A stretch of DNA of 64,000 bases from NCBI GenBank assembly GCA_964016885.1, contig OZ024748.1:1-64000 (forward strand), given 5' to 3'. This document shows positions 1 to 64,000 of the stretch, one piece after another; within the stretch, counting starts at the first letter, position 1, and each line of letters opens with the position of its first letter. A program made the position numbers and the translations under genes. Source of the DNA: Eledone cirrhosa (lineage: Eukaryota). The notes under the pieces were generated by a model. The model saw nothing but the letters and a program-made list of their open reading frames with translations. It was not told where the DNA came from and searched no databases.

Positions 1-331
1 GCTTCTCTCATCTGTTATGCTTGCACTTCATTGATTTTCACTGGAACTACTCTTTCTGTTTATTTTCGGGGATGTCTTTTCTACCCACTGCATTCTTCAC
101 TACATCATGCAAATTTTCCACAGCTGCTCCACATCGGTCAAATTTTCAATCTTAATTCGGCACAATTTCAACATCTTTTGCCTGCATCACACTGTATTCT
201 GTGAATTAGTTTTTCTTCGTTTCCTATTCTTATATTGCAAAAACATATCCATAAAAGTGCGAGATAATATAGCGAGTGTTCATAGATTTTGCTTATCTAC
301 ATTATTCTCACTCGCAAGCTACTTGACAACA
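1..331 (-). mobile_element. Inverted-repeat element type A (left part outside window), putative non-autonomous Ginger-like DNA transposon
   Basis: Homologous to 13940-14504; right end ...ACA. Confidence 0.55.
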
Positions 332-398
332 TATCCATTCATGGATGCGTGTACTTGTATATCGTAATTTAGATGTCTAGTCTTCAACAGACGCTTAC

Positions 399-453
399 CA
401 ATGACCAAGACAACCAGCCTTGACAATTCAGTTTTATCAAACTAAATTTCCTG
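399..453 (-). other. Candidate spliced exon repeated in array 1 (also 14564-14621; donor mutated in units 2 and 3)
   Basis: Minus strand: ttgtttcccttcttAG/cAG acceptor ... TG|GTAAGC donor. Confidence 0.35.
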
Positions 454-889
454 CTAAGAAGGGAAACAACTCGTAATTTTATTAAAATATCCAAGAGTAA
501 ACTCCCTTTGCTAATTGAAATATTGCATATACATTTGTAGACGTATAAACACAAAAACACTACACACATGTGTACGTGTATACATACACAGACATATGTA
601 CACATACATGACAATATACTACACCCCCACGACTTACAGCCGGAACTTGCAACACCTACATCACAACTAAAGCGCAACTATTTCAACGCTAGAAACTTAT
701 CGCAGCTACAACTAATAATGTCAGAGTAAAAAGAAATAAAAAAATTAAGCTTTTTAATCAAACGAGTCTTAGGAAATATATAAAATATAACTGGTGGCAA
801 TGTAATCCATCTTAGCAATTAATTTTTTTGACATACAACTCCTTTGGTAGGTTACCATGATCTGTCATCTGGTGGTGCCTAACCAAACT

Positions 890-1697
890 AGGTGGTGAGG
901 GCCGTATAGGCTTTGTACAGAGGTGCTGTCAGTAACAGATGCGTTTAAAACTGGCTGTCCGTGACGATCTGGTTCTTATAGCAGAATCAGTAAACAAGCT
1001 AGAGAAGAAATCCTGTCTATGGAAACTAGTTGGAAGCAAGAGGACAATAAAAATATAGAAAAGAGAACATGCTCACTATGTTGAAAAGGCGTTGGGATAA
1101 ATTATATAAAATATACGCAATGCACATCTGGGGTACTCAACATATGTAGTGGGATAGCAAGCAAACAGGTAGTGAAAACTACCTGTACAGAGAAATTTCA
1201 CAGTAAATGTGACAGTGATAGAAACAGTTTTCAAATGAAGGTGGGTTCTATACAAGTGGTTCGTACCTTCCGCTACATAGATGAGCAGATTAGAAAGAGA
1301 GGAGGCTACTACGAGGCCAGAGTATCTACAATAAAGATGGGTTGGAAGAAGTGAGACATGGCCAGCAATTGCAGAGAATATGCCAAGGCTGGCAAAGAAA
1401 TGAAGGAAGCATGCTCCGACGACCGAGCAGAGATGAGTTGAGAGAGAAAATGGGTATGAGTTATGTGCAGGAGTGAAGAATAAGATGGTTTGCTGGGTAA
1501 ACATGTGCCAAGAAATTCCAGTAGAAGGAAGACGCAGTAGAGGAAGACTAGGAAAAACATATACGGCGGTGGTGAGAGCAGACCTCAAATCGCTAACGAT
1601 CACCAACGAGGTGACCAACGGCCGGTATAAGTGGAGAGGCGGTGCTCAATAGTACATGTCCCACACTTGAAAGCGAACGTATGATCATGAAGATGAC
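890..1697 (+). mobile_element. RTE-clade LINE family A, decayed 3' half (RT C-terminus, Cys-rich finger, TGA-repeat tail); copies ~5960-6727, ~10115-10828, ~15190-15957
   Basis: Decayed motifs ALYRGAVS, CSLC.KGVGIN..KYTQC, ETWPA, RRRGRLGKT, ending atgatgatgac. Confidence 0.85.
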
Positions 1698-1705
1698 TGT
1701 GCAAA

Positions 1706-2255
1706 TGTTTCATTATTTCTGCATAGAAAGTAATATACATCATCTTCAACAAACGCTATATTGTCTTTAGCTTTCAACAATACCATTTCGCAATAAAACA
1801 TGAAATAAGAACAAACTGATTCTCTAATATTTAATAATATATTGGCATCTGCTTCGCTGCTTAACTCCGACTGCTGGGCCTGCATTCTTGTCTCGTCTGT
1901 TATGCTTGCACTTTGTTGCTTTTCACAGGAACAATCAACAACTACTCTTTCTAACTCTTAAAACCTTGCTCTAGCTTCAAATGTTCACTCTCGGGGATGT
2001 CTTTCCTACGGACTGCATTCTTCACTCTTTTCGAAACATCTTTCCAGTTTCTTCACATCGGTCAAATCTTCAATCTTCAATCTGCACAATTTCCACTTCT
2101 TTTCACATCTAGGTCTTTCTATTCTATACATCAGTTAGTCTTAGTTTCAAGTTCTTATATTGTAAAATAATATCTTTCAACATGGGAGACAATATAGCAC
2201 TTGTTGCTGAAGATAGACTTATCTATATTATTCTCTCTCCAGCTACCAGTTAACA
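1706..2255 (-). mobile_element. Inverted-repeat element type B, TGTT...AACA termini, putative non-autonomous Ginger2-like transposon; copies 6734-7285, 10838-11401, 15965-16518
   Basis: ~100-bp imperfect TIRs (left tcttcaacaaacgctatattgtc vs reverse complement of right tcttcagcaacaagtgctatattgtc); decayed EQGFKS..CSC..CKHNR..NAG motif inside. Confidence 0.6.
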
Positions 2256-2319
2256 TATCCATGCATAATATTTGCCTGTGTGTATATTTGAGAAAAGGAT
2301 AATGATAAAAAGATATATA

Positions 2320-3240
2320 CATGGATGAGGAGAGTCACTTGGTGGTAGAACAATATGGTAGATGAGGCAGTTAAGGCTAAGAGACAGGCATGGAAAGAAT
2401 GGAAAAACAGGGCACATTACAGAGAGACCAGGAGCAAAGCTAGGCGACAAGTATACTTAGCTAGAAGGAAGGTAGAGGATAGGAATTTCAAGCATGTTTT
2501 GCAACACGAGGAAAAGAAACAGGTGTTCCAGAGAGAATTGTGATGTCATTGGACAAAAGTGCTGAGAAGATGCGTGGAAGAGCCAGTATGAAAGATTACT
2601 AAATGAGGAGAATGTATGGGAAAAAGATACCATACCCAAAGTGAACCCTATAGAGGGGCTAGCAGAACAAGTCAGCAGCAATGTAGTATGGCAATCATAG
2701 ATATGAAGACGGGGAAGGCAACCGGTCCATCGGGTATAGCTGCCGAGATGCTCAAGGCATCTGGGTCGGTAGATCAGACCATAACCACAAGTAATGTTAA
2801 CTAGATAATACTAAACGATTCGTGCAGCAGCATCATGGTCAACTGATACAAAGGTAAAGGTGATGCACTAGATAGAGGAAACTAGAGAGGTATAAAGCTG
2901 ATGGACCACCAGATCATGAAAGTAACGTAAAGAGTTATAGCACAGTTGATTAGTACCTAGCTAAAAGTAAGCCTCTCTACCTGGCATTTGTCGAAATGGA
3001 AAAAGCCTTCGACAGAGTCCACCATGCTATAATCTGGTGAGCTCTTAGAAAATTTGAAGTAGATGAATAGCTTATGAGGGCTGTACCAAGCCATGTATAT
3101 AGAAACAGTCAGCAAAGTTAGGGTTATCAATGACTATAGCGAGGAATTTAGCATGCAGGTCCGTGTACACCAGGGCTGTTCTTAGCCCTCTCCTTTTTAT
3201 CATAGTCCTGCAGGCAATAACAGGAATTTAAAACCGGATA
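2320..3240 (+). mobile_element. RTE-clade LINE family A, linker + reverse transcriptase pseudogene; copies ~7350-8410, ~11475-12465, ~16585-17557
   Basis: DEAVKAKRQAWKEW, KTGKATGPSGIAAEMLK, KGKGDALDRGNYRGIKL, RQLQEKYLAK..LYLAFVEMEKAFDRV, VGVHQG; many stops and frameshifts. Confidence 0.93.
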
Positions 3241-3241
3241 T

Positions 3242-4640
3242 CAGATTATAGTCCTACCAAGGGAGACAGTGATGTGAATGCGGAGGAATTTCATGAGGAG
3301 ATGTGTAGAGCTGTCAACACCACACAAGCTCAAAACATCATTCTTCTGAGGGACTTCTATGCACATCTGAGTAAGGAGAGTAGAGAAGATCCGCGCTGGT
3401 AATTCCCTAACACCAACAGAAATGGAAGACTACCGACAGACGCCATGCTGGATGCAAACTTGATGGCAACCAACCTAACGTTAAGGGAGAATCAAGAAAA
3501 GATGTGGACCAAGACCTAGATTGATTTCTTTCTGGTGAGGAAAAAGCAGCGCAATAGTGTTCTCAACACAGAACCATACAACTATTTCAGTACACTGGGA
3601 CAGTGGACACATGCTTGTTATGAGTGAGGTCCGAGTGAGCTTAAGAAAGAGCAAGGCTACACCAACAGTATAATCTATGACTGGGGAACGTTCAATGAAC
3701 ATAAGCTACAGAAGAGGTTCACAGGAGAAGTGAGCAACAGGTTCAGTGCTCTATGTAGAGAGTTTGACAAAGAGGTACAGGTACTTGAACAATGCAGTAG
3801 CAAGTGAGACACTGATGCTGAGGAGAAAGAAGAGGAAGCATGTCAGTTCTGCAGACCCAAAGGTGTGTGCAGCCTGCCAAGGACCAATTCTGTGCTGATC
3901 CTATGGAGAGGATGGACACAGTGGAGGTGATGAGGGAAGCACTCTGTACCGCTTACACTGACGCCAGAGAGGAGGCACTAAAGTGTTAAGAGAACGGTTG
4001 ACAGTTGGATGATCAACGAGATCACATGGAGGAAGAGTCAGATCAAGGAAACAGATCCAGAGGATAGGAAAAAGGAAATGGCTGGACCATTTTAGAACAC
4101 AACTATGAGATGCCCTCCACAGCCAAGAACACTGGGCAGATCAGGTGGCTGTTACAAAAACTGCATATTGAGACAGGACCCTTTGCCAGAGAGGAGCTTC
4201 AGAGAGCAAAAAAAGAAGATAATGGAGGGCAAGGCCCATGGAGAAAATCGAGTGGCTACAGGTCATGTAAGAGTTGTGATTTTCAGTTCTGGAGAAACGA
4301 GTTGCCCTGAACCAGTGGACGATCAGTAACTTCGTGCCACTGCCAAAGAAGGCAGATCTCTCTAACACCAACTACAGGGGAACCTCACTTGTGGCAAACA
4401 CCCTCAACAGGGTGTGATTCTTAAGAGAATCCAGCCCTACATGGACAAAAAGCTCAAACAACCACAACAGCTTCAGAGATAAAGATCAACCAACGGTCAC
4501 ATCTTGATGAAGATATTTGAGCAAATTGCCTATAATTCTGACGATCGTCACTGCCTGATCAAGATTTTTGTGGAATACAAAAGTATCACTGCTCTACACG
4601 AACACTAAAGCCAAAGTCATTACACCCGAGTGCTCCAAGG
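3242..4640 (+). mobile_element. Second LINE family (RTE-like): APE endonuclease + RT N-terminus pseudogene; copies ~8412-8985 (deleted), ~12468-13730, ~17560-19020
   Basis: YSPT...ILLRDFYAH...NRNGRL...DFFLVRK (APE); FVPLPKKADLS..NNYRGTSLVAKTLNRMILKRI (RT). Confidence 0.85.
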
Positions 4641-4855
4641 AGCTACACCCATTGTTCAGTGGCTAAATACAGTCAAAGAAAAATATCAAAATTGCTCTTC
4701 TTTCTCAGAGAGTTAAGTCAGCGAAGGTAACACACCACTAACAAAATCCCCTCCTACAAAAATGGTCAATGACCAATCCAGCAGATAAACAATTATATTA
4801 AGAAAAAAAAATTTCTTTTTAAACAAAGGACAATTAAATATTTACTGTTGAATGT

Positions 4856-5397
4856 CTGTGGGCTTATGTAGGGTCGGGCATCTCATAAATTCAGTATTTA
4901 CGCAGAGTAATATAGATAAAAATACATCAACGACAAACACTATAGTCTCGCATTTTAAAGGATTCGCTTTTGCAATAGAACAGGGAATCAATAAACTATC
5001 TGATTCAATAATATTTTATATTATATTGGCAGCGAACTCCAACTGCTGGGCCTGCATTCTTCTGTCTCGTCTGTTATGCTTGTACTTCATTGATTTTCAC
5101 TGCAACAATCACCAATTACTCTTGTTTATTCTCGGGGATGTCTTTTCTACCCACTGCATTCTTCACTACATCATGCAAATTTTCCACAGCTGCTCCACAG
5201 CTGTCAAATTTTCAATCTTAATTCGGCACAATTTCAACATCTTTTGCCTGCATCACACAGTATTCAGTCAATTAGTTTTTCTTCGTTTCCTATTCTTATA
5301 TTGCAAAAACATATCCATAAAAGTGCGAGATAATATAGCGAGTGTTCATAGATTTTGCTTATCTACATTATAATCACTCGACAGCTCCTTGGCAACA
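4856..5397 (-). mobile_element. Inverted-repeat element type A; copies 9191-9460 (internally deleted), 13940-14504, 19235-19740
   Basis: TIR pair in the 13940 copy: ctatattgtctcgcactttaaaggattcgcttttgcaata vs RC ctatattatctcgcacttttatggatatgtttttgcaata; interior homologous to type B. Confidence 0.6.
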
Positions 5398-8300
5398 TAT
5401 CCATGCATGGATGTGTGTACTTATATATCGTAATTTAGATGTCTAGTCTTCAGCAGACACTTAGCACTGACCGAGACAACCAGCCTTGACAATTCAGTTT
5501 TATCAAACAACTAAATTTCCTGCTAACAGGGGAAACAACTCTTATTTTTATTAAAAAATTCAAACAGTAATCTCCCTTTGCTAATTGAAATATTGCATAT
5601 ACATTTGTAGACGTATAAACACAAAAACACTACACACATGTGTACGTGTATACATACACAGACATATGTACACATACATGACAATATACTACACCCCCAC
5701 GACTTACAGCCGGAACTTGCAACACCTACATCACAACTAAAGCGCAACTATTTCAACGCTGGCAATCTAGCTAAACTTATAAGAGCTACAACTAATAGTA
5801 AAAAGAAATAAAAATTAAGCTTTTTAATCAAACGAGTCTTAGGAAATATATAAAATATAACCATCTTAGCAATTAATTTTGTTGACAGACAACTCCTTTG
5901 GTAGGGTACCATGATCTGTCATCTGGTGGTGCCTAACCAAACTAGGTGTTGGGGAATGTCTTGTGAGGGCAGTGCAGGCTTTGTACAGAGGTGCTGTCAG
6001 TAACAGATGCGTTTAAAACTAGCTGTCCATGACGATCTGGTTCTTATAGCAGAATCAGTAAAGAAGCTAAAGAAGAAATGCTGTCTATGGAAACAGTAGT
6101 TGGAAGCAAGAGGACAGAATAAAAACATAGAAAAGAGGACATGCTCCCTATGTTGAAAAATAGTTGGGATAAATTCTATAAAATATACACTATGCACATG
6201 TGGGGTACTCAACATATGTAGTGGGATAGCAAGCAAACAGGTAGTGAAAACTACATGTACAGAGAAATTACACAGTAGAAGTGACAGTGATAGAAACAGT
6301 TTTCAAATGAAGGTGGGTTCTATACAGTTGAGCAGATTAGAAAGAGAGGAGGCTACTACGAGGCCATAATATCTACAATAAGGATGGGTTGGAAGAAGTG
6401 AGACATGGCCAGCAATTGCAGAGAATATGCCAAGGCTGGCAAAGAAATGAAGGAAGCATGCTCCGACGACCGAGCAGAGATGAGTTGAGAGAGAAAATGG
6501 GTATGAGTTATGTGCAGGAGAGAAGAATAAGATGGTTTGCTGGGTAAACATGTGCCAAGTAATTCGAGTAGAAGACAGACTAGGAAAAACATAGACAGGG
6601 TGGTGAGAGCAGACCTCAAATCGCTAACAATCACCAACGAGGTGAACAACGACCGGTATAAGCCGAAAGAGGCGGTGCTCAATAGTACATGTCCCACACT
6701 TGAGAGCGAACGTATGATGATGATGACTGCAAATGTTTCCTTATTTCTGCATAGAAAGTAATATACATCATCTTCAACAAACGCTATATTGTCTTTAGCT
6801 TTCAACAATACCATTTCGCAATAAAACATGAAATAAGAACAAACTGATTCTCTAATATTTAATATTATATTGGCATCTGCTTCGCTGCTTAACTCCGACT
6901 GCTGGGTCTGCATTCTTGTCTGTTATGCTTCCACTTCATTGCTTTTCAAAGGAACAATCAACAACTACTCTTTCTAACTCTTAAAACCTTGCTCTAGCTT
7001 CAAATGTTCACTCTCGGGGATGTCTTTCCTACGGTCTGCATTCTTCACGCTTTTCGACACATCTTTCCAGTTTCTTCACATCGGTCAAATCTTCAATCTT
7101 CAATCTGCACAATTTCCACTTCTTTTCACATCTAGGTCTTTCTATTCTATACATCAGTTAGTCTTAGTTTCAAGTTCTTATATTGTAAAATAATATCTTT
7201 CAACATGGGAGACAATATAGCACTTGTTGCTGAAGATAGATTTTTATCATCTATATTATTCTCACTCTCCAGCTACCAGTTAACATATCCATGCATAATA
7301 TTTGCATGTGTGTATATTTGAGAAAAGGATAATGATAAAAAGATATATACATGGATTAGGAGAGTCACTTGGTGGTAGAACAATATGGTAGATGAGGCAA
7401 TTAAGGCTAAGAGACAGGCATGGAAAGAATGGAAAAACAGGGCACATTACATAGAGACCAGGAGCGAAGCTAGGCGACAAGTATACTTAGCTAGAAGGGA
7501 GGTAGAGGATAGGAATTTCAAGCATGTTTTGCAACACGAGGAACAGAAACAGTTGTTCCAGATTACGAGGCAGTGTTTCAGAGAGAATTGTGATGTCATT
7601 GGACAAAAGTGTATCCAGAATGATAAAAGTCAGCTTGCACTCACAAGTGCTGAGAAGATGCGTGGAAGAGCCAGTATGAAATATTACTAAATGAGGAGAA
7701 TGTATGGGAAAAAGATACCATACCCAAAGTGAACCCTATAGAGGGGCTAGCAGAACAAGTCAGCAGCAATGTAGTATGGCAATCAAAGATATGAAGACGG
7801 GGAAGGCAACCAGTCTATCGGGTATAGCTGCCGAGATGCTCAAGGCATCTGGGTCGGTAGATCAGACCATAACCACACGTATTGTTAACTAGGTAATACT
7901 AAAGGGCGTCGTACCAAACGATTCGTGCAGCAGCATCATGGTCAACTGATACAAAGGTAAAAGTGATGCACTAGATAGAGGAAACTAGAGGTATAAAGCT
8001 GATGGACCAGGTCATGAAAGTAACAAAGAGTTGATTAGGAACAGGGTGAAACTACATGATATGCAATTGGGCTTTGTACCAGGAAAAGTCACCATCCATG
8101 TCCTCACCTTTGTGAGGCAGTTACAGGAAAAGTACCTAGCTAAAAGTAAGCCGCTCTACCTGGCATTTGTCGAAATGGAAAAAGCCTTCGACAGAGTCCA
8201 CCATGCTATAATCTGGTGGGCTCTTAGAAAATTTGAAGTAGATGAATAGCTTATGAGGGCTGTACAAGCCATGTATAAAGAAACAATCAGCAGTTATCAA

Positions 8301-9730
8301 TGACTAGAGCGAGGAATTTAGCATGCAGGTCGGTGTACACCAGGGCTGTTCTTAGCCCTCTCCTTTTTATCATAGTCCTGCAGGCAATAACAAGAATTTA
8401 AAACCGGATGTCAGATTATAGTCTAGACCATTTTAGTAGACAACTATGAAATGCCCTCCACAGCCAAGAACACTGGGCAGATCAGGTGGCCGTTACAAAA
8501 ACTGCATATTGAGACAGGACCCTTTGCCAGAGGAGCTTCAGAGAGCAAAAAAAGATAAAGGAGGGCAAGGCCCATGGAGAAAATCGAGTGGCTACAGGTC
8601 ATGTAGAGTTGTGATTTTCAGTTCTGGAGAAACGAGTTGCCCTGAACCAGTGGACGATCAGTAACTTCGTGCCACTGCCAAAGAAGGCAGATCTCTCTAA
8701 CACCAACTACAGGGGGACCTCACTTGTGGCAAAGACCCTCAACAGGGTGTGATTCTTAAGAGAATCCAGCCCTACATGGACAAAAAGCTCAAACAACCAC
8801 AACAGCTTCACAGATAAAGATCAACCAACGGTCACATCCTGATGAAGATATTTGAAGGAGCTAAAGCAAATTGCCTATAATTCTGACTATCGTCACTGCC
8901 TGATCAAGATTTTTGTGGAATACAAAAGTATCACTGCTCTACACGAACACTAAAGCCAAAGTCATTACACCCGAGTGCTCCAAGGAGCTACACCCATTGT
9001 TCAGTGGCTAAATACAGTTAAAGAAAAATATAATTGCTTTTCTTTCTCAGAGTTAAGTCAGCGAAGGTAACGCACCACTAACAAAATCCCCTCCTACAAA
9101 AATGGTCAATAACCAATCCAGCAGATAAACGTAATTATATTAAGAAAAAAATTTCTTTTTAACAAAGGACAATTTTTACTGTTGAAGGCCTGTTTGTGGG
9201 CTTATGTAGGGTCGGGCATCTCATAAATTCAGTATTTACGCAGAGTAATATAGATAAAAATACATCAACGACAAACACTATAGTCTCGCACTTTAAAGAA
9301 TTCGCTTTTGCAATAAAACAGGGAATCAATAAACTATCCGATTCAATAATATTTTATATTATATTGGCATCTGCTTGGCAGCGAACTCAAACTGCTGGGC
9401 CTGCATTCTTCTCTCTCGTCTGTTATGCTTGTACTTCATTGATTTTCACTGCAACAATCACCAGACACTTAGCACTGACCGAGACAACCAGCCTTGACAA
9501 TTGAGTTTTATCAAATAACTAAATTTCCTGCTAAGAGGGGAAACAACTCGTAATTTTATTAAAATATCCAAGAGTAAACTCCCTTTCCTAATTGAAATAT
9601 GGCATAAACATTTGTAGACGTATAAACACAAAAACACTATACATAATAACATGTGTACGTGTATACATACATAGACATATACTATTTCAACGCTGGCAAT
9701 CTAGCTAAACTTATAGCTACAACTAATAAT

Positions 9731-9916
9731 TGTTTCTACTTTTGGCACAAGGCCAGCAATTAACCAGTACATTACTGGTACTTTATTTTATCCACCCCGT
9801 AAGGATGAAGGGCAAAGTTAACCTCGACGGGATTTGGACTCGGATCGTAAAGGGACGTAATTCTTTGCGTCAAAGCATGGCGTCCGACCCTCCACCGATA
9901 CTGCCAACCCACCGCC
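9731..9916 (-). mobile_element. tRNA-derived SINE with 16-17 bp TSD
   Basis: A box TGGCAGTATCGG, degenerate B box; flanked by (t)agctacaactaataat on both sides; empty site at ~704-719 in unit 1. Confidence 0.9.
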
Positions 9917-12900
9917 TAGCTACAACTAATAATGTCAGTAAAAATAAAAATTAAGCTTTTTAATCAAAAGAGTCTTAGGAAATATATAAAATATAACCGG
10001 TGGCAATGTAATCCATCTTAGCAATTAAATTAATTTTGTTGACAGACAAGTCCTTTGGTAGGGTACCATGATCTGTCATCTGGTGGTGCCTAACCAAACT
10101 AGGTGTTGGGGAATGTCTTGTGAGGGCAGTGCAGGCTTTGTACAGAGGTGCTGTCAGTAACAGATGCGTTTAAAACTGCTATAAGAACCAGATCGTCATG
10201 GACAGCCAGATAAATTCTATAAAATATACGCAATGCACCACATCTGGGGTACTCAACATATGTAGTGGGATAGCAAGCAAACAGGTAGTTAAAACTACCT
10301 GTACAGAGAAATTTCACAGTAGAAGTACCAGTGATAGAAACAGTTTTCAAATGAAGGTGGGTTCTATACAAGTGGTTCGTACCTTCCGCTACATAGATGA
10401 GCAGATTAGAAAGAGAGGAGTCTACTACGAGGCCACAGTATCTACAATAAAGATGAGTTGGAAGAAGTGAGACATGGCCAGCAATTCCAGAGAATATGCC
10501 AAGGCTGGCAAAGAAATGAAGGAAGCATGCTCCGTTAGATGTTCGTCAACCATCGAGCAGAGATGAGTTGAGAGAGAAAATGGGTATGAGTTGTGGAGTG
10601 CTGGAGAGAAGAATAAGATGGTTTGCTGGGGAAACATGTGCCAAGAAATGCCAGTAGAAGGAAGACGCAGTAAAGGAAGACTAGGAAAAACATAGCGATT
10701 TGAGGTCTGCTCTCACCACCCCCGTCTAACGATCACCAACGTGGTGACCAACGACCAGTATAAGCCGAGAGAGGCGGTGCCCAATAGTACATGTCCCACA
10801 CTTGAAAGCGAACGTATGATGATGATGACTGTGCAAATGTTTCCTTATTTCTGCATAAAAAGTAATATACATAAACAAAGTAGATCATCTTCAACAAACA
10901 CTATATTGTCTTTAGCTTTCAACAATACCATTTAGCAATAAAATATGAAATAAGAACAAACTGATTCTCTAATATTTAATAATATATTGGCATCTGCTTC
11001 GCTGCTTAACTCCGACTGCTGGGCCTGCATTCTTGTCTCGTCTGTTATGCTTGCACTTCGTTGCTTTTCAAAGGAACAATCAACAACTACTCTTTCTAAC
11101 TCTTAAAACCTTGCTCTAGCTTCAAATGTTCACTCTCGGGGATGTCTTTCCTACGGACTGCATTCTTCACTCTTTTCGACACATCTTTCCAGTTTCTTCA
11201 CATCGGGTCAAATCTTCAATCTTCAATCTGCACAATTTCCACTTCTTTTCACATCTAGGTCTTTCTATTCTATACATCAGTTAGTCTTAGTTTCAAGTTC
11301 TTATATTGTAAAATAATATCTTTCAACATGGGAGACAATATAGCACTTGTTGCTGAAGATAGACTTATCTATATTATTCTCTCTCCAGCTACCAGTTAAC
11401 ATATCCATGCATAAGATTTGCCTGTGTGTCGTTATGTGTGGATATTTGAGAAAAAGATGATAAAAACATATATACATGGATGAGGAGAGTGACTTGGTGG
11501 TAGAACAATATGGTAGATGAGGCAGTTAAGGCTAAGAGACAGGCATGGAAAGAATGGAAAAACAGGGCACATTACAGAGAGACCAGGAGCAAAGCTAGGC
11601 GACAAGTATACTTAGCTAGAAGGAAGGTAGAGGATAGGAAATTCAAGCATGTTTTGCAACACGAGGAAAAGAAACAGGTGTTCCAGAGTGAATTGTGATG
11701 TCATTGGACAAAAGTGTATCCAGAATGATAAAGGTCAGCTTGCACTCACAAGTGCTGAGAAGATGCGTGGAAGAGCCAGTATGAAAGATTACTAAATGAG
11801 GAGAATGTATGGGAAAAAGATACCATACCCAAAGTGAACCCTATAGAGGGGCTAGCAGAACAAGTCAGCAGCAATGTAGTATGGCAATCATAGATATGAA
11901 GACGGGGAAGGCAACCGGTCCATCGGGTATAGCTGCCGAGATGCTCAAGGCATCTGGGTCGGTAGATCAGACCATAACCACACGTATTGTTAACTAGATA
12001 ATACTAAAGGGCGTCGTACCAAACGATTCGTGCAGCAGCATCATGGTCAACTGATACAAAGGTAAAGGTGATGCACTAGATAGAGGAAACTATAGAGGTA
12101 TAAAGCTGATGGACCAGGTCATGAAAGTAACAGAGTTAGAGCACAGTTGATTAGGAACACGGTGAAACTACATGATATGCAATTGTGCTTTGTACCAGGA
12201 AAAGGCACCACTCATGTCCTCACTTTTGTGACGCAGTTACAGGAAAAGTACCTAGCTAAAAGTAAGCAACTCTACCTGGCATTTGTCGAAATGGAAAAGG
12301 CCTTCGACAGAGTCCACCATGCTATAATCTGGTGAGCTCTTAGAAAATTTGAAGTAGATGAATAGCTTATGAGGGCTGTACCAAGCCATGTATAAAGAAA
12401 CAATCAGCAAAGTTAGGGTTATCAATGACTAGAGCGAGTAATTTAGCATGCAGGTCCGTGTCCTGCCAGTGCAAACTTGATGGCAACCAACCTAACGTTA
12501 AGGGAGAATCCAGAAAAGATGTGGACCAAGACCTAGATTGATTTCTTTCTGGTGAGGAAAAAGCAGCGCAATAGTGTTCTCAACACAGAACCATACAACT
12601 ATTTCAGTACACTGTGACAGTGGACACATGCTTGTTATGAGTGAGGTCCGAGTGAGCTTAAGAAAGAGCAAGGCTACACCAACAGTATAATCTATGACTG
12701 GGGAACGTTCAAGGAACATAAGCTACAGAAGAGGTTCACAGGAGAAGTGAGCAACAGGTTCAGTGCTCTGTGTGGAGAGTTTAACAAAGAGGTACGGCTA
12801 CTTGAACAATGCAGTAGCAGAAGCAAGTGAGACACTGATGCTGAGGAGAAAGAAGAGGAAGCATGTCAGTTCTGCAGACCAGAAAGTGTGTGCAGCCTGC

Positions 12901-14822
12901 CAAGGACCAATTTATGTGCTGATCCTATGGAGAGGATGAACACAGTGGAGGTGATGAGGGAAGCACTCTGTACCGCTTACACTGACGCCAGAGAGGAGGC
13001 ACTAAAGTGTTAAGAGAACGGTTGACAGTTGGATGATCAACGAGATCACATGGAGGAAAGGTCAGATCCAGGAAACAGATCCAGAGGATAGGAAAAAGGA
13101 AATGGCTGAACCATTTTAGAACACAACTATGAGATGCCCTCCACAGACAAGAACACTGGGCAGATCAGGTGGCTGTTACAATAACTGGATATTGAGACAG
13201 GACCCTTTGCCAAGAGAGGAGCTTCAGAGAGCAAAAAAAGAAGATAAAGGAGGGCAAGGCCCATGGAGAAAATCGAGTGGCATCAGGTCATGTAGAGTTG
13301 TGATTTTCATATCTTGGAGATCTGTAAAAAGGGACTGGAGAAACGAGTTGCCCTGAACAAGTGGACGATCAATAACTTCGTGCCACTGCCAAAGAAGGCA
13401 GATCTCTCTAACAGAAACAACTACAGGGGGACCTCACTTGTGGCAAAGACCCTCAACAGGATGATTCTAAAGAGAATCCAGCCCTGCATGGACAAAAAGC
13501 TCAAACAACCAGAACAGCTTCACAGATAGAGATCAACCAACGGTCACATCCTGATGCTGAAGAAGATATTTGAGGGAGCTAAAGCAAATTGCCTATAATT
13601 CTGACTATCGTCACTGCCTGATCAAGATTTTTGTGGAATACAAAAGTATCACTGCTCTACACGAACACTAAAGCCAAAGTCATTACACCCAATGGTTCTT
13701 CGAGTTACTGCTTGGATTGCTCCAAGGAGCTACACCCATTGTTCAGTGGCTAAATACAGTTAAAGAAAAATATAATTGCTTTTCTTTCTCAGAGTTAAGT
13801 CAGCGAAGGTAACGCACCACTAACAAAATCCCCTCTCCTACTAAAATGGTCAATGACCAATCCAGCAGATAAACAATTATATTAAGAAAAAAAAATTTCT
13901 TTTTAAACAAAGGACAATTAAATATTTACTGTTGAATGTCTGTTTGTGGGCTTATGTAGGGTCGGGCATCTCATAAATTTTTCCGTATTTACGCAGAGTA
14001 ATATAGATAAAAATACATCAACGACAAACACTATATTGTCTCGCACTTTAAAGGATTCGCTTTTGCAATAAAACAGGGAATCAATAAACTATCTGATTCC
14101 ATTAATATTTTATATTATATTGGCATCTCCTTGGCAGCTAACTCGAACTGCTGGGCCTGCATGCTTCTCTCATCTGTTATGCTTGCACTTCATTGATTTT
14201 CACTGGAACAATCCGCAACTACTCTTTCTGTTTATTCTCGGGGATGTCTTTTCTAACCAATGCATTCTTCATTACATCATGCAAATTTTCCACAGCTTCT
14301 TTCACATCGGTCAAATTTTCAATCTTAATTCGGCACAATTTCAACATCTTTTGCCTGCATCACACTGTATTCAGTGAATTAGTTTTTCTTCGTTTCCTAT
14401 TCTTGTATTGCAAAAACATATCCATAAAAGTGCGAGATAATATAGCGAGTGTTCATAGATTTTGCTTATCTACATTATAATCACTCGACATCTCCTTGGC
14501 AACATATCCATGCGTGTACTTGTATATCGTAATTTCGATGTCTAGTCTTCAACAGACGCTTACCACTGACCGAGACAACCAGCCTTGAATATTGAGTTTT
14601 ATCAAACAACTAAATTTCCTGCTAAGAGGGGAAACAACTCGTAATTTTATTAAAATATCCAAGAGTAAAACTCCCTTTGCTAATTGAAATATGGCATAAA
14701 CATTTGTAGACGTATAAACACAAAAACACTATACATAATAACATGTGTACGTGTATACATACATAGACATATACTATTTCAACGCTGGCAATCTAGCTAA
14801 ACTTATAGCTACAACTAATAAT

Positions 14823-15008
14823 TGTTTCTACTTTTGGCACAAGGCCGGCAATAACCCAGTACATTACTGGTACTTTATTTTATCCACCCCGTAAGGATGA
14901 AAGGCAAAGTTAACCTCGGCGGGATTTGAACTCAGATCGTAAAGGGACGTAACTCTTTAAGTCAAAGCATGGCGTCCGACCCTCCACCGATACTGCCAAC
15001 CCACCGCC
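14823..15008 (-). mobile_element. tRNA-derived SINE, same insertion as 9731-9916
   Basis: Same TSD and position within the unit; B box GAGTTCAAATCCC. Confidence 0.9.
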
Positions 15009-18000
15009 TAGCTACAACTAATAATGTCAGTAAAAGCTTTTTAATCAAACGAGTCTTAGGAAATATATAAAATATAACCGGTGGCAATGTAATCCATCTT
15101 AGCAATTAATTTTGTTGACAGACAACTCCTTTGGTAGGGTACCATGATCTGTCATCTGGTGGTGCCTAACCAAACTAGGTGTTGGGGAATGTCTTGTGAG
15201 GGCAGTGCAGGCTTTGTACAGAGGTGCTGTCAGTAACAGATGCGTTTAAAACTAGCTGTCCATGACGATCTGGTTCTTATAGCAGAATCAGTAAAGAAGC
15301 TAAAGAAGAAATGCTGTCTATGGAAACAGTAGTTGGAAGCAAGAGGACAGAATAAAAACATAGAAAAGAGGACATGCTCCCTATGTTGAAAAGGAGTTGG
15401 GATAAATTCTATAAAATATACACAATGCACATCTGGGGTACTCAACATATGTAGTGGGATAGCAAGCAAACAGGTAGTGAAAACTACATGTACAGAGAAA
15501 TTTCACAGTAGAAGTGACAGTGATAGAAACAGTTTTCAAATGAAGGTGGGTTCTATACAGATGAGCAGATTAGAAAGAGAGGAGGCTACTACGAGGCCAT
15601 AATATCTACAATAAGGATGGGTTGGAAGAAGTGAGACATGGCCAGCAATTGCAGAGAATATGCCAAGGCTGGCAAAGAAATGAAGGAAGCATGCTCCGAC
15701 GACCGAGCAGAGATGAGTTGAGAGAGAAAATGGGTATGAGTTATGTGCAGGAGAGAAGAATAAGATGGTTTGCTGGGTAAACATGTGCCAAGTAATTCCA
15801 GTAGAAGGAAGACTAAGAAAAACAGACGGGTGGTGAAAGCAGACCTCAAATCGCTAACGATCACCAACGAGGTGACCAACGACCGGTATAAGTGGAGAGG
15901 CGGTGCTCAATAGTACATGTCCCACACTTGAAAGCGAACGTATGATTATGAAGATGACTGCAAATGTTTCCTTATTTCTGCATAGAAAGTATACATCATC
16001 TTCAACAAACGCTATATTGTCTTTAGCTTTCAACAATACCATTTCGCAATAAAACATGAAATAAGAACAAACTGATTCTCTAATATTTAATATTATATTG
16101 GCATCTGCTTCGCTGCTTATCTCCGACTGCTGGGTCTGCATTCTTGTCTCGTCTGTTATGCTTGCACTTCATTGCTTTTCACAGGAACAATCAACAACTA
16201 CTCTTTCTAACTCTTAAAACCTTGCTCTAGCTTCAAATGTTCACTCTCGGGGGTGTCTTTCCTACGGACTGCATTCTTCACTCTTTTCGAAACATCTTTC
16301 CAGTTTCTTCACATCGGTCAAATCTTCAATCTTCAATCTGCACAATTTCCACTTCTTTTCACATCTAGGTCTTTCTATTCTATACATCAGTTAGTCTTAG
16401 TTTCAAGTTCTTATATTGTAAAATAATATCTTTCAACATGGGAGACAATATAGCACTTGTTGCTGAAGATAGATTTTTATCATCTATATTATTCTCACTC
16501 TCCAGCTACCAGTTAACATATCCATGCATAATATTTGCATGTGTGTATATTTGAGAAAAGGATAATGATAAAAAGATATATACATGGATTAGGAGAGTCA
16601 CTTGGTGGTAGAACAATATGGTAGATGAGGCAATTAAGGCTAAGAGACAGGCATGGAAAGAATGGAAAAACAGGGCACATTACATAGAGACCAGGAGCGA
16701 AGCTAGGCGACAAGTATACTTAGCTAGAAGGGAGGTAGAGGATAGGAATTTCAAGCATCTTTTGCAACACGAGGAACAGAAACAGGTGTTCGAGATTACG
16801 AGGCAGTGTGTCAGAGAGAATTGTGATGTCATTGGACAAAAGTGTATCCAGAATGATAAAGGTCAGATTGCACTCACAATTTCTGAGGAGATGCATGGAA
16901 GAGCCAGTATGAAAGATTACTAAATGGGGAGAATGCATGGGAAAAAGATACCATACCCAAAGTGAACCCTATAGAGGGGCTAGCAGAACAAGTCAGCAGC
17001 AATATAGTATGGCAATCAAAGATATGAAGACGGGGAAGGCAACCGGTCCATCGGGTATAGTTGCCGAGATGCTCAAGGCATCTGGGTCAGTAGATCAGAC
17101 CATAACCACAAGTAATGTTAACTAGATAATACTAAACGATTCGTGCAGCAGCATCATGGTCAACTGATACAAAGGTAAAGGTGATGCACTAGATAGAGGA
17201 AACTAGAGAGGTATAAAGCTGATGGACCAGATCATGAAAGTAACGTAAAGAGTTATAGCACAGTTGATTAGTACCTAGCTAAAAGTAAGCCACTCTACCT
17301 GGCATTTGTCGAAATGGAAAAAGCCTTCGACAGAGTCCACCATGCTATAATACGGTCGGCTCTTGGAAAATTAAAAGTAGATGAATGGCTTATGAGGGCT
17401 GTACAAGCCATGTATAAAGAAACAATCAGCAAAGTTAGTGTTATCAATGATTAGAGCGAGGAATTTAGCATGCAGGTCCGTGTACACCAGGGCTGTTCTT
17501 AGCCCTCTCCTTTTTATCATAGTCCTGCAGGCAATAACAGGAATTTAAAACCGGATATCAGCTTATAGTTCTACCAAGGGAGACAGTGATGTGAATGCAG
17601 AGGAATTTCATGAGATCTGTAGAGCTGTCAACACCACACAAGCTCAAAACATCATTCTTCTGAGGGACTTCTATGCACATCTGAGTAAGGAGAGCAGTGA
17701 AGATCCGCGCTGGTAATTCCCTAACACCAACCGAAATGGAAGACTACCGACAGACGCCATGCTGGATGCAAACTTGATGGCAACCAACCTAACGTTAAGG
17801 AAGAATCCAGAAAAGATGTGGACCAAGACCTAGATTGATTTCTTTCTGGTGAGGAAAAAGCAGCGCAATAGTGTTCTCAACACAGAACCATACAACTATT
17901 TCAGTACACTGGGACAGTGGACACATGCTTGTTATGAGTGAGGTCCGAGTGAGCTTAAGAAAGAGCAAGGCTACACCAACAGTATAATCTATGACTGGGG

Positions 18001-20359
18001 AACTTTCAATGAACATAAGCTACAGAAGAGGTTCACAGGAGAAGTGAGCAACAGGTTCAGTGCTCTTTGTAGAGAGTTTGACAAAGAGGTACGGCTACTT
18101 GAACAATGCAGTAGCAGAAGCAAGTGAGACACTGATGCTGAGGAGAAAGAAGAAGAAGCATGTCAGTTCTGCAGACCCAAAGGTGTGTGCAGCCTGCCAA
18201 GGACCAATTCTGTGCTGATCCTATGGAGAGGATGGACACAGTGGAGGTGATGAGGGAAGCACTCTGTACCGCTTACACTGACGCCAGAGAGGAGGCACTA
18301 AAAGTGTTAAGAGAACGGTTGACAGTTGGATGATCAACGAGATCACATGGAGGAAAGGTCAGATCAAGGAAACAGATCCAGAGGATAGGAAAAAGGAAGT
18401 GGCTGGACCATTTTAGAACACAACTATGAGATGCCCTCCACAGCCAAGAACACTGGGCAGATCAGGTGGCTGTTACAAAAACTGAATATTGAGACAGGAC
18501 CCTTTGCCAGAGAGCTTCAGAGAGCAAAAAAAGAAGATAAAGGAGGGCAAGGCCCATGGAGAAAATCGAGTGGCATCAGGTCATGTAGAGTTGTGATTTT
18601 CATAGCTTGCAGTTCTGTAAAAAGGGACTGGAGAAACGAGTTTCCCTGAACCAGTGGACGATCAGTAACTTCGTGCCACTGCCAAAGAAGGCAGATCTCT
18701 TTAACAGCAACAACTACAGGGAGACCTCACTTGTGGCAAAGAACCTCAACAGGATGATTCTTAAGAGAATCCAGCCCTACATGGACAAAAAGCTCAAACA
18801 ACCAGAACAGCTTCAGAGATAAAGATCAACCAACGGTCACATCCTGATGCTGAGGAAGATATTTGAGGGAGCTAAAGCAAATTGCCTATAATTCTGACTA
18901 TCGTCACTGCCTGATCAAGATTTTTGTGGAATACAAAAGTATCACTGCTCTACACGAACACTAAAGCCAAAGTCATTACACCCGATGGTTCTTCGAATTA
19001 TTGGTTGGAGTGCTCCAAGGAGCTACACCCATTCTTCAGTGGCTAAATACAGTCAAAGAAAAATATAATTGCTTTTCTTTCTCAGAGAGTTAAGTCAGCG
19101 AAGGTAACACACCACTAACAAAATCCCCTCTCCTACTAAAATGGTCAATGACCAATCCAGCAGATAAACAATTATATTAAGAAAAAAAATTTCTTTTTAA
19201 ACAAAGGCCAATTACATATTTACTGTTGAAGGCCTGTTTGCGGGCTTATGTAGAGTAATATAGATATAAATACATCAACGACAAACACTATATTGTTTCG
19301 CACTTTAAAGGATTCGCTTTTGCAATAAAACGGAATCGACATTATCCGATTCCCTAATATTTCATATTATATTGGCATCTGCTTGGCAGCGAACTCCAAC
19401 TGCTGGGCCTGCATTCTTCTCTCTTGTCCGTTATGCTTGTACTTCATTGATTTTCACTGCTACAATCAGCAACTACTCTTTCTATGTTTATTCTCGGGGA
19501 TGTCTTTTCTACCCACTGCATTCTTCACTACATCATGCCAACTTTCTACAGCTGCTTCACATCGGTCACATCTACGATCTTAATTCTGAACAATTACCAT
19601 AAATATATATTTTGTCTGCATCAATCAGTTTGTCTTCGTTTCCTATTCTTATATTGCAAAAGCGTATAAAAAAAAAAATATAGCGTTTCCTCAAGATAAC
19701 CGTAACTATATTACTTTCACTCTCCAGCTTCCTGGTAACATAACCATATATTAAGTTTTAATGCATGTGCCTACTTGTATACCGTAATTTCTGTCTATAT
19801 TTATGAGGAAAAAGGTTAGATATTGACAAGATGATATAAATATATATAGCTATTCAGTTTTATATATACCCCCCCCCCCCCCCACACACACACACACAAC
19901 CACAAACTAAAACTAAACCCAAATAATTCATCTAGAAATTAATGAACCCCGTCGTATCTGCTTCGAAATGATATTCAAACAAATAGAAACTAAAACTTAC
20001 TATATCACTAACGTGCTGCATTAAATAGACATGAAAAAACACCCGTCTCAATTTTACGATGAAAACCGATATAATAAATTAAGCCTAAGCTTAATTAGTA
20101 AAGTAGTCTTCAGCAGAAACAGACAAGGCATAAATTCAATGACAGTTTTATCAAACAACAAAATTTCTGGCTAAAACGGAAAATAAAATATTTTTATTAA
20201 AATATACTACAGTAATTTCCCTTTGCTAATTAGAATGTTGCATAAACAGATTTCTACGGTGATATAAACACAAACCCGATACACACCAACATATATTATT
20301 ATATTGTATTTATATATTATATATATATACATGTGTATATAGTAGACATTTATTACAAA

Positions 20360-23300
20360 TACACACATAATACAGACACATAATACACACATAATACACA
20401 CATATAATACACAGATAATACACACATAATACACAGATAATACACACATAATACACACATAATACACACATATAATACAGATAATACGCACAGATAATAC
20501 ACACATATACACACATATAATACACAGATAATACACACATAATACACAGATAATACACATATAATACACACATAATACACACAGATAATACAGATAATAC
20601 ACACATATAATACAGATAATACGCACAGATAATACACACATATAATACACACATATACACACATATAATACACAGATAATACACACATAATACACAGATA
20701 ATACACACATATAATACACACATATAATACAGATAATACACACATATAATACAGATAATACGCACAGATAATACACATATAATACACACATATACACACA
20801 TATAATACACAGATAATACACACATAATACACAGATAATACACACATATAATACACACATATAATACAGATAATACACACATATAATACAGATAATACGC
20901 ACAGATAATACACACATATAATACACACATATAATACACAGATAATACACACATAATACACAGATAATACACAGATAATACACACATAATACACACATAA
21001 TACACACATATAATACAGATAATACGCACAGATAATACGCACAGATAATACGCACAGATAATACACACATATACACACATATAATACACACATAATACAC
21101 AGATAATACACACATAATACACACATAATACACACATATAATACAGATAATACGCACAGATAATACACACATATACACACATATAATACACAGATAATAC
21201 ACACATAATACACACATAATACACACATATAATACAGATAATACACACATATAATACAGATAATACGCACAGATAATACACACATATACACACATATAAT
21301 ACACACATAATACACACATAATACACACATATAATACAGATAATACGCACAGATAATACGCACAGATAATACACACAGATAATACACACATATACACACA
21401 TATAATACACAGATAATACACACATAATACACAGATAATAGACACATATACACACATATAATACAGATAATACACACATATAATACAGATAATACGCACA
21501 GATAATACACACATATAATACACACATATACACACATATAATACACAGATAATACACACATAATACACAGATAATACACACATATAATACACACATAATA
21601 CACACATATAATACAGATATTACACATATAATACAGATAATACGCACAGATAATACACACATATAATACACATATACACACATATACACAGATAATACAC
21701 ACATAATACACAGATAATACACACATAATACACATATAATACAGATAATACGCACAGATAATACGCACAGATAATACACAGATAATACACACATATACAC
21801 ACATATAATACACAGATAATACACACATAATACACAGATAATACACACATATAATACACACATAATACACACATATAATACAGATAATACACACATATAA
21901 TACAGATAATACGCACAGATAATACACACATATACACACATATAATACACAGATAATACACACATAATACACAGATAATACACACATATAATACACACAT
22001 AATACACACATATAATACAGATAATACACACATATAATACAGATAATACGCACAGATAATACACACATATAATACACACATATACACACATATAATACAC
22101 AGATAATACACACATAATACACAGATAATACACACATATAATACACACATATAATACAGATAATACACACATATAATACAGATAATACGCACAGATAATA
22201 CACACATATACACACATATAATACACAGATAATACACACATAATACACAGATAATACACACATATAATACACACATATAATACAGATAATACACATATAA
22301 TACAGATAATACGCACAGATAATACACACATATACACACATAATACACAGATAATACACACATAATACACAGATAATACACACATATAATACACACATAA
22401 TACACACATATAATACAGATAATACACACATATAATACAGATAATACGCACAGATAATACACACATATAATACACAGATAATACACACATAATACACAGA
22501 TAATACACACATATAATACACACATATAATACAGATAATACACACATATAATACAGATAATACGCACAGATAATACACACATATAATACACACATATACA
22601 CACATAATACACAGATAATACACACATAATACACAGATAATACACACATAATACACAGATAATACACACATATAATACACACATATAATACAGATAATAC
22701 GCACAGATAATACACACATATACACACATATAATACACAGATAATACACACATAATACACAGATAATACACACATAATACACACATAATACACACATATA
22801 ATACAGATAATACGCACAGATAATACGCACAGATAATACACAGATAATACACACATATACACACATATAATACACAGATAATACACACATAATACACAGA
22901 TATAATACACACATATAATACACACATATAATAATACAGATAATACACACATATAATACAGATAATACGCACAGATAATACACACATATAATACACACAT
23001 ATACACACATATAATACACATATAATACACAGATAATACACACATAATACACAGATAATACACACATATAATACACACATATAATACAGATAATACACAC
23101 ATATAATACAGATAATACGCACAGATAATACACACATATAATACACACATATACACACATAATACACAGATAATACACACATAATACACAGATAATACAC
23201 ACATATAATACACACATATAATACAGATAATACGCACAGATAATACACACATATACACACATATAATACACAGATAATACACACATAATACACAGATAAT

Positions 23301-23965
23301 ACACACATAATACACACATAATACACACATATAATACAGATAATACGCACAGATAATACACAGATAATACACACATATACACACATATAATACACAGATA
23401 ATACACACATAATACACAGATATAATACACACATATAATACACACATATAATAATACAGATAATACACACATATAATACAGATAATACGCACAGATAATA
23501 CACACATATAATACACACATATACACACATATAATACACAGATAATACACACATAATACACAGATAATACACACATATAATACACACATAATACACACAT
23601 ATAATACAGATAATACACACATATAATACAGATAATACACACATATACACACAGATAATACACACATAATACACAGATAATACACACATAATACACATAT
23701 AATACAGATAATACGCACAGATAATACGCACAGATAATACACACAGATAATACACACATATACACACATATAATACACAGATAATACACAGATAATACAC
23801 ACATAATACACACATATAATACAGATAATACGCACAGATAATACACACAGATAATACACACATATACACACATATAATACACAGATAATACACACATAAT
23901 ACACACATAATACACAGATAATACACACATATAATACACACATAATACACACATATAATACACAC
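20360..23965. repeat. Modular minisatellite of 9-13 bp ATAATAC-based modules
   Basis: Modules ACAGATAATAC, ACACATAATAC, ACACATATAATAC, AGATAATAC, GCACAGATAATAC, ACACATATAC; degenerate continuation 24153-24305. Confidence 0.97.
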
Positions 23966-24152
23966 AATTGTTTCTACTTTTGGCACAAGGCCAGCAATTA
24001 TCCCAGTGCATTACTGGTCCTTTATTTTATCAACCCCGTAAGGATGAAAGGCAAAGTTAACCTCGGCGGGATTTGAACCCAGAATAGCAAGGGCCGTAAC
24101 TCTATGCGTCAAAGCATGGCGTCCGACCCTCTACCGATACTGCCAATCCACC
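23966..24152 (-). mobile_element. tRNA-derived SINE inserted in the satellite
   Basis: Homologous to 9731-9916; A and B boxes present. Confidence 0.9.
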
Positions 24153-24398
24153 AACACACATAATACACACATATACACATATAATACACACATATAATAC
24201 AGATAATACACAAATACACACAGATAATACGCACAAATACAGACACCTAATACAGACACATAATACACACAGAATACATACACACATAATATACACACAC
24301 ACATAATATATAGTAATAATAATAAATTTGAAAACTAAAATTAAAAAAGGGCTCGATATGGATAAATATATATCAAATATATAAGAACCGTACAGCAA

Positions 24399-24546
24399 AT
24401 ATATATTAAAATAACAGATTAAAGTTTAAGCAAAGAATCGCTGCTTTCAACCTTAACGGGATCTTAAATGAATTTCAGAAGATCCCGTTAAGGGTGAAAG
24501 CAGCGATTCTTTGCTTAAACTTTAATCGGTTATTTTAATATATATA
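24399..24546. repeat. Near-perfect palindrome (~65-bp arms, 13-nt loop) derived from a hammerhead-bearing repeat
   Basis: Arms are reverse complements with 2 mismatches; single-arm copy at 38054-38118. Confidence 0.92.
24470..24522 (+). ncRNA. Type I hammerhead-like motif, variant core (CAGAAGA)
   Basis: gaattt CaGAAGA t-ccc gttaa ggg-t GAAA gca..tgc TT aaactt. Confidence 0.55.
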
Positions 24547-24902
24547 TATAAATAAATAAATATATATATATATAAATATAAATATAAAAATTTCAGGTTA
24601 TCATTTAATATAAACTGTTATAGATAAAATGAGATTTCTTAATTCAATTCCCTAATGCATATACCAGCTGACTACTAGCATTGGAAGTTATTCAGTAGCA
24701 GTCGAAATCTCCCCCTTCCTTAATCGACACTTTATAATTAATACTACTACACCAAATAACCAGCCCTGTCCATTGTTCAATTGGTCAAGTATAGATTAAA
24801 ATAGGCACTCCCAAAAATTCTTATTTAGATAAAATAAACCATTTACTCATGTATTCTCATTAAAAACCATTTATATACTTGTTTAGCAGTAAATTGAATT
24901 AC

Positions 24903-24986
24903 CATCTGTCATATACTTCTCTTCCTCTATTACAACTAATATAAATACTTCAATTTTTCTGATTTTTTCAAATTTATCCAAAATCT
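24903..24986 (-). other. Candidate 84-nt phase 1-1 exon (EILDKFEKIRKIEVFILVVIEEEKYMTD)
   Basis: ttgtcacttcAG ... GATG|GTAATT; open frame, in phase with candidate exon 27741-27877. Confidence 0.25.
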
Positions 24987-25150
24987 CTGAAGTGACAACT
25001 GATTATACATTTGCTATCGAATACTTGCTAACATTATATGATTACGCAAGCAGCGATACATAGGTATTTCGTCTGTTACAGAAACATGTCGATACCTAAT
25101 AAATTCCTTTTTTTAAAAAAAAAACACTTTCATTTTATATTCACCTTTTC

Positions 25151-25740
<590 letters not shown>

Positions 25741-26290
25741 TGTTATTCCGGGTTGAATCGGAGGTAACCACAGTAAGTAAGGTACTCAATACATAGCAGA
25801 GTATAAGTTTTAATATAGATGAGATTCTACAGGACTAGAACTGTTTCATTCATTTGAAATCATCAGGAATCTGGGTATCAAAAAATAAATATGGTATTTA
25901 TAGGTCTCTACAAGTGGTAGGAGAGGGTGGGGAGTGGGATGGGTGCAGGTCGTTGGTTGATAGAAAAGGGAATTCATTAAAAGCTAATTCTACAAAGCTA
26001 TTTTTATTTTTATTTATTATGTTTTTAGAGTAACAAGGGCAGACAGAATTCTATAAACATGTTCCGGATGGCCTACCATTCCTTGTCAATAAGTTTCTCT
26101 TAAGCTAACAGATGTCTATAAAATCAGTGGGGGGTCAGTCATAGTCGATAGAATTAAAGAAAAGGGGAGATTCTTTAAAAGCTAAAGTCATTAAGGTTCT
26201 AAGTGACAAAGGTCTAGAGAATTCTGCAGACAGATTCAAAATACTGAGTGCATATCTTACTATTATCTTCGAACTTCTCTTAAACTAATC
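25741..26290 (-). mobile_element. Penelope-like element relic with pseudo-LTR
   Basis: Contains a hammerhead; terminal ~120 bp recur at 32638-32750 and inverted at ~33340-33415. Confidence 0.55.
25822..25872 (-). ncRNA. Type I hammerhead ribozyme
   Basis: agattc CTGATGA t-ttc aaat gaa-t GAAA cag ttctagtc ctg TA gaatct; perfect stems I and III, GUA site, U.U at the base of stem II. Confidence 0.8.
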
Positions 26291-26493
26291 AACTATATGC
26301 CAAAAATCAACAGACACATTCACAAAAAAACAAAAAAACACATACTCACTCACACACTTACGCGCAACCATAAACACACACACAAACACATATACACACA
26401 TAAAAACACACACATATATATAAAAATATATAAATATATATTCATGTACACACACGTACATACAGACATACATACACACACATATATATAAAT

Positions 26494-26530
<37 letters not shown>

Positions 26531-26558
26531 AATATATATATATATAAATATATATATA

Positions 26559-26596
<38 letters not shown>

Positions 26597-27254
26597 AATT
26601 ATATATATATATATAAATTATATATATATATAAATTATATATATATAAATTATAAATTATAAATATAAATATATATATATATATATATACATATAAATAA
26701 ATATATATATACACACACGTTTCATAAGCTACTATATATATATATATATATACACATATTTAAAAAAATTGGTTGGCTGGTTTAACCTAACGTAAAAAAA
26801 TAAATAAAAAAATTCTATCCAAAAATGAGAGGTTTGTGGCAGAGAAGGAATTGAACAGGGACAAATTTTTAGGAGAATCTGGAATAAAAATAAGTTATAT
26901 ATTCTAATGGTGCATTTTATATTTTATATTCTCTAAATTACAAGTGAACAAAATTAACGTTAATCTAACTATAACGTATTACTGCTACTTTATTGGATAA
27001 ACAATACTGAGTCAGCTTTTATAAGTCTTTTGAAAACAGAGAACAGAGACAATACCAACCATGTGAATTCAACAGATTTTTCCAGATTTTTCCCCCCCCT
27101 ACATAATCTCATCAACACACATATACATATATATACATATATATCTTTCATTTTCTCCCTTAATCACTAGCAAATACCAACTCCTCCAGTTCTAAAAATA
27201 GAAAATTCTTCCAGAAAGATAGACAGAGAAAAAGCAGAGAAGAGAGGAACCCAG

Positions 27255-27420
27255 TATTTGACTGGTACTTTTATTCAGAAAAAGATAATTGCGAGAAAAC
27301 TATAGATAGGAAGAATTCACCCCAGCATTTCACTGGTACTTTTTTTTATCCACTTCCAAACGGAAGGAAGAAAGGCAAAGTTGACCTTGGCAGGATTTCA
27401 GAGAGCATAGAAATAAAAAC
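27255..27420 (-). mobile_element. Decayed tRNA-SINE fragments
   Basis: actggtact...atcc...aaaggcaaagttgacct..ggattt matches the other SINE copies. Confidence 0.65.
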
Positions 27421-27576
27421 GAATACTCCAAGGTATTCGAATAACTGCAACCTTATATATATATATATATAACAATTGTATATATATGTGTGTGTGTATA
27501 TATACAACAATATGATGAAATTAATTAAATCGAAAATGTTACCCCGATTAAAATACAAAAACATAACTATAAAAGC

Positions 27577-27730
27577 TTTTTTTTTTTAAAGAAATTAATT
27601 GAATTGAATTTTTTTTAAATGAAATTGAACTTTTTTTTTAAAGAAATAAGTTAAATTGAATTCTTTTTTTTTTTAAGAAATATAAATTAAATTGAAATTA
27701 TTTTTTTTTTTAAAATAAATTAAATATAAA
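27577..27730. repeat. ~25-35 bp AT-rich tandem repeat (T-run + aaagaaattaattgaattgaa), about 5 copies
   Basis: Direct inspection. Confidence 0.75.
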
Positions 27731-27740
27731 TCTGACTGAC

Positions 27741-27877
27741 CTGTGGGACTTTTCTTCTCAGTCCCAGGAGTGAACATGGACGCTGTGTTTTCGGCGTATC
27801 TCTGAGCAGCCCTAAAAAGGGCTTAAAGCATACCATGAGAATAACCTGAAGTCATCTTTCAAATCTGTGGCTGAAAT
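27741..27877 (-). other. Candidate exon (first or internal) ending CAG|GTCAGT
   Basis: Strong donor; upstream is either TATAAATA (-32) + TCATTT Inr or a pyrimidine tract tttttcatatctttcatttcAG; GC-richer than flanks. Confidence 0.5.
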
Positions 27878-27931
27878 GAAAGATATGAAAAACGGGGCTT
27901 GTATTTATAAGGAAAAGAAAGTGGCGGGTAA
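27872..27931 (-). promoter_or_regulatory. Possible TATA box + initiator with upstream TTACCCGCC motif
   Basis: TATAAATA 27909-27902; Inr A at 27877. Confidence 0.3.
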
Positions 27932-27946
27932 CTCACACATACTCAC

Positions 27947-27983
<37 letters not shown>

Positions 27984-28148
27984 TCTATGTATGTTGTTTT
28001 GCCGCTATTTTTTGCCGCCAAAAGATGAGCAAAGTCTGTGAGTGTGTGTGTAACAACAACAACAACAACAACAGAACAATAGCAACAAATAATAAAACAA
28101 AATTTATTATTCTATGAAGAAATTTAATAGTTTTATCAGAACAACGTG

Positions 28149-28180
<32 letters not shown>

Positions 28181-28185
<5 letters not shown>

Positions 28186-28275
28186 AAGATGTATGACCCC
28201 GACGGCAGAGCTCAAGCCGTTTCGACGGCTATCTCTGGTGCATTATGGTCCATCTGGTTCCTTAACACAACTCCG

Positions 28276-28278
<3 letters not shown>
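28181..28278. mobile_element. Rearranged copy of the hammerhead-bearing repeat also at 38170-38362
   Basis: Half-hammerhead joined at stem II to an inverted segment of the same repeat. Confidence 0.7.
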
Positions 28279-28333
<55 letters not shown>

Positions 28334-28720
28334 AGAAGTTGTATTTAATTTGTTGGAAGTCCGACAAACAAATGTTTATAACTGATTTAGAGCACTCAAC
28401 AATTTACTGGAGTAAATATTTCGTGATATTAAATAAATGGAAACTATTTATAAAACCATATTTATTTTATTATATATATTTCAAGGCCAACCAAGACAAG
28501 CTTGGTGCACTTTCATCAAATAAAATACAAAAGTTTATTTTGTTTTCCAACCGATAAGATTTGCCTTTCATGGATACGTTTTTATTGATATATATATATG
28601 TGTGTGTGTGTGTGTAGATATATAGAAAAATATATTAAAGGCGGTACCCCAGCATGACCTCAGCAAAATGGCTGGGACAAGTAAAAGAGTAAAACAATAT
28701 ACATATATATATATATAATA

Positions 28721-29480
28721 CTAGCAGTGGTACCCGGCGTTGCACGGGATAAGTTATTTTGACCTAATCGTGGAAAAACTGCATGCCTGGACATGTAAAG
28801 AAAATAAACCGAATGCTCTGATGCAATTAGTATTAGGTATGCTTTTCCTTCCACGTGAAGAAAATCGGCTGAGTGCTTTTGTACTTTAATAAAGTGACAG
28901 GAGTCAGAGGGAAGTCTGCAATGCTTGAGCAAGGCATGACGTGCAATCGGACAGCATATGGAGCCTTCTAGAACCAGTCCACCGCACCTTCACAAACGTT
29001 TACCAAACAGTAGGTATAATTTAACAATTTTACAGAGGAGTGGTGCAATAAAATGGGCCTTGAGGCGTGTGCGTGTTCACTCGCCGCCCCAAACCAAAGG
29101 GTCGCCATCAGTTATTTCAAGGGCCCTTATAATGGATTTGTAAGCCGTTCACTGACACTCCAGTAACTACGGGTAACAATCAACAATTTCAAGTGGTGGC
29201 CATAAAAAGGGCCATGTGAACGTTCTCTTAATAGTGACTTTCACTGCGTTCTCTCACATTTGGAGGGTGTTACGGTTGCTTCCACTGGTAGCCTTTACAA
29301 TGAATCAATGCGTTTGCGGCCCATTTAACAGGCATACATTGACGCGCCGAGTGCGATGCAGACAGCTAGACATACAGACATATTATAAGGGCGCGGGTGT
29401 AAAGTTTGAAAACAGTCGGTTGGGTGCTTCTCGAGGTTTAGGGATTCAAACTCATACAGACATCCTTAGTTTTATATATA
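28721..29480 (-). mobile_element. Non-autonomous Helitron
   Basis: 3' hairpin cccgtgcaacgccggg followed by CTAG|T; 5' end tatatatataaaa-type; shares cagacagc.agacataca.acatattataagggc with ~38450. Confidence 0.8.
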
Positions 29481-29767
29481 TATATATATACCATATGATA
29501 CGTTCTACCTTGCAATCCACAATGACAAGAGACCTTGTAAATACAATGTCGATCATATCACACCATCTCCACCACCACACCACACATCGTCATGTGCATA
29601 CCATACACGCCTACATCCTCATCCCCCCATGTTCCCTCTATCTACCCTAACTTGCAACCCCACGTTAAATTCGATCCTGTAACTGTACTGTCGCACGCAC
29701 ACACAACCACAATCATCATCAACACATATCCCTCGATCCCAAATCGACTGTATTATATACCCTCCAC

Positions 29768-29956
29768 GGTGGGGGATTGGCAGTATCGGTAGAGGGTCGG
29801 ACGCCATGCTTTCAAGCATAGTTACGTCCCTTTACGATCTGAGTTCAAATCCCGCCTAGGTTGACTTTGCCTTTCATCCTTACGGGGGTCGATAAAATAA
29901 AGTACCAGTAATACACTGGCTATTTGCTGGCCTTGTGCCTAAAGTAGAAACAATTA
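29768..29956 (+). mobile_element. tRNA-derived SINE, full length, ~16-bp TSD
   Basis: A box TGGCAGTATCGG, B box GAGTTCAAATCCC, central gactttgcctttcatcct..gtcgataaaataaagtaccag; TSD attatataccc(t/c)ccac. Confidence 0.92.
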
Positions 29957-30029
29957 TATACCCCCCACCCCCCGTCTGCCTACCATATAACACACCGTAA
30001 CCTCTGATCATGTAATCATCTTGCCGAAC

Positions 30030-30336
30030 ATATCACCCCAGCACCACCACCACCACCACCATCACCATGTCCACAACACACATCGCCGTACGTCCATAAA
30101 CGCTTTTCCCCCGCGTTCCCTATCTCACCTTTTAACCGGTATTCGATCCGGTATATATATTTTTGTCCCTCACAACTCCACCACCACCACCACCACCACC
30201 ACAAAACAACTCCATACTTCACCAACACCGACAAAACATACCTCCACTCCCCAACCAACAATAGTGTGTGTGTCTGTGTGTAAGTATTTTACTCATACGG
30301 GCGTTTTAAGTGTGCGTGCGTGTACGCAAATTTATC

Positions 30337-30374
<38 letters not shown>

Positions 30375-30527
30375 CACATGTATATACATATGTCTATGTG
30401 TGTGTGTATATATATATATATATATGTGTATGTGTATGTGTATGCATATGTGTATGTGTGTGTACGTCTACATATATGTATATGGGTAAATCTGACTATG
30501 TGCGTGTATGTGTGTGTTGTCGGTACA

Positions 30528-30562
<35 letters not shown>

Positions 30563-31366
30563 GTGAGTATACGTGTATGGGAGTGTGTATGTGTATATCT
30601 TGCATACATGAGTGTGAGTCCTTCCCCCATCTCTGTCGTTCGCCACCCCCACCGATACTCCACCACTCTTCATATTCGTGTCCGCATGCGCGCATGCACA
30701 TACATGTGTGTACATATACATATGGCTGTGTGTGAGCGTATGCCGATATGTGTGGGCAAGGATGTGCGTATGTGTCTTATGTTGTGTGTGTTTATACAAC
30801 AATATATGTGCACATATATACATATATGTGTGTACGTATACGTATATACAAGGTATCTGTCAGACGAAGAGCGTCTATGTATCTATGTAAATACCTGACG
30901 CCACCAATACATCCACCACACCACCAAAAACGCCGCTACCATAGACAAAGGCGCCACTACCACACCCCAACCCGTCTACAGACAGTCCACTAACCTCACA
31001 CCACAGCCCATCCCACTAAATACCAACCCACCACCACCACACCACAGCCCACCTCATCCACAGACCGTCACCAACATCTCACCATCACACCCACCCCCAT
31101 ATACACTACAGGCCAGTACATCGCCTTCATCCTTCTCACCAATCAAAACATCTCATTTTGTCAAACTCTTGAAACTCTGACTTTACCACATAGCATGTAT
31201 TTCATTTTCTTGTCAACGTAGTTCAAATGATGGCGGTGGTGGCGAGTGTTGTTGGTGTGGTGGTTTGATGGCGGTGTGGTCGTTTGATGGCGGTGTGGTG
31301 GTGAAATATAAACCACGTGGAGTGGAACAAATATAATGAAATAAATAAATAAATATATATATACAA

Positions 31367-31400
<34 letters not shown>

Positions 31401-31420
31401 ACATACACACATACATGTAG
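30030..31420. repeat. (CAC)n, (TG)n and (TA)n low complexity
   Basis: Direct inspection. Confidence 0.9.
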
Positions 31421-31489
31421 GTGATCTCTTTCTCTTAATTTCGAATATATTTTTTGACCGGTCACCTTCCTGGTGGCAAGGTTGTAAAA

Positions 31490-32600
31490 GAAAAGAAATT
31501 GTCATCCCTTGAATCGCAAGAATGTTTTGCAAATTTTGAAGGTGCCAACTATCGCAGCCACTTGTAGACTATGAATTAGGGAAGGGAGCTGCGCTCTTTG
31601 TCAGCAAATCCAAGTTCAGTCATACTTTGGTCCAAGCGGGTTGGTATATAACCCGTAGCTCCAATAATGATGGGTATGAAGCTAAAGGTGTATTTTGGAT
31701 ACTGGATTTGTAAACTCCTCATCAATGGTCCGGAGATGTCCTCCTCCTGTATTTTTCTGACAACGTTTACATCAAGTGGGCAACTGATCTCCACAACACG
31801 TTTTCAATGGGTGGTCCCAAACAACAATATCAGGCCGGTTGTGCTTTAATTTGGTGGCAGTTTTTATTTTCAGGTTCCACCAGTATTCCTTAGTGCAATC
31901 TGTCTCGATATATTCTTCCTCGTTTGCGTTCCAGATCGTTCTAGCTATCCCATCGTGTCTCATGGGGAGGTAGTAGCGAGATGACATTCTTTCGCAGCTG
32001 GCAACAATGTCGCTTACATCTTCAATCTTTGTTTTACATAAGCCTACATTTATTGTCAGCTGATGGCCCTCCTCTTTTGTGCAGCAGATATTTGGTAGGG
32101 AGTTCTTGTTCCTGTATTGCATAGAGATATCCCTCAAGGTGTCATGTCATAAACTTGTCGGAACTCCATGCCAGGCTTTTTGAGTGGTTTATCACCTCTA
32201 TGGTCTGTGTTTTACGTCTCAAGTATACGTGCACAACTTTTTCTGTAAATTGGTCAATTTTTTCATCTTCTTTGAACAGTGAATAGGATCTTCCGATTTC
32301 TCTGGGTGAGAGATTTATATCAGGCTTTATTCCATATCTCTCCTCCAGATCAGTGGCTATCCTAATGATATTTTTTTTTCATGCTCATAAACCTGGGCCA
32401 TAAAACTTTTCCTCTGTTGAAGATGTTGCTTCAGTGTTACTATCCGGGTGTCATATGATGTTAATATGGATTTTAGACCCCGGCCACCTTCCTTGCATGA
32501 CAAGTACAGCCTATCCACATCACCAAAGTTCCCAGTAACACTGACAAGTTTTCGAGTTCTAACATCTATCTCTCTTAAGTATGTGATATTTACATCTCAA
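31490..32600 (-). mobile_element. R4/Dong-like non-LTR retrotransposon 3' half (RT end, Zn knuckle, restriction-like endonuclease), decayed
   Basis: DVDRLYLSCKEGGRGL, C..CK..EDVSDIVASC..RHD, HNRPDIVVWD..EISCP, PIIIGATG. Confidence 0.88.
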
Positions 32601-32608
32601 ATGATATA

Positions 32609-32636
32609 TATACAGGGTGTTTCCAAAAACGTGTAA
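32609..32636 (+). mobile_element. Possible Tc1/mariner TIR remnant
   Basis: TA|CAGGGTGTTTCCAAAA; no partner TIR seen. Confidence 0.35.
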
Positions 32637-32637
32637 A

Positions 32638-33415
32638 GTTTATTCCGGGTTCAATCACAGCTAACAACAGTAAGTAAGGTACTCAATTCATAACAGAGTA
32701 TAAATATTTAATATAGTAATGACTTCTACATGACTATAACTTTCATTCAGGAGAATTATATACGAGCGTGCGTGTGTTTTAATGACCGTATACATACATC
32801 CCTCCCCTCAAACAGTCCTTCACAATGTCTGGTTCCGGTTTCTCATCATTGTCAAGTCACACCTTAGCACGTTTTGTATTGAGAAGTGTCCATCCAATTC
32901 ACAGTACTTGCATCCGATACTGTGCTGCCGCTGTGAAAGGGGTTTCGAGCGGCCAACTGGACTGTCACTTCTCATAACAGTGCAATCTAGTCCCAGGCTG
33001 CCACGGTCGTCTTTCGTATTGAGAAGTATCCATCGCGGGGAGAGGGCCCGGCTCCGAAATTGGGGTGCCGCTCTGAGAAGGATTCGGTGCGGCAAACTGG
33101 CCTCTTCCTCCTCATAATGATATCACTGGTCACTTCGCATAGTTGTGCCATCCAACGCCATGCTCCAAAACTGGCTGTAAAATACTCAGCCGAAAAGAGT
33201 GTTTGGGACATAAAGGTTTTTAGATAAATATAAACACTTAGAGCGTGATTCTCGGGGAGATTCAGCATCAAACATTCATCTATATATACCACAGACAAAT
33301 TATATATATAATATACAGTTCTACTCCTGCAGAAGACATTTCTAGATTCAATATTTATACTCTGCTATGTATTGAGTACCTTACTGTGGTTACCCCAGAT
33401 TGAACCTGGGACCAA
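32638..33415. mobile_element. Inverted pair of Penelope-like pLTR ends enclosing ~550 bp of GC-richer unknown sequence
   Basis: 32638-32750 and 33340-33415 are opposite-orientation copies of 25741-25860. Confidence 0.6.
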
Positions 33416-34221
33416 CTCACACACACATTTTTATATATACACCTACCCATACACATGCACTCAGTTTGACATACGCACAGATACATTCTGATATAATGGC
33501 TGCGGTTAAAGATCGGAAGTAGGGTGTATGTCAGAAATTAGATTCTTTTATTGTTAACAAAGAACAAAGAACATGGCGGTAAATGTTGACTGACTCCAAA
33601 AGATAAAAAATAAATATTCGTTAATTTTTTTAAAAATTATATTTCAGCTTTTCTTTGTAAATATTCATTTCCTCTCAATAATCTATATGACATATCATCA
33701 CTGTTAGATACACATGTGTATTATCGGAATCAAAGAAACAACAACACGCGTAATTGTCTGTATCTCTATAACTGTGTCTTTCTATCTAACCCCCGCCCCC
33801 TCCTCTCTCTATATATACATATATCTTTCTATCAGTATGTCTATCTTTCACCAATTCTATTTCCTTCACTTTGACTACGTAGCCCAACTGGTGGCGACAG
33901 TGTTGGTGTAGTGGTGTGTTGGTGGTGTATGTTGGTGTGGTGGCGTGGTGATGTAGTGGTGTGGTGGTGTTGTGGTGATGAAATATCAACCACGTGGAAC
34001 ACAAAATAGAATGAATACTACTACTAATACTACAAACAACAATAATAATTGTTTCTGCTTTGGGCAAAATGCAAACATTTTGAGAGGACGCTCTACCGAT
34101 TACTGCAGGCACGTTACCCATCTAATAATAATATACTGTACATAAAAATCACAACACCATACATAATGACTGCGCCCTCGTTATCGAGTATGGCCATTGC
34201 GAGATATAACATTATTGATAA

Positions 34222-35368
34222 CTAGCAGTTTAGCCCGGCGTTACTCGGGTTTGTTCATTTGCTATGAAAAGTTACATACAGGTAAACGTAGCTTGAAAGC
34301 GCATAATCTTATCAATTAAGTGCATAAAGCAGTTGAACCGGTTATTAATAGTTACAAACCAATTAGCATTTTGGACAATCAATGATGGCTTAATAATCTT
34401 CCAATAGCGAATTTAATAGAACAAAGTTGCAAGATGGTGGCCCTGATGCCGCTGCGTGTCAGATCTGTCCGCTATGGGTGACCCAACCAGTTTTCCAGAC
34501 GGCATAACTCAAACATCTATAGCACTTCATAGTAGACGATATTGCGTGTCATCCCTTGAGGAGTGTAAGCAAAAAGTCCATTCCTGCTCCATACGCGGAA
34601 ACTGGCAACAAAGTTGGCCATGGGAGAAGCATGGCTCCCCCAAATGGATGACCGCCACCAACAATGTTTGCCCTTGTGACTTGTTAATGGACTTGGAAAA
34701 AAAAAAAAATGGTCTCGCCGGAAATCGAACGGGATATCTGACGCCGAGGGGCAAAGGTTCATCCTTGGAATGAAAACATTCTCCCCTCTCCAGCACCCCG
34801 TTACAATGGTGGCCTCAATCAAGTGCAGCGTCAGTGACTTGACGACCATGCGAGTACCGTTGCACTGCTTTGGTGGACGCAAGTTCCTTATTAGCATAAT
34901 GGGACAGCCAACCCTAAGCTTAAGAATAAGAGGTGGAAGCCCTGGGGAATTTAATAACTCAACCGGATAATTAACGATATCGTCGGGGTCTGACGCCAGG
35001 TCGATAGATTTGAAGACGTCTTCTTTACCGGGAATCTTCTCAATCAGCTGCTCGTTAATAAAATTAACCATGGTATTTTTCCGAGCAAGGGTGGCTCTTT
35101 CGCTGAGCTAATCGAGGTTTTTAAAATTAGATGAGACATTAGAAAAAACTGCTTCCAAAAGGTCAGAAGGGCTGCTCACAATGTTGCACAGGGAGTCGAT
35201 TGCTATTCCGCCTTTGTCATCCGCAGGGACCTTGCCCTCACAAAGTGCTAAAATATTCTGACCAAATGCTGCAGACATGTCACCATGCAAATGAGCACGC
35301 ATATTTGTGCTCAAGTACAAACTCTTCACCTGGAGCCACAACATGGACGACTTAAGGCAGGCAGGCAC
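34222..35368 (-). mobile_element. Helitron 3' part: Pif1-like helicase C-terminus pseudogene and terminus
   Basis: GLPP..LKLRVGCPIMLIRNL...CNGTRM, FIPRM, INKSQGQTL, FSHGQL; 3' hairpin cccgagtaacgccggg + CTAG. Confidence 0.93.
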
Positions 35369-36160
35369 GCACTTCTGCTCTTGTCAAGGTGAACGGCTAC
35401 CTCTCGGAGCCGTTCGAAATCGCGCGGTCCATCCGACAAGGGTGCCCTCTCTCCTCCCTTCTGTATGTAATGACTAGAGCCACTGCTGTAGAAGTTGGAG
35501 TTGTTAATGCCGTCGTCGGGCGGAGGTGGCGAACACATAGCGTCCGTCATCTACTACCGCCTGACCGTCGTGCCTTGCCCAAGGGAAACGCTCTCCAAAA
35601 TGGAGCGCACACTCTTCCAATTCCTTTGGAAGAAGCGGGCTCCTATGGTGAGGAGATCCATCTGCTGTCAACACCCTTCGAAAGGAGGGCTGAGATGCCG
35701 TGGCTGGTGATGCGTAAACACGCATTAAGGCTACGGCACCTCCAGGTATTCATCACCGGTCAACCGGTGTGGGCCCCGTTTGTGAGGCGAGCCTTTCCCA
35801 GACTCGTCTCGCTCACCGAGCTGCAATCCTGGGTCAAGCAAAGACCGAGAAAATTGGGCGAAGCCCTAGGCATGGAGGAAAACGAACTGGCCAACCTGTT
35901 CGGTAGGACATTCAGCCCGGGACCTATGGATAACTTTCAGAGGTCCCTGGCCTGGCAGTGCCACCGAGGGGCTCTGCCCGTTCGAGAAAGGCTCTACAGA
36001 CACGGGCGCCCTGGTAGAGACACCTCGAAAAAGATCTGTCCCAGATGCGGGTGCGACGAGGAAACAATTGCACACGCATTGTACAGTGCTCGGGCATTGC
36101 CTATCTGTGGGGCTATGTCGAACGACTGCTGTCACGGGTGGGACCGATCCGTTTGACCAC
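35369..36160 (+). mobile_element. Tx1/L1-clade LINE fragment (RT, zf-RVT knuckle), internally deleted
   Basis: VNGYLSEPF..RSIRQGCPLS, FQFLW, KGGL, GALPVRERL, CPRCG.DEETIAHAL. Confidence 0.9.
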
Positions 36161-36174
36161 CGGGGGGGGGGGGG

Positions 36175-36535
36175 GAAAGAATACTAACTAGAGACAATAG
36201 GGTTTGCCAGACTCAATTTAAGAATAAATCAAGAAAAGAAATACAAACCGGAATTGTGGTAAGTACCAATCACCCAGACACCTTTGGTAATGCTGTTTCG
36301 CAAAATTAATTGTGAAGAGGAATACCAATTCTTGCTCATCAGTGGATGAAGAATTATTATCATGGACATTTCTAAGTATATTAAAAAACTGAATAGTGTG
36401 CGTATATATAACGCACATGGTTTCTGAACTTAGCGTGTCTCACAAACTCACACCACTAAAGATAGCAGCCAAGTTTGTATTTATTTTATTGATTTATTCT
36501 TAAATTGTCTATAGTTACTATTCTTTTCACCTTAA
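36175..36535. mobile_element. Penelope/retrozyme-like short element with inverted end
   Basis: Contains a hammerhead; 36481-36532 is an inverted copy of 36177-36240; family copy at ~40440-40625. Confidence 0.6.
36270..36349 (-). ncRNA. Type I hammerhead ribozyme, canonical core
   Basis: tcatcca CTGATGA gcaagaattg..taattttgc GAAA ca(g)c attaccaaa g(g)tg TC tgggtga; GUC site, one mismatch in stem III. Confidence 0.88.
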
Positions 36536-36579
36536 TATACGTTTATGTAAGGTTCATTTGTCTTATCTAATACTGAGCT

Positions 36580-37418
36580 TTACACATACACACATGTATA
36601 TGTGTGTATGTATGTGTATGCATGTGTGTATGTGTACGTGTATGTGTGTATATATGTATATTTATATATATATGTGTATATATATATATGTATATGTATA
36701 TATGTATATATGTATATGTATGTGTATGTATGTATATGTGTGCGTGTGTATTTATTTATTTTTATGTATGCGTGGGTTTGTGTGTGGGTGTGTGTGTGTG
36801 TATATATGTGTGTGTGTGTTTGTATTTGGTTGTGCGTTCTTTTGATATATACGTATTTGCATGTGTATAATTGTTTAGCTATGTATGTATATGTGTGTTT
36901 ACGTATTTATATGTGTGTGTGCGTTTATATTTTTATATTTTCGTATGTATGTATATATATATATATGTATGTATATATATATATATATATACATATATAT
37001 ATACACATATATATATATATATGTGTGTGTGTGTGTATATAATTACATATACATGTGTGTGTTTATATTGTATACGTGTACGTGTTTGTGTATGTATGTG
37101 TATGTACGTGTTTATGTATTTGTATATGTATATTTATGTGTGAGAGTGTGTGTATGTGTTTACTATTTCGAACGTATGTATATGTGCTTATGTGTGTATT
37201 ACTTACCACGCGTGTCTGTCCTGTTAGCTGGGCATGTATCGCTGTCAAAAATTTTGTTAATATATATTTATATATTTTTTCTTATATTTATTTGCGTGTG
37301 TTAATATGTAGTGGAGTGCATTCATGTATGTGTATGTATGTACGTTGTATGTTTGTGTGAATGTATGTATATGTGTGTGTATATATATGTGTGTGTGTAT
37401 GTGTATGCTTGTACACAC

Positions 37419-37464
<46 letters not shown>

Positions 37465-37542
37465 GTATATATATATATATATGTATGTATATATGGATAT
37501 GTACATGTGTATATATATGTGTGTGTGTGTGTATGTGTGTGT

Positions 37543-37578
<36 letters not shown>

Positions 37579-37770
37579 ATGACTATATGTATGTGTATAT
37601 GTGTGTATATGTGTGTATGTGTGTGTAGGTGTACGCTCTTACACATACACATATATATATATATATATATATGTGTATGTGTGTATGCGTACATTTATAT
37701 GTATGTGTATATATGTATGTGTGTGTTAGTATGCTTCTGTGTTTTTTTGTGTGTGTTTGCATGTGTAGTT
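36580..37770. repeat. (TG/TA)n compound microsatellite
   Basis: Direct inspection. Confidence 0.97.
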
Positions 37771-37860
37771 TTATTTTATTTTTCCTTTCCTTCTCCCTTT
37801 TCCAGCCTCACTTTCATATAGATTGCATTTTTGTTTTTAGAATCCATATTCAATAAACAA

Positions 37861-37921
37861 ACCAGGATTTTTCATTCTGAGGATTGAAAGCAAAACCTTT
37901 TGCTTTTAAGAAACCACTGGT
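37861..37921 (+). ncRNA. Degenerate hammerhead remnant (stem II lost)
   Basis: CTGAGGA tt GAAA gcaaaa cc ttttgc TT, with outer accag/ctggt pairing. Confidence 0.35.
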
Positions 37922-38246
37922 AAATGGAATAATTGCCTTATGTTGTTTATTACATAATAATAATAATTAAGCTCTGTTGCATACATAGAGCACTCTTTTT
38001 TCCTGGACTTTTCCGATGGAATTACTTCACATATATATATATATATATATTTATTAAAATAACAGATTAAAGTTTAAGCAAAGAATCGCTGCTTTCACCC
38101 TTAACGGGATCTTCTGAAACTCACATACATACATACATACATACATATGTGTATATATATATATATATAACGAAGGAAATGTGGTAAGGAACCAGGTGGA
38201 CCATAACGCACCAAAGTACTCAATACTTGAGGTAGTAGAGTGGGTA

Positions 38247-38362
38247 ATAGGAACCAGTAAGACCCCGACAGCTGAGCTCAAGCCGTTTCGACGGCTAATT
38301 CTGTCCAGAATTAGCCGTCGAAACGGCTTGAGCTCAGCTGTCGGGGTCTTACTGGTTCCTAT
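38247..38362. repeat. Perfect palindrome, 57-bp arms with 2-nt loop, made of a hammerhead 3' half and its complement
   Basis: Exact reverse-complement arms; contains GAAAC ggct tgagctc agct GTC (stem III + GUC). Confidence 0.95.
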
Positions 38363-38369
38363 ATATATA

Positions 38370-38670
38370 TGCATATCTGCGCATGCGCGTGTGTGAATGT
38401 GGCGAAGATTAACGTCATTGCTGACGTCATGGATCATAATGTCGTTATGCAGACAGCCAGACATACAAACATATTATAAGGGCACGATGGAGATCGATAA
38501 CTGGTGCCTAACACCTCTTTAAAAACAGAAAATTGAAAAATAAAAGCTGCAGTTAATATCTTTAGACCACAAGGAATATATAAATGCAAGTTTGAAGCCA
38601 ATCAGAGTAGAAATGTGGATTTGTATAGACTTTGCAAAAATGAGGAGACACACAGTTTTATATATATAGA
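38370..38670 (-). mobile_element. Non-autonomous Helitron, 5' portion
   Basis: Minus-strand A|TCTATATATATAAAA terminus; similarity to 29355-29392. Confidence 0.65.
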
Positions 38671-38816
38671 TGATATGAGTGTGCGGCGTTGTATCTATAG
38701 CTATCTAATTATGTCACTGAAAACATTGCCTTTCTTTTCACATTTTAGAAATGACACACTGTTCAATTATATGACCTTATAGAAGTGTCTAGAAAAGAGA
38801 GAGAGATTAAGCATAC

Positions 38817-38970
38817 CTTATGGTTTGGCACCACTGGGTCGGGCCTCTTTTCGTGGCAGGGTCTCCTTAGCTCCAGGGAAGTATTTCTCAAAACCATCTG
38901 GTACATTGCTGTTGCGTAGCAGAGCCCAGTCCTTCATTAGGGACAACAACGGCCGTGGTGAAGCAGTTAC
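38817..38970 (-). pseudogene. AFG3L2: Pseudo-exon resembling the N-terminal region of the m-AAA protease AFG3L2
   Basis: VTASPRPLLSLMKDWALLRNSNVPDGFEKYFPGAKETLPRKEARPSGAKP* resembles the recalled AFG3L2 P.GFEKYFP motif; phase-1 donor AAG|GTATGC; in-frame TAA and no intact acceptor. Confidence 0.7.
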
Positions 38971-39685
38971 ATATTTAGAGGTAACGTAGGAATGACGATA
39001 TATCTGAAATAGAGATTTTAGGGGTTATAAAGGGCCAGGGTTAAAGGTGGGGTAGATATGATATATCTGAATATATAGAATGGTGGTGTTGGTGATGTAG
39101 TGTGATGGTGGTAGTGTAGTATGGCGGTGTTATAGTGTCTGGTAGTGCTGTAGTGTGTGGTAGTGTTCTAATGTAGGTTCAGTATGTGATGGTGGGGCTT
39201 CAATGGTTAGTGTGCTGCACTCATAAACATAACATCAAACCCTAGGTCTGGCAGCACATTGTATTAATAAGCCAGTTGCTTCATTTTAAGTTTTTCGGGA
39301 TAGAACTGGAGTCTATCATTACAACAACCGGGAAACCTCCTATGTGAGGACACCCTTGTCCATCTACCTATCTATATACATAGATCCACACACATAAATG
39401 TTTATGGATCTGTATTTTTGTGTATGAAAAAAAAAGGAAAAATTTAAAATCTCAAGTTAGGCTACTCTATAATTTAACTATTTGGTTCTCTTTGTTGGGT
39501 GTGGGTGTGTTTTATTTAGAAAGTTCAGACAGACAGCCATACAGATACATGATATGAGGGCGACGCGTCGTATCAATGTATCTAATTATTTGTCACTTCA
39601 AAGCTTGCTTTTCTTTTAACATTAAGTGTATGCGAGAGAGAGAGAGAGAGAGAAAGAAAGAAAGAGAGAAAGAGAGAAAGCATAC

Positions 39686-39760
39686 CTTTTGGTTTGGCAC
39701 CACTGGGTCGGGCCTCTTTTCGGGGTGGGGGTCTTCTTAGTTCCAGGGAAGTATTTCTCA
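39686..39760 (-). pseudogene. AFG3L2: Second, truncated copy of the AFG3L2-like exon (frameshifted), with downstream intron copy 39550-39685
   Basis: EKYFPGTKK.../RKEARPSGAKPK, same donor; 5' side replaced by a GTLNVRT LINE-endonuclease-like piece. Confidence 0.65.
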
Positions 39761-39839
39761 GTGTCCGAATTGTCCTCACATTCAGAGTGCCCATAAGCCT
39801 TGACAACCTTAGTGCTGTTAAATCGACTACATGGTTCTT

Positions 39840-40005
39840 TTATTATTTCACCCATAAATGGGGCCCTAACAGGTAACACTGCTCCGGGCCAGAGCAGACC
39901 TGGGAGTTATGACAACTAAGGAGTAACTCCACATTCCCCACAGCTCATGAATTCCCGAAATGGAGCCTTGTCACTGGATGTAGTTTAATGTCATACCCAG
40001 GACAA
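39840..40005 (-). mobile_element. Second SINE-like interspersed repeat (also in each array-2 unit, e.g. 48545-48705)
   Basis: gggccctaacaggta..ccagagcagacctgggagttatgacaac..gtcatacccaggaca shared between loci; orientation from recall of the family. Confidence 0.75.
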
Positions 40006-40517
40006 TATGTGTGTGTCATTATATATATATATATATATATGATAGATAGATATACACGGGTGTGTATGATTATGTATAGAAGATTATATTAATAAAAGGA
40101 ATTCCAACTTTGATTTACTCGTTTTATTTACAATCCTTTAAAATTTATAATAGTATTAGAATGAAATAGTATGGTAGAATATTAAATGTTAAGTGTTAAT
40201 TGAACAAGTACTTTCATGCTTTCGCAATCTTCAGGTTCATAATGTGTGGTGACAGTCAAGTTTGCAATGTTCAACTGTAATGAGATGGGTAAATTTTGCC
40301 ACTGTGAAAAGTGGCTCCAGAATGCTAAATCTTGAAAACTGTATTTCGACCAATCGGTGTGTAGTTTCACTGGATTACTAAAGCTGATTGGTTTAGGCGT
40401 CACAGTTGGTTGAGCGCATATATATATATATATGTTGGTTTGACAGATTTAACCTGAAGCATACGGAAAATACAGGATAAAGAGTAAAATGTACAGATCG
40501 TTTCAATAACTATTTCA

Positions 40518-40585
40518 TCTCCCAGACAGATTAGAGATTTAATCTGTTTCGCCCTGAGAATTGTGTTTGTAACAGATCAGGAGAC
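40518..40585 (-). ncRNA. Degenerate hammerhead (same family as 36270)
   Basis: GAAA cagatta aatctc taatctg TC perfect stem III; core mutated to CTGATCT. Confidence 0.5.
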
Positions 40586-40959
40586 TGACTATTGTGCGTA
40601 TATAAATTAACGCACATGGCATAAATACATACATCTAATTATATGTCAGTTAAAACCTTGCCTTTATTTTCACATTTTACAGACAGCCACAATGCTGAAT
40701 TATATGATCTTATGTCAGTGTATGGGAGAGAGAGAGGGGGTGTGTGTGAGAAAGCCAGGGTTTAGTCCCACATTTAAGATCATAGGTAACATTTATCATA
40801 TAAGAAGCTTCAAGGCAGTCATTGAAATGCCAGTCTCTGAAAATGTGAATATTGTCCTGTGCTACTGTTTCCTTGTGGGAATGATGGGTTTCGGGTTGGT
40901 TTGAAAAGGATTGACAACAACCACACACTCACACCCACTGGTTATCGGTTTCAGGTTAG

Positions 40960-42890
40960 GCAAGGTGACTAATGTTGTCGTGAAGAGCAGGTGGCTGATG
41001 CAGCAATATGCTGTAGATGCCCAGGGAAAAATACAATGTTGTCACCTCAAAATGGCCGTAACAATCGAACCGTGATGTGAGCTGAAAAGTATGAGGGTTT
41101 CTATGATGCTGAGGGAGATTCAGTAAATGAAGGCCGGAGAATTGTTCTTCCACCTTCAATCTATGGTTCCCAATCGCTTCTACACTGAGTGCTTTCAGAA
41201 TTCGATGACTGTGGTTCGACATGGTAAAGTCGTCTTATTTCATCACGGTAACAACTAACTCTAACTGGGATGAAATAAAAAATAATTTGCACCCTAGTCA
41301 AGAACCTAGAGACCGTCCTGATATTTGTGCAAGATTCTTCAACATCAAGTATGACAGCCTCATGGGTGACATACTGAAAAAGAAAATGTCCTAGGAAAAG
41401 TTGTTGCTCGTTCTGCTACAATAGAGTGGCAGAAACGAGGCCCCACTCATGCTCATATTCTGCAGATAATGGCTGAAGATAGTAAGCACAAAACTGCTGA
41501 TGACATTGATCAGGTAGTGTACTGTGAGATTCCAATTCTACAGAAGATCATCCCCATCTTGCAACATTCATGGCCCATGTGGACAAGTTAATATGATGTG
41601 CTCATGAAAGGAAGGGCTAGGACAACAATAACAATGCTCAAACAGTTATCCCAAGGCAAACCGCATTTGTTGCCAAAAGTTCCTTTTCAAAGTATAGAAG
41701 AAGGGGTAGATAGCATGGTCAATTGTGAGGTTGTCTACAGTGTCAAGGCTGTTAACTAATTAAAGTACATCACAAAAGGATCAGACAAAATCACTTTCAC
41801 TATTAACGATGATCGAGGAAATTGTGTCCATGCTCGAAATGAAATTGAGACCTATATCAATGCATGGTACATCTCAGCCAGTGAAGCATTCTGGAAAGTT
41901 GCCTTGCCATTTACTTGGGGAACAAATGGTCGTGTTTGAGCAAGGGCAGGAAGAAAGTTCTTTCTAGGGGACAGCCAATGACTAAGTTCACGGAATATTT
42001 TCAACTGAATATTAGAGACCCGCTGGAACAAGATATATTGTATATTGATATTCCTAAATATTTCACTTGGACAAACAAAAAATGGCAAAGAAAAAAAGGG
42101 GACATCTGGATGGTGATCAACAATTTATGAGTGAATCTCTTGGACGCATTCTCAGAAGACATCAATCTGAATTATATTACCTCAGAATGATCATACATCA
42201 CAAGGCTGGGTAAACTTCATATAAAGATTAACTTAGTCTGTTGGTCCTCAGCTGCCACAGATCTTCTGCACCATTTAATTGCACTGCATGCCAAATGACC
42301 CTCTGCAGTTCTGGGAGAAATAGAAGAATTGTCTTGCAGAGGATATCATGCATGAACATCATGAGCAATTCATGTCCATGCAAACAAATAAATCAACTTC
42401 TGCCAACATTGAATCCTCAGCAACTGGTTCTTTTTCACAAAGTAATTACCTCTGTAAATGAAAATGAGGGCAGAATTTTCTGCTTGAATGCAAGTGCAGG
42501 TACAGGTCATAAGCATTCTAATGGATTACCTCCAATGTAAAAAAATAATTGCACTTGCCACTGCCATATCTGGAATAGCAGCCACTTTGCTTCACAAACG
42601 AAGAACTCTTCATTCCAAGTGCACGATTCCTCTCAATATGACTGCTGAATCAACTTGCTTCTTCACAAAGAGGGATGACACAGGTAAACTTATGCAGCAA
42701 GCTGACCTGTTAATCATTGATGAGAGAGGTATGGGACATAAGAATATCTTTCAATGCCTGACAGGAGTTTCAAAGATGTTCGAGATTGCAAAAAGCCATT
42801 TAGTGGTATCTGGTGACTAAAACCAAATTCTTCCAGTTCTACGTCATGGTGATAGACCACAAATAGTTGAAACAACCTTCAAGGGCAGAC
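40960..42890 (+). mobile_element. Helitron Rep/helicase pseudogene
   Basis: GRRIVLPPS, LFITVTTN.NWDEI, DRPDICAR.F, EWQKRGPTHAHIL (HUH), KYITKGSD, YISASEAFW, ASAGTG, SGIAATLL..RTLHS, LIIDE, QILPV. Confidence 0.93.
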
Positions 42891-43274
42891 ATTTATCTAC
42901 AAACACAATTCTCACGTATGTTGCATTATCACAAAAAAGAAAATATTAAAATATTAAATGAAAGGTGTCTGTTTGCTGGCAACTGTGTCTACAAAGAAAT
43001 TCTACAGTCATGTGAAACAGCTATCACTCTTTTAGTTGAAATGCATTTCAGTTTCTTTTTAAATGATAGAAAAGGGACACTACAAAAACTTATGTCTATA
43101 TATACTAGCAGAAAAACGCCCAAAGGGCAGTTCTTCAGCTAGCATATATAAATATATGTCGTCTCTCTCGGTGTATGTGTGTGTATGTGTGCATATATAT
43201 ATAATGATAAAATGCGAAATACTTTCAGATGTTAAAGTCCTTTATTGATAATGCTGCGATACATATTTGTATGA

Positions 43275-43311
<37 letters not shown>

Positions 43312-43389
43312 TAACAGGGGAGAGTCATATTGTTATAAATATTGCAAGAAATAATAACAGAACACACGGTTTGGTTTGGGTTGTTTTTC

Positions 43390-43655
43390 GGTGTAGGTGT
43401 TGATGAATGGCTTGTGAGGACATTGCAAGCTTTGTACAGAGGTGCTGTCAGTAAAGTGAGGGTAGGAATGGAGTTTAGTGACAAATTCCAGATACAAGTA
43501 GGAATACATCCTGTTTACAGAAACTTATCTATGCTGATGATAAAATCAGTAGAAGAGCTTGAGAATAAATTCTGGCTATGAAAACAGAGTTGGAATTAAG
43601 AGGACTGAGAGTGAACATAGCTAAGACAAAATTGATGAGTAGAAAAGAGGACAAA
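43390..43655 (+). mobile_element. RTE family A RT fragment
   Basis: GVDEWLVRTLQALYRGAVSKVRVG, YADD, GLRVNIAKTK. Confidence 0.85.
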
Positions 43656-43669
43656 ACTCAGCGGAGAAG

Positions 43670-44500
43670 GAAACTATGAATAAAATGGCAAGCTGTGTGG
43701 TTGCATTTAAGTATAATGAAAAGAAAAGTTATGGGCAAAAGAGGGCAATATCCATCGTCAGTTGTCTGCTAGGAATCATAGGCATTTCTTCGCGTTAGAG
43801 ACAAGATGCCTCAACCTAGGGCGAACAATAACTAAAATAAGTTATTGGAATAAAAAAAGGGGGAGAGAGAAAAATGGATACACACATGAAGGGTGAAGAA
43901 ACGAAAAGAGGAAAAATCAAGTCAACAACTCATTTTGAACATAAGTTCTGGTGGGTTTAACGAGAAAAAAAAATGCATGTCTTCACTGTAGCAGTGTGAG
44001 TGAGAGGAGAGACTGCTTTAGAAGTGGCAGGTTAGCCGAGAGAAGGTGACTAGCAGAAGAGGGAGAAGGGGGAGAGAGAGCATAGCAACAAGGGGATAGA
44101 AGAGAGATGGGTCACAACTGAGAAGAAAACTATGTGAATAAAATGGCAAGCTGTGTGGTTGCATTGAAATATAATCAAAATAAAAGTTACGGGCAAAAGA
44201 GGGCAATATCCATCGTCAGTTGTCTGCTAGGAATCATAGGCATTTCTTCGCGTTAGAGACAAGATGCCTCAACCTAGGCCGAACAATAACTAAAATAAGT
44301 TATTGGGATAAAAAAGAGGGGAGAGAGAGAGAAAAATATAAACAGACACAAAGGCTGAAGCAACAAAAAGAAAGGAAAAAAAAAAAAAAAAAAAAACGAG
44401 TGAACAATTGATTTCGAACACAAGTTCTGGCGGGTTTGATAAGAAAAAAAGACACATTCACTGTAGAAGTGTGAGCAAGAGAAGAGACAGTTACGGACGA
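43670..44500. repeat. Two-copy ~460-bp tandem duplication of non-TE-like sequence
   Basis: 43670-44030 matches 44128-44490. Confidence 0.9.
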
Positions 44501-44640
44501 GGAAGGAAGTGAGCTAGCGGAGGAGTGAGTGAAAATAAGAGAAAGCCAGAAACATACATATATATATATATATATATATACATACATACAAATATATGCA
44601 TATATACATACATATAAATATATACATATATACATATATA

Positions 44641-45242
44641 TGGTGGTTGCCAACTCTTTTTCGAGTACGGCCCCTACTTTATATCCATGTAGGAGAACCC
44701 CTACCGATGGGCTGAACGAGTGTGACGTTTTAGTCCAGCCAGTGACTTGAAAACTCTGGTACAAACACTACACTTGTGACAATTATTGACAGTGCTGGGC
44801 CAATCGTACCATGTGACGACGAGTGCAGAGAGATCTCCAGATATAAAGCAATGCCTGTGCTGTGAAGCTTTTATAGTGAGCAAAGGCACTGCATAAAGCC
44901 AGTCCCACTCTCTTAACCAAGATGATATTTACCAAAAAGCAAAACAAGTCAACATCATTGGATACCATCAGGGTTGCAGGTGTTATATCAGAGTTTTCCT
45001 TCTAGAATTCTGCCTTGACACAGGCTAAGGGGTCATCTCTCCCGGTGATTTTGGATGGCCATTGACTCTTAAGAGCTCCTTTGCCCTTTGACAGGTTTTG
45101 TTTTTAGTCCTGCAGGATGTCCAAAATCACCCTCCTCACCAAGAAACCTTAGTGGGGTTGCCAGTTTAGTCGCCAACGACCCGACCAGGAGACAGGTTGT
45201 ACTGGGATACATGTTACCAGTAGCACCAACTGGTGACCTGAC
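44641..45242 (-). mobile_element. Short bipartite RTE-like element (5' UTR + C-terminal C2H2 finger/3' end, middle deleted)
   Basis: CSVCTRVFKSLAGLKRHTRSAH followed by a short 3' UTR; structured 5' end; flanked by TA repeats. Confidence 0.6.
45161..45242 (-). ncRNA. HDV-like ribozyme fold (P3/L3 degenerate)
   Basis: P1 gtcagg/cctggt, J1/2 hairpin accagt/actggt, P2 ccagt/actgg, GG, P4 tcg ttgg cga, J4/2 CTAA. Confidence 0.55.
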
Positions 45243-45289
45243 ATAATATATATGTATGTACATATATATATATACACACACACACACAA

Positions 45290-45728
45290 GTGAGATGCGC
45301 GATGCTGCATGGTAGTGAGACATGGACAGCAACTGCAGAGGGTATGCGATGGCTGGAGAGAAATGAAGCAAGCACGCTCCGTTGGATGTGCAATGTCAAT
45401 GTGCGGGAACGACCAAGCATAAACGAGTTGAGAGAGAAACTGTGTTTAAGAGGGATAAGTTGTGGTGTGCAAGAGAGGACTGAGATGGTATGGACATGTG
45501 ATGCGCATGGAGGTTGAGCGCTGGGTAAAGAAGGGAGACGCAGTAGAGGAAGACCACGAAAAACATGGGTGGAGGTGGTGAGAGCCGACTTCAGATCGCT
45601 GAAACTCACCAAGGAGATGACGAAGGACCGTGACAAGTGAAGAGATGCTTTGCTCAAGAGGACCTGTCCCACCCTTTCAAGCAGGGAAAAGCGGACGTAA
45701 AATGATGAACAGACGATGATAATGATGC
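45290..45728 (+). mobile_element. RTE family A 3' end with (TGA)n tail (in every unit)
   Basis: LHGSETWTATAEGMRWLERNEASTLRWMC, RRSRGRPRKTW. Confidence 0.92.
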
Positions 45729-45789
45729 TCTCTATATATCTATCTCTCTATCAATCTATCCAGATATCTGTGCATCAGTCTATCTATTT

Positions 45790-46045
45790 ACCTGCACTTC
45801 TCACTCCGTCTCAGGATCACCGAGACATCACCAACAACCAACCCACGCTGTGGGAAACAGTCCTCCCCGGGGCACACCCTGGTACTTCACACCATCTGTC
45901 TGTCTCGCTGCCTAACTACCGAGAAATCCGGCTTCTGTGCTTGCCTAATTTGTAGGTTATTAGGCAGTTGGCAGGTTTGCGGAAGTTGGTTTTGCAAATG
46001 GTTAAAACACTTGCATCACGAAATTCAAATAGCATCACTCCTTGT
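45790..46045 (-). mobile_element. Inverted RTE endonuclease fragment, left hairpin arm (in every unit; not in the ORF track)
   Basis: RC translates GVMLFEF.DASVLTICKTNFRKPANCLITYKLGKHRSRI..VVRQRDRQMV..PGEDCFPQRGLVVGD, aligned to 46320-46576. Confidence 0.93.
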
Positions 46046-46051
46046 TTTATC

Positions 46052-46170
46052 TTTCTCGTCTTTACCCAGGCCTGCATAAGTTAGTGTTACGGTTAGTGTT
46101 ACTGTTAGCGTTACGGCTAGTTTTAGGGTTAATTGAGAGCAAGAAACTGCTGCTAGGTAAAGACAAGAAA
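46052..46170. mobile_element. ~120-bp MITE-like insert: 18-bp inverted repeats around degenerate TTAGGG-like hexamers (in every unit)
   Basis: tttctcgtctttacc(c/t)ag / ctaggtaaagacaagaaa; ttagtg ttacgg ttagtg ttactg ttagcg ttacgg ctagtt ttaggg. Confidence 0.75.
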
Positions 46171-46214
46171 TTCTGCATTTACAAGCAATTTTTACAAACA
46201 GCCACAATGACAGG

Positions 46215-47195
46215 ACGGAGACATCGTTATGCTAGCAGGGGATTTCAATGGTCATGTTGGACAGCTCTACGATGGTTACACCGAGGTACATGTTGGGCAC
46301 ACTTACGGCTTAAGAAATGAAGCAGTGAAACTTCTTGAATTTTGCGATGCAATTGCACTAACCATCTACAACACTAACTTACACAAATCTGCCAACCACC
46401 TAATAACCTACAAATCAGGCAAGCACATAAGCCAGATTGACTTCTTGCTAGTTAGGCAGCGGGACACGCAGATGGTGTCAAATACAAAGGCATACCCCGG
46501 GGAAGAATGTACCCCACAGCATAGGTTAGTCGTTAGTGATATCTCATTAAGCAAGAGACTGAATGAGACATACAGGAAGGTGTGGAAAAAAGAAAGGTCT
46601 GGAAGCTAAAAGAGCTCTCACTAAAATACAAATTTAGGAAAGCCCTTCAATATGTGTATGATGAAAAAGAAGACGATTTAGAGTCGTACAACATAGATGA
46701 TAACTGGAATTTCTTATGCGATACCTTACTGCAGGTTACTGATGAAACTTGTGGCTGGATCAGAGTTCCAACCAGACAGAGAGTGACATGGTGGTGGGAC
46801 AGCACGGTAGATCGGGCCATTGGAGACTAAAGACTAGCATGGAATGCTTGCAAAATTAGTGCGAGTAGAGAAGAATATACAGCCGCTAAGAGAGAAGCTA
46901 GACGTCAGGTGTACTTAGCATGCAAGGAGGCTGCTCGACGACGTGCGCTGTTCCGTACTGCAAGGCAGTGTGTCAGTGAAAATCGGGATTAAGTCTGCCC
47001 GCAATGATGCCGCTGTACTTTGTGTCACGAATGAGTGTTGATGAGTAGAAAAGAGGACAAAACTCTATTCCGTCAGGGAAATGGCCATGTTCGATATGCA
47101 GAAACGGAACTGGCATAAATTATATAAAACGTACACAAAAGATCGAGTGCGATAGCAGGCACGTAGTGGGATAGCAGGCAAACTAACAGCATATT
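46215..47195 (+). mobile_element. RTE family A endonuclease + linker + Cys-finger fragments (in every unit)
   Basis: AGDFNGHVG, LITYKSG..SQIDFLLV, PGEECTPQHRLVV, KVWKLKE, TWWWD, GKWPCSICR. Confidence 0.93.
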
Positions 47196-47239
47196 TTGAT
47201 TATAATAAAACAAATAATAATAGTAATAATAATAATAAT

Positions 47240-47903
47240 AATCGTCATTGTTCTTTTCTTCTGTGCCTTTCTTTGCCTTCTCTGTCATCTGAATAACAAA
47301 AATAAAAGAAAAAAGAATCTTAAACATATGTTGCCTTTACAAAGTGCTGTGATCAAAGTAGCTTTTAAGCAATTTCCTAACTAACAAACAACATCAACAA
47401 AATATATACAAATATCTCTGAATGTCAAGTCCACCAAGAGAAAATAGTCATAATGTACTTACAGATACAATGCTAGGGACTCGCATCAATGAGTTTTAGT
47501 AGAAAATGACTGACTGACTGTTGAGGGACAGAGGTGTGTTTTCAAATATTTATCAATTCACAACAAAGCCTCACAAAGCTACATCATAATGCAAACTCAC
47601 AACACCCTTCTTATGCAACCTCACCAAGCAACCCCACAACACAACCTCACGTTCACAATTCACAACACTCAACAAGGCATTCGTTATCTAGGGTTTACAG
47701 TAAACATAGCGAGGTAAAACACACCCAGTACACTCTGTAAAGTGGTCATTAGGTTAAGATTAAACTGAAATCATACCTCCATTGTCGTTGGCGTGTATTT
47801 TCTCTAAAACTTAATTTCATTGCTTTCATTTCTCTTCTTTTTCTTCTATTCCATCTAAATATGAAAAAAAATTATACAGGTCATTTCGTCTTATCAAGAG
47901 GTC

Positions 47904-47935
<32 letters not shown>

Positions 47936-48022
47936 CCGAGATAATACCTTAAAATAATGGTAAAAAAAGTGTTTAATTACGAAAATCCTTTGAAATAACT
48001 TCCTCGCTCTTACTGGTCATAC
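47240..48022 (-). other. Candidate spliced gene fragment in each unit: exons 48022-48014 (9 nt), 47854-47777 (78 nt), 47517-47463 (55 nt), 47288-?
   Basis: CTAAC branch + gttttgtgttttgcAG; donors GTAAGA, GTATGA, GTAAGT; acceptors ttttttcatatttAG, cctctgtccctcaacAG, ttttatttttgttattcAG. Confidence 0.6.
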
Positions 48023-48050
48023 CTGCAAAACACAAAACACTAGCGTTAGA

Positions 48051-48545
48051 GTGAAATTACCCTCAGTAGATCAGACAGAGGGACCAGCTATTGAGATTAA
48101 CGAATATAGGGTCCAAGAGGCGATTAAGGAAATGAAAAATGGTGAGGCTGCTGGACCATCGGAGATAGTTGCTGAGATGCTGAAGGCCTCAGGGGACGTA
48201 GGCACTAAACTGGTTGCACACATCATCAATCAGGCTATATATGGCAGTGTCATACCCAAAGACTAGTGCAAAAGTAAAGGGGACGCTCTTGAGAGGAGAA
48301 ATTATAGGGATATAAAACTGATGGATCAGGTTATGAAAGTGGCAGAAAGGATATTAGCACAACTAATTAGAGAAAGGGTCAAACTAGATGAGATGCAGTT
48401 TGGTTTTGTGCCTGGGAATAGTACAACAGATGCCCTCTTCTTGATGAGACAATTACAAGAGAGGTTCTTAGAGAAAAATAAGCCACTATACTTAGCCTTT
48501 GTTGACCTAGAGAAGGCCTTTGATAGGGTACGCCGATCTGTCATC
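48051..48545 (+). mobile_element. RTE family A RT fragment (in every unit)
   Basis: EAIKEMKNGEAAGPSEIVAEMLK, MQFGFVPG, RQLQERFLEKNKPLYLAFVDLEKAFDRV. Confidence 0.95.
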
Positions 48546-51391
48546 TTATTATTTAACCTATAAATGGGGCCCCAACAGGTACTACTACACCAGGCCAGAG
48601 CAGACCTGGGAGTTATGACAACTAAGGGGGTAACTCCACGTTCCCCACAGTTCCTTCTGAACTTGAGCCTTGCCACTGGATGTAGTTTAATGTCATACCC
48701 AGGACAAATATATACATACATATATATATATGCATACACACATATATATATATATACATATATACAAATATATATATGCGTACGAAAGTGTGGTTACATG
48801 ATGCCTATGCGAGATGTGCGACGCTGCATGGTAGTGAGACATGGACAGCAACTGCAGAGGGTATGCGATGGCTGGAGAGAAATGAAGCAAGCACGCTCCG
48901 TTGGATGTGCAATGTCAATGTGCGGGAACGACCAAGCATAAACGAGTTGAGAGAGAAACTGTGTTTAAGAGGGATAAGTTGTGGTGTGCAAGAGAGGACT
49001 GAGATGGTATGGACATGTGATGCGCATGGAGGTTGAGCGCTGGGTAAAGAAGGGAGACGCAGTAGAGGAAGACCACGAAAAACATGGGTGGAGGTGGTGA
49101 GAGCCGACTTCAGATCGCTGAAACTCACCAAGGAGATGACGAAGGACCGTGACAAGTGAAGAGATGCTTTGCTCAAGAGGACCTGTCCCACCCTTTCAAG
49201 CAGGGAAAAGCGGACGTAAAATGATGAACAGACGATGATAATGATGCTCTCTATATATCTATCTCTCTATCAATCTATCCAGATATCTGTGCATCAGTCT
49301 ATCTATTTACCTACACTTCTCACTCCGTCTCAGGATCACCGAGACATCACCAACAACCAACCCACGCTGTGGGAAACAGTCCTCCCCGGGGCACACCCTG
49401 GTACTTCACACCATCTGTCTGTCTCGCTGCCTAACTACCGAGAAATCCGGCTTCTGTGCTTGCCTAATTCGTAGGTTATTAGGCAGTTGGCAGGTTTGCG
49501 GAAGTTGGTTTTGCAAATGGTTAAAACACTTGCATCACAAAATTCAAATAGCATCACTCCTTGTTTTATCTTTCTCGTCTTTACCTAGGCCTGCATAAGT
49601 TAGTGTTACGGTTAGTGTTACTGTTAGCGTTACGGCTAGTTTTAGGGTTAATTGAGAGCAAGAAACTGCTGCTAGGTAAAGACAAGAAATTCTGCATTTA
49701 CAAGCAATTTTTACAAACAGCCACAATGACAGGACGGAGACATCGTTATGCTAGCAGGGGATTTCAATGGTCATGTTGGACAGCTCTACGATGGTTACAC
49801 CGAGGTACGTGTTGGGCACACTTACGGCTTAAGAAATGAAGCAGTGAAACTTCTTGAATTTTGCGATGCAATTGCACTAACCATCTACAACACTAACTTA
49901 CACAAATCTGCCAACCACCTAATAACCTACAAATCAGGCAAGCACATAAGCCAGATTGACTTCTTGCTAGTGAGGCAGCGGGACAGGCAGATGGTGTCAA
50001 ATACAAAGGCATACCCCGGGGAAGAATGTACCCCAAGCAAGAGACTGAATGAGACATACAGGAAGGTGTGGAAAAAAGAAAGGTCTGGAAGCTAAAAGAG
50101 CTCTCACTAAAATACAAATTTAGGAAAGCCCTTCAATATGTGTATGATGAAAAAGAAGACGATTTAGAGTCGTACAACATAGATGATAACTGGAATTTCT
50201 TATGCGATACCTTACTGCAGGTTACTGATGAAACTTGTGGCTGGATCAGAGTTCCAACCAGACAGAGAGTGACATGGTGGTGGGACAGCACGGTAGATCG
50301 GGCCATTGGAGACTAAAGACTAGCATGGAATGCTTGCAAAATTAGTGCGAGTAGAGAAGAATATACAGCTGCTAAGAGAGAAGCTAGACGTCAGGTGTAC
50401 TTAGCATGCAAGGAGGCTGCTCGACGACGTGCGCTGTTCCGTACTGCGAGGCAGTGTGTCAGTGCAAATCGGGATTAAGTCTGTCCGCAATGATGCCGCT
50501 GTACTTTGTGTCACGAATGAGTGTTGATGAGTAGAAAAGAGGACAAAACTCTATTCCGTCAGGGAAATGGCCATGTTCGATATGCAGAAACGGAACTGGC
50601 ATAAATTATATAAAACGTACACAAAAGATCGAGTGCGATAGCAGGCACGTAGTGGGATAGCAGGCAAACTAACAGCATATTTTGATTATAATAAAACAAA
50701 TAATAATAGTAATAATAATAATAATAATCGTCATTGTTCTTTTCTTCTGTGCCTTTCTTTGCCTTCTCTGTCATCTGAATAACAAAAATAAAAGAAAAAA
50801 GAATCTTAAACATATGTTGCCTTTACAAAGTGCTGTGATCAAAGTAGCTTTTAAGCAATTTCCTAACTAACAAACAACATCAACAAAATATATACAAATA
50901 TCTTTGAATGTCAAGTCCACCAAGAGAAAATAGTCATAATGTACTTACAGATACAATGCTAGGGACTCGCATCAATGAGTTTTAGTAGAAAATGACTGAC
51001 TGACTGTTGAGGGACAGAGGTGTGTTTTCAAATATTTATCAATTCACAACAAAGCCTCACAAAGCTACATCATAATGCAAACTCACAACACCCTTCTTAT
51101 GCAACCTCACCAAGCAACCCCACAACACAACCTCACGTTCACAATTCACAACACTCAACAAGGCATTCGTTATCTAGGGTTTACAGTAAACATAGCGAGG
51201 TAAGACACACCCAGTACACTCTGTAAAGTGGTCATTAGGTTAAGATTAAACTGAAATCATACCTCCATTGTCGTTGGCGTATATTTTCTCTAAAACTTAA
51301 TTTCATTGCTTTCATTTCTCTTCTTTTTCTTCTATTCCATCTAAATATGAAAAAAAAATTATACAGGTCATTTCGTCTTATCAAGAGGTCC

Positions 51392-51430
<39 letters not shown>

Positions 51431-54400
51431 GAGATAATACCTTAAAATAATGGTAAAAAAAGTGTTTAATTACGAAAATCCTTTGAAATAACTTCCTCGC
51501 TCTTACTGGTCATACCTGCAAAACACAAAACACTAGCGTTAGCGTGAACAGTGCAGTGCAGTGGAGTGCAGTGCAGTGCAGTGTAATTTAGTATGGTGCA
51601 GTTTAGTGGCACAGTACACTGTAAAACATTTAGCCAATCTCTCAGACATTTACAAATCTTTCAAGATATATATATATATATGGGAGAGAGAGAAATTACC
51701 CTCAGTAGATCAGACAGAGGGACCAGCTATTGAGATTAACGAATATAGGGTCCAAGAGGCGATTAAGGAAATGAAAAATGGTGAGGCTGCTGGACCATCG
51801 GAGATAGTTGCTGAGATGCTGAAGGCCTCAGGGGACGTAGGCACTAAACTGGTTGCACACATCATCAATCAGGCTATATATGGCAGTGTCATACCCAAAG
51901 ACTAGTGCAAAAGTAAAGGGGACGCTCTTGAGAGGAGAAATTATAGGGATATAAAACTGATGGATCAGGTTATGAAAGTGGCAGAAAGGATATTAGCACA
52001 ACTAATTAGAGAAAGGGTCAAACTAGATGAGATGCAGTTTGGTTTTGTGCCTGGGAATAGTACAACAGATGCCCTCTTCTTGATGAGACAATTACAAGAG
52101 AGGTTCTTAGAGAAAAATAAGCCACTATACTTAGCCTTTGTTGACCTAGAGAAGGCCTTTGATAGGGTACGCCGATCTGTCATCTTATTATTTAACCTAT
52201 AAAAGGGGCCCCAACAGGTACTACTACACCAGGCCAGAGCAGACCTGGGAGTTATGACAACTAAGGGGGTAACTCCACGTTCCCCACAGTTCCTTCTGAA
52301 CTTGAGCCTTGCCACTGGATGTAGTTTAATGTCATACCCAGGACAAATATATACATACATATATATATATGCATACACACATATATATATATATACATAT
52401 ATACAAATATATATATGCGTACGAAAGTGTGGTTACATGATGCCTATGCGAGATGTGCGACGCTGCATGGTAGTGAGACATGGACAGCAACTGCAGAGGG
52501 TATGCGATGGCTGGAGAGAAATGAAGCAAGCACGCTCCGTTGGATGTGCAATGTCAATGTGCGGGAACGACCAAGCATAAACGAGTTGAGAGAGAAACTG
52601 TGTTTAAGAGGGATAAGTTGTGGTGTGCAAGAGAGGACTGAGATGGTATGGACATGTGATGCGCATGGAGGTTGAGCGCTGGGTAAAGAAGGGAGACGCA
52701 GTAGAGGAAGACCACGAAAAACATGGGTGGAGGTGGTGAGAGCCGACTTCAGATCGCTGAAACTCACCAAGGAGATGACGAAGGACCGTGACAAGTGAAG
52801 AGATGCTTTGCTCAAGAGGACCTGTCCCACCCTTTCAAGCAGGGAAAAGCGGACGTAAAATGATGAACAGACGATGATAATGATGCTCTCTATATATCTA
52901 TCTCTCTATCAATCTATCCAGATATCTGTGCATCAGTCTATCTATTTACCTACACTTCTCACTCCGTCTCAGGATCACCGAGACATCACCAACAACCAAC
53001 CCACGCTGTGGGAAACAGTCCTCCCCGGGGCACACCCTGGTACTTCACACCATCTGTCTGTCTCGCTGCCTAACTACCGAGAAATCCGGCTTCTGTGCTT
53101 GCCTAATTCGTAGGTTATTAGGCAGTTGGCAGGTTTGCGGAAGTTGGTTTTGCAAATGGTTAAAACACTTGCATCACAAAATTCAAATAGCATCACTCCT
53201 TGTTTTATCTTTCTCGTCTTTACCTAGGCCTGCATAAGTTAGTGTTACGGTTAGTGTTACTGTTAGCGTTACGGCTAGTTTTAGGGTTAATTGAGAGCAA
53301 GAAACTGCTGCTAGGTAAAGACAAGAAATTCTGCATTTACAAGCAATTTTTACAAACAGCCACAATGACAGGACGGAGACATCGTTATGCTAGCAGGGGA
53401 TTTCAATGGTCATGTTGGACAGCTCTACGATGGTTACACCGAGGTACGTGTTGGGCACACTTACGGCTTAAGAAATGAAGCAGTGAAACTTCTTGAATTT
53501 TGCGATGCAATTGCACTAACCATCTACAACACTAACTTACACAAATCTGCCAACCACCTAATAACCTACAAATCAGGCAAGCACATAAGCCAGATTGACT
53601 TCTTGCTAGTGAGGCAGCGGGACAGGCAGATGGTGTCAAATACAAAGGCATACCCCGGGGAAGAATGTACCCCAAGCAAGAGACTGAATGAGACATACAG
53701 GAAGGTGTGGAAAAAAGAAAGGTCTGGAAGCTAAAAGAGCTCTCACTAAAATACAAATTTAGGAAAGCCCTTCAATATGTGTATGATGAAAAAGAAGACG
53801 ATTTAGAGTCGTACAACATAGATGATAACTGGAATTTCTTATGCGATACCTTACTGCAGGTTACTGATGAAACTTGTGGCTGGATCAGAGTTCCAACCAG
53901 ACAGAGAGTGACATGGTGGTGGGACAGCACAGTAGATCGGGCCATTGGAGACTAAAGACTAGCATGGAATGCTTGCAAAATTAGTGCGAGTAGAGAAGAA
54001 TATACAGCTGCTAAGAGAGAAGCTAGACGTCAGGTGTACTTAGCATGCAAGGTGGCTGCTCGACGACGTGCGCTGTTCCGTACTGCGAGGCAGTGTGTCA
54101 GTGCAAATCGGGATTAAGTCTGTCCGCAATGATGCCGCTGTACTTTGTGTCACGAATGAGTGTTGATGAGTAGAAAAGAGGACAAAACTCTATTCCGTCA
54201 GGGAAATGGCCATGTTCGATATGCAGAAACGGAACTGGCATAAATTATATAAAACGTACACAAAAGATCGAGTGCGATAGCAGGCACGTAGTGGGATAGC
54301 AGGCAAACTAACAGCATATTTTGATTATAATAAAACAAATAATAATAGTAATAATAATAATAATAATCGTCATTGTTCTTTTCTTCTGTGCCTTTCTTTG

Positions 54401-55032
54401 CCTTCTCTGTCATCTGAATAACAAAAATAAAAGAAAAAAAGAATCTTAAACATATGTTGCCTTTACAAAGTGCTGTGATCAAAGTAGCTTTTAAGCAATT
54501 TCCTAACTAACAAACAACATCAACAAAATATATACAAATATCTTTGAATGTCAAGTCCACCAAGAGAAAATAGTCATAATGTACTTACAGATACAATGCT
54601 AGGGACTCGCATCAATGAGTTTTAGTAGAAAATGACTGACTGACTGTTGAGGGGACAGAGGTGTGTTTTCAAATATTTATCAATTCACAACAAAGCCTCA
54701 CAAAGCTACATCATAATGCAAACTCACAACACCCTTCTTATGCAACCTCACCAAGCAACCCCACAACACAACCTCACGTTCACAATTCACAACACTCAAC
54801 AAGGCATTCGTTATCTAGGGTTTACAGTAAACATAGCGAGGTAAGACACACCCAGTACACTCTGTAAAGTGGTCATTAGGTTAAGATTAAACTGAAATCA
54901 TACCTCCATTGTCGTTGGCGTATATTTTCTGTAAAACTTAATTTCATTGCTTTCATTTCTCTTCTTTTTCTTCTATTCCATCTAAATATGAAAAAAAAAT
55001 TATACAGGTCATTTCGTCTTATCAAGAGGTCC

Positions 55033-55071
<39 letters not shown>

Positions 55072-58000
55072 GAGATAATACCTTAAAATAATGGTAAAAA
55101 AAGTGTTTAATTACGAAAATCCTTTGAAATAACTTCCTCGCTCTTACTGGTCATACCTGCAAAACACAAAACACTAGCGTTAGCGTGAACAGTGCAGTGC
55201 AGTGGAGTGCAGTGCAGTGCAGTGTAATTTAGTATGGTGCAGTTTAGTGGCACAGTACACTGTAAAACATTTAGCCAATCTCTCAGACATTTACAAATCT
55301 TTCAAGATATATATATATATATGGGAGAGAGAGAAATTACCCTCAGTAGATCAGACAGAGGGACCAGCTATTGAGATTAACGAATATAGGGTCCAAGAGG
55401 CGATTAAGGAAATGAAAAATGGTGAGGCTGCTGGACCATCGGAGATAGTTGCTGAGATGCTGAAGGCCTCAGGGGACGTAGGCACTAAACTGGTTGCACA
55501 CATCATCAATCAGGCTATATATGGCAGTGTCATACCCAAAGACTAGTGCAAAAGTAAAGGGGACGCTCTTGAGAGGAGAAATTATAGGGATATAAAACTG
55601 ATGGATCAGGTTATGAAAGTGGCAGAAAGGATATTAGCACAACTAATTAGAGAAAGGGTCAAACTAGATGAGATGCAGTTTGGTTTTGTGCCTGGGAATA
55701 GTACAACAGATGCCCTCTTCTTGATGAGACAATTACAAGAGAGGTTCTTAGAGAAAAATAAGCCACTATACTTAGCCTTTGTTGACCTAGAGAAGGCCTT
55801 TGATAGGGTACGCCGATCTGTCATCTTATTATTTAACCTATAAATGGGGCCCCAACAGGTACTACTACACCAGGCCAGAGCAGACCTGGGAGTTATGACA
55901 ACTAAGGGGGTAACTCCACGTTCCCCACAGTTCCTTCTGAACTTGAGCCTTGCCACTGGATGTAGTTTAATGTCATACCCAGGACAAATATATACATACA
56001 TATATATATATGCATACACACATATATATATATATACATATATACAAATATATATATGCGTACGAAAGTGTGGTTACATGATGCCTATGCGAGATGTGCG
56101 ACGCTGCATGGTAGTGAGACATGGACAGCAACTGCAGAGGGTATGCGATGGCTGGAGAGAAATGAAGCAAGCACGCTCCGTTGGATGTGCAATGTCAATG
56201 TGCGGGAACGACCAAGCATAAACGAGTTGAGAGAGAAACTGTGTTTAAGAGGGATAAGTCGTGGTGTGCAAGAGAGGACTGAGATGGTATGGACATGTGA
56301 TGCGCATGGAGGTTGAGCGCTGGGTAAAGAAGGGAGACGCAGTAGAGGAAGACCACGAAAAACATGGGTGGAGGTGGTGAGAGCCGACTTCAGATCGCTG
56401 AAACTCACCAAGGAGATGACGAAGGACCGTGACAAGTGAAGAGATGCTTTGCTCAAGAGGACCTGTCCCACCCTTTCAAGCAGGGAAAAGCGGACGTAAA
56501 ATGATGAACAGACGATGATAATGATGCTCTCTATATATCTATCTCTCTATCAATCTATCCAGATATCTGTGCATCAGTCTATCTATTTACCTACACTTCT
56601 CACTCCGTCTCAGGATCACCGAGACATCACCAACAACCAACCCACGCTGTGGGAAACAGTCCTCCCCGGGGCACACCCTGGTACTTCACACCATCTGTCT
56701 GTCTCGCTGCCTAACTACCGAGAAATCCGGCTTCTGTGCTTGCCTAATTCGTAGGTTATTAGGCAGTTGGCAGGTTTGCGGAAGTTGGTTTTGCAAATGG
56801 TTAAAACACTTGCATCACAAAATTCAAATAGCATCACTCCTTGTTTTATCTTTCTCGTCTTTACCTAGGCCTGCATAAGTTAGTGTTACGGTTAGTGTTA
56901 CTGTTAGCGTTACGGCTAGTTTTAGGGTTAATTGAGAGCAAGAAACTGCTGCTAGGTAAAGACAAGAAATTCTGCATTTACAAGCAATTTTTACAAACAG
57001 CCACAATGACAGGACGGAGACATCGTTATGCTAGCAGGGGATTTCAATGGTCATGTTGGACAGCTCTACGATGGTTACACCGAGGTACGTGTTGGGCACA
57101 CTTACGGCTTAAGAAATGAAGCAGTGAAACTTCTTGAATTTTGCGATGCAATTGCACTAACCATCTACAACACTAACTTACACAAATCTGCCAACCACCT
57201 AATAACCTACAAATCAGGCAAGCACATAAGCCAGATTGACTTCTTGCTAGTGAGGCAGCGGGACAGGCAGATGGTGTCAAATACAAAGGCATACCCCGGG
57301 GAAGAATGTACCCCAAGCAAGAGACTGAATGAGACATACAGGAAGGTGTGGAAAAAAGAAAGGTCTGGAAGCTAAAAGAGCTCTCACTAAAATACAAATT
57401 TAGGAAAGCCCTTCAATATGTGTATGATGAAAAAGAAGACGATTTAGAGTCGTACAACATAGATGATAACTGGAATTTCTTATGCGATACCTTACTGCAG
57501 GTTACTGATGAAACTTGTGGCTGGATCAGAGTTCCAACCAGACAGAGAGTGACATGGTGGTGGGACAGCACGGTAGATCGGGCCATTGGAGACTAAAGAC
57601 TAGCATGGAATGCTTGCAAAATTAGTGCGAGTAGAGAAGAATATACAGCCGCTAAGAGAGAAGCTAGACGTCAGGTGTACTTAGCATGCAAGGAGGCTGC
57701 TCGACGACGTGCGCTGTTCCGTACTGCGAGGCAGTGTGTCAGTGCAAATCGGGATTAAGTCTGTCCGCAATGATGCCGCTGTACTTTGTGTCACGAATGA
57801 GTGTTGATGAGTAGAAAAGAGGACAAAACTCTATTCCGTCAGGGAAATGGCCATGTTCGATATGCAGAAACGGAACTGGCATAAATTATATAAAACGTAC
57901 ACAAAAGATCGAGTGCGATAGCAGGCACGTAGTGGGATAGCAGGCAAACTAACAGCATATTTTGATTATAATAAAACAAATAATAATAGTAATAATAATA

Positions 58001-58673
58001 ATAATAATCGTCATTGTTCTTTTCTTCTGTGCCTTTCTTTGCCTTCTCTGTCATCTGAATAACAAAAATAAAAGAAAAAAAGAATCTTAAACATATGTTG
58101 CCTTTACAAAGTGCTGTGATCAAAGTAGCTTTTAAGCAATTTCCTAACTAACAAACAACATCAACAAAATATATACAAATATCTTTGAATGTCAAGTCCA
58201 CCAAGAGAAAATAGTCATAATGTACTTACAGATACAATGCTAGGGACTCGCATCAATGAGTTTTAGTAGAAAATGACTGACTGACTGTTGAGGGGACAGA
58301 GGTGTGTTTTCAAATATTTATCAATTCACAACAAAGCCTCACAAAGCTACATCATAATGCAAACTCACAACACCCTTCTTATGCAACCTCACCAAGCAAC
58401 CCCACAACACAACCTCACGTTCACAATTCACAACACTCAACAAGGCATTCGTTATCTAGGGTTTACAGTAAACATAGCGAGGTAAGACACACCCAGTACA
58501 CTCTGTAAAGTGGTCATTAGGTTAAGATTAAACTGAAATCATACCTCCATTGTCGTTGGCGTATATTTTCTCTAAAACTTAATTTCATTGCTTTCATTTC
58601 TCTTCTTTTTCTTCTATTCCATCTAAATATGAAAAAAAAATTATACAGGTCATTTCGTCTTATCAAGAGGTCC

Positions 58674-58704
<31 letters not shown>

Positions 58705-61700
58705 CCGAGATAATACCTTAAAATAATGGTAAAAAAAGTGTTTAATTACGAAAATCCTTTGAAATAACTTCCTCGCTCTTACTGGTCATACCTGCAAAAC
58801 ACAAAACACTAGCGTTAGCGTGAACAGTGCAGTGCAGTGGAGTGCAGTGCAGTGCAGTGTAATTTAGTATGGTGCAGTTTAGTGGCACAGTACACTGTAA
58901 AACATTTAGCCAATCTCTCAGACATTTACAAATCTTTCAAGATATATATATATATATGGGAGAGAGAGAAATTACCCTCAGTAGATCAGACAGAGGGACC
59001 AGCTATTGAGATTAACGAATATAGGGTCCAAGAGGCGATTAAGGAAATGAAAAATGGTGAGGCTGCTGGACCATCGGAGATAGTTGCTGAGATGCTGAAG
59101 GCCTCAGGGGACGTAGGCACTAAACTGGTTGCACACATCATCAATCAGGCTATATATGGCAGTGTCATACCCAAAGACTAGTGCAAAAGTAAAGGGGACG
59201 CTCTTGAGAGGAGAAATTATAGGGATATAAAACTGATGGATCAGGTTATGAAAGTGGCAGAAAGGATATTAGCACAACTAATTAGAGAAAGGGTCAAACT
59301 AGATGAGATGCAGTTTGGTTTTGTGCCTGGGAATAGTACAACAGATGCCCTCTTCTTGATGAGACAATTACAAGAGAGGTTCTTAGAGAAAAATAAGCCA
59401 CTATACTTAGCCTTTGTTGACCTAGAGAAGGCCTTTGATAGGGTACGCCGATCTGTCATCTTATTATTTAACCTATAAATGGGGCCCCAACAGGTACTAC
59501 TACACCAGGCCAGAGCAGACCTGGGAGTTATGACAACTAAGGGGGTAACTCCACGTTCCCCACAGTTCCTTCTGAACTTGAGCCTTGCCACTGGATGTAG
59601 TTTAATGTCATACCCAGGACAAATATATACATACATATATATATATGCATACACACATATATATATATATACATATATACAAATATATATATGCGTACGA
59701 AAGTGTGGTTACATGATGCCTATGCGAGATGTGCGACGCTGCATGGTAGTGAGACATGGACAGCAACTGCAGAGGGTATGCGATGGCTGGAGAGAAATGA
59801 AGCAAGCACGCTCCGTTGGATGTGCAATGTCAATGTGCGGGAACGACCAAGCATAAACGAGTTGAGAGAGAAACTGTGTTTAAGAGGGATAAGTTGTGGT
59901 GTGCAAGAGAGGACTGAGATGGTATGGACATGTGATGCGCATGGAGGTTGAGCGCTGGGTAAAGAAGGGAGACGCAGTAGAGGAAGACCACGAAAAACAT
60001 GGGTGGAGGTGGTGAGAGCCGACTTCAGATCGCTGAAACTCACCAAGGAGATGACGAAGGACCGTGACAAGTGAAGAGATGCTTTGCTCAAGAGGACCTG
60101 TCCCACCCTTTCAAGCAGGGAAAAGCGGACGTAAAATGATGAACAGACGATGATAATGATGCTCTCTATATATCTATCTCTCTATCAATCTATCCAGATA
60201 TCTGTGCATCAGTCTATCTATTTACCTACACTTCTCACTCCGTCTCAGGATCACCGAGACATCACCAACAACCAACCCACGCTGTGGGAAACAGTCCTCC
60301 CCGGGGCACACCCTGGTACTTCACACCATCTGTCTGTCTCGCTGCCTAACTACCGAGAAATCCGGCTTCTGTGCTTGCCTAATTCGTAGGTTATTAGGCA
60401 GTTGGCAGGTTTGCGGAAGTTGGTTTTGCAAATGGTTAAAACACTTGCATCACAAAATTCAAATAGCATCACTCCTTGTTTTATCTTTCTCGTCTTTACC
60501 TAGGCCTGCATAAGTTAGTGTTACGGTTAGTGTTACTGTTAGCGTTACGGCTAGTTTTAGGGTTAATTGAGAGCAAGAAACTGCTGCTAGGTAAAGACAA
60601 GAAATTCTGCATTTACAAGCAATTTTTACAAACAGCCACAATGACAGGACGGAGACATCGTTATGCTAGCAGGGGATTTCAATGGTCATGTTGGACAGCT
60701 CTACGATGGTTACACCGAGGTACGTGTTGGGCACACTTACGGCTTAAGAAATGAAGCAGTGAAACTTCTTGAATTTTGCGATGCAATTGCACTAACCATC
60801 TACAACACTAACTTACACAAATCTGCCAACCACCTAATAACCTACAAATCAGGCAAGCACATAAGCCAGATTGACTTCTTGCTAGTGAGGCAGCGGGACA
60901 GGCAGATGGTGTCAAATACAAAGGCATACCCCGGGGAAGAATGTACCCCAAGCAAGAGACTGAATGAGACATACAGGAAGGTGTGGAAAAAAGAAAGGTC
61001 TGGAAGCTAAAAGAGCTCTCACTAAAATACAAATTTAGGAAAGCCCTTCAATATGTGTATGATGAAAAAGAAGACGATTTAGAGTCGTACAACATAGATG
61101 ATAACTGGAATTTCTTATGCGATACCTTACTGCAGGTTACTGATGAAACTTGTGGCTGGATCAGAGTTCCAACCAGACAGAGAGTGACATGGTGGTGGGA
61201 CAGCACAGTAGATCGGGCCATTGGAGACTAAAGACTAGCATGGAATGCTTGCAAAATTAGTGCGAGTAGAGAAGAATATACAGCTGCTAAGAGAGAAGCT
61301 AGACGTCAGGTGTACTTAGCATGCAAGGAGGCTGCTCGACGACGTGCGCTGTTCCGTACTGCGAGGCAGTGTGTCAGTGCAAATCGGGATTAAGTCTGTC
61401 CGCAATGATGCCGCTGTACTTTGTGTCACGAATGAGTGTTGATGAGTAGAAAAGAGGACAAAACTCTATTCCGTCAGGGAAATGGCCATGTTCGATATGC
61501 AGAAACGGAACTGGCATAAATTATATAAAACGTACACAAAAGATCGAGTGCGATAGCAGGCACGTAGTGGGATAGCAGGCAAACTAACAGCATATTTTGA
61601 TTATAATAAAACAAATAATAATAGTAATAATAATAATAATAATCGTCATTGTTCTTTTCTTCTGTGCCTTTCTTTGCCTTCTCTGTCATCTGAATAACAA

Positions 61701-62306
61701 AAATAAAAGAAAAAAGAATCTTAAACATATGTTGCCTTTACAAAGTGCTGTGATCAAAGTAGCTTTTAAGCAATTTCCTAACTAACAAACAACATCAACA
61801 AAATATATACAAATATCTTTGAATGTCAAGTCCACCAAGAGAAAATAGTCATAATGTACTTACAGATACAATGCTAGGGACTCGCATCAATGAGTTTTAG
61901 TAGAAAATGACTGACTGACTGTTGAGGGACAGAGGTGTGTTTTCAAATATTTATCAATTCACAACAAAGCCTCACAAAGCTACATCATAATGCAAACTCA
62001 CAACACCCTTCTTATGCAACCTCACCAAGCAACCCCACAACACAACCTCACGTTCACAATTCACAACACTCAACAAGGCATTCGTTATCTAGGGTTTACA
62101 GTAAACATAGCGAGGTAAGACACACCCAGTACACTCTGTAAAGTGGTCATTAGGTTAAGATTAAACTGAAATCATACCTCCATTGTCGTTGGCGTATATT
62201 TTCTCTAAAACTTAATTTCATTGCTTTCATTTCTCTTCTTTTTCTTCTATTCCATCTAAATATGAAAAAAAAATTATACAGGTCATTTCGTCTTATCAAG
62301 AGCTCC

Positions 62307-62337
<31 letters not shown>

Positions 62338-64000
62338 CCGAGATAATACCTTAAAATAATGGTAAAAAAAGTGTTTAATTACGAAAATCCTTTGAAATAA
62401 CTTCCTCGCTCTTACTGGTCATACCTGCAAAACACAAAACACTAGCGTTAGCGTGAACAGTGCAGTGCAGTGGAGTGCAGTGCAGTGCAGTGTAATTTAG
62501 TATGGTGCAGTTTAGTGGCACAGTACACTGTAAAACATTTAGCCAATCTCTCAGACATTTACAAATCTTTCAAGATATATATATATATATGGGAGAGAGA
62601 GAAATTACCCTCAGTAGATCAGACAGAGGGACCAGCTATTGAGATTAACGAATATAGGGTCCAAGAGGCGATTAAGGAAATGAAAAATGGTGAGGCTGCT
62701 GGACCATCGGAGATAGTTGCTGAGATGCTGAAGGCCTCAGGGGACGTAGGCACTAAACTGGTTGCACACATCATCAATCAGGCTATATATGGCAGTGTCA
62801 TACCCAAAGACTAGTGCAAAAGTAAAGGGGACGCTCTTGAGAGGAGAAATTATAGGGATATAAAACTGATGGATCAGGTTATGAAAGTGGCAGAAAGGAT
62901 ATTAGCACAACTAATTAGAGAAAGGGTCAAACTAGATGAGATGCAGTTTGGTTTTGTGCCTGGGAATAGTACAACAGATGCCCTCTTCTTGATGAGACAA
63001 TTACAAGAGAGGTTCTTAGAGAAAAATAAGCCACTATACTTAGCCTTTGTTGACCTAGAGAAGGCCTTTGATAGGGTACGCCGATCTGTCATCTTATTAT
63101 TTAACCTATAAATGGGGCCCCAACAGGTACTACTACACCAGGCCAGAGCAGACCTGGGAGTTATGACAACTAAGGGGGTAACTCCACGTTCCCCACAGTT
63201 CCTTCTGAACTTGAGCCTTGCCACTGGATGTAGTTTAATGTCATACCCAGGACAAATATATACATACATATATATATATGCATACACACATATATATATA
63301 TATACATATATACAAATATATATATGCGTACGAAAGTGTGGTTACATGATGCCTATGCGAGATGTGCGACGCTGCATGGTAGTGAGACATGGACAGCAAC
63401 TGCAGAGGGTATGCGATGGCTGGAGAGAAATGAAGCAAGCACGCTCCGTTGGATGTGCAATGTCAATGTGCGGGAACGACCAAGCATAAACGAGTTGAGA
63501 GAGAAACTGTGTTTAAGAGGGATAAGTTGTGGTGTGCAAGAGAGGACTGAGATGGTATGGACATGTGATGCGCATGGAGGTTGAGCGCTGGGTAAAGAAG
63601 GGAGACGCAGTAGAGGAAGACCACGAAAAACATGGGTGGAGGTGGTGAGAGCCGACTTCAGATCGCTGAAACTCACCAAGGAGATGACGAAGGACCGTGA
63701 CAAGTGAAGAGATGCTTTGCTCAAGAGGACCTGTCCCACCCTTTCAAGCAGGGAAAAGCGGACGTAAAATGATGAACAGACGATGATAATGATGCTCTCT
63801 ATATATCTATCTCTCTATCAATCTATCCAGATATCTGTGCATCAGTCTATCTATTTACCTACACTTCTCACTCCGTCTCAGGATCACCGAGACATCACCA
63901 ACAACCAACCCACGCTGTGGGAAACAGTCCTCCCCGGGGCACACCCTGGTACTTCACACCATCTGTCTGTCTCGCTGCCTAACTACCGAGAAATCCGGCT

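Follow-up and report, generated by a model that had tools for sequence, protein, structure and literature searches.

The last part of the window analysed here, the 64,000 nucleotides at positions 1 to 64,000 of contig OZ024748.1 of Eledone cirrhosa, is occupied by a tandem array of a long repeat unit (Table 1). Self-comparison of the window placed head-to-tail unit starts at 45292, 48811, 52450, 56091, 59726 and 63359, with a period of 3633-3641 bp and 99.7-99.9% identity between units. Contig-wide comparison extended the array to 45292-95621 and to about 14 units of ~3.64 kb, made up of an edge unit, 12 full units and a partial one, and the young 3.64-kb array described in the initial annotation was thus recovered. 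Head-to-tail copies of a kb-sized unit are the hallmark of a macrosatellite. The edge unit differs from the others by 33 extra bases at the place matching 50035 and by a 139-bp deletion matching 51549-51686.

Table 1. Features of the array within the window. Coordinates are window positions.
Feature	Position	Strand	Remarks
Edge unit	45292..48810		Telomere side of array; 3519 bp, diverged, ~99.1% identity
Edge-unit fold-back	45822..46545	.	Arms 45822-46043 and 46320-46545; 226 bp, 78%
Four full units (3633-3641 bp) and 642 bp of a fifth	48811..64000		Continues to 95621
RTE reverse transcriptase C-terminal part and element 3' end	48811..49228	+	RT_C 4-120 at 48854-49183; reference unit
Fold-back arm A: inverted RTE endonuclease fragment	49341..49562	-	RTE-sense on minus strand
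5'-truncated RTE: endonuclease C-terminal part and linker	49672..50419	+	Holds fold-back arm B (49839-50064)
1.26-kb insertion within RTE	50420..51679	.	Holds putative spliced interval and small exon
Interval missing from one X4 contig	50775..51262	-	GT..AG ends; edge-unit equivalent 47289-47776
Candidate exon, 78 nt	51263..51340	-	Between two X4-only missing intervals; edge-unit equivalent 47777-47854
Second X4-only missing interval	51341..51495	-	Acceptor canonical (T run and TTTAG); donor GA
RTE reverse transcriptase N-terminal part	51680..52185	+	Pfam RVT_1
Second insert and microsatellite	52186-52449		Directly after reverse transcriptase N-terminal part

Each unit is a 5'-truncated RTE element consisting of the endonuclease C-terminus, linker, reverse transcriptase and 3' end, broken by two inserts, one of them 1.26 kb long. 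Successive RTE copies are separated by a 440-bp spacer that contains an inverted endonuclease fragment. Protein matches to RTE cover the endonuclease, linker and reverse transcriptase and all lie on the plus strand except for the one inverted endonuclease piece, confirming the minus-strand order of parts proposed earlier for the unit. Together with a Pfam RVT_1 match at 51906-52199 (E 3e-10) and colinearity with dispersed RTE copies everywhere except at the two inserts, these matches establish a unit of transposable-element origin, as in TE-derived satellites. The dispersed RTE copies are without the 1.26-kb insertion; copies L070 and L091 join unit position 1609 straight to 2870, and contigs X5 and X6, from two other species, likewise carry the uninterrupted joint 50419->51680. 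A Pfam search of the frames identified no convincing open frame on the minus strand of the unit, the presumed transcribed strand, where the single sub-threshold match to DUF4014 (E 0.0075) was taken as chance. The Rfam search matched no family.

Within both arrays of the region the RTE pieces run in one direction, with 10 on the plus strand and none on the minus strand in the old array and 84 against 14 in the young array, where all 14 are the inverted arm. The one-strand orientation claimed in the initial annotation therefore holds inside the arrays; however, the pieces counted are copies derived from about three independent insertions, and outside the array the bias flips (26 minus versus 11 plus). 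Orientation bears on the possibility that the array is a source of small RNAs against RTE, in which minus-strand antisense precursors would yield piRNAs and/or siRNAs diced from the fold-back, with amplification raising the dose. With a single exception, the RTE pieces of the unit are antisense to the minus strand. In the DNA-like runs the RTE family greatly exceeds the array in abundance, and an RTE copy with long open frames lies 8 kb away. Of 23 dispersed RTE copies sampled, 20 share 87-92% identity with arm B, which is the target homology expected of a hairpin RNA (hpRNA) locus, so products could find targets; arm A is ~80% identical to the dispersed copies. We nevertheless consider a small-RNA source unlikely, and the small number of insertion events behind the orientation, together with its reversal outside the array, argues against it.

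The fold-back is present as described earlier, but at 201-226 bp and 78% identity it is shorter and poorer than the word "long" had suggested. In the reference unit, 49366-49562 pairs with 49839-50038 over 201 bp around a 276-nt loop. Both strands form the fold-back (folding z of -13.2 for the minus strand and -12.0 for the plus strand), and the minus-strand fold is 41 kcal/mol more stable. Mismatches compatible with G:U pairing are also polarized, numbering 24 on the minus strand versus 5 on the plus strand in the reference unit and 25 versus 6 in the edge unit. Both the stability and the wobble bias favor a small-RNA source. However, the wobble polarity, although real, is nearly confined to one arm (arm A has 26 derived changes, arm B has 9), and half of the mismatches break pairing, with 22 in the reference unit and 14 in the edge unit pairing on neither strand. 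The arm alignment of the reference unit contains 12 gap columns in addition, and in the available text of PMC10317233 the Drosophila hairpins that lose their RNA-seq signal are near-perfect. When read on the minus strand, derived transitions in arm A comprise 16 A>G or C>T versus 2 T>C or G>A, and the same classes number 24 versus 15 in the other RTE parts of the unit. The skew in arm A is unexplained by a purely neutral history and counts against the explanation preferred below.

The initial annotation treated the array as one amplified locus. Exact-word counts in the assembly, for which every reversed control word gave 0 hits, revealed instead one array of a family present on 19 contigs, lying within a shared subtelomere block. 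The unit occurs at least 262 times in about twenty arrays, with 262 copies of an arm A 39-mer, 151 of an arm B 38-mer, 155 of a bulk-type 39-mer and 102 of a 33-mer inside the putative spliced interval. Arrays on different contigs are 98.6-98.9% identical, compared to the 99.7-99.9% seen within an array. In nine arrays the distance to a contig end is 45-105 kb, and the orientation relative to that end is the same in every one of them, the unit being on the plus strand at the starts of C8, C9, C10, C13 and C19 and on the minus strand at the ends of C5, C6, C13 and C18. Seven of the nine ends were checked for TTAGGG telomere repeats, which were found at six (C9, C6, C10, C13 start, C19 and C5 end); the seventh, C8, begins inside the older array. 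Alignment at 97-99% links 1-124 kb of C8 to the initial 100 kb of C9 and to the terminal 100 kb of C6. This shared block of more than 100 kb comprises an older 5-kb array, an 11-bp microsatellite, the young array and at least the next 25 kb, and it recurs at other chromosome ends that start with telomere repeats. Occurrence at several ends, adjoining telomere repeats and shared flanks together identify the family as a subtelomeric repeat. What looks like a "single amplified locus" within one window can thus belong to a genome-wide family as one of its arrays, and this alters the way in which tests of copy number and function need to be designed.

The same distance range and orientation at all nine terminal arrays could also indicate a working part of the chromosome end. 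The arrays and a telomere-directed RNA would then not serve in LINE defence but might, for instance, mark a heterochromatin boundary, help to control telomere length or provide partners for recombination. Transcription would head toward the telomere, and most of the unit is preserved almost unchanged in contigs X5 and X6, which could reflect constraint or simply recent common descent. However, position and orientation follow from copying of the whole block, so no function is needed to account for them. The unit also forms internal arrays on C7 (65.7 Mb), C11 (32.8 and 35.2 Mb), C12 (43.4 Mb) and C21 (13.8 and 14.0 Mb), and although the start of C7 has a telomere, no array words lie near it among the matches listed. 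A chromosome-end function of this kind appears very unlikely.

Evidence on transcription comes from run X4, in which one contig lacks an interval of the 1.26-kb insertion. On the minus strand this interval has the donor GGAG|GTATGA and an acceptor composed of a T-rich tract (24 nt) and CAG. The resulting joint 50774->51263 has a depth of 262.5 in X4 and of 0 in the DNA-like runs X1, X2 and X3; inside the interval, X4 depth falls to 75.3 versus 333-390 alongside, whereas X1-X3 are flat at ~2770-3850. All 40 assembled units compared retain the interval and have identical splice motifs at both of its ends. The junction comes from a single X4 contig with a shorter side of 28+2 letters. A second X4-only interval is missing on the other side of the candidate exon, and its donor is the non-canonical GA in all 31 assembled units in which it was read. 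The X4 contigs also carry 49313G, 49586C, 49809A, 50448A, 50465A and 50484C and extend into the 33-bp insert. These rare letters, borne by the edge unit, match four assembled units at six of six sites and two units at five of six; a 39-mer of this boundary type has 6 copies in the assembly versus 155 of the bulk type, and X1-X3 have a depth of 0 for 50465A and 50484C. The X4 junction and the match to the rare boundary type therefore make spliced minus-strand RNA from boundary-type units likely, and an amplified dosage of RNA is not supported. Of the earlier claims on expression, splice polarity is retained in the form of a single minus-strand GT..AG junction, present in one run whose library kind is not on record, and "amplified" output was not seen. 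The junction would suit a small-RNA source, but an RNA-like run showing the 6-copy unit type rather than the at least 155 bulk copies would not.

Alternatively, the array may be a silent neutral satellite and X4 low-coverage DNA of a divergent animal with other variants and two deletions, the GT..AG ends having arisen by chance. The X4/X1 depth ratio is nearly constant, at ~0.115 for bulk contigs and ~0.13 for variant joints, which is exactly what a low-coverage DNA run would give and speaks against an RNA reading. The non-canonical donor of the second joint and the unrecorded kind of the run point the same way. However, all units of that animal would need to carry letters found in 6 units versus 155 in the assembly, and these letters are absent from the contigs of the two other species. 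A random deletion would give GT..AG in either orientation about 1 time in 128, and this one also shows the T-rich tract before AG and the extended donor motif. We regard a silent satellite as very unlikely. Were X4 DNA of a divergent animal, the RNA evidence would be lost altogether, yet a deletion with such exact GT..AG ends would itself suggest that a spliced RNA had existed in the past. We infer that X4 is RNA, so the boundary units would be transcribed toward the telomere and spliced.

On balance, and with modest confidence, we favor a LINE-derived subtelomeric macrosatellite that has probably spread between chromosome ends and in which only rare boundary-type units likely give spliced non-coding minus-strand RNA. 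The array likely originated when a 3.6-kb piece of a broken RTE was duplicated in tandem, may have grown by unequal exchange and probably spread between subtelomeres via ectopic recombination or break-induced copying. Boundary units alone would be transcribed, if X4 is RNA, and the fold-back and one-strand RTE orientation would be by-products of unit assembly. Such an RNA would contain antisense RTE together with an imperfect hairpin of 220 bp and could feed a small-RNA pathway. If the macrosatellite reading is true, the family offers a well-resolved case of a broken LINE becoming a macrosatellite, of an array copied between chromosome ends in fixed orientation and of boundary units alone escaping silence to yield RNA. 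This outcome would be useful for subtelomere evolution and assembly annotation, although not surprising; the discovery of small RNAs would give it more weight, as the family would then connect the duplication of subtelomeres with defence against LINEs in a non-model animal.

The kind of element, a LINE-derived subtelomeric macrosatellite, is already known, and this family is a further case. TE-derived satellite DNAs, as presented in the available text of PMC12628747, share the tandemised part of a TE (here a LINE), the subtelomeric location and the scrambled TE relics within the unit. Relative to the satellites described there, the present unit is long (3.64 kb), keeps endonuclease and reverse transcriptase coding remnants together with non-TE inserts, and travels inside a subtelomere block of more than 100 kb.

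Drosophila provides the precedents for a small-RNA source. The available text of PMC10317233 describes tandem hpRNA clusters such as hp-CG4068 (20 tandem copies) and the hp-tHMG cluster (13 hairpins in ~27 kb), a hairpin, hp-ODox2, with arms derived from the BS2/Jockey LINE, and a spliced primary transcript at some of these loci. An inverted repeat in each tandem unit and LINE-homologous arms are thus shared with the present array. In the same text, Dcr-2-dependent siRNAs define the Drosophila loci, and the arms of several are near-perfect, whereas the arms here are 78% identical and the hairpin is predicted from sequence. The telomere-associated TAS repeats (PMC6043984, available text) are satellite-like tandem repeats beside telomeres on several arms, are transcribed and act as strong piRNA clusters, making them the best precedent for a chromosome-end array as a small-RNA source. 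As far as that text goes, TAS are dual-strand and Rhino-bound with demonstrated small RNAs, and Drosophila telomeres are retrotransposon arrays; here, any RNA evidence is confined to one strand, and the telomeres are TTAGGG repeats. By analogy, the family could form a genome-wide one-strand small-RNA factory against the abundant RTE, in which telomere-directed precursors through tandem units would supply antisense RTE and a G:U-tolerant hairpin for piRNAs and/or siRNAs, as a TAS-like or tandem-hpRNA-like defence outside Drosophila that is copied with the subtelomere to many chromosome ends. We think this quite unlikely. In flamenco-type uni-strand piRNA clusters, TE remnants are antisense to transcription and the precursor is spliced and of Pol II type; flamenco holds many independent insertions of many families, whereas the repeated unit here goes back to about two insertions of a single family. 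The direction would also fit a TERRA-type RNA, which is read from subtelomeric DNA into the telomeric repeat, since the minus strand points to the telomere, but the array lies at least 45 kb from the repeats.

At human D4Z4, only the last unit adjoining the flank gives a stable transcript, which parallels the boundary units here. D4Z4-type macrosatellites (3.3-kb unit, 4q35) are similar in their kb-sized unit, subtelomeric position and presence at more than one chromosome end, according to the available text of PMC4803325 and PMC4278900. D4Z4 holds a homeobox gene, whereas the present unit lacks a convincing open frame on its putatively transcribed strand and is made of RTE.

The array was detected by self-BLAST of the window; Tandem Repeats Finder, run with a longest period of 500, did not list it. 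Copies of the unit lie head-to-tail from positions 45292, 48811, 52450, 56091, 59726 and 63359, with a period of 3633-3641 bp. The window covers the opening 64 kb of C8, a 60.6-Mb contig in a 3.0-Gb genome, and with the next 100 kb added the array was found to end at 95621. It contains an edge unit (45292-48810), 12 full units and a last partial unit. The full units are 99.70-99.86% identical to the reference unit (48811-52449), and the initial annotation was correct in calling the array young. Alignment of the five complete units in the window gave 212 differing columns, nearly all of which separate the first (edge) unit from the rest, its differences including 33 extra bases and a 139-bp gap. 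Unit-internal microsatellites explain most length differences between units.

The protein probes used to dissect the unit came from a nearly complete RTE with four open frames, located 8 kb past the array and oriented opposite to the RTE pieces of the array. All RTE protein matches in the unit fall on the plus strand, except for one 33-residue endonuclease match. The order proposed for the minus strand (spliced exons, antisense RTE linker and endonuclease, fold-back, antisense RTE 3' end and RT) holds, with plus-strand RTE pieces and one inverted fragment in the spacer. Because unit position 1609 is joined straight to 2870 in dispersed RTE copies elsewhere in the genome, and the corresponding joint from 50419 to 51680 is also present in contigs of two other species, 50420-51679 represents a 1.26-kb insertion in the RTE. 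The one-strand orientation of RTE in the array arises because about three insertions were copied; past the array, 26 RTE matches lie on the minus strand and 11 on the plus strand. The closest named relatives of the RTE are crab and mollusc proteins (42-48% identity), the closest overall are unnamed ENA proteins, and the protein atlas returned generic RVT_1 clusters only. Rfam gave no matches in the window, and the minus-strand frames of the unit gave no Pfam family above threshold; a sub-threshold DUF4014 match on one such frame (E 0.0075) was taken as chance. The CpG observed/expected ratio was 0.58.

Features of the reference unit and of the surrounding part of C8
Feature	Position	Strand	Basis or remark
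5'-truncated RTE with two inserts	49672-50419, 51680-52185, 48811-49228	+	protein probes, joints
Spacer, 440 bp			between RTE copies; contains inverted endonuclease fragment
Endonuclease match, 33 residues	49468-49566	-	protein probes
Weak endonuclease match	49730-50092		Pfam
RVT_1	51906-52199		Pfam, E 3e-10
(ATT)n-like run	50683-50741		microsatellite within unit
Putative spliced interval	50775-51262	-	GT..AG
T run of variable length	51386-51437		microsatellite within unit; intron-1 spacing 141-155 bp among units
TA/CA-rich run	52341-52450		microsatellite within unit
Older tandem array	1-19700		~5-kb period, 89-96% identity, begins at contig base 1; RTE linker/RT piece on + strand in each unit
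11-bp microsatellite, AATACACACAT	20358-23966		~315 copies, 78% matches
(TA)n runs	25151-25741, 26482-26752		after the 11-bp microsatellite
Nearly complete RTE (L004-L005)	103905-106967	-	frames of 217, 338, 147 and 123 residues
Another tandem arrangement (L007-L010)	124000-164000		units ~5.9-10 kb; also present at C9 94-100 kb; carries open frames from a different reverse-transcriptase element, with pieces of RTE endonuclease on minus strand

The assembly was searched with partial stretches of the unit and with exact words taken from it. Arrays or single units were found on C1-C14, C18, C19, C21, C58 and C1499, and the single amplified locus envisaged at first is not borne out. A 381-bp non-TE piece of the unit recurs with 100% identity on C5 (two places), C6, C7, C8, C9 and C12, each time within an array. 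Exact-word counts over the assembly, for which every reversed control gave 0 hits, were 262 copies for a 39-mer of arm A (the inverted endonuclease fragment), 151 for a 38-mer of arm B (the plus-strand endonuclease piece), 155 for a 39-mer of the bulk unit type and 102 for a 33-mer within the putative spliced interval. These counts are given instead of copy numbers from contig depth, which were dropped since rough calibrations were mutually inconsistent.

Nine arrays lie 45-105 kb from the end of a contig and are classed as terminal. Those at the starts of C8, C9, C10, C13 and C19 carry the unit on the plus strand and those at the ends of C5, C6, C13 and C18 on the minus strand, the orientation relative to the end being identical in all nine. 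Of the seven ends examined, six bear telomere repeats (C9, C6, C10, C13 start, C19 and C5 end), in the form (CCCTAA)n where a contig starts and (TTAGGG)n where it ends; the seventh, C8, opens inside the older array. C8 is matched colinearly, at 97-99%, by the opening 100 kb of C9 and the closing 100 kb of C6; the match runs across the older array, the microsatellite and the 3.64-kb array, and on C9 for at least 27 kb past it. Similarity is 98.6-98.9% between arrays on different contigs and 99.7-99.9% between units of one array. Such a pattern is typical of a subtelomere block that has been duplicated among chromosome ends and in which each array is homogenised internally. Internal arrays were also found, on C7 (65.7 Mb), C11 (32.8 and 35.2 Mb), C12 (43.4 Mb) and C21 (13.8 and 14.0 Mb). 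With uniformly oriented terminal arrays on one side and these internal ones on the other, a role of the array in chromosome-end function appears very unlikely.

Several further observations concern these chromosome ends. The older array also adjoins telomere repeats on C9 and C6, and the block of 11-bp microsatellite and (TA)n runs is conserved in the C6 subtelomere. On the four largest contigs, C1-C4 (379-443 Mb), the unit lies 0.8-17 Mb from the ends, compared with 45-105 kb on smaller contigs (35-135 Mb), and telomere repeats were not seen in the first 600 bases of C1-C4. The 1.1-Mb contig C1499 starts with TTAGGG (95 in bases 1-600, L139), whereas other contig starts read CCCTAA, and its array sits 54-91 kb inside the contig; the contig may be inverted in the assembly, or its start may be a telomere-repeat block of internal origin. 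The two C21 arrays (13.80-13.82 and 14.01-14.02 Mb) have opposite orientations about 200 kb apart and, if both are transcribed, could give complementary RNAs.

Evidence on transcription comes from four sequencing runs of the same species that contain the unit; three of them (X1-X3) derive from one sample and the fourth (X4) from another. Their kind is unrecorded, with none of the runs listed for the unit recorded as RNA, and they were available as assembled contigs, which do not show the strand, ends or level of an RNA. Depth in X1-X3 is flat on array-specific contigs (~2770-3850). In X4 it is 333-390 over 49199-50682, 75.3 over 50747-51230 and 264 at 51839-51979, and a contig joining 50774 to 51263 occurs in X4 alone (depth 262.5 versus 0 in X1, X2 and X3); the evidence for this junction is a single contig, whose shorter side has 28+2 letters. 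For the skipped interval, the donor on the minus strand reads GGAG|GTATGA, and the acceptor TTCAG|ATGA follows a T-rich tract. Among 40 assembled units on nine contigs, none lacks the interval and all share both motifs. A second X4-only joint, from 51340 to 51496, has a good acceptor but a GA donor in 31/31 units, and is a doubtful candidate for a second intron.

The letter variants of X4 indicate which units it represents. Its contigs show 49313G, 49586C, 49809A, 50448A, 50465A and 50484C and run into the 33-bp insert at 50035; 50465A and 50484C have depth 0 in X1-X3. A 39-mer with both letters has 6 copies in the assembly, compared with 155 of the bulk version, and X4 therefore does not sample the DNA of the genome in proportion. 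The six rare-type units are the C8 edge unit, the first unit of the C13-start array, two on C14 and two on C19; four match X4 at all six sites and two at five. The 139-bp deletion is missing from five of the six, as from X4, and on C8 and C13 the rare-type unit is the array edge facing the flank. No X4 contig matched the core of rare-type arm A. At 49586 and 50484, the T>C letters found only in X4 suggested A-to-I editing of a minus-strand RNA; this was rejected, as rare-type units carry the same letters in their DNA. X4 looks like RNA from a few boundary-type units, and we consider it quite probable that the run is RNA. The X4/X1 depth ratio is ~0.115 on bulk contigs and ~0.13 on variant joints also present in X1-X3, the pattern expected of a DNA run. 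Even if X4 were DNA, the precise GT..AG loss points to a past spliced minus-strand RNA. Beside this junction, a silent neutral satellite devoid of any RNA evidence, which the depth ratio would suit, seems highly improbable.

We lean towards a LINE-derived subtelomeric macrosatellite, which likely grew by unequal exchange and would have been carried between chromosome ends together with its block, with boundary units that are likely transcribed toward the telomere into a spliced non-coding RNA. TE-derived satellites, some from LINE parts, are well described (PMC12628747), and a human subtelomeric macrosatellite with a kilobase unit is known in D4Z4 (PMC4803325, PMC4278900); the array family is a member of both classes. 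In Drosophila, TAS are subtelomeric satellite-like piRNA clusters (PMC6043984), and tandem hairpin-RNA clusters are known as well as a hairpin with arms from a Jockey-type LINE (PMC10317233). These systems are defined by their small RNAs, and for the array family we claim no more than a resemblance to them. A narrow literature search found nothing specific to this array family.

The fold-back was examined in view of the proposal that the array is a putative source of small RNAs against RTE. The arms of the inverted repeat are 78% identical in both units, over 201 bp in the reference unit and 226 bp in the edge unit, and enclose a loop of 276 nt. A hairpin forms on both strands (minus -342.9 kcal/mol, z -13.2; plus -302.1 kcal/mol, z -12.0). 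The wobble-mismatch polarity that had been reported is real: the reference unit has 24 G:U pairs on the minus strand versus 5 on the plus strand, with 22 mismatches pairing on neither strand and 12 gap columns, and the edge unit 25 versus 6, with 14 and 4. Half of the fold-back mismatches disrupt pairing regardless of the bias. Polarised with 24 loci found by a word common to both arms, one of which (L067) is a variant array unit, leaving 23 truly dispersed copies, and with no outgroup for the RTE subfamilies, derived changes number 26 in arm A and 9 in arm B, with 3 ambiguous and 1 where both arms differ. Arm A transitions in RTE sense, here the minus strand, are A>G 9 and C>T 7 versus T>C 2 and G>A 0. 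All 23 dispersed copies are nearer arm B than arm A, 20 of them with identity of 0.87-0.92 to arm B and 0.78-0.84 to arm A. Since arm A changes dominate and the same genomic-strand bias is weak in other RTE parts of the unit (24 versus 15), the bias is a property of a single arm. Possible causes are selection for pairing, biased editing or mutation of that fragment, and a difference between subfamilies. Antisense RTE content, the more stable minus-strand hairpin and homology to an abundant RTE family speak for the small-RNA source; however, its argument from amplified dosage is lost, as the X4 letters are those of the six-copy unit type and not of the bulk type, and we consider this source rather unlikely.

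Three variant joints, 48960 to 50293, 49786 to 50046 (6 filler letters) and 51525 to 51628 (1 filler letter), are common in X1-X3, with depth equal to or above that of the bulk unit in these DNA-like runs, and were not found among the assembled loci examined. A second unit type, partly without arm B, may be under-sampled or under-assembled, and L067, on C1, is a related variant without arm B.

Follow-up and report, generated by a model that had tools for sequence, protein, structure and literature searches.

Hyperediting of A to G has been described in retroviral DNA from RAV-1, avian leukosis virus and HTLV-2/STLV-3 (PMC8586724). Depletion of changes after a 5' G is the mark of ADAR, in molluscs as elsewhere (PMC4365171, PMC8586724, PMC6651903). 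In vertebrate genomes, APOBEC "DNA editing" of LTR retrotransposons has become fixed (PMC4866542, PMC2873906), as found in a screen that covered LTR elements and used 19 invertebrates as a negative control. At the RNA level, transcripts of inverted repeats are A-to-I hyperedited (PMC4365171), and coleoids have ADAR as well as repeat-directed editing in all tissues (PMC9068888). The last source suggests that ADAR could mutate retrotransposon RNA that goes on to integrate, and describes this as unexplored in cephalopods. Against such a mechanism, no ADAR1 edits were seen on the L1 RNA of human cells (PMC5224506). Our literature search, with most subscription journals and supplements outside its reach, found no published ADAR-edited genomic LINE copies, and the available parts of PMC5974252 and PMC3185545 held nothing bearing on the case.

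We analyzed a window of 64,000 nt from Eledone cirrhosa (GCA_964016885.1, contig OZ024748.1, positions 1 to 64,000) that contains two LINE fragments arranged head-to-head. Judging from the substitutions in the assembly, the run of A>G changes in the left arm very probably represents ADAR edits that were fixed in germline DNA by a LINE reverse transcriptase. The arm resembles hyperedited retroviral DNA in its clusters of RNA-strand A>G changes, its avoidance of a 5' G, and fixation by reverse transcription (PMC8586724). Unlike the retroviral cases, it belongs to a non-LTR element in an invertebrate germline, is inherited, seems to have been edited repeatedly, and has multiplied into a satellite. 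It shares with APOBEC-edited LTR elements (PMC4866542, PMC2873906) a sense-strand burst of a single substitution type, read against family relatives, but the change is A>G rather than G>A, the presumed target is RNA rather than cDNA, and the element is a LINE rather than an LTR element. It shares with hyperedited inverted-repeat transcripts (PMC4365171) a presumed inverted-repeat substrate, a neighbor bias, and dense clusters, whereas the known edits are in RNA only and those described here are in DNA and in one arm only.

The features of the window to which we refer are these.

44640..45284, no strand assigned: the interspersed 645-nt "U" repeat, found in the same place in the C6 satellite variant and in retrocopy L199
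45290..45790, plus strand: 3'-terminal piece of a LINE, including a (GAT)n tail and a microsatellite, unedited
45791..46044, minus strand: left arm, a LINE endonuclease fragment with 18 derived A>G changes, the remnant of a 570-nt arm
45795..45885, minus strand: dense part of the A>G cluster, with 15 of 33 scorable A's changed to G, distal to the editing boundary
45795, 45797, 45804, 45818, 45821, 45826, 45832, 45839, 45844: left-arm derived sites 1-9, C on the plus strand
45846, 45863, 45873, 45875, 45879, 45885, 45929, 45965, 45980: left-arm derived sites 10-18, C on the plus strand
46046..46080, minus strand: leading piece of the left arm, from the same LINE region as the start of the right arm, matching L200 689-720 and followed by a deletion of ~140 nt
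46080..46131, no strand assigned: spacer between the arms, made of 12-nt GTTAG-rich repeats
46140..47034, plus strand: right arm, a 5'-truncated, decayed, unedited LINE copy of the same subfamily, of which 46315-46576 pairs with the left arm
48048..64000, no strand assigned: tandem array of ~3.64-kb units that are 99.7-99.9% identical
49310, 52949, 56590, 60225, 63858: starts of the edited left arm in the array units

The edited arm is part of an abundant satellite, which the sequence-only reading does not mention. The array extends beyond the window, to base 94,000 of the contig or further, and the unit (3.3-3.7 kb) has spread over at least 12 contigs as a multi-chromosome satellite. The best 40 of 2,251 candidates were 99-100% identical and lay on 12 contigs, mostly near contig ends, and the same left arm was present in 30 of 30 loci examined and in the further units of the window. 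Contig depth was ~3,000-3,800, compared to 5-7 for single-locus variants, suggesting several hundred copies per satellite variant, roughly. The edited arm is not an assembly error, because short-read contigs contain the same sequence to the letter. Units 2-5 of the window lack 33 nt of the right arm. A second satellite variant (64 motif matches) held the left arm at 11 of 12 loci examined and lacks the pairing part of the right arm, with 46268-46559 deleted. Rfam gave no match anywhere in the 64-kb window.

Recounting the differences between the arms reproduced the asymmetry reported in the sequence-only reading. A local alignment of 45791-46048 (minus strand) with 46315-46576 (plus strand) had 262 columns, 22 transversions, and a single 4-nt gap. 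For the left arm versus the right, about 20 A>G against 2 G>A and about 10 C>T against 3-4 T>C had been claimed, and we counted 20 against 2 and 10 against 4. None of the 20 A>G sites (0/20) follows a G in the right arm, in agreement with that reading; the three uAg sites it had named are TAG at 46523, 46528, and 46535, and the residue changes it had listed (SQI>SRI, QHRL>QRGL, VSD>VGD) are borne out by SRI, QRGL, and VGD in left-arm translations. The proposed G:U pairing in minus-strand RNA was consistent with the predicted folds: the minus strand of the hairpin forms one long stem (-410.6 kcal/mol, compared to -338.5 kcal/mol for the plus strand) in which A>G and C>T changes preserve G:U pairs.

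Both arms belong to a LINE family of the type with one long open reading frame for endonuclease and reverse transcriptase, as in the RTE clade. The protein of the right arm matches PF03372/PF00078 proteins of ~1,060 aa (APE-type endonuclease plus reverse transcriptase), and there are copies of the family with open frames of >1,000 aa. The 130-aa right-arm piece itself had no Pfam hit; the closest named protein to the right arm is an Octopus bimaculoides endonuclease (54%). We take the family to be RTE by resemblance. A second basis for the clade name is provided by the RTE LINEs of octopus, which are similar in having endonuclease and reverse transcriptase in a single ORF (PMC9115989).

It is the left arm that carries the A>G excess; the right arm has decayed like any other copy. 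We polarized the changes with dispersed copies fetched using queries taken from a stretch of endonuclease missing in the satellite. From 90 loci, 54 unique copies were aligned (36 were dropped as duplicates or too short), and 22 of the 54 are the subfamily of both arms. Columns variable within the subfamily were excluded from the polarized counts, and the G at 46067, which is polymorphic among satellite copies, was not counted. Identity to most of the 22 subfamily copies was 84-88% for the right arm and 73-80% for the left. In the non-variable columns, the left arm in the window had A>G at 18 of 79 sites, with 1 G>A, 6 C>T, and 3 T>C, and the right arm had A>G at 0 of 80. Accordingly, 18 of the 20 raw A>G differences are derived G's in the left arm and 2 are G>A changes in the right arm. 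For states common to the window arm and a sister variant, A>G was found at 16 of 77 sites (2.4 expected; binomial p 5e-7). The maximum density per 100 columns was 14 in this shared short arm and 14-25 for the A>G footprint, compared to no more than 5 in each of the 54 family copies. A match of the left arm to an abundant subfamily with G at these sites, or symmetry after polarization, would have told against retroposition of an edited RNA; the family has A at these sites and the asymmetry grew on polarizing, so the retroposition reading survives both tests.

The C>T half of the reported signal did not hold up. In the short arm, C>T was 4/49 versus G>A 1/47 (p 0.36), and in the long arm of older variants, described below, 6/88 versus 6/128 (p 0.55); the latter G>A count also means that clustering of the APOBEC type is absent on the sense strand. 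Some of the raw C>T differences are subfamily variants, and two fall on CA>TG steps adjoining a changed A. We also considered that C's in the right arm might be edited T's, and rejected this because the family has C.

The arms are likely derived from two source copies, to judge from the states they carry. They differ at haplotype sites 46330, 46462, and 46468, although they share four non-variable and five variable derived states. A private change at 46384 that is common to both arms had suggested a foldback duplication as their origin, an idea that was rejected in view of the haplotype sites and of older right arms without the change at 46384.

Older variants of the satellite, found by motif search on C2 and C6 and subsequently on C14, have a left arm of ~570 nt. 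Among states common to these long arms, A>G was found at 67 of 187 sites (5.9 expected) and T>C at 4 of 109 (p 1.5e-11). Changes private to each variant after the split were ordinary (A>G 5/53), indicating that the A>G burst is older than all satellite variants. Changes other than A>G were about twice as numerous in the left arm as in the right (35 versus 14), which weighs against the ADAR reading.

The neighbors of the changed adenosines fit the ADAR-like preference that had been claimed. In the long arm, the 5' order was T (20/35, 0.57), A (26/61, 0.43), C (11/40, 0.28), and G (10/51, 0.20; chi-square p 0.0017), matching the preference described in PMC4365171, PMC8586724, and PMC6651903. The A>G rate after a 5' G was lower than the rest in the short arm (0/15 versus 16/62, p 0.03) and in the long arm (10/51 versus 57/136, p 0.006), and when the long arm was pooled with two unrelated hypermutated copies, L204 and L234, the rates for T, A, C, and G were 0.44, 0.33, 0.22, and 0.14 (G versus rest, p 1e-5). 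A's before a 3' G were changed at 24 of 54 sites in the long arm (p 0.13), and a 3' G gave the highest rate in the pooled set (p 0.019). There was no 5' neighbor bias of this type in dispersed copies. The ten changed A's after a G in the long arm, and the 3' bias there, which is not significant by itself, count against the ADAR reading.

Five dispersed relatives of the left arm have flanks of their own. These singletons (L199, L201, L202, L207, and L236), found by searches with edited queries, each join the LINE 3' fragment and its tail to a portion of the left arm. The LINE 3' fragment accompanies the left arm in every dispersed relative, and in these copies is unedited (T>C at 0-3 of ~70 sites, in 8 of 8). 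No right arm was found within the fetched flanks (7 kb on each side for four relatives and 1.5 kb for L236). On the 5' side of the LINE-sense strand, three of the five are cut beside (TATG)n, and two (L202 and L236) are inverted, with the geometry of twin-priming 5' inversion as defined in PMC2912911. This truncation and inversion resemble LINE-mobilized retrocopies as described there; unlike such retrocopies, the relatives have 3' ends in TA-rich microsatellite, antisense of the LINE 3' fragment. No target-site duplications were recognized by eye in any of the five, whose ends lie in microsatellite, and no 3' poly(A) tail was recognized.

The relatives share a core of G's and carry further changes of their own. 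Of the core G's, they have 63/68, 54/57, 49/54, 25/33, and 10/11. At sites that are still A in the satellite lineage, extra A>G changes were found at 16/84 (L199), 18/59 (L201), 16/53 (L202), and 10/22 (L236), compared to 0.1-1.8 expected. In L201, L202, and L236 the extra sites coincide from copy to copy (p 0.001-0.016), but they do not coincide with those of L199 (p 0.26-1). L199 has eight derived non-A>G states in common with the C2/C6 variants that are missing from L200, and also has the U repeat, as does the window, which makes descent from a locus with a hairpin likely. This grouping is contradicted by three states; two of these are G>A, which a second round of editing could have reversed. 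In L207, 8 of 33 core G's are missing and extras occur at 1 of 34 sites, which strict inheritance does not account for; the pattern is compatible with separate molecules copied from a parent with fewer edits, or with conversion at a later time. The relatives point to passage through RNA, and this passage was likely repeated. No unedited parent locus was found among the 40 that we scored of 2,442 candidates.

The boundary of first-round editing does not coincide with the right arm, whereas the extras of L199 do. In the 135 nt of the core arm nearest the spacer, 2 of 42 sites were edited and ~21 were expected, although the right arm would pair there, and the same part of the inverted piece in L202 had 0 of 24 edited (~16 expected). 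The extra changes in L199 were spread evenly (3/16 proximal and 13/68 distal). This pattern suggests a shorter partner in the first round, with the right arm as a later partner. Part of the dip may be intrinsic, since L204 and L234 are also lower in the spacer-proximal region (6/86 versus 49/289, p 0.02).

L204 and L234 are LINE copies that are unrelated to the satellite and have the same type of change. L204 (G000:C12:18.27 Mb) had A>G at 35 of 227 sites versus 2 T>C, and L234 (G000:C1:169.0 Mb) at 39 of 287 versus 2, both with a neighbor bias like that of the left arm. The densely changed stretch stops at LINE position 1374 in L204 and at 1276 in L234, near the end of the left arm (1433); both copies were retrieved with queries from the region near the left-arm end. 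No inverted partner of L204 was found within 14 kb around it. Overlap with the core G's had an odds ratio of ~3.6 for L204 and L234, compared to 12-100 for the relatives, indicating that the shared core is not a matter of sequence context alone.

Hypermutated LINE copies appear to be rare. There were none among the 54 copies picked by upstream similarity, and none of 58 young-family alignments (89 kb of fetched DNA) exceeded 5 A>G per 100. In the old family, with 209 alignments (278 kb), densities of at least 10 per 100 were confined to the satellite lineage, L204, and L234; the sample of fetched DNA in these scans is biased both ways. A paired motif search in the reverse-transcriptase region gave three double A>G matches versus one double T>C match, and none of the four was hypermutated.

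We weighed other explanations for the one-sided changes. Misincorporation by reverse transcriptase during retroposition, for example from an unbalanced nucleotide pool and with no editing enzyme, would account for A>G changes being tied to structures left by RNA passage, and a polymerase error could be one-stranded. We consider it very improbable: the changes stop at segment borders, with the LINE 3' fragment unedited, the order of neighbors fits ADAR, and L204 and L234 were hit in their 5' parts and fall to near background further 3'. Deamination of a DNA strand in place, whether by ADAR on an RNA:DNA hybrid or by damage to exposed single-stranded DNA, with no cDNA, would explain one changed arm beside its partner. 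Its chances seem just as slim, in that damage to a single strand would be expected to increase C>T and the long arm shows no such increase, changes made in place after the split are ordinary, and the copies with extras are those that have new flanks and are truncated or inverted on the 5' side (so far four of five retroposed copies versus none of five duplicated variants).

Strand-biased mutation, whether a by-product of transcription or replication or the work of an error-prone polymerase at A after A or T, is less probable still. The favored 5' neighbors T and A also fit the WA-type signature, which is the mark of error-prone polymerase at A after A/T. However, the long arm has 67 A>G changes versus 6 A>T and 2 A>C, and several of the A>T and A>C sites are G in relatives; moreover, a third to a half of the A's changed within one interval, and the right arm, 300 nt away, is unbiased. 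With the adjacent LINE 3' fragment also unbiased, these neighbors largely refute strand-biased mutation, and the transcription-linked bias offered in the sequence-only reading is not supported.

Editing and retroposition of the hairpin RNA in its entirety, or selection that keeps the hairpin and tolerates G:U pairs, is hardly credible. The single long stem of the minus strand and the preserved G:U pairs would be expected from either. However, the partner strand is unedited, with T>C at 1 of 111 sites in the right arm compared to the 67 of 187 A>G in the left (p 4e-15), indicating that the hairpin was not edited and retroposed whole; this form is refuted, barring a complete replacement of the right arm by conversion at a later stage. 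The earlier suggestion of a retrotransposed hyper-edited RNA consequently stands for the left arm and fails for the complete hairpin. Selection for pairing, also suggested, is not supported, given the abundant variant without the pairing part of the right arm and the 33 nt missing from window units 2-5; in addition, the window's own left arm has lost >300 nt, and C>T is not in excess. Origin from a G-rich LINE subfamily outside the sample has the least chance of all, even though the matches listed are the best 40-150 of thousands of candidates, for the arm has diagnostic states of the 22-copy subfamily, its G's destroy conserved residues and differ between relatives, and edited queries gave, among the matches listed, only relatives, two hypermutated singletons, and ordinary copies.

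ADAR editing followed by LINE reverse transcription would have proceeded as follows. A minus-strand transcript of the window would have carried the arm, and ADAR would have edited the paired part of the double-stranded RNA. The LINE enzyme would then have reverse transcribed this RNA, priming in the TA-rich microsatellite and ending inside the arm. At least two rounds would have occurred in this lineage, with L199 arising from a window-like locus and gaining its 16 new changes. We are less sure that the partner in the first round was other than today's right arm and that the right arm paired in later rounds. Finally, DNA-level copying of the edited arm together with its unedited neighbor would have built up a satellite that is mostly subtelomeric. 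One route to the present locus would have joined the edited cDNA head-to-head with an unedited copy, although both arms begin within ~35 nt of one LINE position, for which chance is a poor explanation; in the other, the edited cDNA would have overwritten one arm at its source locus. No function is implied for the hairpin or the satellite.

From the nested changes in the relatives, we lean slightly toward a germline editing ratchet, in which a non-autonomous, LINE-derived RNA goes through successive rounds of ADAR editing and LINE reverse transcription, and each round would convert a further 20-45% of the remaining adenosines, causing a stepwise loss of A. In its strongest form, edited cDNA would replace one arm of the hairpin that gave rise to it. 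If this is true, then RNA editing acts as a heritable mutagen, and one of its products is now a satellite of hundreds of copies. Such copies would be a DNA fossil record of germline RNA editing in a cephalopod, a member of the group in which editing is heaviest. Assemblies alone would suffice to test whether retrotransposon RNA mutated by ADAR can still integrate and whether the edits feed back into the genome, and nested relatives would allow editing rounds to be counted and ordered and the site preferences of the ancestral enzyme to be determined. The weight of this process in genome evolution is probably small, because such copies appear to be rare.

Several other properties of the window and its satellite were observed. 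The spacer (46080-46131) differs in length among satellite variants, and its repeats resemble variants of telomeric TTAGGG. The U repeat has TG...CA ends within TA microsatellite, with copies elsewhere that are 90-95% identical and sometimes in tandem; from these features it may be a solo LTR. The second satellite variant lies in a 28-90 kb (mostly 35-45 kb) tandem repeat at G000:C28:124.7-126.4 Mb (L095-L106), and the same large repeat is present at C18:6.70-6.72 Mb and on small contigs. This large repeat also contains an 18S rRNA 5' fragment followed by 317-nt repeats, and a match to the histone 3' stem-loop. We considered the 36-kb repeat on C28 as a full rDNA unit and rejected this, as Rfam found no full rRNA gene. 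An 83-nt piece of the right arm (46186-46267) has the same sequence in L095; the two satellite variants are otherwise 83-89% alike, suggesting recent conversion between them. Sequencing run X5, labeled as another organism (organism B), has contigs with near-identical pieces of both satellite variants at a depth of 2-4, which may come from a close relative or from carried-over DNA. Elsewhere in the window, positions 1-20000 hold a second, older array of ~4.7-5 kb units of other LINE fragments that are 88-96% identical, and 20358-23966 is a 3.6 kb AC-rich simple repeat of 11-13-nt units with a strong strand skew.
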